This document shows positions 1 through 64,000 of a DNA stretch of 64,000 nucleotides, one piece after another. The notes under the pieces were generated by a model. It was not told where the DNA came from. It saw nothing but the letters and a program-made list of their open reading frames with translations, and searched no databases. The translations under genes were made by a program, and so were the position numbers. The stretch's first letter is position 1. Each line of letters starts with the position of its first letter. Origin of the DNA: Squalus acanthias (lineage: Eukaryota); the NCBI GenBank assembly GCA_030390025.1, contig CM059431.1, positions 140,866,001 to 140,930,000 of the forward strand, in the 5' to 3' direction.

Positions 1-35
1 TATGAAGGTTAACCGGCCAACGATGCTGAACATTC

Positions 36-1000
36 ACTTGTTTACCGCACACATTGGCTGATTCAGTTCCAGTAAGTGAAAGCCGGAGCCTGATGGTCAT
101 GGGTGTGAAAATCCTTATCAAGGCCCATACTGTTACTGATTAACTGGAGCATATCTCCAGATTTTATAGTCATTGCTCTGCGGTTAATAAATGATCATCA
201 CTGGAAAATAACCTGTAACCAGTCATTTGACGGGAAGTGTAGAAATCTAGTTTATGCAGGTCAGATTATTAAATACCGAGATCAATAGAGCTGCGATCCT
301 AATATAGGTCATTCCCATAGAGATAGAATCGGGAAAAATGAACAGCTAAAAATCGAAAGGTAGATAATACCAGAACAGTGTTGTGTTAACACAAAGAGTT
401 CACTGTGCCCTTCCCTCTGGTGTTTGATCCCAATAAACTAACAGCGATCTTTGTTCCTCGCTCTCTGTGCCCTTATATATCCGATAATAAACAGGTTTTA
501 TGGTGAGCAATATACTCAAATTGAGTTCACGGATATGAATCGGAATACAGAACGAGGTTTTCCTGCGGGATTTTCTGAAGCGCAGATGGAAGAGATGGGG
601 GAAATATAATCGTTTTGACCAAACAAATGATTAATTACTTTTGAAAAAGATCAGTCATTCATCAGAATAATTCAAACAGAATGAGACCGTGTGTGATTCA
701 GATCGAGCCCTGCACCAGTGGAAAGGGCGGGGAGGAATTGTACTGATCATGCTGAAGTTCGGGTTTAGGACTGTGATGTGTAACTGATCTTTACCCAGGG
801 TGTGTTCATTAAACTGTATAACCCACAATCCTGACTTACCCGGACTCTCTGGAACCAGAATAAGGGACCGCAGCACAAGATAAGGACCCGGAATATACTG
901 AGCACCATTATAGTGTTTTATTGTAGCAAAACTGACCCAGTGCCATTTTCTGGTGCAGTACTTCAATCAGTGAAAAGTTGAGGTATCAACATTGGATCAG
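36..1000 (-). pseudogene. Copy A of a locally duplicated cassette with a hydrophobic (TM- or leader-like) exon remnant and a downstream exon-like segment
   Basis: Aligns by eye with 3488-4150 (shared blocks such as CCGCACACATTGGCTGATTCAGTTCCAGT, GTAACTGATCTTTACCCAGGGTGTGTTCATTAA, CTTACCCGGACTCTCTGGA). Minus strand reads MVLSIFRVLILCCGPLFWFQRVR then a GTAAG donor (plus-strand CTTAC 835-839); in-frame stop just upstream. Confidence 0.4.
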
Positions 1001-1559
1001 GTCAGAAAACATTGTTTTATTTTTTAAATTGCAGCAGCGACATTTAACAGAATAAAACTTCCAAAAGTAACCACACACATTAACATTATGCTGTTGGAAA
1101 TATTATTGAAATAGATTTCTAGTTTATGACATGCTTTTGAATAAACAGTTAGAGATCGAGACATTTCAACATAAAACACAGCCCCGAACCATCACTGAAA
1201 TCCAGTATATCCAGGCACGGAAGGTTTCCTCTTTGACCCACATTGACCTTAGGATGCTGGGACTCATTGCGGCCAAACCGAGGCAAATGCTGCCTTGTTG
1301 TCGAGGCGAGTTACGGTCCCGCTATTGATGCGTCCATCCGTCACTCTGCTGATCAGTGTGGGGAGGCTGGTAGAGCGGTAATTGGCCTGATTCCGTCTGT
1401 CTTTAATTTTGTGGATAGGACATTGCTGGTTATCCAAATCATATCTATAAGGAGGTAAAATTTCACTTGTACAGTCAAACAACCATGTTCTGCATGTGCG
1501 GTAAGATCAGTGTAAAGCTAAAGGAAGTCACTCACTAATGAGAAGAAAAATAGTAATCC

Positions 1560-2760
1560 TGAGGACTGGGGGAAACATAGAAAAGAACAAAGAATGCAAA
1601 GGAAATATTAAGAGCAGCGAAAAGGGAATACGAAACACTTTGCAATTAATATAATAGCTAATATTAAAAATTAATATATTTGTTAAGATTGAGAAAGTGA
1701 CTGAGGGAGATGTGGACCATTAATGACAAACACAGATGATACGGTAATAGCTAACAACAAGGTAACAGGAGATTTTTTTAACGAATATTTTGTGTCAGTT
1801 TTCATAATAAATGAAATGGAAAAAATGCCAGTTCGATAAGGCAAAAATAATTAAATGAAGGAGAGGAATTTACTGTGTACATAATCGTAAAAATGTTGCT
1901 GGAGAAAATATTGGAAGTTTGGATAGATAAATCTCTCACACCTGATGATTTGCACCTAAGGTTATTGAAAAAAGTCGGGTGGAAATTGCAGAAGCGTTAG
2001 TTATAATCCTTCAAAGCTTACTTGATTCGGGAATTGTGCTGTTAGACTGGAAATTGCTATCGTCACTCCACTACTTAAGATGGGTGTGATAGAAATTTAG
2101 GGAACTAAATGCATGTCAGTTTAATGTCGCTTGAGGGGAAGCTACTAGAATCGATCATTAAGGATCGAGTGACTGAGCATTTGAGCAAAATGAGCTGATC
2201 AGAGAACCAGCATCGTTTTATTAAAGGTCATTCATGTCTGACTAATTTGGTTGAATATTTTGAGAACATCACTATTAAGGTAGACAATGTGTGCCTGTCG
2301 ATTTTATCTATGTGGACTTGCAGAAGGCATTCGATAGGGTTCCACAATAATGATAATTGGCATAAATGAGAGCGCACTGAAATGGAGGCAGCCTTATGAC
2401 TTGGGCTAGAAATTGTTATGGAGTTAGGAGAAAGAGTTGGAATCAATGGCATGCACTCCGATTGACAAGTTGCAAAAGCCTGGCTTGTATGAGCTTGAGT
2501 ATAGAAGATTGAGGGGCGATCTGACCAAGATACTTAAAATGTTAATTTTTTTTCGACGTGGTACATATTGAGAAACTATTTCCTCTGATCGGGGAATTAA
2601 GAACATGGGGAGATAGTAGAACTTTAGAATGGGGCCCTAACCTAGTGAAACTACAACAAAGACAAACTAACACAAGTGGAATTTTAAACAAGGAGATGTG
2701 TGATCTCATGAAAAAATATTGAAGAGTCACATTTTCCAGCTGGTTGATGCAGGATCATTA
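1560..2760 (+). mobile_element. Highly degraded CR1 LINE ORF2 (RT region) fragment
   Basis: Recognisable remnants of the PGPD..HP, RPVSLTS, DFQKAFD and 3' RRLRGDL blocks seen in better copies in this window; many stops and indels. Confidence 0.75.
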
Positions 2761-3487
2761 TTGTGGGACCATTTCTCGAGTCTGCAACAATTATCGGTGC
2801 AGAGAATATGGGACGGGTTTTGGATTCTGCTTTACTTCAAAATGCTGTTAAATATTTTTCAAAATTCTGCGGATGCTGGAAATCTGAAATAGAAACAAAG
2901 CATGCTGGAAATACTCAAGGAGGGCAAACGGGTATGGGAATATCGAGCACGGAGCAGGAGGAAAGGAAGGGCAAGGGTAAAATTAGGATTGCTGCAGCTG
3001 GGGAGGAAGAAAGGGTTAGCGGGAGATAGTTAGGAGTGGAGGAAGGTTGTAGAGTAGGAGGCAGTTACAGATGCGGGGGGCGACATTCAGGCATGGAGCA
3101 GGTGGGATTGAAGGTGCATCTGGGGAAAGAAAGTTTCTACAGAATCAGGAATAGAGCTGATTGGAATGGAAGCAGGGGGAGAAACAGACATAATCCGGTG
3201 AGGGAGGGAAACAAACGTTAAAGACCAGGCATATAATCGGCGGTGGGGGCAGCAGACAGGTAAAAGGCAGGGATTTCAGACACGGAGCAGGGGGAGCTGT
3301 AAACAGACTGGGAGCGGCAGCACAGAGAAGCAGGAAGGGGATTGAGACACTGAGCAGTCGAAATAGGTTGCCTGAACTTTTAACATTTATATTACATACA
3401 AATGCTAATTAGCAAATGAATTTAATGTTCAGAGTTTCCCCAGTCTCATAATAAATATATTCCGCCGCCAAACTGCTAAAAGAAAGA

Positions 3488-4150
3488 TTGTTTGCCGCAC
3501 ACATTGGCTGATTCAGTTCCAGTTACTGAACTCGGGAACCTGGCACTAATGGGTGTTAACAACCTGATCAAGGCCCAGACTGTTACTCATTAACTCAAGA
3601 CTATTTGCTGGAGATTGTAATCAGCGATCTTTGTCCATTGTCGTCTCTGCCCTTCTCGGGTCCGATAATAAATAGGATTTAAGGTGAATAATCATAACTT
3701 ATTGAGGATCTGAAGCTGATTCACGCTACAGGACACGGTTTCACTGCGGGGTCTTCTGAACCGCAGATGGACGAGCTGTGGGGAAATGTAGTCATTGTTA
3801 CCACACAGAGCATTAATGACTTTGGTTAAATGGTCAGCAATTCATCAGAACAATTCAAACTGAATGCAACCTTGTGTGATTCTTATCGAGCCCCGCACCA
3901 GAGATCAGGGCGGGGAGGGATTGTAATGATCAGGTTGAAGGTGGTGTTTATGAACGTGATGTGTAACTGATCTTTACCCAGGGTGTGTTCATTAACCTGC
4001 AGAACTTCCAACGTTAACTTACCCGGACTCTCTGGACCAGAATCGGGAGCCGCAGCACAAGGTAAGGGCAGGAATATACTGAGCACAATTATTTTCATTT
4101 AATGTACAGAAATTGCATTTTCTTTGAGTAGTTGTTGAAAGACAGTGACA
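3488..4150 (-). pseudogene. Copy B of the duplicated cassette
   Basis: Diverged direct repeat of 36-1000; donor at plus-strand CTTAC 4018-4022; hydrophobic exon frameshifted relative to copy A. Confidence 0.4.
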
Positions 4151-4328
4151 AATTAACAGACCAATAATGAGCAGGTAATAACGGATGCATTTTCAGCAAT
4201 TGATTTACTGGGAGTTGCCTCAGTTAACGGAATGAAACTTCGACCTGCAATTTCGCTCTAAAATTCTGCTGCTGTACATAGTATTCCAGTTTATATATCG
4301 TTTATTATACGCTTAGGAACAAAGAGTC

Positions 4329-4511
4329 TGTGGTAACACTTTTCAGCTTCCTGTATGACATCACTTCCTGTAATCAGTCCAGGATAAATACTGGACTGAT
4401 CAGTTAGCTCTGGAAGAGGCATAGGGTAAGACCTCTTTTGTATGCAGCACCGTTTTAAGTTGATTAAAGCTTACATTAAGTTTACCACGCGTAAGGCTCA
4501 TTCTTACGACA
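4329..4511 (+). repeat. 5' LTR (~183 bp) of Gypsy element A
   Basis: Starts TGT, ends TTACGACA; TATA-like GATAAATA 4383-4390, ATTAAA 4463-4468; 3' portion resembles the LTR at 62984-63198. The 5' boundary cannot be confirmed without a second LTR. Confidence 0.75.
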
Positions 4512-7500
4512 ATTTAATCAACTTTTGAAAAACTTCGCACTCAAACTTTTTGGACGAACTCGGAGCTAAGGATCCAGGGAATCACCCATCATGGAAAACA
4601 TCCTTAAACCATCGCGTCTTGACTTGGACCCAAACACCCCAGCAGCCGGTAAGGTGTGGAAACACTGGTATCGCACGTTTGAGAATTTTCTTGAGTATTG
4701 CAAAGCGGATGATAACTCAAAGTTGCGGATACTCATCAACTGTGTCACCCCGAATGTATTTCAGTATGTGGAAGACTGGGACAGTTATGAGGAGGCAATT
4801 CAGACGCTTAAGAGACTATATACTAAGACACCGAATGAGGTCTATGCTAGACATCTACTAGCTACAGCCCAACAAGGGCCGGAGGAATCCATTGATAAAT
4901 TCCTCCAAGAGCTTCGCAGACTTAGTATGGACTGTAACTTTCGGGCAGCCTCAGCTGAGCTATACCGCGAAGAAATGATCCGTGATGCGTTCATCTGCGG
5001 GCTTGCCTCCCCATTTATACGCCAGCGTCTACTGGAAAGTAAGACACTTGAGCTGCAGAGAGCTTATGACCTGGCTTGCTCTCTAGATCTAGCAAAACGA
5101 AATGCAGACCTTTTTACAGTGCCCAGACCTCGGTCTGCTGCCTTAACTACAGTCAGGCAATTTAAGAGGCCACAGGTGAACTCTATTAGGGAGGACTTTA
5201 TCCCTGACGATCGATCTGATGACTTCACCGATGAAGAGGATGATGACCCCACTGTGGCAGCCTCTTGGCAATCTAAGAAATGCTTTTTTTGTGGGGATGA
5301 GTTTCACCCTCGGAGATTCTGCCCTGCTCGCAATGCGTTTTGCAGTCATTGCAACAAAAAGGGTCATTTTGTAAAGGTTTGCCTATCAAGAGCCTCTACG
5401 AGGGCTTATCAAGCTAAGTCCTACCGAACTGCCCCAGTAAGGGCCTATCAGGATGTTCCAACTAAAAACTATCGTGCTTCCTCTCGGGTTTTTTCTCGAA
5501 GAAACACACCTAGAATTTCAGCCACTCTTTGTGCAACGACACCAATTACAGCTGCTTGTCCTCAGAATCTATTCCATGCAGCTACAAAAGCATCAATTAA
5601 GGGACATACTTTAGATGCCTTAATTGACTCAGGTAGCACTGATAGTTTCATTAGGGAACAGACTGTTGCACAGTTAAAGCTACATGTTTTTCCATCGGAC
5701 CAGGCAGTTGCGATGGCTCAGTCATCACTTAATACCAGAATTTCTGGCTTCTGTGTAGTTGAAATAATGCTTAAAGGTCACAGGTATCCCTCCACCCGGC
5801 TTTCGGTGCTCAAGGACTTATGTAGTGATCTTATCTTAGGGCTGGATTTTCAAAAGCAGCATAAGAAGCTTACCATTGAGTTCGGCGGATCCAAACCTGA
5901 ACTCACTATTTCTAATATACGACCTCGATTACCGTTCTGTGCCTTGTCAGCAGCTTCACTGGATGAACCCTCACTGTTTGCCAGTATCCCTCCTCGATGC
6001 AAACCGATTATAACAAAGTCACGCCGTTTCAGTCAGGAAGACCAGTCTTTTATTGCGGCTGAGATTTCTCGGCTTTTAGCAGAGGATATCATCGAGCCTT
6101 GTTCGTCGCCATGGCGCGCCCAGGTCGTTATTGTTAAGAACCCTCTACAACCTCACAAGAAACGGCTGTGCATTGACTATTCACAGACCATCAATCAGTA
6201 TACGGACTTGGACGCATACCCATTGCCGCGCATCGATGATATGGTTAATAAATTGGCTGAGTACACGGTGTTCTCGACTTATGATCTGAAAAGCGCCTAT
6301 CATCAGGTACCCTTGAAGGTCTCAGACAAGCAGTATACAGCCTTTGAAGCCAATGGGCGGCTGTATCAATTTCGTCGCCTCCCCTTTGGGGTCACTAATG
6401 GAGTGGCTGTCTTCCAGCGAGCAATGGATGACCTGGTCAAACAGGAAGACTTGAAGGATACGTTTCCTTATCTGGACAATATTACTGTCGCAGGTCGCAA
6501 TCAGCAGGAACATGACGCCAATCTCCAACGATTTTGGGATGCACTCCAGCACCGTAATTTGACATTGAATGCGGCTAAATCCATTGAGTCACAACCAACT
6601 ATCAACATCCTTGGCTATTGTGTGGGCAATGGCATCATTAAACCTGACCCTGAAAGGCTTCGCCCACTCCAAGAACTCCCGCCACCTAAGAATCCGGCCT
6701 CCTTGCGCCGGGCCCTCGGCCTGTTTGCATACTATGCGAAATGGATTCCTAACTTCTCGGACCGAATCCAACCTCTACTGAAGGCCAGCACATTCCCACT
6801 AGACACAACGGCTGTTGCAGCCTTTAACCTCCTGAAAAAGCAGTTGGAGAAAGCGGCTCTTCACTCCATCGATGAGAGTCTTCCTTTCGTGGTTGAGTGT
6901 GATGCCTCGGAGGTGGCAATCTCAGCCACTCTGAATCAGGAAGGTCGTCCGGTGGCATTTTTGTCCAGGACTTTTCAAGGGGCTGAGCTACATTATCCTC
7001 CAGTCGAGAAAGAAGCTACAGCCATCATAGAGGCAGTACGGAAGTGGAGTCATCTCCTGGCTCGCCAGCACTTTACCTTAATCACGGACCAGCGATCGGT
7101 CGCCTTCATGCTCGATAATCGAAAACGGACCAAAATTAAAAATAATAAAATCCAGCTTTGGCGGCTGGAATTGGCCTCTTTTGGTTACACCATCCACTAT
7201 CGACCTGGCAAGGAGAATGTGGCTCCGGATACCCTCACACGAGCATTCTGCTCCGCCATGGCACCCTCTACGCTCGTAGACATCCATGATGGGTTGTGTC
7301 ATCCAGGCGTTACTCGCATGCTGCACTTCGTGCGGTCCCGAAATCTCCCATTCTCTACCGGGGATGTAAAGAAGATGTGCTCGGACTGCAGAGTCTGTGC
7401 GGAATTGAAACCTCGGTTTTTCCGCCCCTCGGGTGGTATACTCATACATGCGACCCAGCCAATGCAAAGGCTTAGCATCGATTTTAAGGGGCCGTTGCCC

Positions 7501-8520
7501 TCTTCGACTCGCAACACTTATCTATTAACAATGGTTGATGAGTATTCTCGTTTTCCGTTTGCCTTTCCCTGCCCCAATATGCTGACAACCACGGTTATCA
7601 GCTGCCTTGAACAGGTATTTGCTTTCTGTGGCATGGCATCCTATGTTCATTCAGATCGGGGCCCTTCTTTTATGTCGGGAGAACTCAAGGCCTATCTCTC
7701 GGAACGGGGTATTGCTGCCAGCAAAACGACGCCTTATCATCCGGTTGGGAATGGGCAAGTCGAGCGTTTTAACGCTATCATCTGGAATGCGGTACGTCTG
7801 GCTTTGAGATCTCGGGGCCTACCCAACCAGCAATGGGAAGCAGTACTTCCAGACGCATTACACTCCACACGGTCCCTCCTTTCGACCGCCACAAATACGA
7901 CGCCTCATGAACGGTTCTTCCGATTTCAGCGTCGCTCATCCTATGGGACATCTCTCCCGTCGTGGCTGACTACACCGGGACCAGTGCTACTCCGAAGATA
8001 TGTCCGGGCGTCTAAGAATGACCCCCTGGTAGATGAGGTTGAGCTCACTGACGTCAACCCTACCTACGCCTATATTCGGTATCCTGACGGTCGGGAATCT
8101 ACCGTGTCATTGCGGGATCTGGCTCCCTGCCCGCCGAAACATAGAGGGACACCAGGGGATGATATTGTACCAGGCACATCTCTGGGCTTGCCAGGTGCCT
8201 CTCATCATGATCGGGATCTAACGCCGGCTGGTACCTCACTCCAGCGTGCCGACCTGGGGCAGACTGACTATGAGCCCGTCGGGGCTCGCACGCGCAGCCA
8301 CGATCAACCCTGTACCGTACGCTCAGAAACGGATCTGTCACAGCCCTGCCCGACACCCATTCGGGTACCAGTACATGGTCAGGATCGTTCTGACCCCTCA
8401 CAGAGCGGGCTGGAGCACTCGGACTCTGGTCCATGGCCCGCAGCGGGTAAACGGGCTAGGGGCCCTCTACCGCTACGAGAACCCAAACGGGTGCGGCTCT
8501 CCCTAGAGTCAGTGATCGCT
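4329..8520 (+). mobile_element. Gypsy (Ty3) LTR retrotransposon: 5' LTR plus internal region, 3' LTR absent
   Basis: TG...CA LTR followed by a single gag-PR-RT-RH-IN ORF; sequence switches to an antisense CR1 3' tail at ~8521. Confidence 0.95.
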
Positions 8521-8601
8521 ATCATAGAATCATCCAGCAGAGAAGGCGGCCATTCAGCCTATCGAGCCTGGACCCGCTCTTTGAAAGAGCAATCCAATTA
8601 G
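4591..8601 (+). CDS. Gypsy gag-pol polyprotein (1336 aa, uninterrupted)
   Basis: Two CCHC knuckles (CFFCGDEFHPRRFC, CSHCNKKGHFVKVC), protease LIDSGS, RT (DLKSAYHQ, LPFG, YLDN), RNase H (CDAS, EKEA, TDQ), integrase HHCC and D-D-E (SIDFKGP, SDRGPSF, VERFN). The last ~27 aa are read from the adjacent CR1 tail. Confidence 0.95.
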   Translation: MENILKPSRLDLDPNTPAAGKVWKHWYRTFENFLEYCKADDNSKLRILINCVTPNVFQYVEDWDSYEEAIQTLKRLYTKTPNEVYARHLLATAQQGPEESIDKFLQELRRLSMDCNFRAASAELYREEMIRDAFICGLASPFIRQRLLESKTLELQRAYDLACSLDLAKRNADLFTVPRPRSAALTTVRQFKRPQVNSIREDFIPDDRSDDFTDEEDDDPTVAASWQSKKCFFCGDEFHPRRFCPARNAFCSHCNKKGHFVKVCLSRASTRAYQAKSYRTAPVRAYQDVPTKNYRASSRVFSRRNTPRISATLCATTPITAACPQNLFHAATKASIKGHTLDALIDSGSTDSFIREQTVAQLKLHVFPSDQAVAMAQSSLNTRISGFCVVEIMLKGHRYPSTRLSVLKDLCSDLILGLDFQKQHKKLTIEFGGSKPELTISNIRPRLPFCALSAASLDEPSLFASIPPRCKPIITKSRRFSQEDQSFIAAEISRLLAEDIIEPCSSPWRAQVVIVKNPLQPHKKRLCIDYSQTINQYTDLDAYPLPRIDDMVNKLAEYTVFSTYDLKSAYHQVPLKVSDKQYTAFEANGRLYQFRRLPFGVTNGVAVFQRAMDDLVKQEDLKDTFPYLDNITVAGRNQQEHDANLQRFWDALQHRNLTLNAAKSIESQPTINILGYCVGNGIIKPDPERLRPLQELPPPKNPASLRRALGLFAYYAKWIPNFSDRIQPLLKASTFPLDTTAVAAFNLLKKQLEKAALHSIDESLPFVVECDASEVAISATLNQEGRPVAFLSRTFQGAELHYPPVEKEATAIIEAVRKWSHLLARQHFTLITDQRSVAFMLDNRKRTKIKNNKIQLWRLELASFGYTIHYRPGKENVAPDTLTRAFCSAMAPSTLVDIHDGLCHPGVTRMLHFVRSRNLPFSTGDVKKMCSDCRVCAELKPRFFRPSGGILIHATQPMQRLSIDFKGPLPSSTRNTYLLTMVDEYSRFPFAFPCPNMLTTTVISCLEQVFAFCGMASYVHSDRGPSFMSGELKAYLSERGIAASKTTPYHPVGNGQVERFNAIIWNAVRLALRSRGLPNQQWEAVLPDALHSTRSLLSTATNTTPHERFFRFQRRSSYGTSLPSWLTTPGPVLLRRYVRASKNDPLVDEVELTDVNPTYAYIRYPDGRESTVSLRDLAPCPPKHRGTPGDDIVPGTSLGLPGASHHDRDLTPAGTSLQRADLGQTDYEPVGARTRSHDQPCTVRSETDLSQPCPTPIRVPVHGQDRSDPSQSGLEHSDSGPWPAAGKRARGPLPLREPKRVRLSLESVIAIIESSSREGGHSAYRAWTRSLKEQSN

Positions 8602-9975
8602 TCCCAAACACCTGGGGGGAAAAATTAGGTCGCGCCCCATTTGGGGAGCAAATATCGTCTGGACGCAAATATTAGCGACTGGCGCTAATTATCGGCACTG
8701 ACTGGAAACTTCACTTTTACCGCCCCGGGAGGTGAGTGGAGCGCTAAATCAGGCGCTGCACACCTGTCTTAAGGCGCAAAGGCCAAGGAGTGAGGCACTA
8801 CCTCAGAGCGCTGGCGAAGCTCATGTAATGTCAGTCAGCAATGGAACACACACACAATGGCACGGGCCAGTTCTTAAAGGGGATGGTTAATCTTGCTTTC
8901 CATCCACATCCTGTTCATTGCAGCCTTGAATCTCGGCCTGGAGAGACTTGCACATCAAATGTGCTGGAAAGTTCAATGGAGAGTACCAGGCAAAGAGCTC
9001 AGAGTGATGCCCCCACAGTCTCTGCTAAATCGATACAAGGAATGGCAAATCAAAATGAACCTGCAAAGTGCTGCTCAGTACCCAAAACTCCTTCACACAA
9101 CGTTGAATCTCTCCAGAAGTCTCTCCCTCTCTCTCTCAGAATGCGTAGTTCAAAAATGCCACCAACAATAAAAGACAGGAAGAGGCCCCCTTTAAATAGC
9201 GCCCCCCCCCCCCCGCCCCACAGCGATTGATAGCGTTCCAGTCTTCTGGTCGTTGGATGCGCCAGGTGGTAAGGCAGGGGGCGCCACTCAATTTCCGCTC
9301 CGGGGCGCCACAAGGGCGTTGCACCATGGAATGACGTCACAATCTGCGCGCGCAGGTGGTCGCAGCGGTAAAGTTTAGCGCCGCCGCACAATCTCTAGTT
9401 AAGTTCCCGAGCGGCGCAAACATCGCTGCGTCCGGGCGTTAGCGGCTTTGCAACCAACTGAATTTTTACCCCCTGCTCTTTCCCCTGAGCACCACAATCT
9501 GCTCCCCTTCAAGTATTTATCTAAATCCCTTTTAAAGTTGCTATTGCTTCTGCTTCCATCCTTTCAGGCAACTCATTCCAGATGTTAATTACTTGATGCC
9601 TAAAAAAACTTCTCTTCATCTCACCTCTGGCTTTTTTGTCAATTACATTAATCTTTTCCTCTGTTTACCGACGTTTTGCCAGTGGAAACAGTTTCTCCTT
9701 ATTTACACTGTCAAAAAAGCTTCGTGATTTGGAACACCTCTATTAAATATCCCCTTAAACTTCTCTGCTTCAAGGAGAACAATTTCAGCTTCTCCAGTCT
9801 CTCCATGTAACTGAAGTTTCTCATTCTTGTTCCCATTTCAGTAAATATCCTTTGCATCCTCTCCAAGGCCTTGACAGCCTTGTTAAAGTGTGACAATAGA
9901 ATTGGATACAATACTCCAGCTGACGAAAGTGATTGATGAAAGTTGATCCTAACTCCCTTGATTTTGCACTCTCTG
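8521..9975 (-). mobile_element. CR1 LINE 3' fragment interrupted by a Harbinger-type element
   Basis: ATCATAGAATCAT tail at 8521; ORF 9711-9980 has ALERMQRIFTEM...LFSLKQRSLRGYLIEVF, the CR1 RT C-terminus. Confidence 0.8.
8615..9472. mobile_element. Non-autonomous PIF/Harbinger-type DNA transposon (858 bp)
   Basis: Imperfect TIRs GGGGGAAAAATT...AATTTTTACCCC, 3-bp CTG target duplication (8612-8614 and 9473-9475), no transposase ORF. Confidence 0.85.
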
Positions 9976-9979
9976 GGCA

Positions 9980-10365
9980 AAACCGTGGCAGATGGAGGTC
10001 AATGTTGGAAAGTGTGAGCTCACTTTGTACCTGAAAAAGATAGATTAGAGTATATGCTAAATGGCGAGAAGCTCGGAACTGTGGATGAGCAGAGAGAATT
10101 AGGACTCCAAATACGGAAGCACTGAAAGATAGTCAATAGGAGCAAAAAATAAGTAAACAATCAAATAGAATATTGGACTCTATCTCAGGAGGGCTGGAAT
10201 ACAAACGGCAGGAAGATCTGCTGCACCTGTACAGAGCTCTGGTTACACCATATTTTGATTTCTGTGTTAAGTTCTGGGCACTGGACCTCAGGAAGGATAT
10301 AATGGCTTGTAGGGGCTGCCAGCTAAGATTCACCAGAATGATACCAGCGCTAAAATGGATAAGTT
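9980..10365 (+). mobile_element. CR1 RT fragment
   Basis: GLEYKRQEDLLHLYRALVTPYFDFCVKFW in ORF 10173-10379. Confidence 0.8.
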
Positions 10366-13190
10366 ACATAGAAACATAGAAACGTTGAAGATAGGAGCAG
10401 GAGTAGACCATTCGTCCCCTCGAGCCTGTTCTGCCATGGAATGAGATCATGGCTGATCATCCAAATTCAGTACCCTGTCCCTGCTTACTCCCCATATCCC
10501 TTGTTCCCTTTAGCCTTAAGAAATATATCTATCTCCTTCTTGAATATATTTAATGAATTGGCCTCAACTGCCTTCTGTGGTAGAGAATTCCACAGGTTCA
10601 CAACTCTCTGGGTGAAGAAATTCCTCCTCATCTCAGTCCTAAATGGCTTACCCCTTATCCTTAGACTGTAACCCCTGGCTCTGGACTCCCCCGCCATCGG
10701 GAACATCCTTCCTGCATCTAGTCTGTCTAGTCCTGTTAGAATGTTATAAGTTTCAATGAGATGCCCTCTCATTCTTCTAAACACTAGCGAATATAAGCCC
10801 AATCGACCCAATCTCTCTTCATTCGTCATTCCTGCCATCCCAGGTATCACTCTGGTGAATCTTCGCTGCACTCCCTCCATGGCAAGAACATCCTTCCTCA
10901 GATAAGTTGACCAAAACTTCACACAATACTCAAGGTGTGGTCTCACCAAGGTCCTGTACAACTGCTGCACGACATCCTTGCTCCTGTACTCGAATCCTCT
11001 CGCTATGAAGGCCACCATACCATTCGCCTTCTTAACCACCGGCTGCACCTGCATGCTGACCTACAACGACTGGTGCACAAGGACACCCACGTCTCGTTGA
11101 AATTCCCCTTTTCCCAGTCTATTGCCGTTCAGATAATAACCTGCCTTCCTGTTTTTGGCACGAAAGTGGATATCCTCGCATTTGTCCACATTATACTGCA
11201 TCAGCCCAATCACCCAACCTGTCCAAATCGTACTGGAGTTTCTCTGCATCCTCCTCACAGCACACACGGCCACCCAGCTTTGTGTCGTCTGCAAACTTGG
11301 AGATATTACATCTAGTTCCCTCGTCTAGATCATTAATATATATTGTGAATAGCTTGGGTCCTAGCATCGATTCCTGCGGTATCCCACCAGTCACTGCCTG
11401 CCACTCGGAAAAAGACCCGTTTATCGAACACTTTGCTTCCTGTCTGCCAACCAGTTGTCTATCCAAGTCAGTACCTTACCCCCAATCCCATGTGCTTTAA
11501 CTGTGCACGCTAATCTCTTATGCAGTACCTTTCGAATGCCTTCTGAAAGTCCAAATACACCACATCCATTGGTTCTCCCTTATCAATTCTGCCAGTTACA
11601 TCCTCAAAAAATTCCAGTAGATTATTCAAGCATGATTTAACTTTTGTAAATCCATGTTGACTTTGTCCGATACTGTCACTGTTTTCCAAGTGCTCTGCCA
11701 TTCCATCTTTTATAATGGACTCTAGCATTTTCCCCACTACCGATGTCAGGCTTACCGGTTTATAATTCCCCGTTTTCCCTCTACCATCTTTTTGAAATAG
11801 TGGGGTTACATTAGTAACCCACCAATCCATGGGAACTGTTCCAGAGTCCATAGAATTTTGGAAGATATCTAGCAATGCATCTACTATTTCTAGAGCCACT
11901 TCCTTACGTACCCTAGGATGTCGATTATCAGGCCCTGGGGATTTATCGGACTTCATCCCATCAATACCCCTAACACCATTTCCCTACAAATACAGATTTC
12001 ATTCAGTTCCTCCCTCTCATTCGACCCTATGTTCCTCGACATCTCTCGCAGTTTATTTATGTCCTCCTTTGTGAAGACAGAATCTGAGTATGTATTTAAT
12101 TGGTCTGTCATTTCTTTGTTCCCCATTATAAATTCCCCTGATTCTGACTGCAAGGGACCTACGCTTGACTTCACCAATATTTTTCTCTTCACATATCTAT
12201 AGAAGCTTTTACAGTCAGTTTTTATGCTCCTGCAAGCTTACTCTCATACTCTATTATCCCCCTCTTAATTAATCCCATTGTGCTCCTTTACTGAAGCCTA
12301 AACTGCTCCCAATCCTCAGATTTGCTGCTTTTTCTGGCCAATTTATATGTCTTCACCTTGGATCTTATGCTGTCCCTAATTTCCCTTCTTAGCCACGGTT
12401 GAGTCTCTTTTTTTATGCCAAACAGGGATGAACAAATTCTATAGTTGATCCATGCGATCTTTAAATGTTTTCCATTGCCTATCCACCGTCAACCCTTTAA
12501 GTAACGTTCCCCAATCCATCCTAGCCAACTCGCACCTCATAGCATCGTAGTTTATTTTATTTAAATTCAGCACCCTAGTCTCTGATTCAACTACATCACT
12601 CTTCATCTTGGTGAAGAATTCGATCATATTATGATCGCTCCTACCCAAGGTGCCTCGCAAAAGAAGATTGCTAATTAATACTTTCTCATATATGATACCC
12701 AGTCTAAGATGGCCTGGTCTCCAGTTGGTTCCTCGACATATTGGACCAGCAAACCACCCATATACACTCTAGGAATTCCCCCTTCACAATATTGTTACTT
12801 ATTTGGTTAGCCCAATCTATATGTAGATTAATATCATCCATGATAACTGCTGTGCCCTTATTGCACGTGTCTCTAATTTCCTGTTTAATGCCATCCCCAA
12901 CCTCAGCATTACTGTTTTGGGGGTCTGTATACAACTCCCAATAACGTTTTCTGCCCCTTGGTATTTCTCAGCTCTACCCTTACAGATTCCACATCATCAG
13001 AGCTAATAGCCTTCCTTAATATTGTGTTAATCTCCTGTTTAACCAGCAATGCTACCCCAGCTCCGTTTCCTTTTTTGCCTGTCCTTCCTGAATATTGAAT
13101 ACCGCTGGATGTTGAATTCCCAGCCTTGGTCACCCTGGAGCCATGTCTCCGTAAACCCAATTATATCATATCCAGTTGCATTTATTTGCA
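10366..13190 (-). mobile_element. 5'-truncated CR1 LINE (endonuclease plus RT, frameshifted)
   Basis: Minus-strand ORF pieces with GFTETW, VYRPP, SDHN, DFQKAF, KFADDTKL; 8-bp tail repeat ACATAGAA at 10366-10382. Confidence 0.92.
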
Positions 13191-13445
13191 ATAAAAAATA
13201 TATACGGTGTTGGAAGGACACAGGTTCCCAACCCTGTCTGTTTGAACTGTGATTTCTACAATAAGGAGGAGGCGCCGCTGGACCACAATGGGGTAAGTTC
13301 CCAGAGTTCGTGTTCCTGCTTTCTGTCCCGCAACCGCTTTAAAACGTGTCTGTGTGGAGACTGGTGGAGACCAGTAGTGTGATTAAGCCTGAAATCCCCG
13401 GTGTAAAATGGACTGTCCTCAGTCACAGTCTGAGCCCACACTCAC

Positions 13446-14559
13446 AGAATAGCCGCAACCCACGCTGGAGAGCTTATCAGACCGCGGGGAATAGGCTTTA
13501 GAGAGGAAGAGTAAAGGGAGAAATAAAATAAAACACAGAAATGAAGCTTAGAAGCTACATTAACCTTACCCTGATCCCGCAAGGATTTTCTGACTCTTTA
13601 TTTCCGTGTAGATTTCACAAGTTATATCCTTGTTATTTAGTTACAACCAATTAGGTAGAAGTTCCTTGTTTGATTTGAGCAAGTCTCAAATTGTGAAATT
13701 GATGTGAACCTTGTTCAGTGCGACTCAGAGCTCCACCCTCTGTGTTAAAGATGCTGCCCGCCCTGAGAATGGATTTCAACTCAACATGACTCATTTGCTT
13801 CAGAACTGGGAGCGGCCAGTGTAACCAAATCATTCCAACCGGTTTGAAAATTCGCTGCCGCTTCAATATGAACAAAGTCAGTTGTAACTTTTACTTTATC
13901 GCTTCTTGTTCCTGGGATGTTCAGTAAAACAGACACATGTTTGTAAATAAATTGCTACATTTCCATCTGGGACATTAATTGCTAAATGTCCCATCGATTT
14001 CCTGATGTGTGAGTTTTTCGCCCAGGGTCCCAGAGCCAGTGTCTTGTCAGTGAGCTGAGAGGAGGCTGTTTCTGTCCATGAGGACATTAACCATTTAACC
14101 GCCTGTTAGGGTAAGCAAAACAAAACAGCAGAGACATAAAATCTTAACATCATGACAAAGATAACAGAAACCAGAAAGTGTGTAGACAGCTGAGGTGACA
14201 GACAATAACTTCTGAAAATATAGGACAACCTGTCTGCGGTTTTTCTAAGTAAGATGCGTACGTGCAAAATACAACATATTGATCTTTGCGGTTTTCGAGC
14301 ATAAAGCAGCCCGCTTCTTTTGTAAAAGCAGAAATTCTTTCGACCTTGATTGAAGAAGGATTTTCCCCGGTGTGCACTTGAATAAAGCGATCGTTGTACC
14401 GAACCGAAGTCTCCGCTGAGTCCTTTTCAACCACGACAGTTTTGGTGTAGTCGGCAGGATACCCGTATCGGATTGACAACACCGGACGGTCGAGTGATTA
14501 TATTTTTTAAGCCTTACTTGATCGGAACGGTGGGATGGATAACGAGAAACTGCGTGAAA
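13446..14559 (-). pseudogene. Probable decayed Ig-superfamily receptor exons (V-like, C1-like, short stalk exon)
   Basis: Acceptor at 14560-14561 then STVRC...PKLSWLKR and, in another frame, ERISAFTKEAGCFMLE...VFCTY; a 291-nt AG..GT-bounded segment 13570-13860 ending NWL*LNNKDITCEI; a 50-nt exon 13446-13495 with a strong pyrimidine tract and GTGAGT donor. Stops and frameshifts present. Confidence 0.4.
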
Positions 14560-14613
14560 CTGTAATGATATGGGGACCAGCAAGGTCGGAAGGTACAGAG
14601 ACTGAGGCAGCTC

Positions 14614-14784
14614 ATAGAGGTGGTCAGAACCGACACACAGTGAGAGGCCGAGAGAGCCTAACCGATGGAGGTGGTGAGAACGACTAAGATAAAATAGAGG
14701 TGGTCAGAAACGACCCATGGTGAGAGGCCGAGAGAGCCTAGCCGAGGGAGGAGGTAAGAACCACAAAGAAAAAATAGAGGTGGT
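14614..14784. repeat. 80-bp tandem repeat (2 copies plus partial)
   Basis: ATAGAGGTGGT recurs at 14614, 14694, 14774; TGAGAGGCCGAGAGAGCCTA at 14641 and 14721. Confidence 0.85.
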
Positions 14785-15227
14785 ATGTGGGGCTGGGTCA
14801 GTGGGCTGTCGCTGTTGGATCAGATCAGTGGGCGGTTGTTATGGTGTTGGGTAATTGGAATATTGGAGTTGTTTTGTGTTTGTGTTGTGCCTGTGATTGT
14901 CTGGTCAGTGGGATTTCAATGCAGGGTTGAGTCTGTGGTGAGTCGGATTGTGCTGGTTAATTTGGGTGTCGGGATTTGGCTATATCACTGTGATTTCTGT
15001 GTAGTGTAGTGTTAATAGGGTGCAAGATTGGTGCAGTGGGCTGTCGGTGTAGGACTTGGTCAGTGGGGTGTCGTTTTAGGGCTAGGTAACTTTTTCTGAA
15101 GCAGTTTTGTAAAAAGAGAAATTCTTAGGCATCGTTCTGATTCTGCAGACTGCAACAAGCAAACTCCTCCGTGGAACTGGGAGATTCCGGTCGCGCCGCC
15201 CGAACACGTGGAATGTTATACAATCAC

Positions 15228-15654
15228 AGAATCATAGAAAGTTACAGCACGAAAGGAGACCATTTCCGCCCATCGTGTCCGCGCCGGCCAACATGAGCTA
15301 TCCAGCCTAATCCCACTTCCCAGCTCTTGGTCCGTATTCCTGCAGGTTAGAGCATCCCAAGTGCACATCCATGCACTTTATAAATGTGGTTAAGGTTCCT
15401 GCCTCTACCAACCTTTCAGGCTATGAGTACCAGACCCCCACAGCCCTCTGGGTGAAGAAATTTCCCCTCCATTTCCTCTAAACCTTCTCCCAATTACTTT
15501 ACATCTGCGCCCCCTGATTATTGACCCCTCTGCTAAGGGAACTGGGTCATTTCTATTCACTTTATCGATGCCCCTCATAATTTTATACACCTCAATAAGT
15601 TCTCCCCTCAGCCTCCTCTGTTCCAAGGAAAACAGAGCCAGCCTATCCAGTCTT
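15228..15654 (-). mobile_element. CR1 3' terminal fragment
   Basis: LFSLEQRRLRGELIEVYKIMRG and 3' UTR/tail similar to the neighbouring copy. Confidence 0.88.
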
Positions 15655-18600
15655 AGAGTCATAGAGTCATAGAGTTATACAGCACAGAAAGAGGCCCTTC
15701 GGCCCATCGGCCCATCGTGTCCGCGCCGGCCATCAAGCCCTGTCTATTCTAATCCCATTTTCCAGCACTTGGTCCGTAGCCTTGTATGCTATGGCGTTTC
15801 AAGTGCACATCGAAATGATTCTTGAATGTTTTGAGGGTTCCTGCCTCTACCACCCTTTCAGGCAGTGAGTTCCAGATTCCAACCACCCTCTGGGTGAAAA
15901 CGTTTTCCTCAAATCCCCTCCAAAACCTCCTGCCCCTTATCTTGAAACTATGCCCCCTTGTTATTGCACCCACTACTAAGGGGAAAAGTTCCTTTCTATC
16001 TACCCTATCTATGCCCCTCATAATTTTGTGCACCTTAATCAGGTCCGCCCTCAGCCTTCTCTGCTCTAAGGAAACAACCCCAGCCTGTCCAGTCTCTCTT
16101 CATAGCTGAAGCGCTGCAGCCCTGGTAACATCCTGGTGAGTCTCCTCTGCACCCTCTCCAATGCAATCACATCCTTCCTATAGTATGGCGACCAGAACTG
16201 CACACAGTATTCCAGCTGTGGCCTAACTAGCGTTTCGTACAGCTCCATCATAACCTCCCTGCTCTTATATTCTATGCCTCGGCTAATGAAGGCAAGTATC
16301 CCATATGCCTTTTTAACCAACTTATCCACCTGTCCTGCGGCCTTCAGGTATCTATGTACATGCACACCAAGGTCCCTCTGATCCTCTGTCCTTCCTAGGG
16401 TCCTACCATTCATTGTGCATTCCCTTGCCTTGTTAGTCCTCCCAAAATGCATCACCTCACACTTTTCAGGGTTAAATTCCATTTGCCACTGTTCTGCCCA
16501 TCTGACCAACCCGTCTATATCGTCCTGTAGCCTGAGGTTTCCCTCCTCGCTATTTACCACCCCACCAATTTTCGTGTCATCTGCGAACTTACTGATCATA
16601 CCTCCTACATCCATATCTAATTAATTAATGTACACTACAAACAGCAAAGGACGCAGCACCGATCCCTGCGGTACACCACAGGACACAGGCTTCCAGTCAC
16701 AAAAACAACATTCGACCATCACCCTCTGCCTCCTGCTACAAATCCAATTTTGGATCCAATGTGCCAAGTTTCCCTGGATCCCATGGGCTCTTACCTTGTT
16801 GACCAGTCTCCCATGCGGGACATTGTCAAAAGCCTTACTGAAGTCCATGTAGACCACATCAACTGCACTACCCTCATCCACACACCTAGTCACCCCCTCG
16901 AAAAATACAATCAATTTGGTCAGACATGATCTCCCCCTGACAAAGCCATGTTGACTATCTTTGAATAAGCCTTGCATCTCCAAGTGGAGACTAATTCTGT
17001 CCCTCAGAATTTTTTCCAATAATTTCGCTACCACTGATGTTAGGCTCACTGGCCTATAATTCGCTGCTTTATCCCTACTACCATTCTTGAATAATGGTTC
17101 TACGTTAGCTGTTCTCCAGTCCTCTGGCACCTCCCCTGTGGCCAGAGATGTTCTGAAAATTTGTGTCAGAGCCCCTGCAATTTCCTCCATTGCCTCACAC
17201 AGCAGCCCGGGATACATCTCGTCTGGGCCTGCGGATTTATCCACTTTTAAGCCCGCTAAAACCCCCAGTACCTCCTCCCTCTCAATATTAATTTGATCAA
17301 GTATATCACAATCCCCCTGCCTGATTTCTATGCCTACATCGTCCTTCTCCATAGTGCACACAGATGCAAAATATTCATTTAAATCCCCACCTGCATCTTC
17401 TGGCTCTACACACAGATTGCCACTTTGGTCCCTAATGGGCCTTACTCTTTTCCTGTTTATCCTCTTGCCCTTAATATACTTATAAAACACCTTGGTATTT
17501 TTCTTTATTTTGCCCACCAGTGTTATTTCATGGCCCCTCTTCGCTCTCCTACTTTCTTTTTTAAGTACCCCATTGCACTTTCTATACTACTCTAGGTCTT
17601 CCACTGTTTTTACTCCTTCGTATCTGCCAAAAGCCTCCCTATTTTTACTAATCCATTCTCGTATATATCTTGACATCCAGGGTTCCCTGGGCTTGTTGGT
17701 CCCACCCTTGACCTTTACGGGAACATGTTGCCGTTGTACTCTCTCTATTTCCTTTTTGAAAGACTACCACTGCTCTGATGTGAATTTTCCTACAAGTAGC
17801 TGATCCCAGTCCACTTTGGCCAGGTCCTGCCTTATGATATTAAAATCGGCCTTCCCCCAATTTATAACGTGTATTTCCGGTCCATCTTTGTCCTTTTCCA
17901 TGACTACCTTAAATCTCACTGAATTATGGTCACTGTGACCAAAATGCTCTCCTGCTAACACTTCTACCACTTGCCCAGCTACATTCCCTAGAATTAGGTC
18001 CAGTACCGCGCCCTCTCTTGTAGGACTTTCTAAATGCTGGCTCAAAATGCTCTCCTGGATGCACTTTAAGAATTTCGCTTCCTCTAAGCCTTTCACACTC
18101 TGACTATCCCAGTTAATATTGGGGAAGTTGAAATCCCCTACTCTTATTACCCTATTTTTGCTACACTTCACTGAGATTTACCTACATATCTGTTCCGCTA
18201 TCTCCCCCTGACTGTTTGGGGACCTATAGTACACTCTCAGCAAAGTGCTTGATCCCTTTTTGTTTTTACGTTCTACCCATATGGCCTCATTATAGGAACC
18301 TGCTAAGATATCATCCCTCCTTACAGCAGTAATTGACTCCTTGATTAATATCGCGACACCCCCTCCTCTTTTGCACCCCCCTCTGTCTCGCCTGAAGATT
18401 CTATACCCCGGAATATTATGCTGCCAGTCCCGCCCCTCCCTCAACCATGTCTCTGTGATAGCAACAATATCATACTCCCATATGTTCATCAACACCCTCA
18501 ATTCATCTACCTTACTCGCAAGACTCCTTGCATTAAAATAAATGCCATCCAGCCTTGCCATATTCCCTTGTGCCATTACATATTTGCTCTGCCTTTCAGG

Positions 18601-19390
18601 CTGACTTGATTTTTCCTCTACATTTGGCTGTGCATCACACCCTACTATAGCTCCACTCCATATTCCATCCCCTTGCCAAGTTTGTTTAAACCACCCCCCC
18701 CACCACCCCCCACCACCACCCCCCCCCCACCCCCCATCAAACAGTACTAGCAAATCTCCCCGCAAGGATGTTGGTTCCGTTCCGGTTCAGGTGCAACCCG
18801 TCCGACTTGTACAGGTCCTACCTTCCCCAGAAGCAGACCCAGTGGTCCAGGAATCTATAGCCCTCCCTCCTGCAACAACTCTTTAGCCACGCATTCATCT
18901 GTTCTATCCTCCTATTCCCAAAGTCACTAGCACGTGGCACCGGGAGTAATCCAGAGATTGCAACCTTTGAGGTCCTGCTTTTTAATCTGCTACCTAGCTC
19001 CCTAAATTCTTCTTGCAGGACCTCATCCCTCTTTCTGTCAATGTCGTTGTTACCAATGTGAACCACGACCTCTGACTATTGACCCTCCCCTTTCAGAATG
19101 CCCTGCAGCCATTCAGTGACATCCTTGACCCTGGCACCAGGGAGACAACATACCATCCTGGAGTCACGTCTGCGGCCACAGAAACGTCTATCTGTTCCCC
19201 TTACGATTGAATCCCCTATCGCTATTGCTCTCCGACGCTTTTTCCTCCCCTCCTGTGCAGCTGAGCCACTCATAGTGCCACGGACTTGGCTCTTGCTGCA
19301 TTAACCTGAGAAACCATCCCCACCCCCCCCATCAGTATCCAAAACGGTAAATCTGTCGGAGGGAGATGGACCTTGGGGGCTTCTGCACTA
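15655..19390 (-). mobile_element. Long CR1 LINE with ORF1 esterase-like domain and disrupted ORF2
   Basis: ORF1 pieces IGDSIVRG and VHIGNND (SGNH-like); ORF2 FNARSL, ITETW, GDFN, SDHN, DFSKAFD, KFADDTK; tail (AGAGTCAT)n at 15655. Confidence 0.93.
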
Positions 19391-19660
19391 CCTTCCTCAT
19401 AGCTAAGATGTTCTACTCCCGGCAACATCATTGTAAATCTCTTTGGTACCCTCTCTCGTGCAATCGCATCTTTCCTGTAATGTGGTGACCAGAACTGCAA
19501 GCAGTACTCTAGCTGAGGCCTAACTAGTGTTTGATACATTTGAAGCATAACCCCCTGCTCTTGTATTCTATGCCACGGCTAATAAAGGCAAACATTCCGT
19601 ATGCCTTCTTAACCACCTTATCTACCTGATCTGCAACCTTCAGGGATCTGTGGACATGTA
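19391..19660 (-). mobile_element. Separate CR1 RT fragment
   Basis: YQTLVRPQLEYCLQFWSPHYRKD in ORF 19270-19548. Confidence 0.8.
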
Positions 19661-19849
19661 AAAGTGAAATTATTTAACATTAAACCCAAATCAGAAGTGC
19701 GTATTTCAGAGGAGAGGATTTGACCAGAGAGAGGCGGCCAGTTTGACCAGTGGCTAAAGAGTTGGACATGTCTATCTCCATCTCCAGCCTTCCTTTTCTT
19801 TCGATGTTTTTCTCGCCTCCCGATTATCTGCCCATGTTCCTCATAACTC

Positions 19850-20335
19850 CATGTTTGAATCTCTCCAATCGGGTTTCCGTTCCTGCCACAACACTGAAAT
19901 GGCAATAACCAAAGTCACAAATGAAACATATACGACTGTGAACTTGGTAAAAAATTCCTTCTCATTCTTCTAGATCTCTGCCGTCTTTGACACGGTCGAG
20001 CACAATATTCTCCTCCAACGCCTCTACTCTATTGTCCAGCTCAGTGGGACTGCCCTCGCTTGGCTCCACTTTTAGCTAACCAGGTAGGCAGATAATTTTT
20101 ATCAATGGCTCTTCCATGCTGTTTCTCCGGAGTCGCCAATGTGCTCACCCCATCCTATTACCCTTCTCTGCACTGCCCCTTGCCGGCATTATGCAAAGCC
20201 AAGATTCAGCTTTCACATGTACGCTGACAACACGCTGCACCAATTCATCCCCCCCTCCCTCGCCCCCTCGACTGTCTCTGCTTTGTCACGCTGCTTCTCC
20301 AACAGCCGTCCGAGATGAGCTACATACGTCTCACT
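19850..20335 (+). mobile_element. Degraded L2-like LINE RT fragment
   Basis: QSGFRSCHNTEMAITKVTNE, LDL.AVFDTVEH and FHMYADN remnants on the plus strand. Confidence 0.7.
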
Positions 20336-20900
20336 GACCTCGGATGCATCACATCTGGACCGGGTGATTTGTCTACTTTGAGGATTGTCAAACCTTTAAA
20401 TGACTCTTCTTTATCTGTTGTTAACCTATCCTAAATCACTGAGACCTCCTTTACTGCTAAATTGGCAGAACCTTCTAAATTGAAGACAACTGCAAAGCAC
20501 TCATTTAGTACCGCAGCTGCGCCCTCTGCTTCCACGGTAATGTCTCCTTGTTGTCGCTAATCGAACCCACTCTTCCTTTTATTACCCATTTAATATTTAC
20601 ATGTATATAAAGACTTTTGGTGTCCCTTTTATTTTAGCCGCTAATCTATTCTCCTACTCCTTGCCTCGTCCTGTTCCCTTATTTAGATCGCCACTGTACT
20701 TACTATATTCAGCTTGCTTCTCTACTGTATTATGAACCTCACATTTGTCATAAGCCTACCTTTTCTGCCTCCAGTTAACCTCTGTAGCTTTAGTCACCCA
20801 GAGAGATTTAACTTTGGATGCCCTTCCTTTCCCCCTCGTGGGAATGTGTCGACACTGTAATCGCATCATCTCCTCTTTGAATGCCTCCCATATATTTGTT
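20336..20900 (-). mobile_element. Degraded CR1 fragment
   Basis: Antisense KVDKSPGP..MHPR region at ~20340-20380. Confidence 0.65.
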
Positions 20901-21092
20901 TAGCTTCCAGTCCAGCTTTCGACTCAATTTGCTGACACAATCAGTCCATAATCCATTCACAACATTCAAGCTCTCCCCGTTGTACAAATTTATTAAATCG
21001 ACTTTTTCTGATAGCACTCACGCCTCTGATTCAGGAGGTCGTGGATTCAAGTCCAACTCCAGAGACCAGATAAAATTCAGGCTGACAATCCA

Positions 21093-24000
21093 GAGCAGTA
21101 CAGAGGGAGTGCGATACTGAGAAAGTGCTGCATTGTCGGAGGGGCCGTACTGAGGTCGAACCTCACTGTTGGAGTGGCTGCAGCACTGTAGAAGTAGTAC
21201 TGCTGAGGAAGCGCTCCACTGTCGAAGGGGCAGTATTGATGAAACGCTGCAATGATGGTTGGGCAGTACTGAGGGACTGCTGCACTGTTGGAGGGGGAGC
21301 ACTAAGGGGGTACCACACTGTCGGAGGGGCTGTATTGATGAAATGCTGCAATGATGGTTGGGCAGTACTGAGTGATTGCTGCACTGTTGGAGGGGCAGCA
21401 CTAAGGGAGTGAAACACTTTCGGAGGGGCTGTATGGTGAGAGTCCTTAACTGAAGAAGGCACAGTACTGAGGAAGTGCTGAATTGTCGGAGCTGCAGTAC
21501 TGAGCGAATGTTGCACTGTCAATGGGACAGCACTGAAAGAGAGCTGCCCTGTCGGCGGGGCAGTACTGAGGGAATGCTGCACTATCGGTGCGTCAGTAAT
21601 GATAGACCGCTGTATTGTCGGACGGGCAGTAGCAAGGGAGTGCTGTACTGTCAAAAGGGCAGTAGTGAGCGAGTGTTGTACTGTCGGAGGACAGAACTGA
21701 GGGAGTTCGGCACTGGCGGAAGGGAGGTACTGTGGGAGTGCTGCACTGTCGAAGTTCAGTACTGAGGGAGACCTGTACTGTCGGAGGCGTAGCACTAAAG
21801 GAATGCAGCACTGTCACACAGGCAGTACTGAGAGACTGCTTCAATGTCGGATGGTTCGTACTGACAGACCGCTGCAAAGACGAAGGAGCACTACTGAGGG
21901 GTGTCACACTGCCGGAAAGCCAGTACTGAGAGAGTGCACAGCTGATGTAGGACAGTCCTGGGTGTGTGCTCTACTGTCGGAGTCTACACTTTCGCAGGGC
22001 AGCATTGGTGAGTGCTGCATTGCAGGTTGGGCAGTACAGTGGGACTGCTGCGCTGTCCTAGGCGCTCGATTGAGCGACTGCTGCACGATTGGAGGTTAGT
22101 AATTAGGGACTGACGTACTGTCGGGTACAGTACTGAGCGATCGTTGCACTGTGGGAGCGGCAGTTAATTTAGTTTATTGGTTCCTGGGATGTGGGCGTCA
22201 CTGGCAATGCCAGCATTTATTGCCCATCCCCAATTGCCCTTGAGAAAGTGAGCCGCCTTCTTGAACCGCTGCAGGGCAGGTATTCCCACAGTACGAACTG
22301 TGTCGTTTCAATTTTGTACAACTGAGTGGCTTGGCCATTTCAGAGTCAACAATATTGCGGTGGGCCTGGAGTCACATATAGGCCAGACTGGGTAAGGATG
22401 GCAGATTTCCTTTGCTAAAGGACATTAGTGAACCAGATGGATTTTTACAACAATCCGGTAGTTTCATGATCAACATTTTTTTTAAAATCCTGAATATTTA
22501 ATTAACTGAATTTAAATTTCCCCAGCTGCCTCTGGTGGTATTTGAACTCACGTCTAATCATATAATCATTAGCCCTGGCCTGCTGGATTACTAATTCAGT
22601 AACATAATCACGATGCTACCGTACACTCGTTGCGAGAGCCACGCACCACCGGAGGTGCAATATTGAGGGGGCGCTGCAGCGTCGGAGGGGTAGTACTGAG
22701 GGAGCGCAGTATCTTTGGCGAGTCAGTGCTTAGAGAGTGCGGCTGCATCAGCGAGCCAGGACTGAAGAGCGCAGGCAGGTGTAGGGCAGTCCTGGGTGTC
22801 TGCCGTACTCTAGCAGTGTCATTACTGAGGGAGTGCTGCACTGTCAGAGGGTCAGTGCTGTGTGATTCGTGCACTGTCAGCGTGTCAGTGCAGAGTGATT
22901 GCAGCACTGTCAGAGGGTCAGTGCTGAGTGATTGCTGCACTGTCAGAGGGTCAGTGCTGAGTGATTCCTGCACTGTCAGAGGGTCGGTGCTGAGTGATTC
23001 CTGCACTGTCAGAGGGTCAGTGCTGAGTGATTGCTGTATTGTCAGAGGGTCAGTGCTGAGTGATTCCTGCACTGTCAGAGGGTCAGTGCTGTGTGATTGC
23101 TGCACTGTCAGAGGGTCAATGCTGAGTGATTGTTGCACTGTCAGAGGGTAAGTGCTGAGTGATTCATGCACTGTCAGAGGGTCAGTGCTGAGTGATTCCT
23201 GCACTGTCAGAGGGTCAGTGCTGTGTAATTGCTGCACTGTCAGACGGTCAATGCTGAGTGATTGCTGCACTGTCAGAGGGTCAATGCTGTGTGATTGCTG
23301 CACTGTCAGAGGGTCAATGCTGACTGATTGCTGCACTGTCAGAGGGTCAGTGCTGAGTGATTCCAGCACTGTCAGAGGGTCAGTGCTGAGTGATTCCTGC
23401 ACTGTCAGAGGGTCAGTGCTGAGTGAGTGCTGCACTGTCACAGGGTCAGTGCTGAGTGAGTGCTGCACTGTCAGAGGGTCAGTGCTGAGTGATTGCTGCT
23501 CTGTCAGAGGGTCAGTGCTGAGTGATTGCTGCACTGTCAGAGGGTAAGTGCTAAGTGATTGCTGCACAGTCAGAGGGTCAGTGCTGAGTGATTGCTGCAC
23601 TGTCAGAGGGTCAGTGCTGTGTAATTGCTGCACTGTCAGACGGTCAATGCTGAGTGATTGCTGCACTGTCAGAGGGTCAATGCTGTGTGATTGCTGCACT
23701 GTCAGATGGTCAATGCTGACTGATTGCTGCACTGTCAGAGGGTCAGTGCTGAGTGATTCCTGCACTGTCAGAGGGTCAGTGCTGAGTGATTCCTGCACTG
23801 TCAGAGGGTCAGTGCTGAGTGAGTGCTGCACTGTCAGAGGGTCAGTGCTGAGTGATTGCTGCTCTGTTAGAGGGTCAGTGCTGCGTGATTGCTGCACTGT
23901 CAGAGGGTCAGTGCCGAGTGATTGCTGCGCTGTCAGAGGGTCAGTGCTGAGTGATTCCTGCACTGTCAGAGGGTCAGTGCTGTGTGATTCCTGCACTGTG

Positions 24001-25840
24001 TGAGGGTCAGTGCTGAGTGATTGCTGCACTGTCAGTGGGTCAGTGCTAAGTGATTCCTTCACAGTCAGAGGGTCAGTGCTGAGAGATTCCTGCACTGTCA
24101 GAGGGTCAGTGCTGAGAGATTCCTGCACTTTCAGAGGGTCAGTGCTGAGTGAATGCTGCACTGTCAGAGGGTCAGTGCTAAGTGATTGCTGCACTGTCAG
24201 AGGGTCAGTGCTGTGTGATTCCTGCACTGTGTGAGGGTCAGTGCTGAGTGATTGCTGCACTGTCAGAGGGTCAGTGCTAAGAGATTCCTGCACTTTCAGA
24301 GGGTCAATGCTGAGTGATTGCTGCACTGTCAGAGGGACAGTGCTGAGTGATTGCTGCACTGTCAGAGGGTCAGTGCTGAGTGATTGCTGCACTGTCAGAG
24401 GGTCAGTGCTGAGTGATTGCTGCACTGTCAGAGGGTCAGTGCTGAGTGATTGCTTCACTGTCAGAGGGTCAGTGCTGAGTGATTGCTGCTCTGTCAGCGG
24501 GTCAGTGCTGAGTGATTGCTGCACTGTCAGAAGGTCAGTGCTGAGTGATTCCTTCACTGTCAGAGGGTCGGTGCTGAGTGATTCCTTCACTGTCAGAGGG
24601 TCAGTGCTGAGAGATTCCTGCACTGTCAGAGTGTCAGTGCTGAGTGATTGCTGCACTGTCAGAGGGTCAGTGCTGTGTGATTGCTGCACTGTCAGAGGGT
24701 CAGTGCTGAGTGATTCCTGCACTGTCAGAGGGTCAGTGCTGAGTGATTGCTGTCGCAGAGGCAGTACTGAGCCAGTGCTTCACTTCCGGATGGATAGGAC
24801 TGCGGGAGCGCTGCAACGTCGGAGGTGCAGTACTGAGTGATCTCTGCACTGTCGGAAGAGCAGTACTGTGTGAGTGCAGTACTTTTTTTAGAGTCAGTTC
24901 TTAAGCAGTGCTGCACTGTCAGAGAGTCAGTTGTGAGGGAGTGTTGCACTGTTGGAGCGCATGTACTAAAGGAGCAGGGCTTAAATAGGGCAGTACTGTG
25001 GGTGAGCTGTCATCTCGGATTGTCATTACTGAGGCTGCGCTGCACTTTAGCAGGTGCGCTGCACTGTTGGGGAGGCGATATGAGGGAGTGCTGCTGTCGG
25101 AGGTGCAGTACTGAGGGAATGCTGCACTATCAGAGGACAGTACTGAGGGAGCACTACATTGTCAGTGGTGCTGTACTGTGCGAGTGCTGCACTGTCGGAG
25201 TTTCAGTACTGAGGGAGTGCTGCATTGCCTGAGCGGCAGTACTGAGAGAGCGCTGTACTGTCGGTGGTGTTGTTCTGTGCGAGTGCTGCACTGTCGGAGG
25301 GGCAGTCCTGAGAGTGCGATGCACCGTCCGAGCGTCAGGTCTGAGGAAAAGCTGCACCGTCGGAGGTGCTGTACTGTGGGAATGCTTTACTCTCGGAGTC
25401 TCAGTACTGAGGTTGTGCTGTAATCTCACAGGGGCAGTAATGCAGAAGTCCTTCGCTGGCGGATGGGCAGGACTGAGGAAGGTCTGCACTTGGCGGTTAA
25501 GTACTTTGTAATGGTGCCACATTAGCGGGGCCGGTACTGAGGGAGCGCTTCAATGTCGAATTGGTAGCACTGAAGGAACGCTGCACTGTCGGAAGGTCAG
25601 AACTGAGGGAGTGCAGTACTTTCGGAGAGTCAGTACTGAGGGAGTGCTGTACTGTCTGATGGGCAGTCGTGAGGGAGTCTTCCTCTCCCGGAGGTGCAGT
25701 ATTGCGTGAATGCAGCACTGTCGGAGCTGCAGTACTGACGGATTGCACTACCTTCGAAGAGTCAGTACTGTAGTAGTGCTGCACAGTCGGAGGGGCCGTA
25801 GTGAGAGAGCACTGGGGTACCGTGGGGGCAGTACTGGGCA
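21093..25840. repeat. 33-bp minisatellite; degenerate flanks, homogeneous core ~22830-24750 (about 58 units)
   Basis: Core unit GTCAGTGCTGAGTGATTGCTGCACTGTCAGAGG; flank units near GCAGTACTGAGGGAGTGCTGCACTGTCGGAGGG. Confidence 0.97.
22165..22625 (-). mobile_element. tRNA-derived SINE inserted in the minisatellite
   Basis: Non-array sequence; antisense B-box-like GAGTTCAAATACC near 22540-22550; shares GGTAAGGA.GGCAG.TTTCCTT and AATTAACTGAA.TTAAATT blocks with the copy at 41310-41625. Confidence 0.75.
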
Positions 25841-26580
25841 CTGCTGCGTTTCATGCATTACTGCAGTGTTCACCCTTAGAAAGTACTTAATTGGCTTTAA
25901 AGCCATTTGGAACGCGTTGCAGTCGCAAAAGGCGCTGTATAAATGCAATGTTTGCTTTCTTGTCTCTCCCCTGTTTTAAGCTATACTCTTTTCTTTCAGA
26001 CTCTATTAAACATGTTGTCGCTTTTCTCGTCCTTATCTGTTAGGATCGTGAATCTTTTAGGAAACCAACCCGAGCCTTCTCCTGCCTTCTTTGAGGAAAC
26101 TTTGATGGATAGGCGGAAGTTACGTAAGGAAATAGGGAACTTGGAATCTGTAATCTAAGTGATAGCAGTTAGATGAGAGAGAAACCTATTACCAGGACCT
26201 TTGTGAAGCAAAGATCGAATCTCTGCGTCGAAAAACTGAGCGCCACCGAAGCGCTAAAGCGGAGTGAGTGAGACTGAGGGAAGATGTAAAGTCTGACCGA
26301 GCACAAGGACTGACTAGAAGGGCGGTTAAGACACCAGGAGCAGATGGGCCTGTCGGACAGGATAGCCGGCTAAACCCCGATAAACCACACTTGCTGTGTT
26401 CAGCCCACAGCCTCCGATTTCAAGTCATCAGTGCCTGAAAATTCGGCTCCCAATTTATCCAAATTGCCTGAACAGAGTGCCTGCCATTCAAGAGCATAAT
26501 CCCTCTATTTGTATTTCTACATATGATTAAATCTGGAAATCCGATTACATTACTACGTTTCAAATCCCGGGGGAAGAGCA

Positions 26581-27354
26581 ATGAGGATGTTGGCTCGGTG
26601 TCGTGCCAGGCGGGTGGTAGTGAGCTCGATCCTGTGTGGACTCTTTGTGATATATATTTATGGATATTTTGGCTGGAGTGGAAACACATTCGTTAATAAT
26701 TTAAAACCTGTTAAACGAAAACCAGTTTACGATGCTCGATATGAATCACTCGATCTGTCAGAGGAGAACTCGAGTTGTTGGAAGATAATTAGGGGTGACC
26801 TGGAAGCCGTTGAAAACGCTCTTTTGAACTCGATCACAATCGCAAACAAATATAAGACCTTCACTGAGATCGATTATTTAAAAATGACCCGAAACTGTGA
26901 TTCTTTTGTGAAAATCCGCAAATACATCACTTTCCCCTTAAGTACCGAGGAACGCGATTTCCCTCTGGCCTATTCTCTGGTGGTCAATGAAAACATCGAG
27001 ATGTTTGAGAGGCTCCTGAGAGGCATTTACGCTCCTCAGAACGTTTACTGTGTCCACGTGGACAGGAAGTCTCCAAAGCCGTTTCACTCGGCGGTCCAGG
27101 CCATCACTTCCTGTTTCACGAATGTCTTTGTAGTCGGAAAATCGGAGACGGTGACGTACGCCTCATGGTCCAGAGTTCAGGCTGATCTGAACTGTATGGA
27201 AGAGCTGCTGCGGAGCTCTGTCCCGTGGAGATACCTCATCAATGTGTGTGGAAAAGACTATCCAATAAAAACCAACCGGGAGATAGTCAACTGTCTCATG
27301 GCGATGAACAGCTCAAATGTTATAGAGTCGGACCCTCCACCGGGATACAAACAG
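26581..27354 (+). CDS. GCNT-family (core 2/core 4, GT14) beta-1,6-N-acetylglucosaminyltransferase, GCNT3-like; coding exon 1
   Basis: Type II TM N-terminus, [60 protein letters not shown]; phase-0 donor CAG/GTAAAT at 27354/27355. Confidence 0.93.
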
Positions 27355-27402
27355 GTAAATGGTCCAGCTTCATGTCGGATGCCCATCCATTCATCCTGGT
27401 TT

Positions 27403-27660
27403 TCCATCCATCCATCCATCCATCCATCCATCCATCCATCCATCCATCCATCCATCCATCCATCCATCCATCCATCCATCCATCCATCCATTCATCCATC
27501 CATCCATCCATTCATCCATCTATCCATCCATCCATTATTCCATCCATCCATCCATCCATACATACATACATACATCCATTCCTCCATCCATCCGTCCATC
27601 CATCCATCCATCCATCCGTCCACCCATTAACCCATCAACCCACCCTCCCATCCATTCACA
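27403..27660. repeat. (CCAT)n microsatellite in the GCNT intron
   Basis: Direct reading. Confidence 0.98.
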
Positions 27661-27669
27661 CAACCATCT

Positions 27670-29837
27670 GAACTGGCAAATTAGTTTAAGGGATAGGTCA
27701 ATTGAGTTGCAGTGGCAGACATTTAAGGGGGCATTTCAAAATACACAGAATATATACATTCCAATAAGAAAGACAAATTCCAAGGGGAGGACCCACCATC
27801 CGTGGTTAACAAAAAAAAGTTGAAGATAGTATTAAGCTTAAAGAAAAAGCATATAATTGCGCAAAGATGGGTGGCAGGTCAGACGATTGGACAGAATATA
27901 AAAAAACAGCAAAGAATGACCAAAAGATTAATAAGGAGAGAAAAAAGTAGAGTACGAGAGAAAGCTAGCTAGAAATATAAAAACAGTTTCTATAGATATT
28001 TTAAAAAGAAAAGAGTTAACAAAGTGAGCATTGGTCGTAAAAAAAGTGAGTCTGGGGTATTAATAATGGAAAATAAGGAGATGGTAGTTGAATTGAACAG
28101 GTATTTTGTATCGGTCTTCACTATAGAGGATACAAGTAACATCCCAGAAATAGCTGTAAATCAGGAAATGGAAGCGAGGGAGGAAATCAAGAAAATTATA
28201 ATCACCAGGGAAGTGGTACTGAGCAAATTGTTGGAGCTGCGGGCTGACAAGACCCCTGGTCCTGATGGATTTCATCCTAGGGTCTTAAAATAAGTGGCTA
28301 GTGAGATAGTTGATGCGTTGGTTTTAATTTTCCAAAATTCCCTAGATTCAGGGAAGGTTCCATTAGATTGGAAAATAGCGAATGTATCTCCTTTATTCAA
28401 AAAGTGGTGGGGGGGGAGACAGAAAGTAGGAAAATACAGGCCAGTTAGCTTAACATCTGTCATAGGGAAGATGTTAGAAGCTATTATTAAAGACGTTATA
28501 GCAGGGCATTTAGAAAAGTTCAAAGTAATCAGGCAGAGTCAACATGGTTTTGTGCAAGGGAAATCATGTTTAAGCAATTTATTGGAGTTCTTTGAGGAAT
28601 TATCATGTGCTGTGGATAAAGGGGAACCGGTGGATGTACTGTACTTAGATTTCCAGATGGCATTTGATAAGGTGCCACATCAAAGGTTATTGCGGAAAAT
28701 AAGAGCTCATGGTGTAGGGGGTATCATATTGGCATGGATAGAAGATTGGCTTGCCATCAGGAAACAGAGAGTAGGCATAAATGGGTCATTTTCTGATTGG
28801 CAAGATGTAACGAGTGGTGAGCCACAGGGATCAGTGCTGGGGCCTCAACTTTTTACAATTTATATAAATGACTTGGATGAAGGGATCGAAGGTATGGTTG
28901 CTAAATTTGCTGATGACAAAACGATAGGTAGAAAAGTAAATTGTGAAAAGGACATAAGGAGGCTACAAAAAGATAAAGATAAGTTAATTGAGTGGGCAAA
29001 GATCTGGCAAATGAAGTATAATGTGGGAAAATGTGAAGTTGTCCATTTTAGCAGGAAGAATAAAAAATAAGCATATTATCTAAATGGTGAGAGATTACAG
29101 AGATCTGAGATGCAGAGGGATCTGGGTCTCCAAGTGCATGAATCGCCAAAGGTTACTATGCAGCTACAGCAAGTAATTAGGAAAGCTAACAGAATGTTAT
29201 CGTTTATTGCGAGGGTAATTGAATACAAAAGTAGGGAGGTTATGCTTCAGTTATACAGGGCATTGGTGAGATCACATCTGTAGTGCTGTGTACAGTATTG
29301 GTCTCCTTATTTAAGGAAGGATGTAAATGCGTTGGAAGCAGTTCAGAGAAGGTTTACCTGACTAATACCTGGAATGGGCAGGGTTGTCTTAAGAGGAAAG
29401 GTTGGACAGGCTAGACTTGTATCCGCTGGAATTTAGAAGAATAAGAGGTGACTTGATTGAAACATATAAGATTCTGAGGGGTCTGGACAGGGTGGCTGTA
29501 GAGAGGATGTTTCCTCTTGTGGGAGAATCTAGAACTAGGAGTCACTGTTTAAAAATAAGGCGTCGCCCATTTAAGACAGAGATGAGGAGAATTTTTTTCT
29601 CACAGAGGGTCGTGAGTCTTTGGAACTCTCTTCCTCAGAGGGCGGTGGAAGCAGAGTCTTTGAATATTTTTAAGGCAGTGGTAGATAGATTCTTGGTAAG
29701 CAAGGGGGTGAAAAGTTATCGGGGGTAGGCGGGAATGTGAGTAATCGGATCAGCCATGATCTTGTTGAATGGCGGAGCAGGCTCGAAGGATGTGTGGCCT
29801 ACTCCTGCTCCTAATTCGTATGTTCGTATGTATGTTC
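27670..29837 (+). mobile_element. 5'-truncated CR1 LINE in the GCNT intron
   Basis: RT motifs YRPVSLTS, DFQMAFDKV, KFADD; 3' UTR ending in a (TTCGTATG)n tail. Confidence 0.92.
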
Positions 29838-30778
29838 CCTCGACCCCCCCCCCTCCCTCCCACTCGCTCATTTACTCAAAGCATCCAGTTTTGTTTCCGT
29901 CCAATTTACTCGCACTAGTATAGTTATCGCTCCCTGATCAAAGTCGCCTATGTTTGTACATCAGTAGCGTTCTCCTCATTACATTTACTTGATTAAACAC
30001 AGAGTGTAGTGACCACGTGGGCTGCAGCGCCAGGGAGGTAGCGGTTCAGGTTAAATGCAGTAAAGTAACTGAAAAGATATTTGAAGGATTGGATGATTGA
30101 AACATGCTCATCATCAGACTGTAGTGACACTACACATCACGTGAAGCACAAGAATTGTGAACCTGTCCCCTCAGGTGGTCTCACATCTCCCGCTTCACTG
30201 CATTGGACAGTCAAGTGCTGACCAGAATTTCCAGTTCGATTTCCTCAAGCCCGACATCGTATTTTTTAAATCACTTGGTATGGCCACGAGATTAGAAGGA
30301 TGACATCATACTTACTTTATTGGGCTCTCTTCCCGGCAACTGAAGGCGTGGCAGATGAACATTTGCTGTTTCCGACATTGTTTTCAAAGCCCTGACATAG
30401 TTTCCTTTAAGGTGTGATTGTTGATTGGCTTATTTTATGTCACATGTCTAAAAGCGATGCTTGCGGTGACCGGAACAATTCTAAATATCCAATCTGAGCC
30501 AATCTGGCGATATATTTTCCGCATAATTGTCCTTCACTCGGCCATAAGTAGCAGTGCAGTGAGCCACCGCCTTGTCATTTCTGCGTCACTTCCTCTTTTG
30601 AGTCGCTCCAGGTATCAACATTTTCCACGCAATATTTATACAAGCAAAAAAAGTAGATAATGTTTAAAGTCATTGAGACAATGAAAGTTTATCGTTACTG
30701 ATGCTAGTTGTGGTGTGGCAAGAAAATGAGAATTAAGTTGTTAAATGCAAAACGATAATTCTTTGTGTTGACTTTCAG

Positions 30779-31306
30779 AGCCGATGGAAATTTCATCATG
30801 ATATCCGCGAGAGTGTGGTCAGAACAGATCGATTGAAGAGCCCCCCACACATACGCATCCCTATGTTTGTGGGGAGCGCATACGTTCTGGTTACCAGAGA
30901 ATTTGTGAGCATTTTATTTGTGAACCCGGAAATCCAGGCGCTTTTCAAGTGGTCGGAGGATACCTACAGCCCCGATGAACACATCTGGGCAACACTGCAG
31001 AGAATGCCCGAGGTACCCGGCTCCATTCCATACACTCCCAGGCACCACAGGGATGACGCACGAGTCCTTACTCGAGCAGTGAAGTGGTCTGTTAATGCTG
31101 GTGATATAGCGAAAGGAGCCTTATATCCGCATTGTACAGGAAGGTACAGCCATCAGCTCTGTGTGTATGGGTCTGGAGATCTCCACTGGATCGTCCAACA
31201 GAAACATTTGTTCGCCAACAAGTTTGATCCTAAAGTAGACAACACAGCTTTGCAATGTATGGAGGAATATGTCCGACACAGAGCGATTGATGAAACAGGA
31301 AGTTAA
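30779..31306 (+). CDS. GCNT3-like coding exon 2 (spliced product 433 aa)
   Basis: Acceptor TTTCAG at 30773-30778; in frame SRWKFHH...FVGSAY...DTYSPDEHIWATL...CVYGSGDL...FANKFD; AATAAA at 31428-31433. Confidence 0.93.
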   Translation, partial: SRWKFHHDIRESVVRTDRLKSPPHIRIPMFVGSAYVLVTREFVSILFVNPEIQALFKWSEDTYSPDEHIWATLQRMPEVPGSIPYTPRHHRDDARVLTRAVKWSVNAGDIAKGALYPHCTGRYSHQLCVYGSGDLHWIVQQKHLFANKFDPKVDNTALQCMEEYVRHRAIDETGS

Positions 31307-31556
31307 GAATGAATGGGGAGGTTTGGGCCACAGGCAGATGCCGGGACTCCAACAGCGAATGCATACAGATTGCCGATTGATTCTATGTGTTGAATAATAA
31401 TGCGGGAAAATGTCACACATGAACCAAAATAAATAACAGGGGTTCGATCAATAACTCAAACTGCAACATTTGCATAAACAGCACTAACAGTGGCTGCAAC
31501 AATCATTCAAACTGTAACTTTCTCATGAACAGAACAGTAACAGTGGCTGCATCAAT

Positions 31557-32390
31557 CTGGATTAGCAAAAATTTGCTCCAACTTAATATTCAGAAGAACG
31601 AAGCCACTGTCTTCGCTCCCCGCCACAAACTCCATCCAATAGCCTCCGACTCCATCCCTCTCCCTGGTCACTGTCTGAGGCTGAAGGAGACCGTTCTCAA
31701 ACTTGGCGTCTTATGTTAAACTGAGATGAACTTCCAACCACATATCGGCTCCATCACCAAGAACGCCTACTTCCACCTCTATAACCGCGCTCGTCTCAGC
31801 CCCTGCCACAGCTCATCTGCTGCTCAAATCCGCATCAGTGCCTTTGTCTCCTCTGGACTTGCCTATTCTAATGCTCTCCTGGCCTGCCTTCCATCCTCCA
31901 ACCTACATCAACTTGAACTCATCCAGTAATTAGCGGATTGTATCCTAACTCGCACCAAGTTCCATTCACCCATCACGCCTATGCTCGCTGACTTACATTG
32001 GCTCCGTTACGGCAATGCCTCGATAAAAATGATCATCCTTGCTTTTAAATCCCTACATGCCTAGTCCCTCTATATCTCTGTAACCTCTTCCAGTGCTACA
32101 ACCCTCCGCGATCTCTGTGCTCCTGCAATTCAGGCCACTTGCCGATTCCCTAGCCTTCAATTGTCTGGAACCTATGCTTTGGAATTTGCTCCATCATCTG
32201 CTCCGCCTCTGTACTTCTCGCTCCTCCTTGAAGAGGCTGCTTAAAACCGACCTATTTGAGCAAGATTTTGGTCGCCGGTCCTAAAATCACCTTATCTGTC
32301 TCGGTGCTAAATTGTGTTTGATAACCCTCCTGTGGAGTGCCTACGGAAGTTTTAGTACATTAAAGAACTATCAAAATGCAAGTTTTTTTG
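31557..32390 (+). mobile_element. L2-like LINE 3' fragment inserted in a ~51-bp minisatellite
   Basis: NLLQLNIQKNEA and LAYSNALLACLP...LELIQ; flanked on both sides by GTAACAGTGGCTGCATCAATC-type units (~31480-31556 and 32420-32605). Confidence 0.75.
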
Positions 32391-32739
32391 ATTTTAAAAC
32401 TTCAGCATTCTCCTGATTAAGACTGTAACAGTGGCTGCATCAATCATTCAAACTGGGGCATTCTCATGAATAGATCTGTAATATGGGGCTGCATGAATCT
32501 TTCAAACTGGAGCATTCTTATGAATAAATCTGTAATATGGGGCTGCATGAATCTTTCAAACTGGGGCATTCTCATGATTAGGACTCTAATATGGGGCTGC
32601 GTGAATGTCGCATTTGCAGTGTGAAAATGAGGATCAGACATAGCTGTAGTGAATCGCTTGAGCTGCGGAGCAGAATCACATGTTACGCCACACGGTTCCA
32701 GTCTACAGATTCAGGAATTGAACAATCACTGACTTTTAC

Positions 32740-34200
32740 TGTCAGAAAGAAGACATTCGGCCTCTCATACCGATGCCGGCTCTCTGAAAGAGCTGTATAT
32801 TTAGGTCCGTTCCCAAACCCCCACCCCTTCCTCTTGCTCCTTTTTTGAATTTTAATGACTTCTTCACTTCACTTATGAATTCTGCTTCCATCATTGTTTC
32901 CAGTAAGGCATTCCAGGTTCTAACAGATCCCATCCTAAAATAAACATCTTCCAATATGTAAGTTATTTTTTGCTGGCGATATTAAATGTATGTCCTTTAG
33001 TTGCCGACTCACCCAGCTGAACTTGTGAATATTTCAAAACGTCTTTCCGAATTTTCACTTAATTTTCTTAGTTCACATTGCCTTCTTTCTTCTCATAACC
33101 ACAGCCTCTCATCCCTGGTATAATCTCACTGAATTTATTTTGCACCGTCTCCATGGCCTTCACATCCTTCCCAATGCAGGGCGCCCACAACTGGGCACAA
33201 TAGCTGAGGTTTTGCACTGCTATGCAATTCTCCTATTTCTGTGGTGCACGAGCTGTGAGCTCAGAGAGAGAACATTTCCCCTCAAATTTCAACCAACATA
33301 TTTACAGCCCATCTACTAGTCTGTCTCTGTCCTATTTTATTGGCATAGAAACGAAGGAAGATGTTTTGGTCATTCAGTAGCTGGAGTCTGCTCCTCCATT
33401 CAATCATATCATGACTAATCTGCACCTTAAATCCACTTACACACCTTTGTTCCACATCCTCTGATATCATTACCTATAAAACATCTCTCTATTTAAGTCT
33501 TCACAATTTATATTGTCCAGCATCCACAGCCTTTTGAGGAGTCGAGTTCCAGATTTCCAATAACCTTTGTGTGAAATAGTGCTTCCGGATCTCATTCCTA
33601 AATGGCCGAGCTCTAATTCAAAGAAGATGCCCTCTTATTCTGCATTTCCCCATTAGAGGAAATAGTTTGTCTGTATCGACCCTATGGAATCCATGTATGA
33701 CATTAAATATTTACATATGATCAACCCTCAACCGTTTAAACTCATGGAAATACAAACCTGTACAATACAAACAATATGCAACCTGTCCTCACAATTTAAC
33801 ACTGCAAGCACTGGTATAATTCTGGTGAATATGCACTGTACCTGATATTCGGTGCCCAAAACTGAAAGTAATGCTCGAGATGGGGTCTGACCAAGGTTAT
33901 GTAAAACGGAAGCATCGAGTCCTCATTTTGATTTCAATTTCGATTTGTTTTTTCTCGGGTCCGAAGAGGATGGTGTCACATTTCATCACAATCAACTCCA
34001 TCTGCAATAGATTTTCCCACTCTATGCAGTTTATGTCCCTTCGTAATTTCCTACTCCCAAGTACTCAACGTACTTTACTTCCTAACTTAGTGTTATGCAA
34101 ACTTGGATATGCAACTCTCTATTCTTTCATCGAAGCCATTAACATATATGGTTAAAAACTGAGGCAATAATACAGATCCCGAGAAAACACCACTTGTCAA
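32740..34200 (-). mobile_element. Two degraded CR1 3' fragments
   Basis: Antisense RTWNALL.TMMEAE and 3' UTR hairpin remnants at ~32750 and ~33370. Confidence 0.6.
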
Positions 34201-34234
34201 AACAGAGAACATTCCGTTTATCCTTAATACGATA

Positions 34235-35068
34235 GCAAAATACTGCGGATGCTGGAAATCCCAAATAACAACAGAAAACGCTGGAAAAACTCAGCAGGCC
34301 AGGCAGCATCCGTGGAGAGAGAAACAGAGTTAACGTTTCAGGACGAAGACCTTTCGTCAGAACTGGAAAAAAGCAGGAAATGAAATAGATTTAAAGCAAG
34401 TAAAATGCTGGGAAAAAGGGGGAAGGGATAAAAGAACAAAAGGCAAGGTCAGTGGTGGGATAGAAACCAGGAGAGATTAAGAGACATAAGGAGATAATCA
34501 AGGCAAGATGATGTGTTAATGTGACAGGTTGAGGCTAGATTAAGTGTGAACTGGGCTGGCAGAATGAAGGACATCAGCCAGCTTTTGGGAGGGGAAAAAA
34601 ATGCCAAACAAAAGGGTGGATGAAAAAATAAAATAAAAATATATATATATATGTGTGATAGGGGCCAAGGTTATGATCTGAAATTGTTGAACTCGATGTT
34701 GAGTCAAGAGGGCTGTAGGGTGCCTAAACGAAAGATGAGGTGCTGTTCCTCAAACATACGCTGAGCTTCCGTGGAACAATGCAAGAGGCCGAGGACGGTG
34801 AGGTCAGAGTGGGAGTGGAGTGGAGAATTAAAGTGACAGGCCACCGGGAGCTCGGGGTCCCCCTTACGGACTGAACGGAGGTGTTCCGCAAAGCGGTCAC
34901 GCAATCTGCATTTGGTCTCCCCAATGTAGAGGAGACCACATCATGAGCAGCGGATACAGTATACTAAATTGCAGGAAGTACAAGGAAATCGCTGTTTCAC
35001 CTGGAAGGGGTGTTTGGGGCCCTGGACAGTGAGGAGAGGGGAGGTATAAGGGCATGTGTTGCATCTCC
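34235..35068 (-). mobile_element. Penelope-like element 3' fragment (GIY-YIG endonuclease plus terminal repeat)
   Basis: Minus strand LVYCIRCS*CGLLYIGETK then RDRFAEHLRSV...PVACHFN...EQHLIFRLGTLQP. Confidence 0.88.
34328..34364 (-). ncRNA. Minimal type I hammerhead ribozyme motif
   Basis: Minus strand AGTT-CTGACGA-AAGGTCTTCGTCCT-GAAACGTT-AACT: CUGANGA and GAAA cores, stem II with one mismatch, palindromic AACGTT stem III, 4-bp stem I. Confidence 0.7.
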
Positions 35069-35779
35069 AGGAGTTAAGTTTCCTGTGGTCAATTAGATTC
35101 CAATTGATTAGAAGTTTGCCTTAATTAAATGTCGCCACTGATTAAAGACACGGCCTTCTAACTCTCACACCTAATTTTGTTTGCAGTCACGTTATGGATG
35201 CTATTTTCAAGAATGTCCCTTGCCGTTAAATTCACATGTTCCCGCGTTGATACAAAGATATCCTATTCTTGAAAACTGTCCTGAATGCATAAGATTATAT
35301 TGTTATTTTACTACTTTGAGCTGTTCTCTTTCTCCCAGTCTGCGTGAAAATTAAAATCTCCCTTTATAACCTCATTGCTTTGGCTACATGCTTCCCTGAT
35401 CTCCGCGCTTATACATCCCATGACATCACTATTATCAGGAGCTCTGCAGACAACTCACACCAGGGTCTTGCATGCTATGCTTTTCCTTAACTCTATGAAT
35501 AGTGCTTCCACTTCTTGATCATCTTTGACTGAAACTGTTTCATTCTGCTGCTGTAATTTTGTTTACGTTTCCTGTCCTTTCTAAAGCGTCTGTAAGCTGG
35601 AATGTTAAGCTGTCAATCATGCCCAGTTTGTAACCAGGTCTCAGCAATGGCTAAAACATCATAGCTTTAAACTGAGTTGTGCTTCTAAATTATATCTTAT
35701 GCTACGTGCATTCACGTACAGAATTAAACTGCCAAAGACATGAATCAGATAGTAAACATTATACAGGTATGTAAATGGC

Positions 35780-37580
35780 AGAGATTATGGAATGTAAACG
35801 TGACTCCCTGACAGGCAGAGACAGGATAAATTATCATGGGGAAAAAGGAAATGGCAGAGAAATTAGACAAATACTTTCTATCTGTCATCATGGAAGGAGA
35901 CAAAAACAACATTCCGGAAATAATGGGAAACCAGGGGTCTCGTGAGAATGAGGAATTCAAAGAAATTAGTGTTCGTAAATAAATAGTAATTGAGATATTG
36001 ATGGCACTAAAAGTCGAAAAATCCCCTGGACCTGATGGCCTGCATCCTGAGGTTTTCAAAGTGGAGTCTGCAGATATAGTGGATGCATTGGTTGTGATCT
36101 TCCAAAATTCGCTAGATTCTAAAATGGACCACGTGGATTGGAAGGTATCACAGGTAACCCGGCCATTCAAGAAAACGTGGAGAGAGAAAACAGTGAACGA
36201 TAGGCCAGTCAGCCTGACATCAATAGTTGTGAAAATGCTAGAATGTATTATTAGGGGCGTGGCAACTTATAAAATCATAATATGATTGGGCAGAGTCAAC
36301 ATGGATTAATTTGAAGGGAAAAACTTGTTTGACAAATCTAATAGAGTATTTTTGAGGTTGTAACTAACAGGGTAGATAAAGGGGAATCAGTGGATGTATT
36401 TTATTTGGCTTTTAAGAAAGCATTCGATAAGATGCCACACATGAGGTTATTACAAAAGATTTGGTCTTATGGGTTGGGGGTAATATATTAGCATGTATTG
36501 AGGATTTGTAAAAGTACAGCAAACATAGATTAGGAATAAATGGTTCATTATCGGGATGGCTGGCTGTAACTAGTGTGGTACCGCAAGGATCAGTGCTTGG
36601 GCCTCAGATTTTTACAAACTATATTAAAGACTTAGATGAGGGGAGGGAATGTAATGTATCCAAGCTTGCTGACGTTACAACGTCAGGTTGGAAAGTAAGT
36701 TGTGAGGATGAGGCACAGAGGCTGCAAAGGGACATAGACATGTTAAGTGAGTGGGCAAGACCATGGCAGATGAAATATAACGTGGAGAAATGTGAAGTTA
36801 ACCAGTTTGGTAGGAAAATAGAAAAGCAGAATATTTTTAAATGATGAGAGATTGGGAAATGTTGGTGTTCAGAGAGATTCGGGTGTCTTATACACAAATC
36901 ACTGAAAGTTTACATGTAGGTACAGCAAGCAATTATGAAAGCAAATGGTATATCAGCCTTTATTACAAAAGGTTTGGAGTATTAGATTAGAGAAGTCTTA
37001 TTGCAATTATATAGGGCCCTGGTGAGACCACACCTGGAGTACTGTGCTCAGTTTTGGTCTCCTTATCTAAAGAATTATATACTTGCTTTAGAGGGAGTGC
37101 AACGAAGGTTTAATAGACTGAATCCTGGGATGTCCTATGAGGAGATATTGAGTAGACCAGGCCTATATTCCCTAGAGTTTAGAAGAATGAGAGGTGATCT
37201 CATTGAAACGTATCTAATTCTTAAAGGGCTTGACAGGGTAGATGCTGGGAGGATGTTTCCAGCCTCTGGGAAGTCTAGAATTAGGCGTCACAGTCTCAGA
37301 ATAAGTGATCGCCCATATCGAAATGAGAGCAGGAGACATTTCTTCACTCAAAGTGCGGCGAATCTTTGCAATTTTCCACCCCAGAGGGCTGTGGATGTTC
37401 AGTCGTTGACCGTATTCAAGACAGCGATCGATAGATTTTTGGATACTATTGAATCAAGGTATATGGGGATAGGGCGGGAAGCTGCAGCTGAGGTAGAAGA
37501 TCAGTCATGATCTTGTTGAATGGCGGAGCAGGCTCCAAGGGCCGATGGGCCTACACCTGCTACTATTGCTTATGTTCTTA
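35780..37580 (+). mobile_element. 5'-truncated degraded CR1 LINE
   Basis: KSPGPDGLHP, VPQGSVLGP, LYRALVRPHLEYC and 3' UTR. Confidence 0.9.
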
Positions 37581-38135
37581 CTTGTGTCCCCCAGTGCATA
37601 TACCAACAGTACTGCAAAACTGATCATTAATTGTGTCCAAGCAGTATCTATACCACCATTGCTGCAAAACTGGTAAGTACTTGTGTCCCAGCAGTAGGTG
37701 TTCCACCAGTGCTGTAAAAGTAGAGTCATCGCCATAAGTGTTGGGTCACCGTCAGTGCAACAAGAGTGGGGCCTCGAACAGGAATAGAATCAGCTATAGC
37801 AGTGGAAGAGCATTGTCACCTCTGGCATAACTGTAGGCACCATATTACTGGAGGAGCAGGGTCACATCTCGTTTAGTGGAGGGGTACCACTAGTATATGA
37901 GAAGCAAGATCACCACTGGTGTAAGTTTATGGAACCACCAGTACCGGACGACCAGGTTCACCACTAGTTTAAGTGCAGGGCCACCACTAGTGCTGGGGGA
38001 GGACGGTCACCTCTCCTGTTAATGTAGATTGCCACCTGCACCGAAGGTGCACTTTCTCCACTAGTGTAAGTGTAGTGGTTCCACTAGCACAGGAGCAGCA
38101 CGCTCACCTCTAGTCTAAGTGTAGGTGTACTACAA
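37578..38135. repeat. Old degenerate minisatellite, ~48-51 bp period
   Basis: Recurring CACCACTAGTGTAAGTGTAGG...GGAGCAGGGTCAC-like units. Confidence 0.6.
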
Positions 38136-38593
38136 ATACAGGAGGAACACCGTTATTTTTAAAGCTGCAGGATTGGGGTCATCACCAAAATTGCAAGATT
38201 TGGTTCACCGCCTGTTCTGGATGAGTTGGAGCACTAGGATTGAGTCAAGCGCAGGGTCAGGGTGTGAAGTGGATGGGAAGCTGCCTTCACGACTCCAGGG
38301 GAAGAGGGTCAGCACCAATATTGCGAGATTACACGTTTTACTTGCAAATAATGTTTTTTGAAAATTTCCAAGAACAATTTCAAACATTTCTCTTAATCTG
38401 ACGTATCAGACAAGAAAAACAATTTGCCTGAGCCTATTTGTTAAATGACTGTAACTAATGCTAATTATGATTTAACCTGCTTGACTCGCTGGAGGATTGA
38501 TGTGTGGATAAATATAGGTTCCCTTCCATTGTCGCAGCCGTGCGCCAGTCAGAGCCCTTCAGCTCCGACAGAATTCATCAATTCTCACAGAAA

Positions 38594-38663
38594 ATGGGGC
38601 GACCAACTATTCTGCTGATAAAAGATTTTTACTACCCGATTGTCGCAGCTGTCGGTGTTCCCG
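38594..38663 (+). CDS. GPR139-like class A GPCR, coding exon 1
   Basis: ATG at 38594, MGRPTILLIKDFYYPIVAAVGVP then a phase-1 GTGAG donor at 38664. Confidence 0.85.
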
Positions 38664-39107
38664 GTGAGCCATTGTAACCTGTTTATTGTTAATCGGCGTT
38701 AACTGTGTCCTTCTTCTTACTGCCTGTTGGTTAAGGTAACGCGTTCTCCGATGTCAGCATTACACAGTCAGCAGTGACTGGACCTACTAGTGAACCGCCT
38801 GCCCACAGTTCCGTGTTCCCCTTAATATGATCAAGTTAATGATGTTATAAAGCTCTTTGAAGCTCCAATACAATAATTTTAGTGGATTTCCGGACCGTCT
38901 TGTCCCCCCGTGCAGAGTGAGCGCTGAAGCAGCTCATTAAAATGTGTGGGTGGGTTTCCCAGGTAATGGCTCCAAAACGAATGATGTTCTCACACTGCTC
39001 CGTGTTGATAATCACACTGAATGGAGTAAAATGCTCTCCACAGGTATCTCCATATATATGGCAATCAGACACTGGAACATTATTTCTCTCCTCTCTCTTT
39101 CTTACAG

Positions 39108-40018
39108 CGCACTTGGTGACAATTGTGATTCTCTCCCGAGGAAACTGCGGCCTTTCCAAGTGTATCTCTGTCTACATGGTGGCCATGGCAACAGCAGATC
39201 TACTGGTCATGATCATCAATGTAATAGTGTATCATATTTTCAGTTATCACTTTCCACTTTCATTCATGTCCCACACTCCCGTGTGTAGGGTCATTCTATA
39301 CATGTGTATTATCACATTCGATTTGTCGGTTTGGTTCACTGTCTCCTTCACATTTGATCGATTTGTAGCTCTCTGCTACAAGAAGTTTAAAGCAAGGTAT
39401 TGGACTGCGCGATCTGCGGCCGCGATTATAACAACGTTCTCTGTTTTGAGTTGTTTTAAGGATATTCCAGTTTTGATTGTATATAAACCTCAGCAAATAA
39501 TTAACAAGGTGCAGTGGGGCTGCGGGTCAAGTGTGACATTTTTTTCATCACCTCCAGGTGTAGCTTACGTCTGGTTTCACAGCGCCTGGGTTGTTTGGCT
39601 TCCTTTTACTTTAATCGCCTTGTTTAATACTTTAACGGTCCGACGTATTTTAGTGGCCAGCAGAGCTCGCAGGAGACTCCGGGGTCACAAGACTGAGAAT
39701 CACGGCGATCCAGAGACGGAGCACCGAAGGAAATCCTGTATTTTACTCTTCACTATTTCGGGCAGTTTTATACTATTGTGGCTGAAAGCTGCCGTGAGTT
39801 TTGTATCTACCAGACTGACAAACCCTACTAATTACCGAGGCGACCGCACAAATCCTGGATATACCGCCACTGAAACCGGAGCTCTGCTGAAGTTTTTGAG
39901 TTGCCTTCAAAACCCGTGCATTTATGCAGCGACCCAGAGGAAATTCAGGGAAGAGCTGAAGAATGTGGTGAAATATCCCTTGACCCTGATTCTGAGATTA
40001 GTTAGAAAATGCGGATAA
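39108..40018 (+). CDS. GPR139-like class A GPCR, coding exon 2 (spliced product 326 aa)
   Basis: Pyrimidine tract plus TTACAG acceptor ending 39107; MATADL (TM2), SVWFTVSFTFDRF (TM3), NPCIY (TM7), KFREEL helix 8. Confidence 0.9.
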
Positions 40019-40299
40019 AATGAATCAAGTCAATCGAAAGCGTCTTTGTAACTGAAGCTCAATTTCAACTTTTTTTCTATCGCATAACGTCCATTTTCTG
40101 GTAAAGTGAAAATTGGGAGACTTCTTGTGTAAACATGTTTTCCATTTTGTAGAATGCATTTGATATTGGCATTGCTTTAGTTTTGACGCTCATGTCAGAA
40201 AGGAAGTGAATTTCTTGAGAGTGTTCAGGATAATTTTCTGCAACAATATGTTCTGCAATCAACAAGGGGGAATGCCAAATTGGAATGAATGATGAGTAA

Positions 40300-41910
40300 T
40301 GAGCCACATTTAGTTAGCAGCCTAATGGTGCGTGAACATTTATCCAAAAGCGATCGTAACATGATCGCGAAACAGCTAAGATGCTAGAATTAGGTACGGC
40401 CGACTTCAATGCTATGAGGCAGAGATTGTCCAGAGTAAACTGCGCAATTCTGTTAATGGGTAAAACGACAGAAGATCAGTGGGAGGTGTTCCAAAAATAA
40501 TTTAATGTGATGCAGACCAGGTTATACCTCTAAGAGACAACTTGCCAAATAAGTCTTGGGGGACTGAGGAGGTAAGGGACAACCTAAATAAAAACAAACA
40601 CATATAAAATGCAAAAACTGGCACAGATCCTGGCAACTGGGAGAGGTACAAAGAACAGCAAAATGTGAAAGGGCGAGGGACGTTGAAGGTAAATTATCGA
40701 TATGGTTAAGAAAGTGGCTGAGCGGCAGGAGACAGCAGTAAGGATAAGGAACAGATATTCTAACTGGCAGGATGTGAAAAGTGGTGTCGTGGAAGGATCT
40801 TTATTGTGGCCTCAAATTTTCACCATATTTATTAACGACTGATATGACGGGACAGAAAGCAAAATACCCAAGTTTGCCGATGTTACAAAGTTAGGTGGCA
40901 TTGCAAGTAGTGTAGATGCAAGCATAAAATTACAAGGGCTATTAATAGATTTAGCGAATGGCCAAAACTATGGCAAATGGATTTCAATGTAGGCAAATGT
41001 GAGGTATTCCACTTTGGACCTAAAAAGGATAGGACAGAGTTACTTCTAAATGGTGAAAAGCTAGAAGCAGTGGAGGTCCAAAGATACTTGGGGGTCCAGG
41101 TGCATAGCTCATTAAAATGTCATGGACAGGTACAGAAAATAATCAGAAAGGCTAACAGAATGCTGACCTTTATATCCAGAGGTCTACAATAAAAGGGGGT
41201 AGAACTTATGCGCAGATATACAAAGCCCTGGTTAGACCACTGAGCCGGGAATGCCATTGTTGTGTCTGAAGCCTGTGCCGAGGTCGATGCCGTGTGGTCC
41301 TTCTGGTTTTATTCTTATTATTGTTTCTTGTAGCGGTTTTTTTACAACTGAGTTGCTTGCTATGCTATTTCAGAGGGCAGTTTAGATTCAACTACATTGC
41401 CGTGGGGCTGGCGTCACATATAGACCAGACCAGGTAAGGACAGCAGGTTTCCTTCCCTAAACCAGATTGATTTTACGACAATCCGGCAGTTTCATGGTCA
41501 GAATTACTGATACTAGCTTTTTAAATCCAGATTTATTGAATTAACTGAAATTAAATTCCCCAGCTGCCATGGTGGGATTTGTACTCCCATCTCCAGATTA
41601 TCAGCCCAGGCCTCTGGATTACTAGGTCAACTGTTAAAAATTAGAGCCAGGCCTTTCAGGAGCTAAATTAGGACACACCTCTAAACACAAAGGGTAGTAG
41701 AAGTTTGGAACTCTCTTCCGCAAGCAGAAGTTGATGCTGGATCAAGTGTTAACTTTAAACCTGAGATTGATAGATTTTTGTTAACCAAAGATATTAAGGG
41801 ATATGGGGCAAAGGCGGGTATGTGGAGTTAGATCGCAGATCAACCACGATCTCATTGAAAGGCAGATCATGCTTGAGGGGCTAAATACCTACTCCTGTTC
41901 ATATGTTCCG
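40300..41910 (+). mobile_element. Degraded, internally deleted CR1 LINE
   Basis: SDRNM, KFADVTKL, FNVGKCEV and 3' UTR remnants. Confidence 0.8.
41310..41625 (-). mobile_element. tRNA-derived SINE, same family as 22165-22625
   Basis: Visible alignment to the copy at ~22310-22600. Confidence 0.75.
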
Positions 41911-42611
41911 ATGATTTATTTGCTGAGTTTTCATAACCTATTCCTGCAAATTTAACACATTTCAAGTTCAGGGATCAAAGATAACAATGATGAGGTTCAG
42001 CAGTGGAGTAGGACATGTGGGCAACAGAGGAATCCACCTTACACTGCCGATACTGGGATCAGGCGCGCCACTTTCAAATCAATAAAATTTAATTCGGTGC
42101 CGAAACATTCAAAGGTCTTGCGATCGCCGATATTGGTAACTTTCCTGGAAGTTTGGTGTGAATATTGCAGGCGCGGGTGTCTCTATCAGACTCCATTCCT
42201 CATTGACAAATAGAGCGGGCTCTTGTCACGTGATCAGTTGTTCGCATGGAGGAAACAGGCGGAACTCGGCTCATCGATGTGACCTTTCACCTCTTTTGTC
42301 CCAGATACTGACATAAAATCTCGATTGTGCGCTGACTGGTGTCTCTCACTCAGCACAAAGATGGACTTGTTTTGCGCTGTCGATAAAAGTTTCCTGAGTA
42401 ATATTATTGGTATTCTGTCTCAATCAGTCTCCCGAACTAAATAGTAAAGAAATGTAAAATGAATGCTTATTCATAAAGTTATTAATTATTACATTTACAG
42501 CAAGTTATCTGTAAAAAAAAAAAATCCAGAGATTCAGATAAAACAAAACAGATATTATGTATTCTGTGGTTGGCTGAACATTTGCAGCCGTTCAGAAAGA
42601 ATCTTTAGTAA

Positions 42612-43700
42612 TTATAGAAACAGAACATTGAAAAATAGGAGCAGGAGTAGGCCATTCGGCCCTTCGAGCCTGCTCCGCCAATCAACATGATCATGGCTGA
42701 TCCTCTATCTCAATTCCCTATTCCCGCTCTCTACCCGTACCCCTTGATGCCTTTTGTGTTTAGAAATCTACCTACCCCCTTCTTAAATATATTCAGTGAC
42801 TTGGCCTCCACAGCTGTATGTGGTCGAGAATTCCACAGGTTGACCACCCTCTGAGTGAAGAAATTTCTCCTCATCTCAATCCTAAATTTCCTACCCTTGA
42901 GACTGTGACTCCTGACACTGTGACCCCTCGTTCCAGACTCCCCAGTAAGGGGAAACATCCTCCCTGCATCCAGACTGTTCTGCCCTGTCAGAATTGTATA
43001 CGTTTCCACGAGATCACCTCTCATTCTTATAAACTCTAGTGAATACAGGCCTAGTCGACCCAACCTCTCCATCCTACCACAGTCCTGCAATCCCAGGAAT
43101 CAGCCTTCGCTGCACTCCCTCTATCACAAGTATATCCTTTCTTAGTTAAGGAGACCAAAACTGCACCCAGTACCTCAGGTGTAGTCTCACCAAGACCCTG
43201 TATAACTGCAGTAAGACATCCTTGCTCAAGTACTCAAATCCTCTTGCAATGAAGGCCAACATGCCATTTGCCTTCCTAACTGCTTGCTGCACCTGCATGT
43301 TTGCTTTCAGTGACTGGTGTACAAGGACACCCAGTTCCCTTTGTGCATCAATATTTCCCAATCTATCACCATTTAAATAATACTCTGCCTTTCTGTTTTT
43401 CCAACCGAAGTAGATAACTTCACAATTATCCACGTTATACTGCATCTGCCATGTATTTGCCCACTCACTCAACTTGTCTCAATCGCCTTGAAGCCTCTTT
43501 GCATCCTCCTCACAACTTACAATCTCACATCGTTTTGTGTCATCAGCAAACTTGTAAATATAAAATTTGGTTCCCTCATCCAAATTATTGATATATATTA
43601 TGAATAGCTGGGGCTCAAGCACTGATCCCTGTGGTACTCCACTAGTCACCGCCTGCCACCCCGAAAAAGACCCATTTATTCATACTTTCTGTTTCCTGTT
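42612..43700 (-). mobile_element. CR1 3' fragment
   Basis: EWANTWQMQYNV, RRNFFTQRVVNLWNS, 3' UTR. Confidence 0.92.
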
Positions 43701-43899
43701 CCTACTCTCTGTTTACCGTTTTATTATGCGGTTGCGTATTGTTCCAAATAATAATTGAAAAATACCAGCAAATTTGAATCAGTTACAAATTGTTCATCGG
43801 TGATCTCGCCTGATTGTGAGAGAAACGCCAAGGAATGGGAGCAGAGTCTCAATGTGAAGGAGCTGAAGGGTGCGGGTGAACAGCGAGCGTTGGGGATCC

Positions 43900-44560
43900 A
43901 CATAATCAATTCATAGAAAGTGTGTTTTCAGGTGGATAAGTCCATGAGAATCCAACAGAAATTGGAGTTTTATAGACGTAGGCATAGATCACAAGAGTAA
44001 ACAAGTGATGATGAATCTTTACAAAACACTGATGAGGCCACCATTAGAACATCAGGTGCAGCTTCGGCCCCTCATTGTGGAAAGGCGATTAAATCCAATG
44101 AGAGCGGGCAGTGTAGATACATTAGGATAGTGCCATGGATCAGGACTCTACTGGTGATGAGGGGCAAGATATTGGGACTGTTTGCACTGGAGTAGCGAAA
44201 GCTAAGAGGAGATTTAGTGCAGGTTTTAAGAACGATGAACAGTTTTGGCATAGTAAAGAGGGAGAGATCATTCCAACTAGTTGGAGAGCGAGCAATAAAG
44301 GGTGATCGACTTAAACAAGCCACAAAGGGAATGAGCAGAGAGATTAGCGGTAACATTTTTATGTAAAGGGTTGCTGGAGCATGGAATGTGTTGCCTCAGA
44401 TAATATTTAAGGGGAAATTAGGTGAATATTTGAAGCATAGAAAATAAATGTCTGTGGAGAGAAAGGAGGACAGTGCAGATAGTTTTTGCTTGCTGTATCA
44501 AATAACCCAGTACAGAGAGAATGGGTCAAATGACCTACTCTCACCCAGTACACTTCTATG
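43900..44560 (+). mobile_element. Very old CR1 3' fragment
   Basis: LYKTLMRPPLEH and LFALE*RKLRGDL remnants. Confidence 0.65.
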
Positions 44561-47065
44561 GTTTTAAAGTGTTGCGTACGTTGGTATGATTTTCATTTTT
44601 TTGGGGGTTTCTAAGATACCCTCATCCCCTTTATGATTCTGTTAAACAAAACATTATAAATTAACCGGTAACAAGGAAGATCCCAAAGGTTCAATAGTCA
44701 CCCGTCCCTTACAGGTTCCCATTTGTCGATAACCTACTTTCATTTTGTAATGAGCTGTCTGTGCAGAGCCAGATCTCCCACCCATCCCATAATTCCTCAC
44801 CGTGTGTAGATGTGGAACCTTTTCCGCTGCTTCATTAAAATCCGACTGGGTCATTCCAACTGCATTTCCCCTGCCCTACAGGACAGTGATGTGTTTCAGA
44901 AACTCCAGCAGGTTAGTTAAAGATGACACATCGTCCCTTAAACAAATATAATTCCCTTTTACATTGCTCCTCTCCCAGGTGTTGACCCATTAGATCTCCT
45001 TGGCCGCACAATCCAATAAAAGAATGGAATCCCCATTCATACTTATGGGACTTCGAAACAACAGAATCCCCATAAGTATGAATGGCGATCACTTAATAAA
45101 TACATGAACACATGAAAAAAATGAAAATAAATTACATATTTAAAATTAATTAAAATACCATTTAATCAAATATATTAAAAAAAAAATAATTTTTTGAAAA
45201 ATATTAACGGGGCTAAAAATAATCTTCCCTTATCGGACAGGGTTTTTATTGCATAAATGAGTAAAAAAATATATTTTTCTATATTTTATAACTCTTATGC
45301 TGGTAACAAAATTATGGCAGATGCCTTCGAATTTACCTGGAGGTCCGGGAGGTACAGAAAGCATCATGCCTGCTTTTACAAGGCAAAAGAATTTCACTGG
45401 CATTCAGTGTGCGGACGATGGGCAAATGGTGCTACTCTCTGCCCGCGGAGGCCCTTTTCCCGGGGATGCAGAGGATCCGCAAAGAAAATTCTTCACAGAT
45501 CCCAGGTCTTTCATTTTCTGTGGGCAAGGGCCCGCCCGAAACCTCACATCCGGGACACTCCAGTCGTACCTTGATCTCTTTCTTGCTCAGTTTAGAAGAT
45601 TGTTCTTTAATTTTCTTTCGTATAATTTACAAGTTAAGAATTAGCAAAGTACATTTTAAATATGTTCACAAATTCCCCTTTTTATAAGGATCCAATCTCT
45701 TCCTTTAAAGATTTTATCGAATCGCTGTTAATATCATTTCACCGATCCGTATTTAAAAGCTGAAAACAAAATACAACTGATATTTTATAAATTCAAGTGG
45801 AGCCTTCTCCGTCTATTTTTTTCGACTCTTCCCGCTCTCTTTCTCATCATAGCCCCACTCTCCTGGTTCCATTTCTTTCTGTCAGATCCCGCACTCTGCC
45901 AGATCCCAGTCCCACAGTTTCCCGCACTCTGCCAGTTCCCGATGTTCCCTTTGTTCGAGAATGGCCCCTCGTTTATCAGAGGGATAAAATTCAAATGAAT
46001 CTCTTATTGTTCTCACAAGGATTGTTGGGCTTTCCTCATTTGGACTGTGTGGACAATTCTGGCAACCTAATCATAAAAATGATATTTCTGCACTTTATAG
46101 GTCACACAGCTCAGTTCCAGAGATTCCAGGGATTCACAATTCCAGTTAAGAAGAAATTATAGAAAATCCTGCTTTCTATCTTTAGAAAAGAAGAAACCTC
46201 CAGCTGATCTAATGTCAGTTTTAATGTTACAAGGAGAATGCACACATTTCTCAAATTCTTAACTGTATCAAGGAGTTCAATCATAAAGATCTAGAAGTTT
46301 AAAATGTGAAAATAAAAGTTAGACGGGAAGCCGGGCAGAACATTTCAGCTCACTGGGTAACTGTATTCTGGGTGTTATTTACTGAATTACCAGGAGGGTC
46401 ATTCGGCACAAACTTTTTTATCTGCTTCTGAAATTGACATCGATGTTATCGAAAGTTTATCACATGACAAACATAACCTTCTGTAAACAAACTGCAACAT
46501 CCATGTGCTGCGTAACACAGGCAAAGGTAAAATGATGAACTTCAATCTGAGGAGTTTAACAAACAAGATATACAATGAAAAAAGCAAGAAAATTATCTTG
46601 AAAGAAGGGAAGATTATCAAAAAGTATACCTTTAAGTGGAATACTCCTGCCACTACATTTGCTGCAGTTTATGAGGCAATAATAGGAACTCTATTATTTA
46701 ACGTTATTTTGTTAATTTGTCGATTTATCCTAATCATCCTCACAGTTGTTAATTGGATAGTCAGTAGTGCCTGTCCCGACCGTAACAAATCCAAAGCTGG
46801 CGACCCAGTTATATGCACTCTATTGAAGTACAAACAGAGGAATTCGGTTGTGTTGTGTTGAAGAGGCCCTACACAGCATCAAATACACGGAATCTCCTAT
46901 GTTGCGAATCCAAATATTTTCCCACGTCGTGGAGATCCCATTGTTGAAAAGCTGCATTTTATTATCCTGAAGCATAAATGCTGAGGAAGAAGATGAATCC
47001 TTCATTCACTCCTTTAGCTCCTCACGAAGGAATTGGACTAAAGAGAAGTAGGATCGGGGTTATGC

Positions 47066-47177
47066 TGCATTCCAGAATTGAGAGCTAAACGGACTGGTTG
47101 CACTAATAAGCTACAGCATTCTGGGAATTGTAGTCCACCCGTGACAGAGACACTAACTGAACTGGTGCATTATGGGA
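47066..47177. promoter_or_regulatory. Cluster of ZNF143/Staf (SBS)-type motifs
   Basis: Minus strand ACTACAATTCCCAGAATGC (47116-47134), TCCCATAATGCAC (47165-47177), weaker copy ~47066-47085. Confidence 0.6.
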
Positions 47178-47699
47178 GACCGGCTGAGATTTTTGATTCT
47201 GAAAGTTGAGCAAAGTATAAGGATCCGGCTTCAAAAAGAGATACGCGGTTGGGGTGAAACTACAGGAGGCATTTCTCACAGATACTTGCTGATAAACTCA
47301 ATATGTTTAGTTCCAATTCCAAATTTAAACGATCTTTTAATGAATTTATTTCCTTTACTAATGATTGGATATGGTGCGTGATGCGCTTCAATTGAACTAC
47401 TAGCAATAATAAAAAAAAATTGCTAAAGTTTTCTGACTGATTCAAATTTCTCTTAAAGGAAATGAACCTTATTTAAATGTTAGTGCTAATTAATGAGAAA
47501 GGTCTTGCGGAGGGTTCACGTGAATTTGTGTCTTTTTCTGCAGTCTGAGCTCTTCACTCTGAGCCCACATCTCCCAAAGGTAGTTCAAGATTCCATATCC
47601 GCTCCCAAGAATCGGTATCTCCGCTTTCCTACTGCAGCATTTGTTCAATTTACACCCTACACTGCGACTGACTGCGAAGAATGGCACGGGAAACATACA

Positions 47700-48960
47700 A
47701 TAATAGAGTCCTCGAATTATACAGTACAGAAGGGGCCATTTGGCCCACGCTGCCTGTGCCGGCTCTTTGAAACAGATAACAAATTAGTCCCACTCCTTTG
47801 CTACTTTAAAAAAATATTTTACCTCATCTCCCCGCTGGTTTTTGTGCCAATTATCTTAAATCAGTATCCTCTGGTTACCCAGCAAACTGCCACTGGAAGC
47901 AATTTCGTCGAATTTACTTTATCATAACCCTGCCTCATTTTTATTCAGCTTGGTGCTCCACTGAATTATTTACCTAACAATTACCTTAAGCATTCATTTT
48001 TTTTTGTTATCAATTTTGAATTCAATTTTGGCTTCAATTTCGCTAACAGGTCTATCATGTAGTACTTTGTAAAACGCCTTTTGAAAGTCCATATACACAA
48101 CATCAACTGCACTATCCTCATCAACCCTCTCAGTTATTTCATGAAAGGACTCGATCAATTTAGTAAAACATGATTCCCCATTAAAATATCCGTGCTGGCT
48201 TTCATTGATTAACCCACATTTTCCAAGTGCCAATTATGTTTCTGTCGGATTATTGTCTCTAAATGTTTCTGCACGACGTTAGGCTGACTGGCCTGTAGTT
48301 GGCAGATTATCCCTATTTTTTGAACGGGGGGTAATATTTGTAATCCACTGTTACCCTGACAGCACTCTGATATCTAAGGAGGACTGGATGATTTTGTGAC
48401 TCCAGAGCCTCTGCAATTTCAACTTTTATTCCCTCAGCTACCGCGGATACAGCCCCTTTGGACCAGGTGACTTTTGTACTTTGAGCGCTACCGACCTTTT
48501 AAGTACCTTATTTTTATTTATGTTTTTCCTATCCAATTTCTCTGCTATAACCTCCTTTACTGTAACATTGGCAGCATCCTTTTCTTTCTTGAAGACACAT
48601 GCAAAGTATTCATTTAGTATCGAAGCCATGCCCCCTGCCTGCACAAGAAAATCTCCTTTTTGGTCTGTAATCGGCCCCATCCTTGAGATTGCCACACTCC
48701 CTGAGAATACCAGCACCATCTGCCTCTTCGCACCCTACCGATTCCCACCAACTTTCTATCCTCCTGAACTCACTGCGGCTGCGGGGTGACCACCTCCTTG
48801 AACAAATGATCGAGCAAATTCTCAGCCCTGCAGTGACTTCAGCCGCTCCTCAAGCTCAGAAACTCCGAGCTGAAGTTCGAGCTGATGAGGCACTTCATGG
48901 ACACGTGATTATCATGTAACATGACATAGGAATATCCACTGTCGTTATCAATGTAAATTG
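47700..48960 (-). mobile_element. Internally deleted CR1 (3' end, RT and ORF1 pieces)
   Basis: ESQHGY, VYMDFQKAF, KSPGPKGLYPR; ORF1-like FKEVVTP segment near 48785-48805. Confidence 0.75.
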
Positions 48961-49112
48961 CAGCATCTAAATTCAACAGTGACAGAAATCACGATGGACG
49001 TTTAAAGAGATTTTGAAAATAAAATCCCATTAATTTAAGTTTAACATTTACTGTTACTGTTTACTTTTTAAAACCTAAAATTACCAGCCTTAAGCAGGGT
49101 TATAAAGGGATA

Positions 49113-52100
49113 TACAAGGCCTACAATTCAGAGCAGCTGAAGGCAGTTAATTAGGGAAACTAGATTCTTTGTTTCAGGGCCTATAAAAACAAGCTTTGCA
49201 GTGCGATATGCACTGAGTGCGGTTTGCACAGAGTGCTGGGAGTTGGGTGAGTCAGGGAGGAGGAGACAGAAGACAGAGCGACGAAGGACAGAGTGGAGAC
49301 CCTTTCCACCTCCACCACGCCTGCAGCTACAAGCTACAACTACAGCAACTTCTACTGCTGAGGTGCCAGAGGGGAGAGAGGAAAGGAGACCAATAACAAC
49401 AACAGAGGGAAGCCATTCCATTACTGCCTCCCCAACTGGTCTCCATTACGAGAGAGGGAGAGAGGAGAAACAAAACCAACACCTGCTTGGAAGGAGAATA
49501 ACATCTAGAGGTGGGTGTTAAAAAGGGCACTCTCCAAAAGACTTTGTATTTGAGGTGGGGGGAGCAAAGAAGAAGGAGAAGACCGGCACAGCAAGGGTTG
49601 TGTGTTGGTGCGTGTGGTTCTTGCTAATAAATAGGCCACACACACCATCAACAAGCACCCCTTGCCTATTGCTTCACCTGGGACAGCTGGAGCTGCCCAG
49701 GCAAAGTCATCAATCTATTTTCCCATCTACAACATCGTTAAGACCTGGTGGTGGACTGAGCCTGGTCATCTCCAGCTTTATTTTCCCAGGTGAAAACATC
49801 TTCTCCCCCCACCAGAAGAACATCAAAAAAGACTATAATTAACATCGGAAAGTGCCCCCCCCTGGAATCACTCACCCACCCACTATCCTGAGTGGCGAAC
49901 AGGCCCGTGCGGCCTTGCTCCTTCGTTCCCCCCCTCTCTCTCTCTCTCTCTTTCTCTCTCTGCCTCTCTCTCTATAACGAGGCACCTCTAATTTTATTAA
50001 TTACCAAATTGAGCAGAGGGGAGGAGGCACCTCTCCCAATTCCAATCATCAAAGGGAGAGGTGTGCCTTCATTTTTAAAACAACCTCCTCTGCTCGGGGA
50101 AAAGACAAAAAAAAACCAAGGCCATTTCAACCATCTCCCGGCCTGTGACTTAAGGTGAGTGTAGCCCTTTATAACTCCTCAGTATGGCGAGCACCTCTTC
50201 GCCGGCGACGGGGCCAGCAAGGTCGTACGCGGGTGTGGCAGCCACGGCCACAGCCAGTCCCGCTGCTTCTGCTGCCCCATCGCCTTTCAGGCTACTGACC
50301 AAAATACTGGGGGTGAAGAGCGACACTCACCCCAACATGACCATAGAGGCTTGCGTCAAAGCCATGGCTGGGGTAGTCGGCCCCTCAGCCATCGTAGCGG
50401 CCTCTAAAATGTACGGAAAGGCTGTGTTCTTCCTGAGGTCGGGGCGGGAGGTGTCCCTGGCCGTCACCAAGGGGCTCACCGTGGGCGGGACCTTCCTGCT
50501 GGTGGATCCGATCGATGAGTCTGTCCAGCCTGTGCCTCCCGGGGACGGGGAAGAGACCCTGCTCGTGGGGGGGGGGGGGGGCCGCAGAACTACCCGCGGA
50601 GGGAAATTATACTGAACAGTTGTTTCTCGCCAGGTCGGGCGTACTGGGGACCGGGGTGGGCGACGCCGATGAGGCTGAGCCCGCCGTATACGGTCAGGAC
50701 TACTCCCAGGTGCTGCTCGATCTGGTGGAGCAATTCAATCAAGGTCCCCGGTCCGCTGGGTCAGAGGATGGTGGCGGTGAAGGGGAAGGCCCCCTGACTC
50801 CGTCTCCGACGCTGGCGCCGGGGGTGTTGGGGGAACTGGCACTAATGTACTCCCCGGTTTTCCCGTGCAACCCGGTGCTGGGGGCGGAGGGGGGCCCTGA
50901 GCCACCGACGCTTCCTGACCCGGCGCCTCTGGAGGACCCCAGGGAGGACTCCTCTGTCGCCGATCCTGGGGGTGGGATCGGGGCAGAGGTAGGGCCAGCT
51001 GATGGCGACCCCCCAGAAGAGGACGGGGACCCGGCGGAGGACACTGAGGATGACATGGAATCCGTCGCCAGCGAGGCGGCGGATACCCTCCTGCCCCCCT
51101 CCGGGTCCCCCCTCATCCCCGTTGTGGAACTCCGGGACTTTGTGGCCATGGGCCAAGGTCGCCAGGATATAATCCGGCTGGCCATTGATAAATGGTCGGA
51201 TCTGGCGCTGCTCGTTTGCTCCGACCGCGCCGCAGTCAAAACCATGGGCGCGGACGAGGCCCTGGGCACGGCCGAGCGGCATCGGATCCGGAAGTTCCTC
51301 GCTGGGCTTAGAAGGGAGCGGCGGTCGACCACCGGCCGCGCTCCCTCCTCCCGTTAGAGTAAGGTAGAGGTTGCACTATGCTCTTGTCATGAAGTTAACC
51401 ATAGCCAGCCTGAACATCAACGGCAGCAGAGAGGTACGCCGTAGATTTAATAACTTTTCGGCCCATCGGGAAGGGAGGCATGCGGTGTGCTTCCTGCAGG
51501 AAACTCACACTGTTCCAGGAGACGAGGCCACGTTGCTCCTGGAGTGGCGAGGAGGGGTCAGCATGAGTCACCTCCCCAACATTTCCGGTGGGGTGGCTAT
51601 GTTGCTGGCCCCGCATTTTCAGCCGGAGATCTTGGGGGTCAAGGAGCATGTGCCGGGCCGCTTGCTCCAGGTCACTGTTCGCCGGGGGGGCGTGCCGTTC
51701 CTTTTAGTGAGCGTGTACGCCCACAAGGCCGGTGCACAGCAAATGCGCTTCTTCAAAGAAGTGTCCGCTCTTCTGGGCACCGTCGACGTCGGCGAGTGCG
51801 TCATCCTCGGGGGGGATTTTAATTGTACCCTTGAGGTGAGGTACCGTTCGGGACCTCTGCAAAGCCTGGCGGTGACGGTGAAGTTGAGGGACCTGGTCGG
51901 GTCCTTCGACTTGGTGGACGTCTGGCGAAATCTTCATCCCGACTCCAGCGCCTTCACTTGGGTGGGGTCTGGAGGAGGAAGGTCCAGAATCGACCGCCTT
52001 TATATTTCCCGGGCGTACGTCTCCTGCGTTCCGGCGGCTTCCATGCAGCCGGTGCCGTGCACGGACCACCACCTGGTGTGGGCGGAGCTCGCTCCTTTGC

Positions 52101-55100
52101 GGGAGCCGGGGGGGGGCCCGCGTACTGGCATTTTAACAACCTGCTGCTGGAGGACGTGCGGTTCCAGGATTCGTTTCGCCGGTTCTGGGCCGACTGGAGA
52201 AGGAAGCAGGGGGGCTTCACCTCCTTGAGGCTATGGTGGGAAGTGGGCAAGGCTCACGTCCGTCTCTTCTGTCAAGAGTACGCAAGGGGGTCGACCAAGA
52301 GGCGGGAGACCCGGGTCGTGCGGTTGGAGCGGGAGGTGCTCGACCTGGAGTCCCGTCTCGGTCAAGTCGTCGAAGACCCGGCCCTGCGGAAGGTGTACGA
52401 AGAGAAGAAGGGCGCGCTGAAGAACCTGCAGCTGGTTGGGTCCCGAGGCGCGTACGTGAGGTCGCGGATGCAGTTCCTTCGGGACCTGGACCGCGGCTCC
52501 CCCTTCTTCTACTCGCTGGAAAAAAGACGAGGGGTCCGTAAGCAGCTCTTGGGGCTGCTGGTCGACGACGGATCTCTGGTCTCGGATCCGGAGGGGATCA
52601 GCGCGGAGACCCGGGCCTATTACGGGGCTCTGTTCTCTCTGGATCCGTCCAGCGAGGATGCGTGCAAAGTTTTGTGGGAGGACCTGCCGAAGGTCGGACC
52701 GGAGGGCGCCGAAGAATTGGACACTCCGCTAAGCTTGGCTGAGCTGACCGGCGCCCTCGGCCAGCTCTCGAGGGGAAAGTCCCCGGGGCTTGACGGGCTG
52801 ACCGTGGAGTTCCACAGAACGTTCTGGGACTTCTTGGGGGGCGACTACGCGCGGGTCCTGGGGGAAAGTCTGGCGACCGGGGAGATGCCCCTCTCTTGGC
52901 GCAGGGCGGTCACTGGCGCCCGGTCTCCCTTCTCAGCATGGACTATTAAATTTTTGCCACAGCCATGTCTGCCCGCCTCGGCACCGTGCTGGCCTACATG
53001 ATCCACCCCGACCAGTCCTATATGGTCCCGGGCCGGACAATCCACGACAACATCCATCTGGTCCGGGACCTGGTCCACCTTTCCCATAGGGCTGGTCTGT
53101 CGGTCGCCTTCCTTTCCCTGGATCAGGAGAAGGCGTTCGACAGGGTGGATCACGAGTATCTTTTCGGGACTCTGTGCGCATTCGGGTTCGGGACGCATAT
53201 CGTCGCCCGGTTCCGACTTCTGCACGCCGCCGTGGAGTGTCTGATTAAAGTTAATGGGTCTTTGACGGCGCCCCTTCGCTTTGGGAGGGGGGTACGTCAG
53301 GGATGCCCCATGTCCGGTCAGTTATATGCCGTTTGCGTGGAGCCTTTCCTTCGCATCTTGCGGAAGAGGTTGACGGGACTGGCTCTGCAAGGGCCGGGCG
53401 TGGAAGTCGTACTCTCGGCTTACGCTGATGATGTGCTCCTCATGTTCACGGATCCCGTCGACTTGCGGAGGATGTGAGAATGCCAGCAGATTTACTCGGA
53501 CGCATCCTCCGCCAGGATCAACTGGGAGAAATGTTCTGGACTCCTGGTGGGCCAGTGGCGGGTGGACTCCCTGCCGGAGGAGTTCAGGCCCTTCGCCTGG
53601 AGCACAACGCACCTCCTCTACTTGGGAGTCTACCTCGGCACTGCCGAGGACACCTGGCCGGCGAACTGGCAAGAGCTGGAGGCCAAAGTCACCGCTCGCC
53701 TAGGACGCTGGACGGGGTTGCTCCGAGTGTTGTCCTACAGGGGTCGAGCGCTGGTTATAAACCAGCTGGTGGCCGCCATGTTGTGGCACCGGTTGGTCAC
53801 TTTGATCCCTCCCGCCTGTGTTTGTCGCCAAGGTATAGCAGATGCTCATCGACTTCTTCTGGGTCAAAAGGAAGCACTGGGTCTCTGCCACAGTTCTGTG
53901 TATCCCGCTTAGGGAGGGCGGTCAGGCGCTGGTGTGCCTTCGCAGCCAGGTGGCGACTTTCCATCTTCAGACGCTGCAGAGGTACCTTTACGTCGAGAAT
54001 CCTCCCAGATGGTGTGCGCTGGCGACGTGTTTCTTCCGTCAGATGCACGGCCTCAACTATGACACGCAGCTCCTGTTTGTGGAATTGGGCCGCACGCGAG
54101 CCTACCTGTGGGAGCTGCCTGTCTTCTACCAGGAACTGCTATTTTTCTGGATCCAGGTCGCCTCCAGGCGGAGTTCTCCCCCGTCAGGAGTGGCGGCTCT
54201 CCTTCGGGAACCGCTGCTCAGGAATCCGCACATCCACGTCCAATGGATCAGGTGGCTGGCGGAGGGCAGGGCTGTGCCTGGCAAGGTGACCAGAGTCGGG
54301 GACCTGCTCTATGGCGGAGGAGCGGGCTGGATGGTGCCGGAGGAGTTGGAGTGGCGCCTCTCCTGGGTCGACGTCTGCCGCGCGACCAAAGCCATCGAGT
54401 CGCTGAAAGTGGCACTGGGCCCGGACTCCACTAGGTGTATCGAGGAGGCTCAAGCACGTGCGGCGATCCCGTCCGAACTGACCTCCGTTCGGACGGAATT
54501 CCTCATCGGTGCGCGGCCCCAAAACCCCTCTCGGGAACCAGCGTCTCACAACTTGAGCCGCCTCGGGGAAATGCCCTCCGTGCCCTTCAGTTCTGCATGG
54601 AGGGGTTTCCTGTACGGGCTGCTCCTGCACACTTTCCACTTTGTCATCTTCGCCTGCCGTCCGGACACGCCTTGGCGTGCCATCTTGCCGTCCGGCGGAG
54701 GCGAAGGTCCCCAATGGAGGGCTCTCTACGCGGGAGTCCTCCCCTTTTCTATTGGGGACATGGCCTGGAGGGTGTTGCACGGAGCAGTCCCGTGCAATCA
54801 GTTTTTAATTAGGTTCACAGACTCCCAGGCTGCCTGTCTTTTTTGCGGCCTCGAGGAGTCCATGTTCTACGTGTACGTACAATGTGAGAGGTTGCAGCAC
54901 CTTTTTGAATATTTGAAGGGGCTGCTCCACGCTTTTTGGTTGCACTTCAGTCCCACGCTCCTGATCTATGGTCACCCGGTGCGGAGCGGAGAGGGCAGGT
55001 CGGAGGACCTCCTCGTAGGACTGCTCCTGGGCCTGGCCAAAGTTGCCATTAACAGGTCCAGGCAGCGGGCGGTCGAGGGGGTCGTTCGGCCCAATTGCCT

Positions 55101-55311
55101 GCCTCTCTTCCGTGGCTATGTTCGCGCCCGGGTGGCCCTGGAGATGGAGCATGCGGTGTCCGCCGGCATGCTTGCAGCCTTCCGAGACCGGTGGGCGCCG
55201 CAGGGACTGGAGTGCATCGTCTCCCCGGACTATGTCATTTTAGTTTAATGAGATAAGTTTCATTTGAAGTTTTGTTAATTTACAGTCGTTTTATGCTGAC
55301 TCAAAAAGAGT
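49113..55311 (+). mobile_element. Tx1-clade non-LTR retrotransposon, copy A (inactivated)
   Basis: ~1.07-kb leader; ORF1 50184-51357 with internal deletion near 50512; ORF2 from ATG 51389 to 55248 with APE (SLNING, LQETH, GGDFN, RIDR, TDH), RT (LDQEKAFD, RQGCP, YADD) and C-terminal CxxC..C; several frameshifts. Confidence 0.92.
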
Positions 55312-55589
55312 TACAAGGCCTACAATTCAGAGCAGCTGAAGGTAGTTAATTAGGGAAACTAGTTTCTTTGTTTCAGGGCCTATAAAAACAAGCTTTGCAG
55401 GGCGATTTGCACTAAGTGCGGTTTGAACAGAGTGCTAGGAGTTGTGTGGAAGAGAAGAAGGAGACAGAGACACGAAGGGCAGAGTGGAGACCGTTCCCAC
55501 CTCCACCACGCCTGTTGCAGCTATTACAAATACTATTACTGTTGAGGTGCCAGAAGGGAGATAGCAGAGGAGAGAGACCAGAGGAGACC

Positions 55590-58500
55590 TTTTTGAGGCA
55601 TTGGGACCAGTTTTGTGGTAGGTGTGACCTATACAAAAGGGACGGTCTACACCTGTGCAAAGATGGAACTGAGGTTCTCGGGGTAAATTTTGATAAAGCA
55701 GTTCGGGAGCATTTAAACTAGTATGGCAGGGGGCTAGAAACCCATGTAGTGAAATAGAGGAAAGTGAAAGGCAGACAGAAATAAATGGTAAAAAGGAGAG
55801 GAACAAAAAACAAAGGGCCAAACTAATTCATAAAAAATGTGAGCATAAAAAAAGCCTGAGGGTTTTATACCTTAATGCGAGAAGCATCAGGAACAAGGTA
55901 GATGAATTAGCTGTGGAAATAGAGGTTAATAATTATGATCTAATTGGGATTACGGAAACATGGTTGCAGGGTGAGCAGGGCTGGGAGCTTAACATACAGG
56001 GGTATTCAGTATTTAGGAAGGATCGACAAAAAAGAAAGGGAGGAGGGGTAGCATTGCTGGTAAAAGAGGGGATAAATGCAATTGAAAGGAAGGATATTAA
56101 CTCAGTTAATACAGAATCTATATGGGTGGAGCTAAGAAATAGCGAGGGGCGAAAAACATTAATAGGAGTGGTATATAGGCCTCCAAATAGTAAAATAGAG
56201 GTTGGGGAGGGCATCACGAGGGAAATTAGAGAAGCGTGCAATAAGAGCACAGCTGTCATCATAGGTGACTTTAACTTACATATAGATTGGACTAGCCTAA
56301 TCAGTAAAAATAATGAGGAGGAGGAATTCCTTGAGTGTTTAAGGGATGGTTATCTGGATCAATATGTCGAGGAACCAACTCGGGAACAGGCTATATTGGA
56401 CTGGGTACTGTGCAATGAGAAGGGACTAATTAGTAATCTTGTTGTACGGGGACCCTTGGGTCAGAGCGATCATAACATGATCGATTTCTCACTCGAAATG
56501 GAGAGCGAAGAAATTGACTCAGAGACTCAGGTCCTGAATTTAAACAAGGGGAATTATGATGCCATTAGACGGGAACTGAGTAGGTCTGATTGGACAACGT
56601 TCCTGGGAGGACTGGAGGTAGATAAACAATGGCAAGCATTTAAAGATAGAATGACAAAATTGCAAAAATTGTTTATACCAATCTGGCATAAAAGGAAATC
56701 TAAAAAGGTGACTCAACCGTGGATAACAGGGGAAATTAGAGACAGCATAAAATCCAAAGATAGGGCGTATAAAATAGCCAAAAAACGCGCCAGAGCGGAA
56801 GATTGGGAACAGTTTAAGATAGAGCAAAGGAGGGCAAAGGGCTTAATCAAGAAGGGCAAAATAGCTTACGAAAGCAAGCTGGCGGAAAATATAAAAACTA
56901 ACTCCAAAAGCTTTTATAAGTATATCAAGAGGAAAAGACTGGTGAAAACCAAAGTTGGTCCATTGCAGTCAGATACGGGGGAATATATAATGGGAAATAA
57001 GGAAATGGCAGACCAACTAAATGCATACTTTGGGTCAGTCTTTACGAAGGAAGACACAAAAAACCTCCCTGGGATATCGGGAAAAATAGGGACATTGGCA
57101 AAGGAGGAACTGACGCAAATCAATATCTCTAAGGATATGGTGTTAAGGAAGCTAAAGGGATTGAAGGCGGACAAATCCCCAGGGCCTGATAACATGCATC
57201 CTAGGGTACTGAAGGAGGTGGCCCTAGAGATAGCGGATGCACTAAGCATGATTTTTCAGAATTCATTAGACTCGGGAACAGTGCCCATGGATTGGAGGGT
57301 AGCTAACGTTACCCCACTATTCAAAAAGGGGGGTAGGGAAAAAGCAGGTAATTACAGACCTGTAAGCCTTACATCAGTTGTGGGCAAAATGCTGGAGTCC
57401 ATCATTAAGGATGAAATAGCCGAGCACTTAGCAAATGGGGACAGGATAGGACAGAGTCAACATGGATTTACAAAGGGTAAATCGTGCTTGACTAATCTAT
57501 TGGAATTTTTTGAGGGAGTAACTGGTAAAATAGATGGGGGAGAGCCAGTAGATGTGGTGTACCTGGACTTCCAAAAGGCCTTCGATAAGGTCCCACATAA
57601 AAGATTAGCATGGAAAATTGAAGCTCATGGGATAAAGGGGAAAGTATTGACGTGGATAGAGAACTGGCTGTCAGATAGAAAACAGAGAGTTGGAATAAAC
57701 GGCTCATTTTCTGAATGGCAGGCAGTAACAAGTGGGGTACCACAGGGATCTGTCCTGGGTCCCCAGCTGTTCACAATTTATATTAATGACCTGGATCAGG
57801 GAGTCGAATGCAGCATTTCCAAATTTGCAGACGACACTAAACTAGGAGGGGGGGTGGGCTCAGAGGAGGAGACCAGGAAGCTCCAGAGCGATTTGGACAG
57901 ACTGGGTGATTGGGCGGATAAATGGCAGATGCACTATAATGTGGACAAGTGCGAAGTTATCCACCTTGGGTGCAGGAACGGGAGGGCAAATTATTATTTA
58001 AATGGCAATAAATTGGGAGAGGGGGAAGTACAGAGAGACCTGGGTGTTCTTGTACACCAGTCACTGAAGGCGAGCATGCAGGTGCAACAGGCGGTCAAGA
58101 AGGCAAACGGTATGCTGGCCTTCATAGCAAAAGGGTTGGAATACAGGAACAGGGATACCTTGCTGCAGCTGTACAGGGCACTGGTGAGACCACACCTCGA
58201 GTACTGTGTACAGTTTTGGTCGCCTCATCTGAGGAAAGATGTTCTTGCCATGGAGGGGGTGCAGCGGCGATTCACCAGGCTGATACCAGGAATGGCGGGA
58301 TTGACCTATGAGGAGAGACTATGTAGTTTAGGGATGTACACACTGGAGTTTAGAAGATTGAGAGGGGACCTCATAGAAGTGTATAAAATTCTGACAGGTC
58401 TAGACAGATTAGATGCAGAAGGAATGTTTCCCTTGGCGGGTGAGAACAGAACTAGAGGACATAATTTAAGGATAAGGGCTAAACCATTTAGGACAGAAAT

Positions 58501-58592
58501 GAGGGGGAATTTCTTTACTCAGAGAGTGGTGAACCTGTGGAACTCATTGCCACAGAGGGCAGTGTACGCCAGCTCATTAAATATATTTAAAA
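55590..58592 (+). mobile_element. Young CR1 LINE segment truncated at both ends
   Basis: Starts in the ORF1 C-terminus (FLRHWDQF...RDGLHL) and ends within ORF2 at SLNIFK; Tx1 leader resumes at ~58593. Confidence 0.93.
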
Positions 58593-58636
58593 ACAACAGC
58601 AGAAGGAAGCCTTTCCATCACTGCCTCCCCAACTGA
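55712..58636 (+). CDS. CR1 ORF2 (APE endonuclease plus RT), open from the ORF1 overlap; last 14 aa from the Tx1 leader
   Basis: Frame is stop-free from 55697; includes YLNARSI upstream of the track's GTG start (55913), GITETW, VYRPP, GDFN, SDHN, DFQKAFD, KFADDTKL. Confidence 0.85.
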   Translation, partial: FKLVWQGARNPCSEIEESERQTEINGKKERNKKQRAKLIHKKCEHKKSLRVLYLNARSIRNKVDELAVEIEVNNYDLIGITETWLQGEQGWELNIQGYSVFRKDRQKRKGGGVALLVKEGINAIERKDINSVNTESIWVELRNSEGRKTLIGVVYRPPNSKIEVGEGITREIREACNKSTAVIIGDFNLHIDWTSLISKNNEEEEFLECLRDGYLDQYVEEPTREQAILDWVLCNEKGLISNLVVRGPLGQSDHNMIDFSLEMESEEIDSETQVLNLNKGNYDAIRRELSRSDWTTFLGGLEVDKQWQAFKDRMTKLQKLFIPIWHKRKSKKVTQPWITGEIRDSIKSKDRAYKIAKKRARAEDWEQFKIEQRRAKGLIKKGKIAYESKLAENIKTNSKSFYKYIKRKRLVKTKVGPLQSDTGEYIMGNKEMADQLNAYFGSVFTKEDTKNLPGISGKIGTLAKEELTQINISKDMVLRKLKGLKADKSPGPDNMHPRVLKEVALEIADALSMIFQNSLDSGTVPMDWRVANVTPLFKKGGREKAGNYRPVSLTSVVGKMLESIIKDEIAEHLANGDRIGQSQHGFTKGKSCLTNLLEFFEGVTGKIDGGEPVDVVYLDFQKAFDKVPHKRLAWKIEAHGIKGKVLTWIENWLSDRKQRVGINGSFSEWQAVTSGVPQGSVLGPQLFTIYINDLDQGVECSISKFADDTKLGGGVGSEEETRKLQSDLDRLGDWADKWQMHYNVDKCEVIHLGCRNGRANYYLNGNKLGEGEVQRDLGVLVHQSLKASMQVQQAVKKANGMLAFIAKGLEYRNRDTLLQLYRALVRPHLEYCVQFWSPHLRKDVLAMEGVQRRFTRLIPGMAGLTYEERLCSLGMYTLEFRRLRGDLIEVYKILTGLDRLDAEGMFPLAGENRTRGHNLRIRAKPFRTEMRGNFFTQRVVNLWNSLPQRAVYASSLNIFKNNSRRKPFHHCLPN

Positions 58637-59153
58637 TCTCCAGTAAGAGAGAGGGAGAGAGGAGAAACAAAACCAACACCCGTTTGGAAGGAGGGAGAGC
58701 GAGCCATCGAGGAGAATAACATCTCGAGGTGGGTGTTAAAAAGGGCACCCTCCAAAAGACTTTGTATTTGAGGTGCGGGGAGGAAAGAAGAAGGAGAAGA
58801 CCGGGATAACAAGGGATGTGTGTTGGTGTGTGTGGCTCTTGCTAATAACTAGGCCGCGCACACCATCAACAAGCACCCCTTGCCTAGTGCTTGACCTGGG
58901 ACAGCTGGAGCTGCCCAGGCAAAGTCATCAACCTATTTTCCAATCTACAACATCGTTAAGACCTGGTGGTGGACTGAGCCTGGGCATCTCCAGCTTTATT
59001 TTCCCAGGTGAAGACATCTTCTCCCCCCACCAGAAGAACATCAACAAAGACTGTAATTAACATCGGAGAGTGCCCCCCCCCCCCGGAAGCAACCACCCAC
59101 CCACTATCCTGAGTGGCGAACAGGCCCGTGCGGCCTTCCTCCTTCCCACCCAG

Positions 59154-59191
<38 letters not shown>

Positions 59192-62100
59192 CTTCTCTCT
59201 AACGAGGCAGCTCTATTTTATTAATTACCCAATTGAGCAGAGGGGAGAAAGCCACTCTCCCAATACCAATCATCAAAGGGAGAGGTGTGCCTTCATTTTT
59301 AAAACAACCCCCTCTGCTCGGGGAAAAGACAAAAAAAAACAAGGCCATTTCAACCATCACCCGGCCTGTGACTTGGGGTGGGTGTCGCCCTCTATAACAC
59401 GTCATTATGGCGAGCAGATCTTCGCCGGCGACGGGGCCAGCAAGGTCGTACACGGGTGTGGCAGCCACGGCCACAGCTGGCCCCGCTGCTTCTGCTGCCC
59501 CGTCGTCTTTCAGGCTACTGACCAAAAAACTGGGGGTGAAGAGCGACACTCACCCCAACATGATCATAGAAGCTTGCGTCAAAGCCATGGGTGGGGTAGT
59601 CGGCCCCTCAGCCATCGTAGCGTCCTCTAAAATGTTCAGAAAGGCTGTGTTCTTCCTGGGGTCGGAGCGTGCGGTGGCCCTGGCCATCATCAACGGGGCT
59701 CACCGTGGGCGGGACCTACCTGCCGGTGGATCCGCTCGAGGCCACCGCGCAGTGAATCATACTATCAAACGTCCCGCACTTTGTTCCGGTTGAGCTCCTC
59801 CTCCCCCACCTACGTCAACTGGGGGAGGTGAGGTCGGGGATTAATCCGATCCCGCTCGGCTGCAGGGATGCCAGCCTTCGGCACGTCTTCTCCTTCCAGC
59901 GCCAGCTGTTTATCCAGCTGGTGCGGGAGGAGGACACGGAGGGTGCATTTAGCGTCCAACATGAGGGGACCGCCTACCGCGTCTTCTGGACGTCGGAAGG
60001 TGTGCGGTGCCACGCCTGTAAGGATGTGGGGCACATAAGAAAGAACTGCCCCGCCTCCAAGGCCGCCAAAACATCTGAGGCGGCCAAGGCTGGCGCCGCC
60101 GCCACTCCTCTCTCTGTTTCTGTCCACGCGTCCGCGACACCCGAGGCGTGGTCGACGCCAGAGGTCGACGCCGTCGTGGCCTCTGGCAGAGGGGAGGGGG
60201 AGCATCCGATCGGAAGGAAGGCGCGGAAGAAAAGTAAACACCTTCAGGCGGTCCCCCTTGACGTACACGATGATTTACCCGAGCTTACGCACCCATACCT
60301 TGCGCAGGAAGCGGCGGTGCTCGAGAATGCGAGGGGCCTCGTGCCCGTGCCTGCGGCCGCAAACGCCAAGGCGGCAAGATCGAGACCTGCGGCCGTGACC
60401 GGGCCCGGGACCCCCGAGCAAACCGATCGACATGGGGGAGCGGAGGTGGAGGCCTCGGTACGCATGGAGGTCTCCCAACCTCCGTGTCCCTCCACACTGA
60501 AAAGGAGGCGCGACGCCCTGGAGGAGGAGGAGGAGGACCGCGAGGAACAGGGTCCCCCCTTGCAAGGGGAGTCGTCGCCCGCCGCGGGGGCTGCGCCCCC
60601 CCCCCCTACCGTCACCATCACCGACATCCGGCAGGGGTCGCCTGTCCCCCGGGAGGGCATGACAGAAGAGTCTGTCCAGCCTGTGCCTCCCGGGGATGGG
60701 GAAGAGACCCTGCTCATGGTGGGGGGGCCGCGTAACTACCCGCGGAGGGAGATTATACCGAACCGTTGTTTCTCGCCAGGTCGGGCGTCCTGGGGACCGA
60801 GGCGGGCGAGGACGATGAGGCTGAGCCGGGGTGGCTATCTTGCTGGACCTGCATTTTCAGCCGGAGATCTTGGGGGTCAAGGAGCATATGCCGAGCCGCT
60901 TGCTCCAGGTCACTGTTCACCTGGGGGGCGTGCCGCTCCATTTAGTGAGCATGTACGCCCCCCAGGCTGCTGCGCAGCAAGAGCGCTTCTTCGAAGAAGT
61001 GTCCGCTCTTGTGAGCGACGTCGGCGAGTGCGTCATCCTCGGGGGGGATTTTAATTGTGCCCTCGAGGCGAGAGAGCTTTTGGGTCCACTACGAAGCCTG
61101 GCGGCGATGGTGAAGTTGAAGGACCTGGTCGGGTCCTTCGACCTGGTGGACGTCTGGCGAAATCTCCATCCTGACTCCAGCGCCTTCACTTAGGTGGGGT
61201 CTGGAGGAGGAAGGTCCAGAATCGACCGCCTTTATAAATCTCGGGCGTACGTCTCCTGCATTCCGGCGGCTTCCATGCGGCCGGTGCCATGCATGGACCA
61301 CCACCTGGTGTGGGCGGAGCTCGCTCCGTTGCGGGCGCCGGGGAGGGTCCGCATACTGGCATTTTAACAAACTGCTGCTGGAGGACGCGCGGTTCCGGGA
61401 TTCGTTACGCTGGTTCTGGGCCAACTGGAGAAGGAAGCAGGGGGGCTTCCCCTCCTTGAGGCTATGGTGGGACGTGGGCAAGGCTCACTTCCGTCTCTTC
61501 TGTCAAGAGTATGCGAGGGGGTCGAACAAAAGGCAGGAGGCCCGGGTCGGGTTCTTGGAGAGGGAGGTGCTCGACCTGGAGTCCCGTCTCGGTCAAGTCG
61601 TCGAAGACCCGGCCCTGCGGAAGGAGTACGAAGAGAAGAAGGGCGCGCTGAAGGACCTGCACCTTGTCGGGTCCCGAGGCGCGTACGTGAGGTCGTGGAT
61701 CCAGTTCCTCCAGGAACTGGACCGCGGCTCCCCCTTCTTCTACTCGCTGGAAAAAAGACGAGGGTACCTATTACGGGGCTCTGTTCTCTCCGGATCCGTC
61801 CAGCGAGGATGCGCACAGAGTTTTGTGGGAGGTCCTGCCGAAGGTCGGCCCGGAGGGCGCCGAAGAATTGGACGCTCCGCTAAGCTTGGCGGAGCTGACC
61901 GGCGCCCTCGGCCAGCTCTCGAGAGGAAAGTCCCCGGGGCTGGACGGGCTGACCGTGGAGTTCCACAGGGCGTTCTGGGACGTCTTGGGGGCGACTACAC
62001 GCGGTTCCTGGGGGACAGTCTTGCGACCGGGGAGATGCCCCTCTCTTGGCGAAGGGTAGTTATCGTCCTGCTGCCCAAGAGGGGTGATCTCCGCCTTTTA

Positions 62101-62983
62101 AAAAACTGGCGCCCGGTCTCCCTCCTCAGCACGGACTATAAAATTTTTGCCAGGGCCATGTCTGCCCGCCTCGGCACCGTGCTGGCCCACATGATCCACC
62201 CCAACCAGTCCTACACGGTCCCGGGCCGGACAATCCACGACCACATCCATCTGGTCTGGGACCTGTTCCACCTTTCCCAGAGGGCTGGTCTGTCGGTCGC
62301 CTTCCTTTCCCTGGATCAGGAGAAGGCGTTTGACAGGTTGTATCACGAGTATCTTTTCGGAACTCTGCGCGCATTCGGGTTTGGGACACATTTTGTCGCC
62401 CGGATCCGACTTCTGTACGCAGCCGCAGAGTGTCTGATTAAAGTTAACGGGTCTTTGACGGCGTCCCATCGCTTTGGGAGGGGGGTTCGTCAGGGATGCC
62501 CCATGTCCGGTCAGTTATACGCCGTTTGCGTGGAGCCTTTCCTGCGCTTCTTGCGGAAGAGGTTGTCGGGACTGGCTCTGCAAGGGCTGGCCATGGAGGC
62601 CGTCCTCTCGGCTTACGCTGATGATGTGCTCCTCATGGTCACGGATCCCGTCGACTTGTGGAAGATGCAAGAATGCCAGCAGGTTTACTCGGACGCATCC
62701 TCCGCCAGGATCAACAGGGAGAAATGTTCTGGACTCCTGGTGGGCCAGTGGCGGGTGGACTCCCTGCCGGAGGAGTTCAGGCCCTTCGCCTGGAGCACAA
62801 CGCACCTCCTCTACTTGGGAGTCTACCTCGGCCCTGCCGAGGATACCTGGCCGGTGAACTGGCAAGAGCTGGAGGCCAAAGTCACCGCTCACCTAGGACG
62901 CTGGACGGGCTTGCTCCGAGTGTTGTCCTACAGGGGTCGAGCGCTGGTCATAAACCAGCTGATGGCCGCCATGTTGTGGTACC

Positions 62984-63198
62984 TGTCATAAATCGCAAGT
63001 AACAACTCAGGAAGTACTTCTGGGCGGCCAGCTGGGGCGCCGTCCAGGGAGTATAAATACTCAGGCATGGGCCCACCTTGGGCAGAGACAATCTGGAAAC
63101 AGGAAGCTAGTGACTGCTAACTGGACCTCCATGTTTTGTTACAAGTTGATTAAAGCCTTGCTTTATGTTCAAGTGCGTAGTGAGTCTTTATTACGTCA
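62984..63198 (+). repeat. 5' LTR (215 bp) of Gypsy element B
   Basis: TGT start fixed by the Tx1 breakpoint; TATAAATA 63052-63059; ATTAAA 63149-63154; ends TTACGTCA. Confidence 0.85.
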
Positions 63199-63298
63199 AT
63201 TTAATCAACTTGATATCGTCTCCACGCTTTGGGTGATTCGGAACAACCAGCTGCAACTCGAACCACAGAAGGGAACTAGGGCAAGAAACTGATCCATC

Positions 63299-64000
63299 AT
63301 GGAAAAACTCCTTAGACCCGCTCGTCTCGACCTGGACCCGAATGCACCTGCGGCAGCAAAGGTATGGAAGCATTGGTTTCGTACCTTTAGCAACTTTCTT
63401 GAAGAATGTGGGGCGGATGTCCCTAATAAGTTACGAATGCTTATCAACTACGTGTCTCCTCATGTGTATGATTATATTGAGGACTGTATAGTCTATGACA
63501 CTGCTATCGAAATCTTACAGCAGCTATATGTCAAGTCCCCAAATGAAATATTTGCTCGACACCTACTGGCCACAACTCGGCAGCAGCCTGGGGAATCACT
63601 CGATGAATTTCTCCAGAAACATCGCAGGCTCAGCAAGGATTGTAACCTTAAAGCAGTTACAGCTGAACAGTATCAAGAGGAACTAATCCGCGATTCCTTT
63701 ATCAATGGGATCGCGTCCCCTTTTATACGTCAGCGCCTGCTGGAAAATAAAACCCTCAATTTACGGGCTGCTTATGACCAGGCGTGTTCCTTGGACTTGG
63801 CCAAGAAAAATGCAGACACTTATCTCCCACCACGTGCACGGGCGGCGGCTATCTCCTTTAATGAGTCTTTCGGTAGGTCTCGGGCGGATGCCCCCACTGA
63901 TGTTGACTCTACTCTAACGGACGACGACCCTACCCTAGAGGCCTTCGCTGATGACGACCCCGCCCTAGCAGCATCCTGGCAATCAGGAAGAAAGTGTTTC
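63299..64000 (+). CDS. Gypsy gag N-terminus, open to window end (absent from the ORF track)
   Basis: MEKLLRPARLDLDPNAPAAAKVWKHWFRTF...SPFIRQRLLE...AASWQSGRKCF, collinear with the 4591 ORF; no stop in 234 codons. Confidence 0.92.
   Translation, partial: MEKLLRPARLDLDPNAPAAAKVWKHWFRTFSNFLEECGADVPNKLRMLINYVSPHVYDYIEDCIVYDTAIEILQQLYVKSPNEIFARHLLATTRQQPGESLDEFLQKHRRLSKDCNLKAVTAEQYQEELIRDSFINGIASPFIRQRLLENKTLNLRAAYDQACSLDLAKKNADTYLPPRARAAAISFNESFGRSRADAPTDVDSTLTDDDPTLEAFADDDPALAASWQSGRKCF

Follow-up and report, generated by a model that had tools for sequence, protein, structure and literature searches.

Two Ty3/Gypsy elements in the Squalus acanthias window

The window, i.e. the whole 64-kb stretch of Squalus acanthias DNA analyzed here, contains two LTR retrotransposons, both on the forward strand. 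Element 1 begins with a 183-bp 5' LTR of the form TGT...ACA (4329..4511), which carries a TATA-like ATAAATA at 4384..4390 and is followed by a gag-pol frame (4591..8504) coding for two CCHC knuckles, a protease, a reverse transcriptase (RT), an RNase H and an integrase, with the Pfam domains of pol in the order PR-RT-RNase H-IN. Similarity among 30 genomic copies begins at 4319-4329, within about 10 nt of 4329, and the 183-bp repeat that is present twice in three full-length copies fixes the start of the LTR at the TGT at 4329 and its end at the ACA at 4511. The two Gag knuckles reported in a preliminary description of this DNA are present, and the earlier picture of the window copy is corrected in one respect: its homology to the full copies stops at 8504, such that this copy is truncated and lacks the last part of the frame together with the polypurine tract and the 3' LTR. 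The full element measures 4,420 bp, with a 1,318-residue frame and a 183-bp LTR, and all three full copies have identical LTR pairs, 5-bp target duplications and, directly before the 3' LTR, a G-rich tract. The LTRs, the target duplications, the polypurine tract and the order of the pol domains identify element 1 as a Ty3/Gypsy (Metaviridae) LTR retrotransposon.

The family of element 1 is very young and of high copy number. All 40 scored genomic copies are 100% identical, and the exact junction between the LTR and the putative primer-binding site (PBS) recurs 2,253 times in the S. acanthias genome, a genome with thousands of nearly identical copies. Because the copies are identical, the LTR pairs are identical and the exact junctions are many, we conclude that the family has recently been active with the self-complementary site described below. 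Contigs assembled from four sequencing runs include an LTR-sized unitig of 183 nt together with joints of empty sites, and hence look like assemblies of DNA.

A site abutting the LTR is complementary to the LTR itself

The LTR of element 1 ends in a CA dinucleotide (4510-4511), which is followed by a single spacer A (4512) and then by the 12-mer TTTAATCAACTT (4513..4524, arm 2), at the position where a PBS is expected. This site has no TGG and is the exact reverse complement of AAGTTGATTAAA (4457..4468, arm 1), a stretch inside the LTR that ends on an ATTAAA hexamer (4463-4468) and lies 67-73 nt downstream of the TATA-like motif. The pairing extends no further on either side. The preliminary description had proposed precisely this layout, with the hexamer at the end of arm 1 and a TATA box about 70 nt upstream, as a candidate self-priming system in an element devoid of a tRNA-type PBS, and our analysis bears out the layout, with a motif that is TATA-like, and supports the reading as a candidate system. 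Arm 2 is not part of the LTR, and the full copies do not carry it past their 3' LTR. Between the arms remain 43 nt of the LTR (4469..4511). In 20,000 dinucleotide-shuffled versions of the LTR, the reverse complement of a 12-mer beginning 0-3 nt past the LTR end was obtained once.

Element 2, which belongs to a second, diverged family, shows the same arrangement with 13 bp paired. Its 5' LTR occupies 62975..63198 (the start is ambiguous between 62975 and 62984), and its 13-nt arm 1 (63142..63154) again ends on ATTAAA and pairs with arm 2 (63200..63212), which follows the terminal CA and a spacer A (63199). A TATA-like motif is found about 90 nt upstream of arm 1, and gag starts at 63299 and runs past the end of the window (63299..64000). 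The arm pair is kept in all 11 copies of this family that were examined.

RNA folding of the element 1 region gives a minimum-energy structure that contains the arm duplex, which is AU-rich; the fold of 4415-4600 as a whole is no better than those of shuffled sequences (z = -0.77). Two small hairpins are predicted between the arms (4469-4481 and 4490-4508) by folding with weak statistics.

With regard to a conventional primer, TGG is absent from the first 12 nt after the LTR in all 23 aligned lineages of the comparison described in the next section. The longest match of the PBS to host tRNAs is 5 nt, in a sample, too small to carry weight, of seven distinct tRNAs of two kinds (Lys-UUU and Cys-GCA) recovered by an Rfam search of the genome, and the 64-kb window itself contains no tRNA gene.

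The two arms covary across a widely distributed clade

To the two window elements we added 28 related metagenome loci with 44-70% protein identity, and compared the resulting 30 LTR/gag junctions. A perfect inverted repeat of 9-18 bp is found at the same position in 26 of them (24 of the 28 loci and both window elements); of the remaining four, two have too little upstream sequence (L046 and L052) and two look decayed (L073 and L094). A perfect inverted repeat of at least 12 bp occurs in 22 of the 28 upstream regions as against one of 560 shuffles. In the 23 distinct sequences that were aligned, 91.8% of cells pair, compared with 72.3% in shuffles (none of 500 reaches the observed value), and cells with a change on both sides number 67 where 18.3 are expected, contrasts with the shuffles that are inflated by the relatedness of sequences drawn from few sources. 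Controls in which the partner was slid along the sequence are free of such inflation and pair at 25-49%. Changes on both sides are seen in 12 of 16 arm pairs, and RNAalifold independently recovers a 13-bp helix in which 9 of the 13 pairs covary. Covariation of the arms had been put forward as a check on the original proposal, and compensatory changes are indeed found across the whole clade: the pairing of the LTR arm with the PBS has been conserved through them.

Several positional features are retained even as the arms themselves diverge into at least 15 different sequences that have no more than about 5 nt (TTTAA) in common. The last bases of arm 1 are invariably xTTAAA or AATAAA; the single spacer is an A in 21 of the 23 lineages that were aligned, L048 having a T and L062 a G; and the gag ATG follows arm 2 within 5 nt in 13 of the 26 junctions with a repeat. 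Because gag starts so close to the arm in these 13, there is no space for a different primer site ahead of it. The fixed end of arm 1 and the single spacer would fit a defined primer 3' end and one-base processing of the end. The loop between the arms is 24-68 nt long in the clade, and its folding is close to that of shuffled sequence (mean z of -0.48, with 7 of 20 below -1).

Both window elements belong to a compact animal clade of Ty3/Gypsy elements of about 4.4 kb, with LTRs of about 150-230 bp and one gag-pol frame, whose hosts include crustaceans, nematodes, cnidarians, a ctenophore, a tunicate, insects and a ray. The RT box of the clade is mostly YxDN instead of YxDD, a feature on which a literature search returned nothing relevant. 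The absence of a chromodomain, which the preliminary description had put no more strongly than as none visible, was confirmed in an untruncated copy, where the last 358 residues gave no match at E <= 1; none was found in the window copy either. The clade accordingly lacks the chromodomain that is the hallmark of the Tf1/sushi group.

Relationship to known priming systems

To our knowledge, self-priming has been shown experimentally only for the Tf1-type elements of fission yeast; for their chromoviral relatives and a few plant lineages it has been inferred. The clade described here is like Tf1 and Tf2 of Schizosaccharomyces pombe, Tj1 of S. japonicus and the Tf1/sushi group generally in having no tRNA PBS and, in its place, a site just past the 5' LTR that can pair with a short LTR-derived segment of the element's own RNA. 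Lin and Levin reportedly described, in 1998, a U5-IR-like stem in Tf1, and the small hairpins predicted in the loop of the present clade resemble it in a manner that is suggestive at most. The Tf1 primer is described as 11 nt long, with RNase H cutting right after it (PMC7175516, PMC4600332, PMC5341516), whereas the conserved helix here is of 13 bp. Unlike the Tf1 group, the clade is without a chromodomain, is spread across animals and has very short LTRs; its primer arm ends on a poly(A)-like hexamer, its loop is of only 24-68 nt, its PBS often abuts the gag ATG and its RT box is mostly YxDN. That the arm constitutes the first bases of the RNA is the defining point of Tf1, to which we liken the clade from its DNA sequence alone.

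In overall architecture the clade resembles the Mag C-clade (SURL, Steamer), for which tRNA primers have been reported. Steamer/SURL-type elements are described as being 4.5-5 kb long, with one gag-pol frame, two zinc knuckles and LTRs of 153-219 bp (mean 187) that start with TGT and end with ACA (PMC8905726, PMC11046912), and Mag C LTRs as averaging 174 bp with the ends TGTNATRT and AYANAACA (PMC3601003). The size, single frame and LTR length and ends of element 1 (4,420 bp; 183-bp LTR, TGT..ACA) match these descriptions, and both clades are widespread in aquatic animals. Steamer and its neighboring branches C9 and C10 are, however, described as having a tRNA-Leu PBS that starts with TGG directly after the LTR (PMC8905726), and MchSLE1 as having a tRNA-Asn PBS and a YxDD box (PMC11046912), whereas the present clade, compared here by published descriptions, has no TGG, a self-complementary PBS and mostly YxDN. 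Self-priming has also been predicted from sequence in Tcn1-like chromoviruses and in the plant TAR elements of the Ty1/copia superfamily (PMC6317226). The clade is akin to these in that the proposal comes from sequence and from outside fission yeast; as described in that source, they belong to a different superfamily or clade and live in different hosts.

A candidate self-priming mechanism and its alternatives

We consider it probable that elements of the clade prime reverse transcription with their own RNA in place of a host tRNA, in the manner of Tf1, and a mechanism of this known type is our best reading of the sequences. In the genomic RNA, an LTR stretch of 12-18 nt (4457-4468 in the window) would fold onto the complementary site one base past the LTR (4513-4524). 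The element's RNase H would then cut the RNA immediately 3' of the arm's final A, a site that the position of the LTR end places between 4468 and 4469. The new 3'-OH would be extended from A4512, the predicted first templated base, back to G4469, giving a minus strong-stop DNA whose predicted length of 44 nt corresponds to the 43 nt between the arms plus the spacer. This DNA would be transferred to the 3' end of the RNA, where the same short stretch is repeated, and the plus strand, on copying the RNA primer, would rewrite the PBS, which would keep the two arms complementary. If the hexamer is a poly(A) signal, the arm duplex would also hide its 5' copy.

The hairpin might instead be a purely regulatory RNA structure that hides the 5' poly(A) hexamer, gates the translation of gag or acts in packaging or dimerization, with priming left to something else. 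Covariation demonstrates pairing and not priming, and both the placement of arm 1, whose last six bases resemble a poly(A) signal in every lineage, and the proximity of arm 2 to the gag ATG (at most 5 nt in 13 of 26 junctions) would suit such roles. Yet in all lineages exactly one base separates arm 2 from the end of the LTR, the very boundary that the start of minus-strand synthesis defines; pure regulation need not be tied to that boundary, and between the LTR and gag there is no other candidate primer site. We therefore regard an exclusively regulatory function as unlikely, while the two roles are compatible with each other.

A fragment of a host tRNA or another small host RNA complementary to the PBS could also serve as the primer, as do the half-tRNAs described for Ty1/copia lineages (PMC6317226). 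The seven tRNAs compared are far from a complete set, and none matches the PBS over more than 5 nt. A common host primer would, however, face at least 15 different arm sequences, each matched by its own LTR and changing along with it, with a constant part (TTTAA) too short for it to recognize, which makes this explanation very improbable. The remaining alternative, a chance inverted repeat, draws on the AT-richness of the arms and on the 25-49% pairing that persists in the slid controls, but is refuted by the rarity of such repeats in shuffles (one in 20,000 for the LTR and one in 560 for the upstream regions) and by their recurrence with compensatory changes at the same position in 26 of 30 junctions.

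For self-priming as proposed, the position of the arm in the RNA admits two alternatives: it may form the very 5' end, as in Tf1, or lie behind a leader of 40-60 nt. The candidate evidence for an arm internal to R, as the preliminary description suggested, is the TATA-like motif, which precedes the arm by 67-90 nt in the families of the two window elements and was matched in 3 of 11 LTRs by a simple word scan. Were the RNA to start about 30 nt after this motif, the primer would carry the leader, and a plus strand that copied the leader should be hindered in the second strand transfer, so that this geometry needs an extra step. It is conceivable, though we lean against it, that the self-primer is an internal piece of R bearing the poly(A) signal, with one duplex first hiding the 5' signal and then priming after a cut in the middle of the RNA. 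Only about 20 nt of R would then be left for the first strand transfer, and the geometry, undescribed for Tf1-type elements, would belong to a non-chromoviral Gypsy clade that is spread across animals and has mostly YxDN boxes. Polyadenylated retrocopies that would mark the poly(A) site gave no match in two pattern searches of the genome. Contig ends 9 and 19 nt past the hexamer (L038 and L039) were considered as poly(A) sites and rejected: both overlaps are exactly 127 nt, an assembler word length, which marks these ends as artefacts.

Implications

A literature search, whose reach stopped short of key older papers, returned no account of self-priming in this clade, which displays the signature of self-priming with unusually clear covariation in elements without a chromodomain. 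With a very compact R-U5-PBS module of about 70 nt and young copies in abundance, the clade lends itself to direct tests of what sets the ends of a self-primer. If the proposed mechanism is true, animal Gypsy elements have gained or retained independence from tRNA primers far more widely than has been assumed, and elements of this kind would be mis-scored by annotation pipelines that require a tRNA PBS. Host defences directed against tRNA primer sites, such as those described for 3' tRNA fragments (PMC7472051), would likewise miss the clade.

Findings

In element 1, the Ty3/Gypsy copy of the window, arm 1 (the 12-mer AAGTTGATTAAA at 4457-4468 inside the LTR, proposed as a self-primer) proved on re-reading of the sequence to be the exact reverse complement of arm 2 (TTTAATCAACTT at 4513-4524, proposed as the primer-binding site or PBS), with both at the positions of the preliminary description and no pairing past either end. 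The LTR terminates in CA at 4510-4511, followed by a single spacer A at 4512. Its bounds, 4329-4511 (TGT...ACA), are set by a 183-bp repeat that is present twice, 4,237 bp apart, in the three copies fetched at full length, and therefore arm 2 lies just outside it. Shared similarity among 30 copies starts at 4319-4329, i.e. about 10 nt or less from 4329. All 40 places scored in the animal's own 3.7-Gb genome (895 candidates) are 100% identical to the 261 bases around the site, and only 1 in 20,000 dinucleotide-shuffled LTRs had the reverse complement of a 12-mer beginning 0-3 nt past the LTR end. The window copy lacks a 3' LTR, its match to the full copies ending at 8504; the stretch at 8615-9451, past this truncation, is another repeat, with 98% identity in reverse orientation to sequence beside another element copy (L032:7091-7924).

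Relatives at the protein level (42-68% identity), usually some 1,200 residues long and on contigs of about 4 kb, come from crustaceans, nematodes, cnidarians, a ctenophore, a tunicate, insects and a ray. Scanning metagenome contigs with an 18-protein alignment yielded 65 loci (44-70% identity), 28 of which retain the gag start and, together with both window elements, provide 30 junctions. Of these, 26 contain an inverted repeat that is perfect over 9-18 bp, in which arm 2 directly follows the LTR-terminal CA plus one base and arm 1 terminates on xTTAAA or AATAAA, 24-68 nt upstream of arm 2. The other four comprise L046 and L052, which are short of upstream sequence (permuted contig), and L073 and L094, which look decayed. 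Wherever both LTRs are present, the LTR end obtained by comparing them agrees with the arm-defined end. Perfect repeats of at least 12 bp occur in 22 of 28 upstream regions, as against 1 of 560 shuffled ones. Element 2, a diverged family that starts near 62975-62984 and extends beyond the window end, has the same arrangement with 13-bp arms (63142-63154 pairing with 63200-63212), retained in all 11 copies examined.

The arm cores differ among lineages, with at least 15 different versions. Covariation of the arms, the check proposed in the preliminary description, was evident in an alignment of 23 distinct sequences over a 16-pair helix: standard pairs fill 91.8% of cells, versus 25-49% when the partner is slid (1-3 columns) and 72.3% in shuffles (0 of 500 reach the observed value), the sequences coming from few sources, whose relatedness inflates the shuffle control and not the slid one. 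Changes on both sides were seen in 12 of the 16 pairs (8.6 in shuffles) and in 67 cells (18.3 in shuffles). RNAalifold, run without a supplied structure, recovered a helix of 13 bp, 9 of whose pairs covary, and the closely related copies L044 and L041 differ by one compensated pair (G-C versus U-A).

Minus-strand synthesis begins at the 3' end of the LTR, and hence the primer must anneal directly downstream of it. TGG is absent from the first 12 nt after the LTR in all 23 lineages, and the gag ATG of 13 of the 26 junctions lies no more than 5 nt past the arm, which leaves no space for another primer site. In these sequences the variable part of the PBS tracks the element's own LTR and no shared host RNA. 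A single spacer A is seen in 21 of 23 lineages, arm 1 always ends on the hexamer, and the polypurine tract ends in A before TG; this fixed geometry would fit a primer whose 3' end is set at the hexamer's final A, together with the loss of one base at integration. The tRNA genes of this genome include tandem clusters about 1.78 kb apart (G000:C2208:413928-426494, C29:13254729-13265435 and others), and in the fetched tRNA loci ARAGORN identified no kinds other than Lys-UUU and Cys-GCA.

The steps of self-priming can be proposed by analogy with Tf1, whose 11-nt primer is described as being released by an RNase H cut directly behind it (PMC7175516, PMC4600332, PMC5341516). Arm 1 would pair with the PBS, RNase H would cut between 4468 and 4469, and extension from 4512 to 4469 would produce a 44-nt strong-stop DNA; strand transfer could then use the short segment that separates the hexamer from the poly(A) site, and the PBS would be rewritten when the plus strand copies the primer. 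Such rewriting would account for the persistence of perfectly matched arms in lineages that diverge fast. The minimum-energy fold of the window RNA includes the arm duplex and two small loop hairpins, though statistically it is not strong (z = -0.77). Directly after arm 1, (G/A)CC is found in almost all lineages (4469-4481 in the window and the same place in relatives), and for 15 of 20 lineages a small hairpin is predicted that begins with the base next to arm 1 and would be located at the proposed cleavage site; the loop is statistically weak (mean z = -0.48).

Whether arm 1 is internal to the RNA or the RNA starts near its 5' edge appears close to an even call from sequence features. The preliminary description took arm 1 to be internal on the basis of a TATA-like motif about 70 nt upstream of it. 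This motif is present at 4384-4390, and element 2 has a similar one some 90 nt upstream of its arm 1, but a simple TATA-word scan matched only 3 of 11 LTRs examined. Covariation extends two or more columns past the invariant AG, which shows that these bases are included in the RNA. An internal primer would keep a leader that is copied by the plus strand, so the second transfer should be hindered, which argues for a start near the 5' edge. Pattern searches of the genome found no polyadenylated retrocopies; masking of the candidate 5' poly(A) signal by the duplex would be an attractive possibility.

The gag-pol frame, from 4591, encodes in order two CCHC knuckles, as in the preliminary description, an aspartic protease, RT, RNase H and integrase. 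The absence of a chromodomain noticed there was likewise borne out, with no match at E <= 1 in the last 358 residues of a full-length copy. Each of the three copies studied at full length measures 4,420 bp and has an open 1,318-codon gag-pol frame, two identical LTRs, a 5-bp target duplication and, adjoining the 3' LTR, a polypurine tract that is G-rich. The RT active site (6469-6480) has a YLDN box in place of YxDD; in a set made up of the query plus 120 relatives, YxDN is found in 80 and YxDD in 31, and 10 did not match the search expression. The family bearing the YLDN box has clearly been active recently. In Ty1 the matching Asp-to-Asn change is reported to retain polymerase activity in vitro (PMC2148107), and our literature search found no publication dealing with a naturally occurring YxDN clade.

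Exact copies of the LTR-PBS junction number 2,253 in the genome, and one exact arm-1 context is found 795 times, mostly paired at 4,237-bp spacing; thus, the family is very young and of high copy number. At G000:C1:566512-575027, three junctions on one strand spaced by exactly 4,247 bp suggest a head-to-tail array with common LTRs. The flanks of the full copy at L031 (300-458 and 4911-5050) have 10-100 times the element's depth in all four runs, and contigs bridge them across an empty site; the copy is therefore nested in a still more abundant repeat. Among the sequencing runs listed for the element none is recorded as RNA, and the contigs of those examined are DNA-like in appearance. Runs labelled as eight different organisms contain 40-97% of sampled 31-letter words from 4329-6000, and such near-identical copies under several species labels reflect either close relatives or transfer between species. 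Upstream of element 1 is an unrelated 186-189-bp repeat pair (3907-4092 and 724-911; 85% identity), and large arrays of a 33-bp tandem repeat occupy 21162-21729 and the sequence from 22685 on (74 copies of a 300-nt reference reported; second block 86-88% alike).

Conclusions

The proposed mechanism matches Tf1-type self-priming, which has been predicted in the literature for the Tf1/sushi group, Tcn1-like chromoviruses and TAR copia elements (PMC6317226; list in PMC6934838). Element 1 lacks the chromodomain that is the Tf1/sushi hallmark. Its architecture (4,420 bp, single frame, 183-bp LTR) is similar to that of the Mag lineage C-clade, SURL and Steamer: PMC8905726 gives a length of 4.5-5 kb, one reading frame and LTRs measuring 153-219 bp for SURL/Steamer-type elements, and in Mag C the mean LTR length is 174 bp, the ends being TGT.../...AACA (PMC3601003). 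However, Steamer and neighbouring branches are described as having a tRNA-Leu PBS starting TGG (PMC8905726) and MchSLE1 as having a PBS of tRNA-Asn type together with a YxDD box (PMC11046912), whereas the present clade has no tRNA PBS and mostly YxDN. As the comparison is one of features and published descriptions, it is filed under neither Tf1/sushi nor the Mag C-clade. Full-text literature searches, whose coverage excludes key older papers such that an earlier mention is possible, yielded no paper describing self-priming for animal Gypsy elements outside the chromoviruses, Mag-like ones included. Thus, self-priming itself is already known and its probable occurrence in this clade is apparently unreported; the internal primer geometry, if confirmed, would set the clade apart from known self-priming.

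Follow-up and report, generated by a model that had tools for sequence, protein, structure and literature searches.

A conserved slippery heptamer at the ORF1-ORF2 junction points to probable -1 frameshifting in esterase-type CR1 LINEs

How ORF2 is translated from the bicistronic RNA of a LINE is described as unclear in a passage of PMC3708506. The same question is raised by a CR1 copy in the window, the 64-kb stretch of DNA that was analysed: by which route do ribosomes enter an ORF2 that has its first methionine codon only behind the endonuclease domain? The 3' remnant of ORF1, which encodes an SGNH esterase (55589-55721, + strand; DGLHL at 55641, C-terminus ...VREHLN*), reads CAT TTA AAC TAG at 55709-55721 (...DKAVREHLN*). 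As stated in a preliminary description of this DNA, it ends in the slippery heptamer T_TTA_AAC (TTTAAAC at 55712-55718, +), which lies in the ORF1 register and is immediately followed by the stop codon TAG (55719-55721, +). ORF2 (55697-58636, +) opens at 55697 in the -1 frame relative to ORF1, also as described, and runs for 979 codons through a linker, an APE endonuclease from 55868 (PF03372 and PF14529) and a reverse transcriptase at about 57332-57964 (PF00078). The motifs YLNARS, ETW, GDFN and SDH are found at residues 58, 87, 190 and 257, and the first methionine, which had been placed at the end of the endonuclease domain, is residue 261 (ATG at 56477), after all four motifs. No AUG in the ORF2 frame overlaps or adjoins the ORF1 stop. 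The sole adjoining AUG, at 55723, is in the +1 frame and opens a four-codon ORF right behind that stop (ATG GCA GGG GGC TAG, 55723-55737, +). A GGGGG run, a candidate stimulator element, begins 11 nt 3' of the heptamer (55729-55733, +). By itself the heptamer is frequent, with 15 matches on both strands of the window; heptamer, stop, seven bases of any kind and GGGGG together, a pattern derived from the very CR1 junctions that were scored, occurred once against 0.05 expected (at most 1 mismatch).

The copy itself is a CR1 fragment truncated at both ends (55589-58588, +, ends approximate) that lies in the 5'UTR of a Tx1-like element. An uninterrupted paralogue (49113-49389 and 49392 onward), with the empty site at 49389/49392, matches the sequence on both sides of the fragment (55312-55573 and 58589 onward), which revealed a 5' truncation that the preliminary description had missed. 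Only the last ~43 esterase codons of ORF1 are present; the remnant itself gave no Pfam match (relatives carry PF13472) and is 59% identical to the esterase end of a second CR1 copy in the window. In RNA reads of a related species, ORF1-like letters continue upstream of 55593-55594. Because the fragment ends at about 58588 in the Tx1-like 5'UTR, the last ~15 residues of ORF2 derive from the flank, and the copy, cut before the ORF2 end, lacks the 3'UTR stem-loop/microsatellite tail of CR1. Being 5'-truncated, the window copy would not itself make an ORF1-ORF2 fusion; since it is doubly truncated, the junction signal was judged as a trait of the family. The element was assigned to CR1 by its similarity to known elements and because published CR1 consensuses have junctions that match its own; named close relatives came from a ray, a frog and birds, the best being from a stingray and a skate, which makes a cartilaginous fish the likely host. 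A CR1 fragment lacking both the 5' part and the 3' tail is an unusual insertion for target-primed reverse transcription. The Tx1-like LINEs are two head-to-tail elements (49100-55250 and 55300-63000, +) of about 90% identity, both with a broken ORF2.

The second CR1 copy (15815-19232, - strand) is divergent and decayed, with stops in both its esterase ORF1 part (about 19232-18741) and its ORF2 (18690-15815). TTTAAAC is present at the homologous position (18684-18690, -), with AAA in place of the ORF1 stop. Its ORF2 is 46% identical to that of the window copy (FKQTWQGDG versus FKLVWQGAR behind the junction), and its esterase is fuller, with a GDS...DGLH domain. A G-rich low-complexity expansion (18690-18736, -) between the esterase end and the heptamer breaks its ORF1 frame.

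To look beyond the window, metagenomes were scanned with an alignment of 13 ORF1 esterases, with search patterns that lay far upstream of the junction and were blind to the heptamer. This yielded 71 loci, of which 24 had no match to the esterase C-terminus, 7 ended before the junction, 3 were L2-like fish elements, 14 were distant esterases and 23 were of CR1 type and reached the junction, the label 'CR1-type' having been assigned after the sequences were seen. Together with the two window copies, the latter gave a set of 25 junctions. TTTAAAC was exact in 20 of them, three had TTTAAAT or TTTAAAA (one of these, L022, adjoins an indel), one had GTTAAAC and one TATAAAC; these counts are not independent, because the lineages share ancestry and amount to a handful of deep lineages, not 25 trials. 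A stop codon followed the heptamer immediately in 20 junctions, and in the remaining five the codon was one base off a stop. No junction with heptamer plus stop was found in the 17 other esterase loci that reach the ORF1 end (3 L2-like, 14 distant). The L2-like fish elements (L021, L052 and L053) have the same esterase, and their ORF1 ends in ...TGACTG without the heptamer, pointing to a different route of ORF2 translation in these elements.

The CR1-type loci comprise bird-like families (with ORF2 resembling stork and crane proteins), other families and the two shark-type copies; between groups, the flanks are about 40-50% identical. Within this divergence, each heptamer position was conserved in 14-15 of 15 representatives while neighbouring positions varied, as did, freely, the synonymous sites of the DGxHL motif. 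The leucine codon at the heptamer is TTA, although TTA makes up 11-19% of the leucine codons of these ORF1s. It is preceded by a T under varying residues (A, C, S, Y, H, F or G), and T accounts for 31-38% of the third bases of the relevant residues. The heptamer, which fits the pattern X_XXY_YYZ in the 0-frame register inside the ORF overlap, is therefore conserved beyond coding need, at synonymous sites.

The phase was conserved as well. The endonuclease starts in the -1 frame in 14 of the 18 loci that hold it, and the 4 off-frame loci are copies with a one-base indel from families that are otherwise in frame; conservation of heptamer and phase, proposed earlier as a check, was thus borne out across these loci. 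In the interval that starts at the heptamer and ends at the endonuclease or the first AUG (13 loci, 374 codons), the -1 frame contained 2 stops, both in one decayed copy, compared with 13 and 46 in the other frames. In 12 of the 25 junctions the -1 frame extends upstream for no more than 1-5 codons before it is closed, and none of these 12 has an AUG in that interval; entry into the frame is therefore possible only at about the heptamer. It had been argued that initiation at AUG cannot yield an intact endonuclease. This holds for the window copy and four more of 13 relatives, but not for the clade, as an in-frame AUG precedes the endonuclease in 8 of the 13, at a place that varies between codons 4 and 38.

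The same pattern was visible in protein collections, where 149 new representatives at 50% identity were obtained, 81 with DGxH and 72 with tails of 23-39 residues. Fifty-one of the 72 end in LN (43) or GN (8), both of which can be coded as X_XXY_YYZ, against a background of 6.4% for these dipeptides at internal positions (92/1428); none of six DGxHP (L2-like) tails has such an ending. The residue before LN can have a codon ending in T in 42 of 43 cases, and all 8 GN endings are preceded by Q, as G_GGA_AAC would require. In a profile search, a further 16 proteins ended in xGN, out of 19 close relatives that extend to the C-terminus, and the terminal asparagine was invariant in 13 of 13 aligned ORF1s. 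As judged from the protein endings, the Q-G-N-stop class is compatible with use of G_GGA_AAC, and a swap between LN and GN, that is between two known slippery heptamers, would be a strong covariation. DNA candidates for this class, 6 pattern matches and 4 prokaryotic loci, were rejected since none was CR1; a plasmid match was unrelated to the esterase, the viral contigs held no DNA of the class, and no frame-crossing copy was present among the cluster members. Four predicted proteins run from ORF1 into ORF2 through FKL; as natural indel copies or gene models they confirm the relation of the frames, not frameshifting. Two further observations concern other tails. The ORF1 tails of P0324, P0330 and P0343 end in GFLGRV, GQFFH and QRFFR, which leaves room for a U-rich slippery site located one to three codons ahead of the stop. 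A large class of CR1 ORF1s (P0134-P0194) ends in YLN, and many of its members have an SH3 domain inserted before the esterase.

Published consensuses provided a further set of junctions. In the supplement of PMC13343379, a motif-positive search of the first 400 characters of each entry, which gives no denominator, listed 23 matches to TTTAAAC plus stop, of which 18 were judged by eye to lie at an ORF1 end. Going by the name codes, from which the species were inferred, these represent halosaur (Crack), alligator, bowfin, bullfrog, elephant shark, crocodile, stingray, coelacanth, bearded dragon, sawfish, catshark and dogfish. Three of the remaining five are in unrelated AT-rich L2 or Rex1 entries and two in apparent dogfish 5'UTRs. 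In the rows of the latter (SquAca_CR1-18 and CR1-3), GGTTTAAACTAR is followed by GCGGGAAAC upstream of the likely ORF1 start.

Downstream of viral -1 frameshift sites, a pseudoknot or stem-loop usually follows within a few bases, and a stimulator of this kind was searched for. No such structure was found, with tools that do not predict pseudoknots directly: RNAalifold on 12 junctions gave 0 pairs and no consensus fold, and local folding around the junctions gave z values mostly near 0, with -1.9 or lower in 3 of 29 folding windows. The four segments of the window copy all had z between -0.05 and -0.52, in agreement with the earlier statement that no stimulatory pseudoknot is evident. A G-quadruplex was part of the best fold in L013, L018 and L031 only, and not in that of the window copy. 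What the preliminary description had overlooked is the conservation of the G run 11 nt downstream of the heptamer, an unstructured motif. The alignment is gapless, and the positions of the run are G in 14, 15, 14, 14 and 14 of the 15 representatives, against a background of 30%. The run covers a third codon position whose residue varies (K, Q, S, R or G), and its glycine is coded by GGG in 13 of 14 cases versus 30% in ORF2. Exceptions are L005, in which the run is 3 nt closer, and several consensuses, in which it is shifted or absent. When 13 elements were searched by duplex scan for sequences that could pair with the run from afar, no shared partner was found; the ORF1 CLPG codons (6 of 13) were rejected as a partner, as they lie upstream of the run and are confounded by proline codons.

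RNA reads across the junction were available from two transcriptomes of a related species, with 4157 and 6470 reads on 55540-56140 at identities of at least 82% and a read depth over the junction bin of about 78 and 101. No splice joints or piles of read ends were listed across 55540-56140 in either transcriptome. Among the 13 loose read ends listed of 216, none fell between 55656 and 55933, and among the 40 variants listed of 115, none fell in 55688-55742. Two genomic read sets had 8 and 0 reads on that interval. The reads are consistent with an unspliced junction but are not decisive. In 18 of 24 sequencing runs listed (about nine organisms), 76-91% of the words sampled from 55560-57500 were present, which implies that this CR1 family is of recent origin or evolves slowly, and that it is common to several species.

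Taken together, -1 frameshifting at U_UUA_AAC, leading to an ORF1-ORF2 fusion in esterase-type CR1 LINEs, is the likely explanation. The preliminary description had proposed such a fusion, and the comparative evidence supports it: frameshifting is favoured because the heptamer is conserved in register at ~40-50% flank identity, with an adjacent stop, an upstream -1 frame closed in 12 of 25 junctions and a stop-poor linker. Slippage itself, its rate and any stimulator are what we infer from these features. The tRNA-Leu and tRNA-Asn would slip in tandem from UUA AAC to UUU AAA, and the fraction of ribosomes slipping by -1 would make the trans-frame peptide ...VREHLN-LVWQGAR in the window family. 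Most ribosomes would stop at the ORF1 end and release ORF1p, giving a high ORF1p:ORF2p ratio, as for gag:gag-pol, and the adjacent stop may add a pause. Such a pause, combined with a protein on the single-stranded G run and in place of a pseudoknot, is a conceivable stimulator to which we give somewhat less than even weight.

Alternatively, ORF2 could be translated by termination-reinitiation, at a nearby AUG or independently of AUG, with the heptamer, stop and G run serving termination or retention of the ribosome. Four bird-type loci (L004, L006, L009 and L013) have an in-frame AUG 2 nt behind the ORF1 stop, TAATG occurs in three shark consensuses of the PMC13343379 supplement, its AUG being in frame with ORF2, the position of the stop is conserved, and there are precedents in UAAUG coupling, shown for SART1 (PMC3708506), and in AUG-independent initiation, proposed for mammalian L1 (PMC5009743). 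However, with 4 of 25 junctions and 3 consensuses, a conserved stop-adjacent AUG of the SART1 type was not found in the ORF2 frame; the place of the AUG varies, and 5 of 13 relatives have none before the endonuclease, whereas the Tx1 element of the same window has the conventional layout, in which the AUG lies a few codons ahead of the endonuclease. Reinitiation also leaves unexplained why the last seven bases fit X_XXY_YYZ, why the phase is constantly -1 and why LN and GN are exchanged, and we regard it as unlikely.

It is less probable again that ORF2 is made by some other route and the motif is kept for the C-terminal Leu-Asn of ORF1p or as a DNA or RNA signal, such as a poly(A) signal or a protein site. 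UUUAAA is a weak poly(A) signal. The invariant terminal asparagine of the 13 aligned ORF1s would suit such a role, as would the heptamer letters in the apparent 5'UTRs of the two dogfish families among the consensus entries searched. A need of the protein cannot fix synonymous bases (TTA, AAC and the preceding T), though, the RNA reads cross the junction without a pile of ends, and beyond the heptamer the -1 frame stays open. The lowest probability of all, by a small margin, goes to a spliced or internally initiated RNA as the source of ORF2, with the overlap being incidental. A splice far upstream could have escaped, as the stretch covered by the reads does not include the upstream part of the element and the ends and variants listed were 13 of 216 and 40 of 115; against this explanation stand the lack of joints in the 4157 and 6470 RNA reads, the lack of loose ends in 55656-55933 among those listed, and the conserved heptamer, which it does not explain.

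Frameshifting of this kind would have parallels in other systems. A passage of PMC5009743 ranks U_UUA_AAC and G_GGA_AAC among the most shifty heptamers and mentions use of G_UUA by equine arteritis virus; as in coronaviruses, retroviruses and that virus, CR1 has these heptamers in the same register, with a structural ORF upstream of the polymerase ORF, but unlike them it has no conserved downstream RNA structure. According to the same source, the nsp2TF frameshift of PRRSV is stimulated by nsp1beta and PCBP on CCCANCUCC, 11 nt 3' of the shift site, without RNA structure. CR1 likewise has a short low-complexity motif at 11 nt, the likeness being one of spacing only: the motif is C-rich in PRRSV and G-rich in CR1, the shifts are -2/-1 and -1, respectively, and the PRRSV motif has known binding proteins. 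By this analogy, the spacing suggests that the GGGGG run is a protein-bound stimulator, and it may be a new kind of stimulator.

Among retroelements, TRE5-A and TRE3-A of Dictyostelium are stated to need a -1 frameshift for ORF2 in a passage of PMC5911963. Like CR1 they are APE-type non-LTR elements with two ORFs, of which ORF2 encodes APE and RT; they differ in being from an amoeba and in having an unrelated ORF1, and the passage describes no heptamer, stimulator or assay. Features of CR1 itself are the esterase ORF1, the fixed heptamer plus stop and the G run. Mammalian L1 and silkworm SART1 share with CR1 a bicistronic LINE RNA, and in some CR1 families an AUG is found at the ORF1 stop or close to it, but L1 and SART1 make a separate ORF2p from a start near the stop, and no conserved slippery site is described for them in the passages of PMC5009743 and PMC3708506. 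In Penelope-like elements, which are also retroelements without LTRs, a frameshift that has a pseudoknot may set ORF1 apart, according to a figure legend of PMC8557442; in contrast to CR1, these elements have a GIY-YIG endonuclease, another class of RT and that pseudoknot. A bolder extension, which we put forward tentatively and consider doubtful, is that the esterase-CR1 clade has produced its RT as a gag-pol-like fusion for more than 450 million years, the frameshift being trans-activated by a protein on GGGGG (a host G-run binder or ORF1p) and the heptamers U_UUA_AAC, G_UUA_AAC and G_GGA_AAC being interchangeable across animal lineages.

If frameshifting is confirmed, it would give CR1 a retrovirus-like ORF1:ORF2 ratio and tie the enzyme to the esterase. 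The annotation of intact CR1s would change, as an ORF2 without AUG need not be dead, and CR1 retrotransposition assays should keep the junction. No statement of a programmed frameshift for CR1 was found in the literature searched, and an earlier proposal in older CR1 papers is possible. A turtle CR1 paper reportedly describes overlapping ORFs and may contain such a proposal. The excerpts consulted from PMC3905857, PMC4316615, PMC4120745, PMC8665684, PMC5006619, PMC11835228, PMC5408684, PMC6609765, PMC9004415 and PMC4255032 contain none. The 2026 vertebrate-wide survey, which calls CR1 the dominant retrotransposon in most vertebrates, does not mention translation, ORF overlap or frameshift in the portion of its main text covered here (PMC13343379). 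New in this analysis are the extension to other lineages, bird-like ones among them, the exchange of LN for GN, the relatives with an AUG that speak against the reading, and the G5 motif.

The window holds several other features. A 1343-codon open frame (4570-8601, +) encodes an aspartyl protease, RT, RNase H and integrase in a Gypsy-like order, and no frameshift separates pol from the N-terminal part. A 33-bp unit forms large arrays at 21213-21851, 22818-24752 and 24890-25809; the main block has 58.6 copies at 91%, and on the minus strand the arrays contain an open frame of 723 codons that gave no Pfam match. An exon of a Core-2/I-branching glycosyltransferase (PF02485; 26527-27630, +) runs into a TCCA repeat (27403-27627). 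Finally, a single-exon frame of 365 codons (38921-40018, +) encodes a rhodopsin-family GPCR (PF00001).

Follow-up and report, generated by a model that had tools for sequence, protein, structure and literature searches.

The window, as we call the complete 64-kb stretch of DNA analysed here, spans G000:C7:140866001-140930000 in a genome of 3.7 Gb and contains two related Ty3/Gypsy elements, A and B, both on the plus strand. Element B is inserted in the ORF2 of a LINE and is preceded by a 5-bp target site duplication (TSD, 62979-62983), which is identical to the five bases that follow its 3' LTR in L031, the slice that covers B beyond the window. The 5' LTR of B is 215 bp long (62984-63198, TG...CA) and its U3 region carries a TATA-like word with a putative role (63052-63059), which is also present in A and in a third family of the same genome, C. 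This LTR contains the 5' arm of a stem termed P1 (63142-63154, with an 11-nt core at 63144-63154), a candidate self-primer whose last six bases are ATTAAA, a variant of the poly(A) signal. A second helix, P2 (63155-63176), begins at the base after the arm, and a U5 hairpin is located at 63175-63196. The primer-binding site, which lacks a TGG and is complementary to the 5' arm, occupies 63200-63212, one base past the end of the LTR. The gag-pol ORF starts at 63299 and continues to the end of the window and beyond (63299-64000). The sequence-only reading had left it to the DNA beyond the window whether B also possesses a YLDN motif, a purine tract (PPT) and a 3' LTR, and all three are found in L031, with the 3' LTR 4296 bp downstream of the 5' LTR and 97.7% identical to it. 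B is therefore a complete element of 4,511 bp. The LTR ends and the TSD agree in six out of six copies (L031 and five further ones), all of which have the purine tract, the 215-bp LTRs and a 5-bp TSD. The interrupted LINE, which presumably is of the L1/Tx1 type, aligns to 53707-53793; B lies within the RT region of its GC-rich ORF2 (61120-62983 in the window and after position 4995 in L031), and a further copy of this LINE is present at around 50,400-55,200.

Element A has a 5' LTR of 183 bp (4329-4511), the end of which is seen in the 3' and solo LTRs of the family; no other LTR copy of A is present within the 64-kb window. Its features are the 5' arm of P1 (4457-4468), a 5-bp P2 hairpin that begins at the base after the arm (4469-4481), the U5 hairpin (4490-4508), the primer-binding site (4513-4524) and a single gag-PR-RT-RH-IN ORF (4591-8601) with twin CCHC knuckles and a YLDN motif at about 6469-6480. 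This copy (4329-8601) has no 3' LTR in the window, and its ORF continues into unrelated sequence after about 8,500. In a protein domain scan, the order PR-RT-RH-IN was found, which is the Ty3/Gypsy architecture; the best PDB match is the Ty3 RT, and the catalytic residues of RNase H are present. The RT motif is YxDN, with Asn replacing the second Asp, in most members (19 of 22 motif matches in loci and 33 of 46 proteins); the families are nonetheless young and abundant (6469-6480; L076-L145; P0003-P0048). An inverted repeat surrounds the TATA-like word and forms a perfect 10-bp stem in A (4373-4400) and one of 6 bp in B (63049-63062). Elsewhere in the window, a long array of a 33-bp tandem repeat extends from 21162 to about 26000, with at least 74 overlapping family members listed.

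Most of what the sequence-only reading had noted on the pairing in A and B was borne out. The two arms of B, said to pair perfectly, are exact reverse complements, and the 3' arm does start one nucleotide after the terminal CA, as the LTR end is set by the 3' LTR and the TSD. The arms are 45 nt apart in B and 44 nt apart in A, as had been stated, with 12 bp formed in A. The U3 regions, described as non-aligning, have only a 12-nt TATA-like word in common (E 0.09), and the inner hairpins of both elements are present and fold. Fold z-scores are -4.35 for B and -4.39 for A, and none of 200 shuffles was as stable. Perfect inverted repeats of at least 12 bp with loops of 20-120 nt occur at just four places in the 64 kb, two of which are the stems of A and B; the remaining two are at 45033-45049 and 60920. 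The two elements had also been regarded as replicates, and here the reading did not hold: A and B are sister families in the Gag tree, their polyproteins share 69% identity over 1240 aa, and their stem regions 77%. As the 12-nt arms are equal letter for letter, there is no covariation between A and B.

The P1 stem and the P2 helix in distant relatives

Gag homologues are present in cnidarians, crustaceans, molluscs, a tunicate and hagfish, and distant relatives of A and B, two dozen of them with the stem, were recovered from environmental DNA. Two Gag relatives (P0080 and P0123) are annotated in shrimp majanivirus records, suggesting that the clade has inserted into large DNA viruses; a search of viral contigs returned no relatives. 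Loci were searched with an alignment of P0002 and 65 of the 120 listed Gag fragments, and 80 loci, the best of 243 confirmed ones, were examined, which together with A, B and C fall into 32 clusters at 75% Gag identity. We searched for a stem between a site 8-110 nt before gag and a segment 20-120 nt upstream. A perfect P1 stem of at least 12 bp (12-17 bp) is found in 24 of the 31 families with enough upstream DNA and at 56 of 77 loci, whereas the same search reached 12 bp at none of 168 control positions. Of the seven families in which no 12-bp stem was found, two still form 9 bp, and the other five seem decayed or are missing an LTR. When all loci were rescored with G-U counted as Watson-Crick, 24 families reached 12 out of 12, and each of these has a copy free of G-U. 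Wherever both LTRs are present and the end is intact, the LTR ends in CA one base before the site. The stem also occurs in three of three members with a YxDD motif (L095, L116 and L138), and a tie between YxDN and self-priming was rejected.

For a closer description we used 34 leaders with a stem of at least 12 bp preceded by CAA, which were de-duplicated and to which L114, L130 and L132 were added by hand; as this set is selected for the stem, its figures describe the stem and are no test of it. Among these stem-selected leaders, at least 62 compensated substitutions map to P1 positions 1-11 on the Gag tree, and only two of the 374 cells at these positions are not Watson-Crick pairs. The 5' arm lies 24-72 nt from the primer-binding site, which is also the predicted length of the minus strong-stop DNA. 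Judged by its sequence, P1 is a real, conserved and covarying structure. A TGG of the tRNA type is found at the primer-binding site in none of the 34 leaders; instead, there are 29 distinct 11-mers, each of which matches its own LTR, and a single host RNA as primer is therefore ruled out. One could still imagine that fragments of host RNAs, such as a half-tRNA or an snRNA, act as primers and that the arm in the LTR is a relic copied from them. Some copia lineages are primed by half-tRNAs (PMC6317226), and one primer-site 12-mer is common to A, B and the sister subfamily A' described below, with 11 of its bases also found in C. However, this does not account for the many different 11-mers that are each tracked by their own arm, and Rfam gave no match at E<=5 in 62900-63400. 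Given the covariation, we regard priming by a host RNA as extremely unlikely and close to refuted. Self-priming is the more economical reading because the site changes with the LTR of the same element and not with a fixed host RNA, and it is further supported by the register and direction of the pairing, which place the 3' end of the arm facing U5.

The loops of the 34 leaders were folded on their own, and the outcome differs for the two inner helices. The sequence-only reading had emphasized the U5 hairpin as part of a conserved architecture. This part is not supported across the clade: just 6 of the 34 loops show pairing of the U5-end region at P>0.5, with a mean of 0.23 as compared to 0.40 in shuffles, and the hairpin shrinks to 3-4 bp in the sister family C of the same genome. 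It is thus a feature of A, A' and B, and was rejected as one of the clade. In contrast, the first three bases 3' of the 5' arm, with which P2 begins, are paired in 27 of the 34 leaders, with a mean of 0.75 versus 0.32 in shuffles (Wilcoxon p 3.6e-8, for leaders that are not independent). P2 begins with R-C-Y, and among 30 leaders, after four near-duplicates had been dropped, its first pair is G-C in 7, G-U in 14 and A-U in 7 of 28 cases. The helix is clear in A and strong in most relatives, but in B it is weak and contains a bulge (P 0.44). The conservation of P2 with G-U pairs points to a structure at the RNA level. What remains of the claim of a structured priming element under selection is, hence, the part supported by the distant relatives, through the stem in 24 families and its compensated changes, and not the parts that drew on the A/B pair or on the U5 hairpin.

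Arm mutants among young copies

The A and B families are young, and 1,044 leaders in the genome have perfect arms at the spacing of A or B. A sister subfamily, A' (L172, G000:C1:10645300-10645800), makes up 98 of the 100 listed out of 1,880 leader matches. At arm position 12, A' has a U-U mismatch, and 11 bp are therefore enough for an element to spread. Some A' copies are arranged in tandem with a spacing of 4,247 bp (C1:566511, 570758 and 575005), and in one B copy, L025, the PPT lies directly before the 5' LTR, as in elements that share an LTR.

In these young families, single changes occur at rates near 0.001-0.002 per site, so that even one compensated copy is unlikely to arise by chance, although the numbers are small. 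At arm positions 5-8, two of 21 mutants are compensated (7 B-type and 14 A' mutants; one unrelated match was dropped), and at positions 1-4 none of nine (two unrelated matches were dropped); primer-site single mutants at positions 1-4 all have unchanged arms. The 3' LTR is visible in 15 of 19 slices, and in nine of nine uncompensated arm mutants the 3' arm is unchanged, suggesting that these mutations probably arose after insertion. In L167 and in the metagenomic L092, the arm change is present in both LTRs and is compensated in the primer site. L153, one of the two compensated mutants at positions 5-8, is a double mutant in which the changes are confined to the 5' LTR and the primer site, and this is not simply explained by the priming model. 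Such a compensated double change in the 5' arm and primer site, with an unchanged 3' LTR arm in the slice, is seen in the B copy at G000:C3218:47614-47682. In seven B copies, one and the same A>G substitution occurs at position 3 of the 5' LTR arm, with an unchanged primer site (G000:C5:54231405, C8:33005638, C19:915434, C19:32270132, C1450:630991, C2944:343315 and C3850:480443); the 3' LTR is unchanged in all four cases in which it is visible, and the flanks differ. This recurrent change of the 5' LTR may reflect a hot spot of RT errors, a mutation linked to the hairpin or assembly polishing. For a primer-templated correction of the primer site, the observations are suggestive only.

These copies also bear on the idea that the perfect match of the inverted repeat is maintained in the DNA, through template switching or the correction of hairpins in the course of reverse transcription or repair, or that the repeat serves the end-processing by integrase, and that it has no role as primer. 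L153, with its changes confined to the 5' LTR and the primer site, and the seven B copies with an arm change absent from the visible 3' LTRs would fit such an upkeep. On the other hand, 19 of the 21 arm mutants have not been corrected, the conserved P2 helix with its G-U pairs would be unexplained and points to RNA, and the element would be left without a primer. We therefore consider it very unlikely that DNA-level upkeep or integrase processing explains P1, and continue with self-priming as the preferred reading.

A self-priming model and its relation to known systems

If the arm acts as a primer, its length and position in the transcript are of interest. In 16 of 30 leaders, the motif A-[G/T]-T has its first base at arm position 11, as compared to 0-1 of 30 at each of positions 9, 10, 12, 13 and 14. 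We take this to be a loose and weak resemblance to an initiator; a pyrimidine precedes the putative +1 A in just 6 of 30 leaders. A TATA-like word lies upstream of arm position 11 by 75 nt in A and by 92 nt in B and is also present in C, which argues against a primer at the very 5' end and for a transcript start well upstream; in the 34 leaders, only seven such matches were found, at 75-143 nt. A TATA box at a constant position 30 nt upstream of the arm was considered and rejected, with none near -30 in the 34 leaders. When the RNA is assumed to start at arm position 11, P1 forms in the folds of A, A' and C, whereas the B RNA from 63144 (117 nt) has no P1 in its minimum-energy fold (z -0.05); in B, P1 forms in other folded segments, including one with a longer 5' start.

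The arm ends in AATAAA or ATTAAA in 23 of the 34 leaders, with the hexamer as its last six bases, and positions 1-4 are the most conserved of the arm. This suggests that the end of the arm has an additional role in the 3' LTR, as a poly(A) signal that would be hidden in the 5' LTR. Occlusion of the poly(A) signal in a retroviral 5' LTR is known from the polyA hairpin of HIV-1. As in HIV-1, the hexamer is enclosed in a stem whose formation is restricted to the 5' end; here, however, the arm pairs with the primer-binding site, which lies outside the LTR, and hence no such stem is possible at the 3' end. One might argue that hiding the signal is all that the stem does and that something else is the primer, and the position of the hexamer and the conservation of positions 1-4 are in line with this. 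Yet the 11 arms without the hexamer pair perfectly, two of them with a compensated change inside it, and occlusion requires neither a fixed register to the LTR end nor the exclusion of G-U pairs; moreover, with no TGG in any leader, no other primer site is present. Occlusion as the sole function thus seems unlikely to us, and we regard it as a likely second job of the stem.

A further possibility is that a cut at the arm/P2 junction of the 3' LTR turns the copy of the arm found there into the 3' end of the RNA, which then folds back onto the primer site or pairs with the primer site on a second packaged RNA. The arm is present in both LTRs, sequence cannot tell which copy primes, and with the far-upstream TATA-like word of A, B and C the 5' arm would come to lie within the transcript, all of which would be compatible with this. 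However, the 5' arm is only 24-72 nt away from the site and should pair first, and strand transfer would need to invade the primer itself. In addition, the arm ends in the poly(A) hexamer in most leaders, and cleavage normally takes place 10-30 nt after the signal and not at the signal. Priming from the 3' end, in both its forms taken together, is in our view decidedly unlikely.

We propose instead, and consider this likely, that P1 is the primer/primer-binding-site duplex of a Ty3/Gypsy clade that primes itself independently of tRNA with a 5'-derived primer of ~11 nt. In a first step, the RNA would fold and the ~11-nt LTR segment formed by the 5' arm would pair one base past the LTR end; the geometry and covariation of this pairing are observed, and its folding is predicted. 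P2, which starts at the next base and is conserved, might mark the junction. Cleavage of the RNA would then separate the arm from P2, at 63154/63155 in B; in analogy to Tf1, the RNase H of the RT encoded by the element would probably make this cut, and the freed 3'-OH would prime a minus strong-stop DNA of 24-72 nt. In the 3' LTR, the arm would be unpaired and its AAUAAA or AUUAAA end would act as poly(A) signal. The RNA would thus end within the loop, and the P2 region would provide the overlap for the first strand transfer, while the pairing in the 5' LTR would conceal the signal.

The model resembles what is described for Tf1 (PMC7175516): the first 11 bases of Tf1 pair with the primer site, and the RNA is cut between bases 11 and 12. 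Like Tf1 and Tf2 of Schizosaccharomyces pombe, Tj1 and the Tf1/sushi chromoviruses (PMC7175516, PMC10085805, PMC4600332, PMC5341516), the elements studied here are of the Ty3/Gypsy type and lack a tRNA site, have an LTR segment of ~11 nt complementary to a site just after the LTR-terminal CA, and their RT keeps the catalytic residues of RNase H. In contrast to the Tf1/sushi chromoviruses, no chromodomain was matched in any of 11 full-length proteins scanned (A, one B copy and nine relatives), and loss of the domain may explain its absence. In Tf1, both neighbours of the primer site are paired to the LTR, which yields a 'pretzel' of three duplexes (PMC10085805). No such 'pretzel' is seen here, as a leader-to-LTR duplex was found in none of 30 leaders and the U5-end hairpin is rare; the U5 hairpin of A, A' and B could act like the U5 stem of Tf1, in this lineage only. 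The clade instead has a local helix right after the primer, a short strong-stop DNA and mostly a YxDN RT. Furthermore, the primer is 5'-terminal in the transcript of Tf1, and only putatively so in this clade. Self-priming has also been predicted for the plant lineages Tcn1 (gypsy) and TAR/Houba/Osr-1 (copia), by a rule that requires at least 10 nt, 0-5 nt after the 5' LTR, to be complementary to the LTR (PMC6317226). The present clade conforms to this rule, but differs from these lineages in its animal hosts, in belonging to another lineage, in the covariation across families and in the second conserved helix.

With regard to the identity of the clade, the ESM Atlas returned only generic RT/RNase H clusters without a clade name. 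A Repbase-type label, 'Selfy', is reportedly in use for a self-priming Gypsy group, which may or may not include this clade; the label gave no match in the literature searched, nor did YLDN together with retrotransposon. As a lead, the clade might correspond to Cigr-1. The Cigr-1 clade is reported from tunicates, molluscs and annelids, which overlaps with the host range found here, and the searched text of the two papers contains neither the term PBS nor a statement on priming (PMC6238403, PMC8556966). Priming in this clade is likewise undescribed in the searched passages of PMC3601003, PMC4600332, PMC5341516, PMC5006619, PMC6934838, PMC12440569, PMC2774666 and PMC2836005. Nothing on self-priming in the clade was found in a search that covered neither Repbase, GyDB nor most subscription journals, and an earlier description is quite possible.

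Taken together, Tf1-type chromoviruses are the only elements in which self-priming is proven, and predictions elsewhere mostly draw on one complementary stretch. For the present clade, it is supported by covariation across two dozen families, in what appears to be a non-chromoviral group of animal elements that accounts for about 2,900 young leader copies (1,044 and about 1,880 matches) in a single vertebrate genome. This bears on how often tRNA priming has been lost and on what an RT recognizes when it cuts an RNA:RNA duplex. The conserved part, consisting of the arm, the junction, the 4-5 bp helix and the CAA, fits into an RNA of 50-70 nt, and it provides an annotation rule for a group whose primer site would otherwise be scored as missing. 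More tentatively, we speculate that an animal Gypsy clade outside the chromoviruses might have evolved self-priming independently, on a minimal two-helix junction, and that the same 11-nt word might serve as primer at the 5' end and as poly(A) signal at the 3' end; we see this as possible rather than probable. If true, the pairing of P1 would expose the cut site and at the same time keep the RNA from being polyadenylated too early, and strand transfer would rely for its overlap entirely on the helix that follows the cut, with a strong-stop DNA as short as 24 nt.
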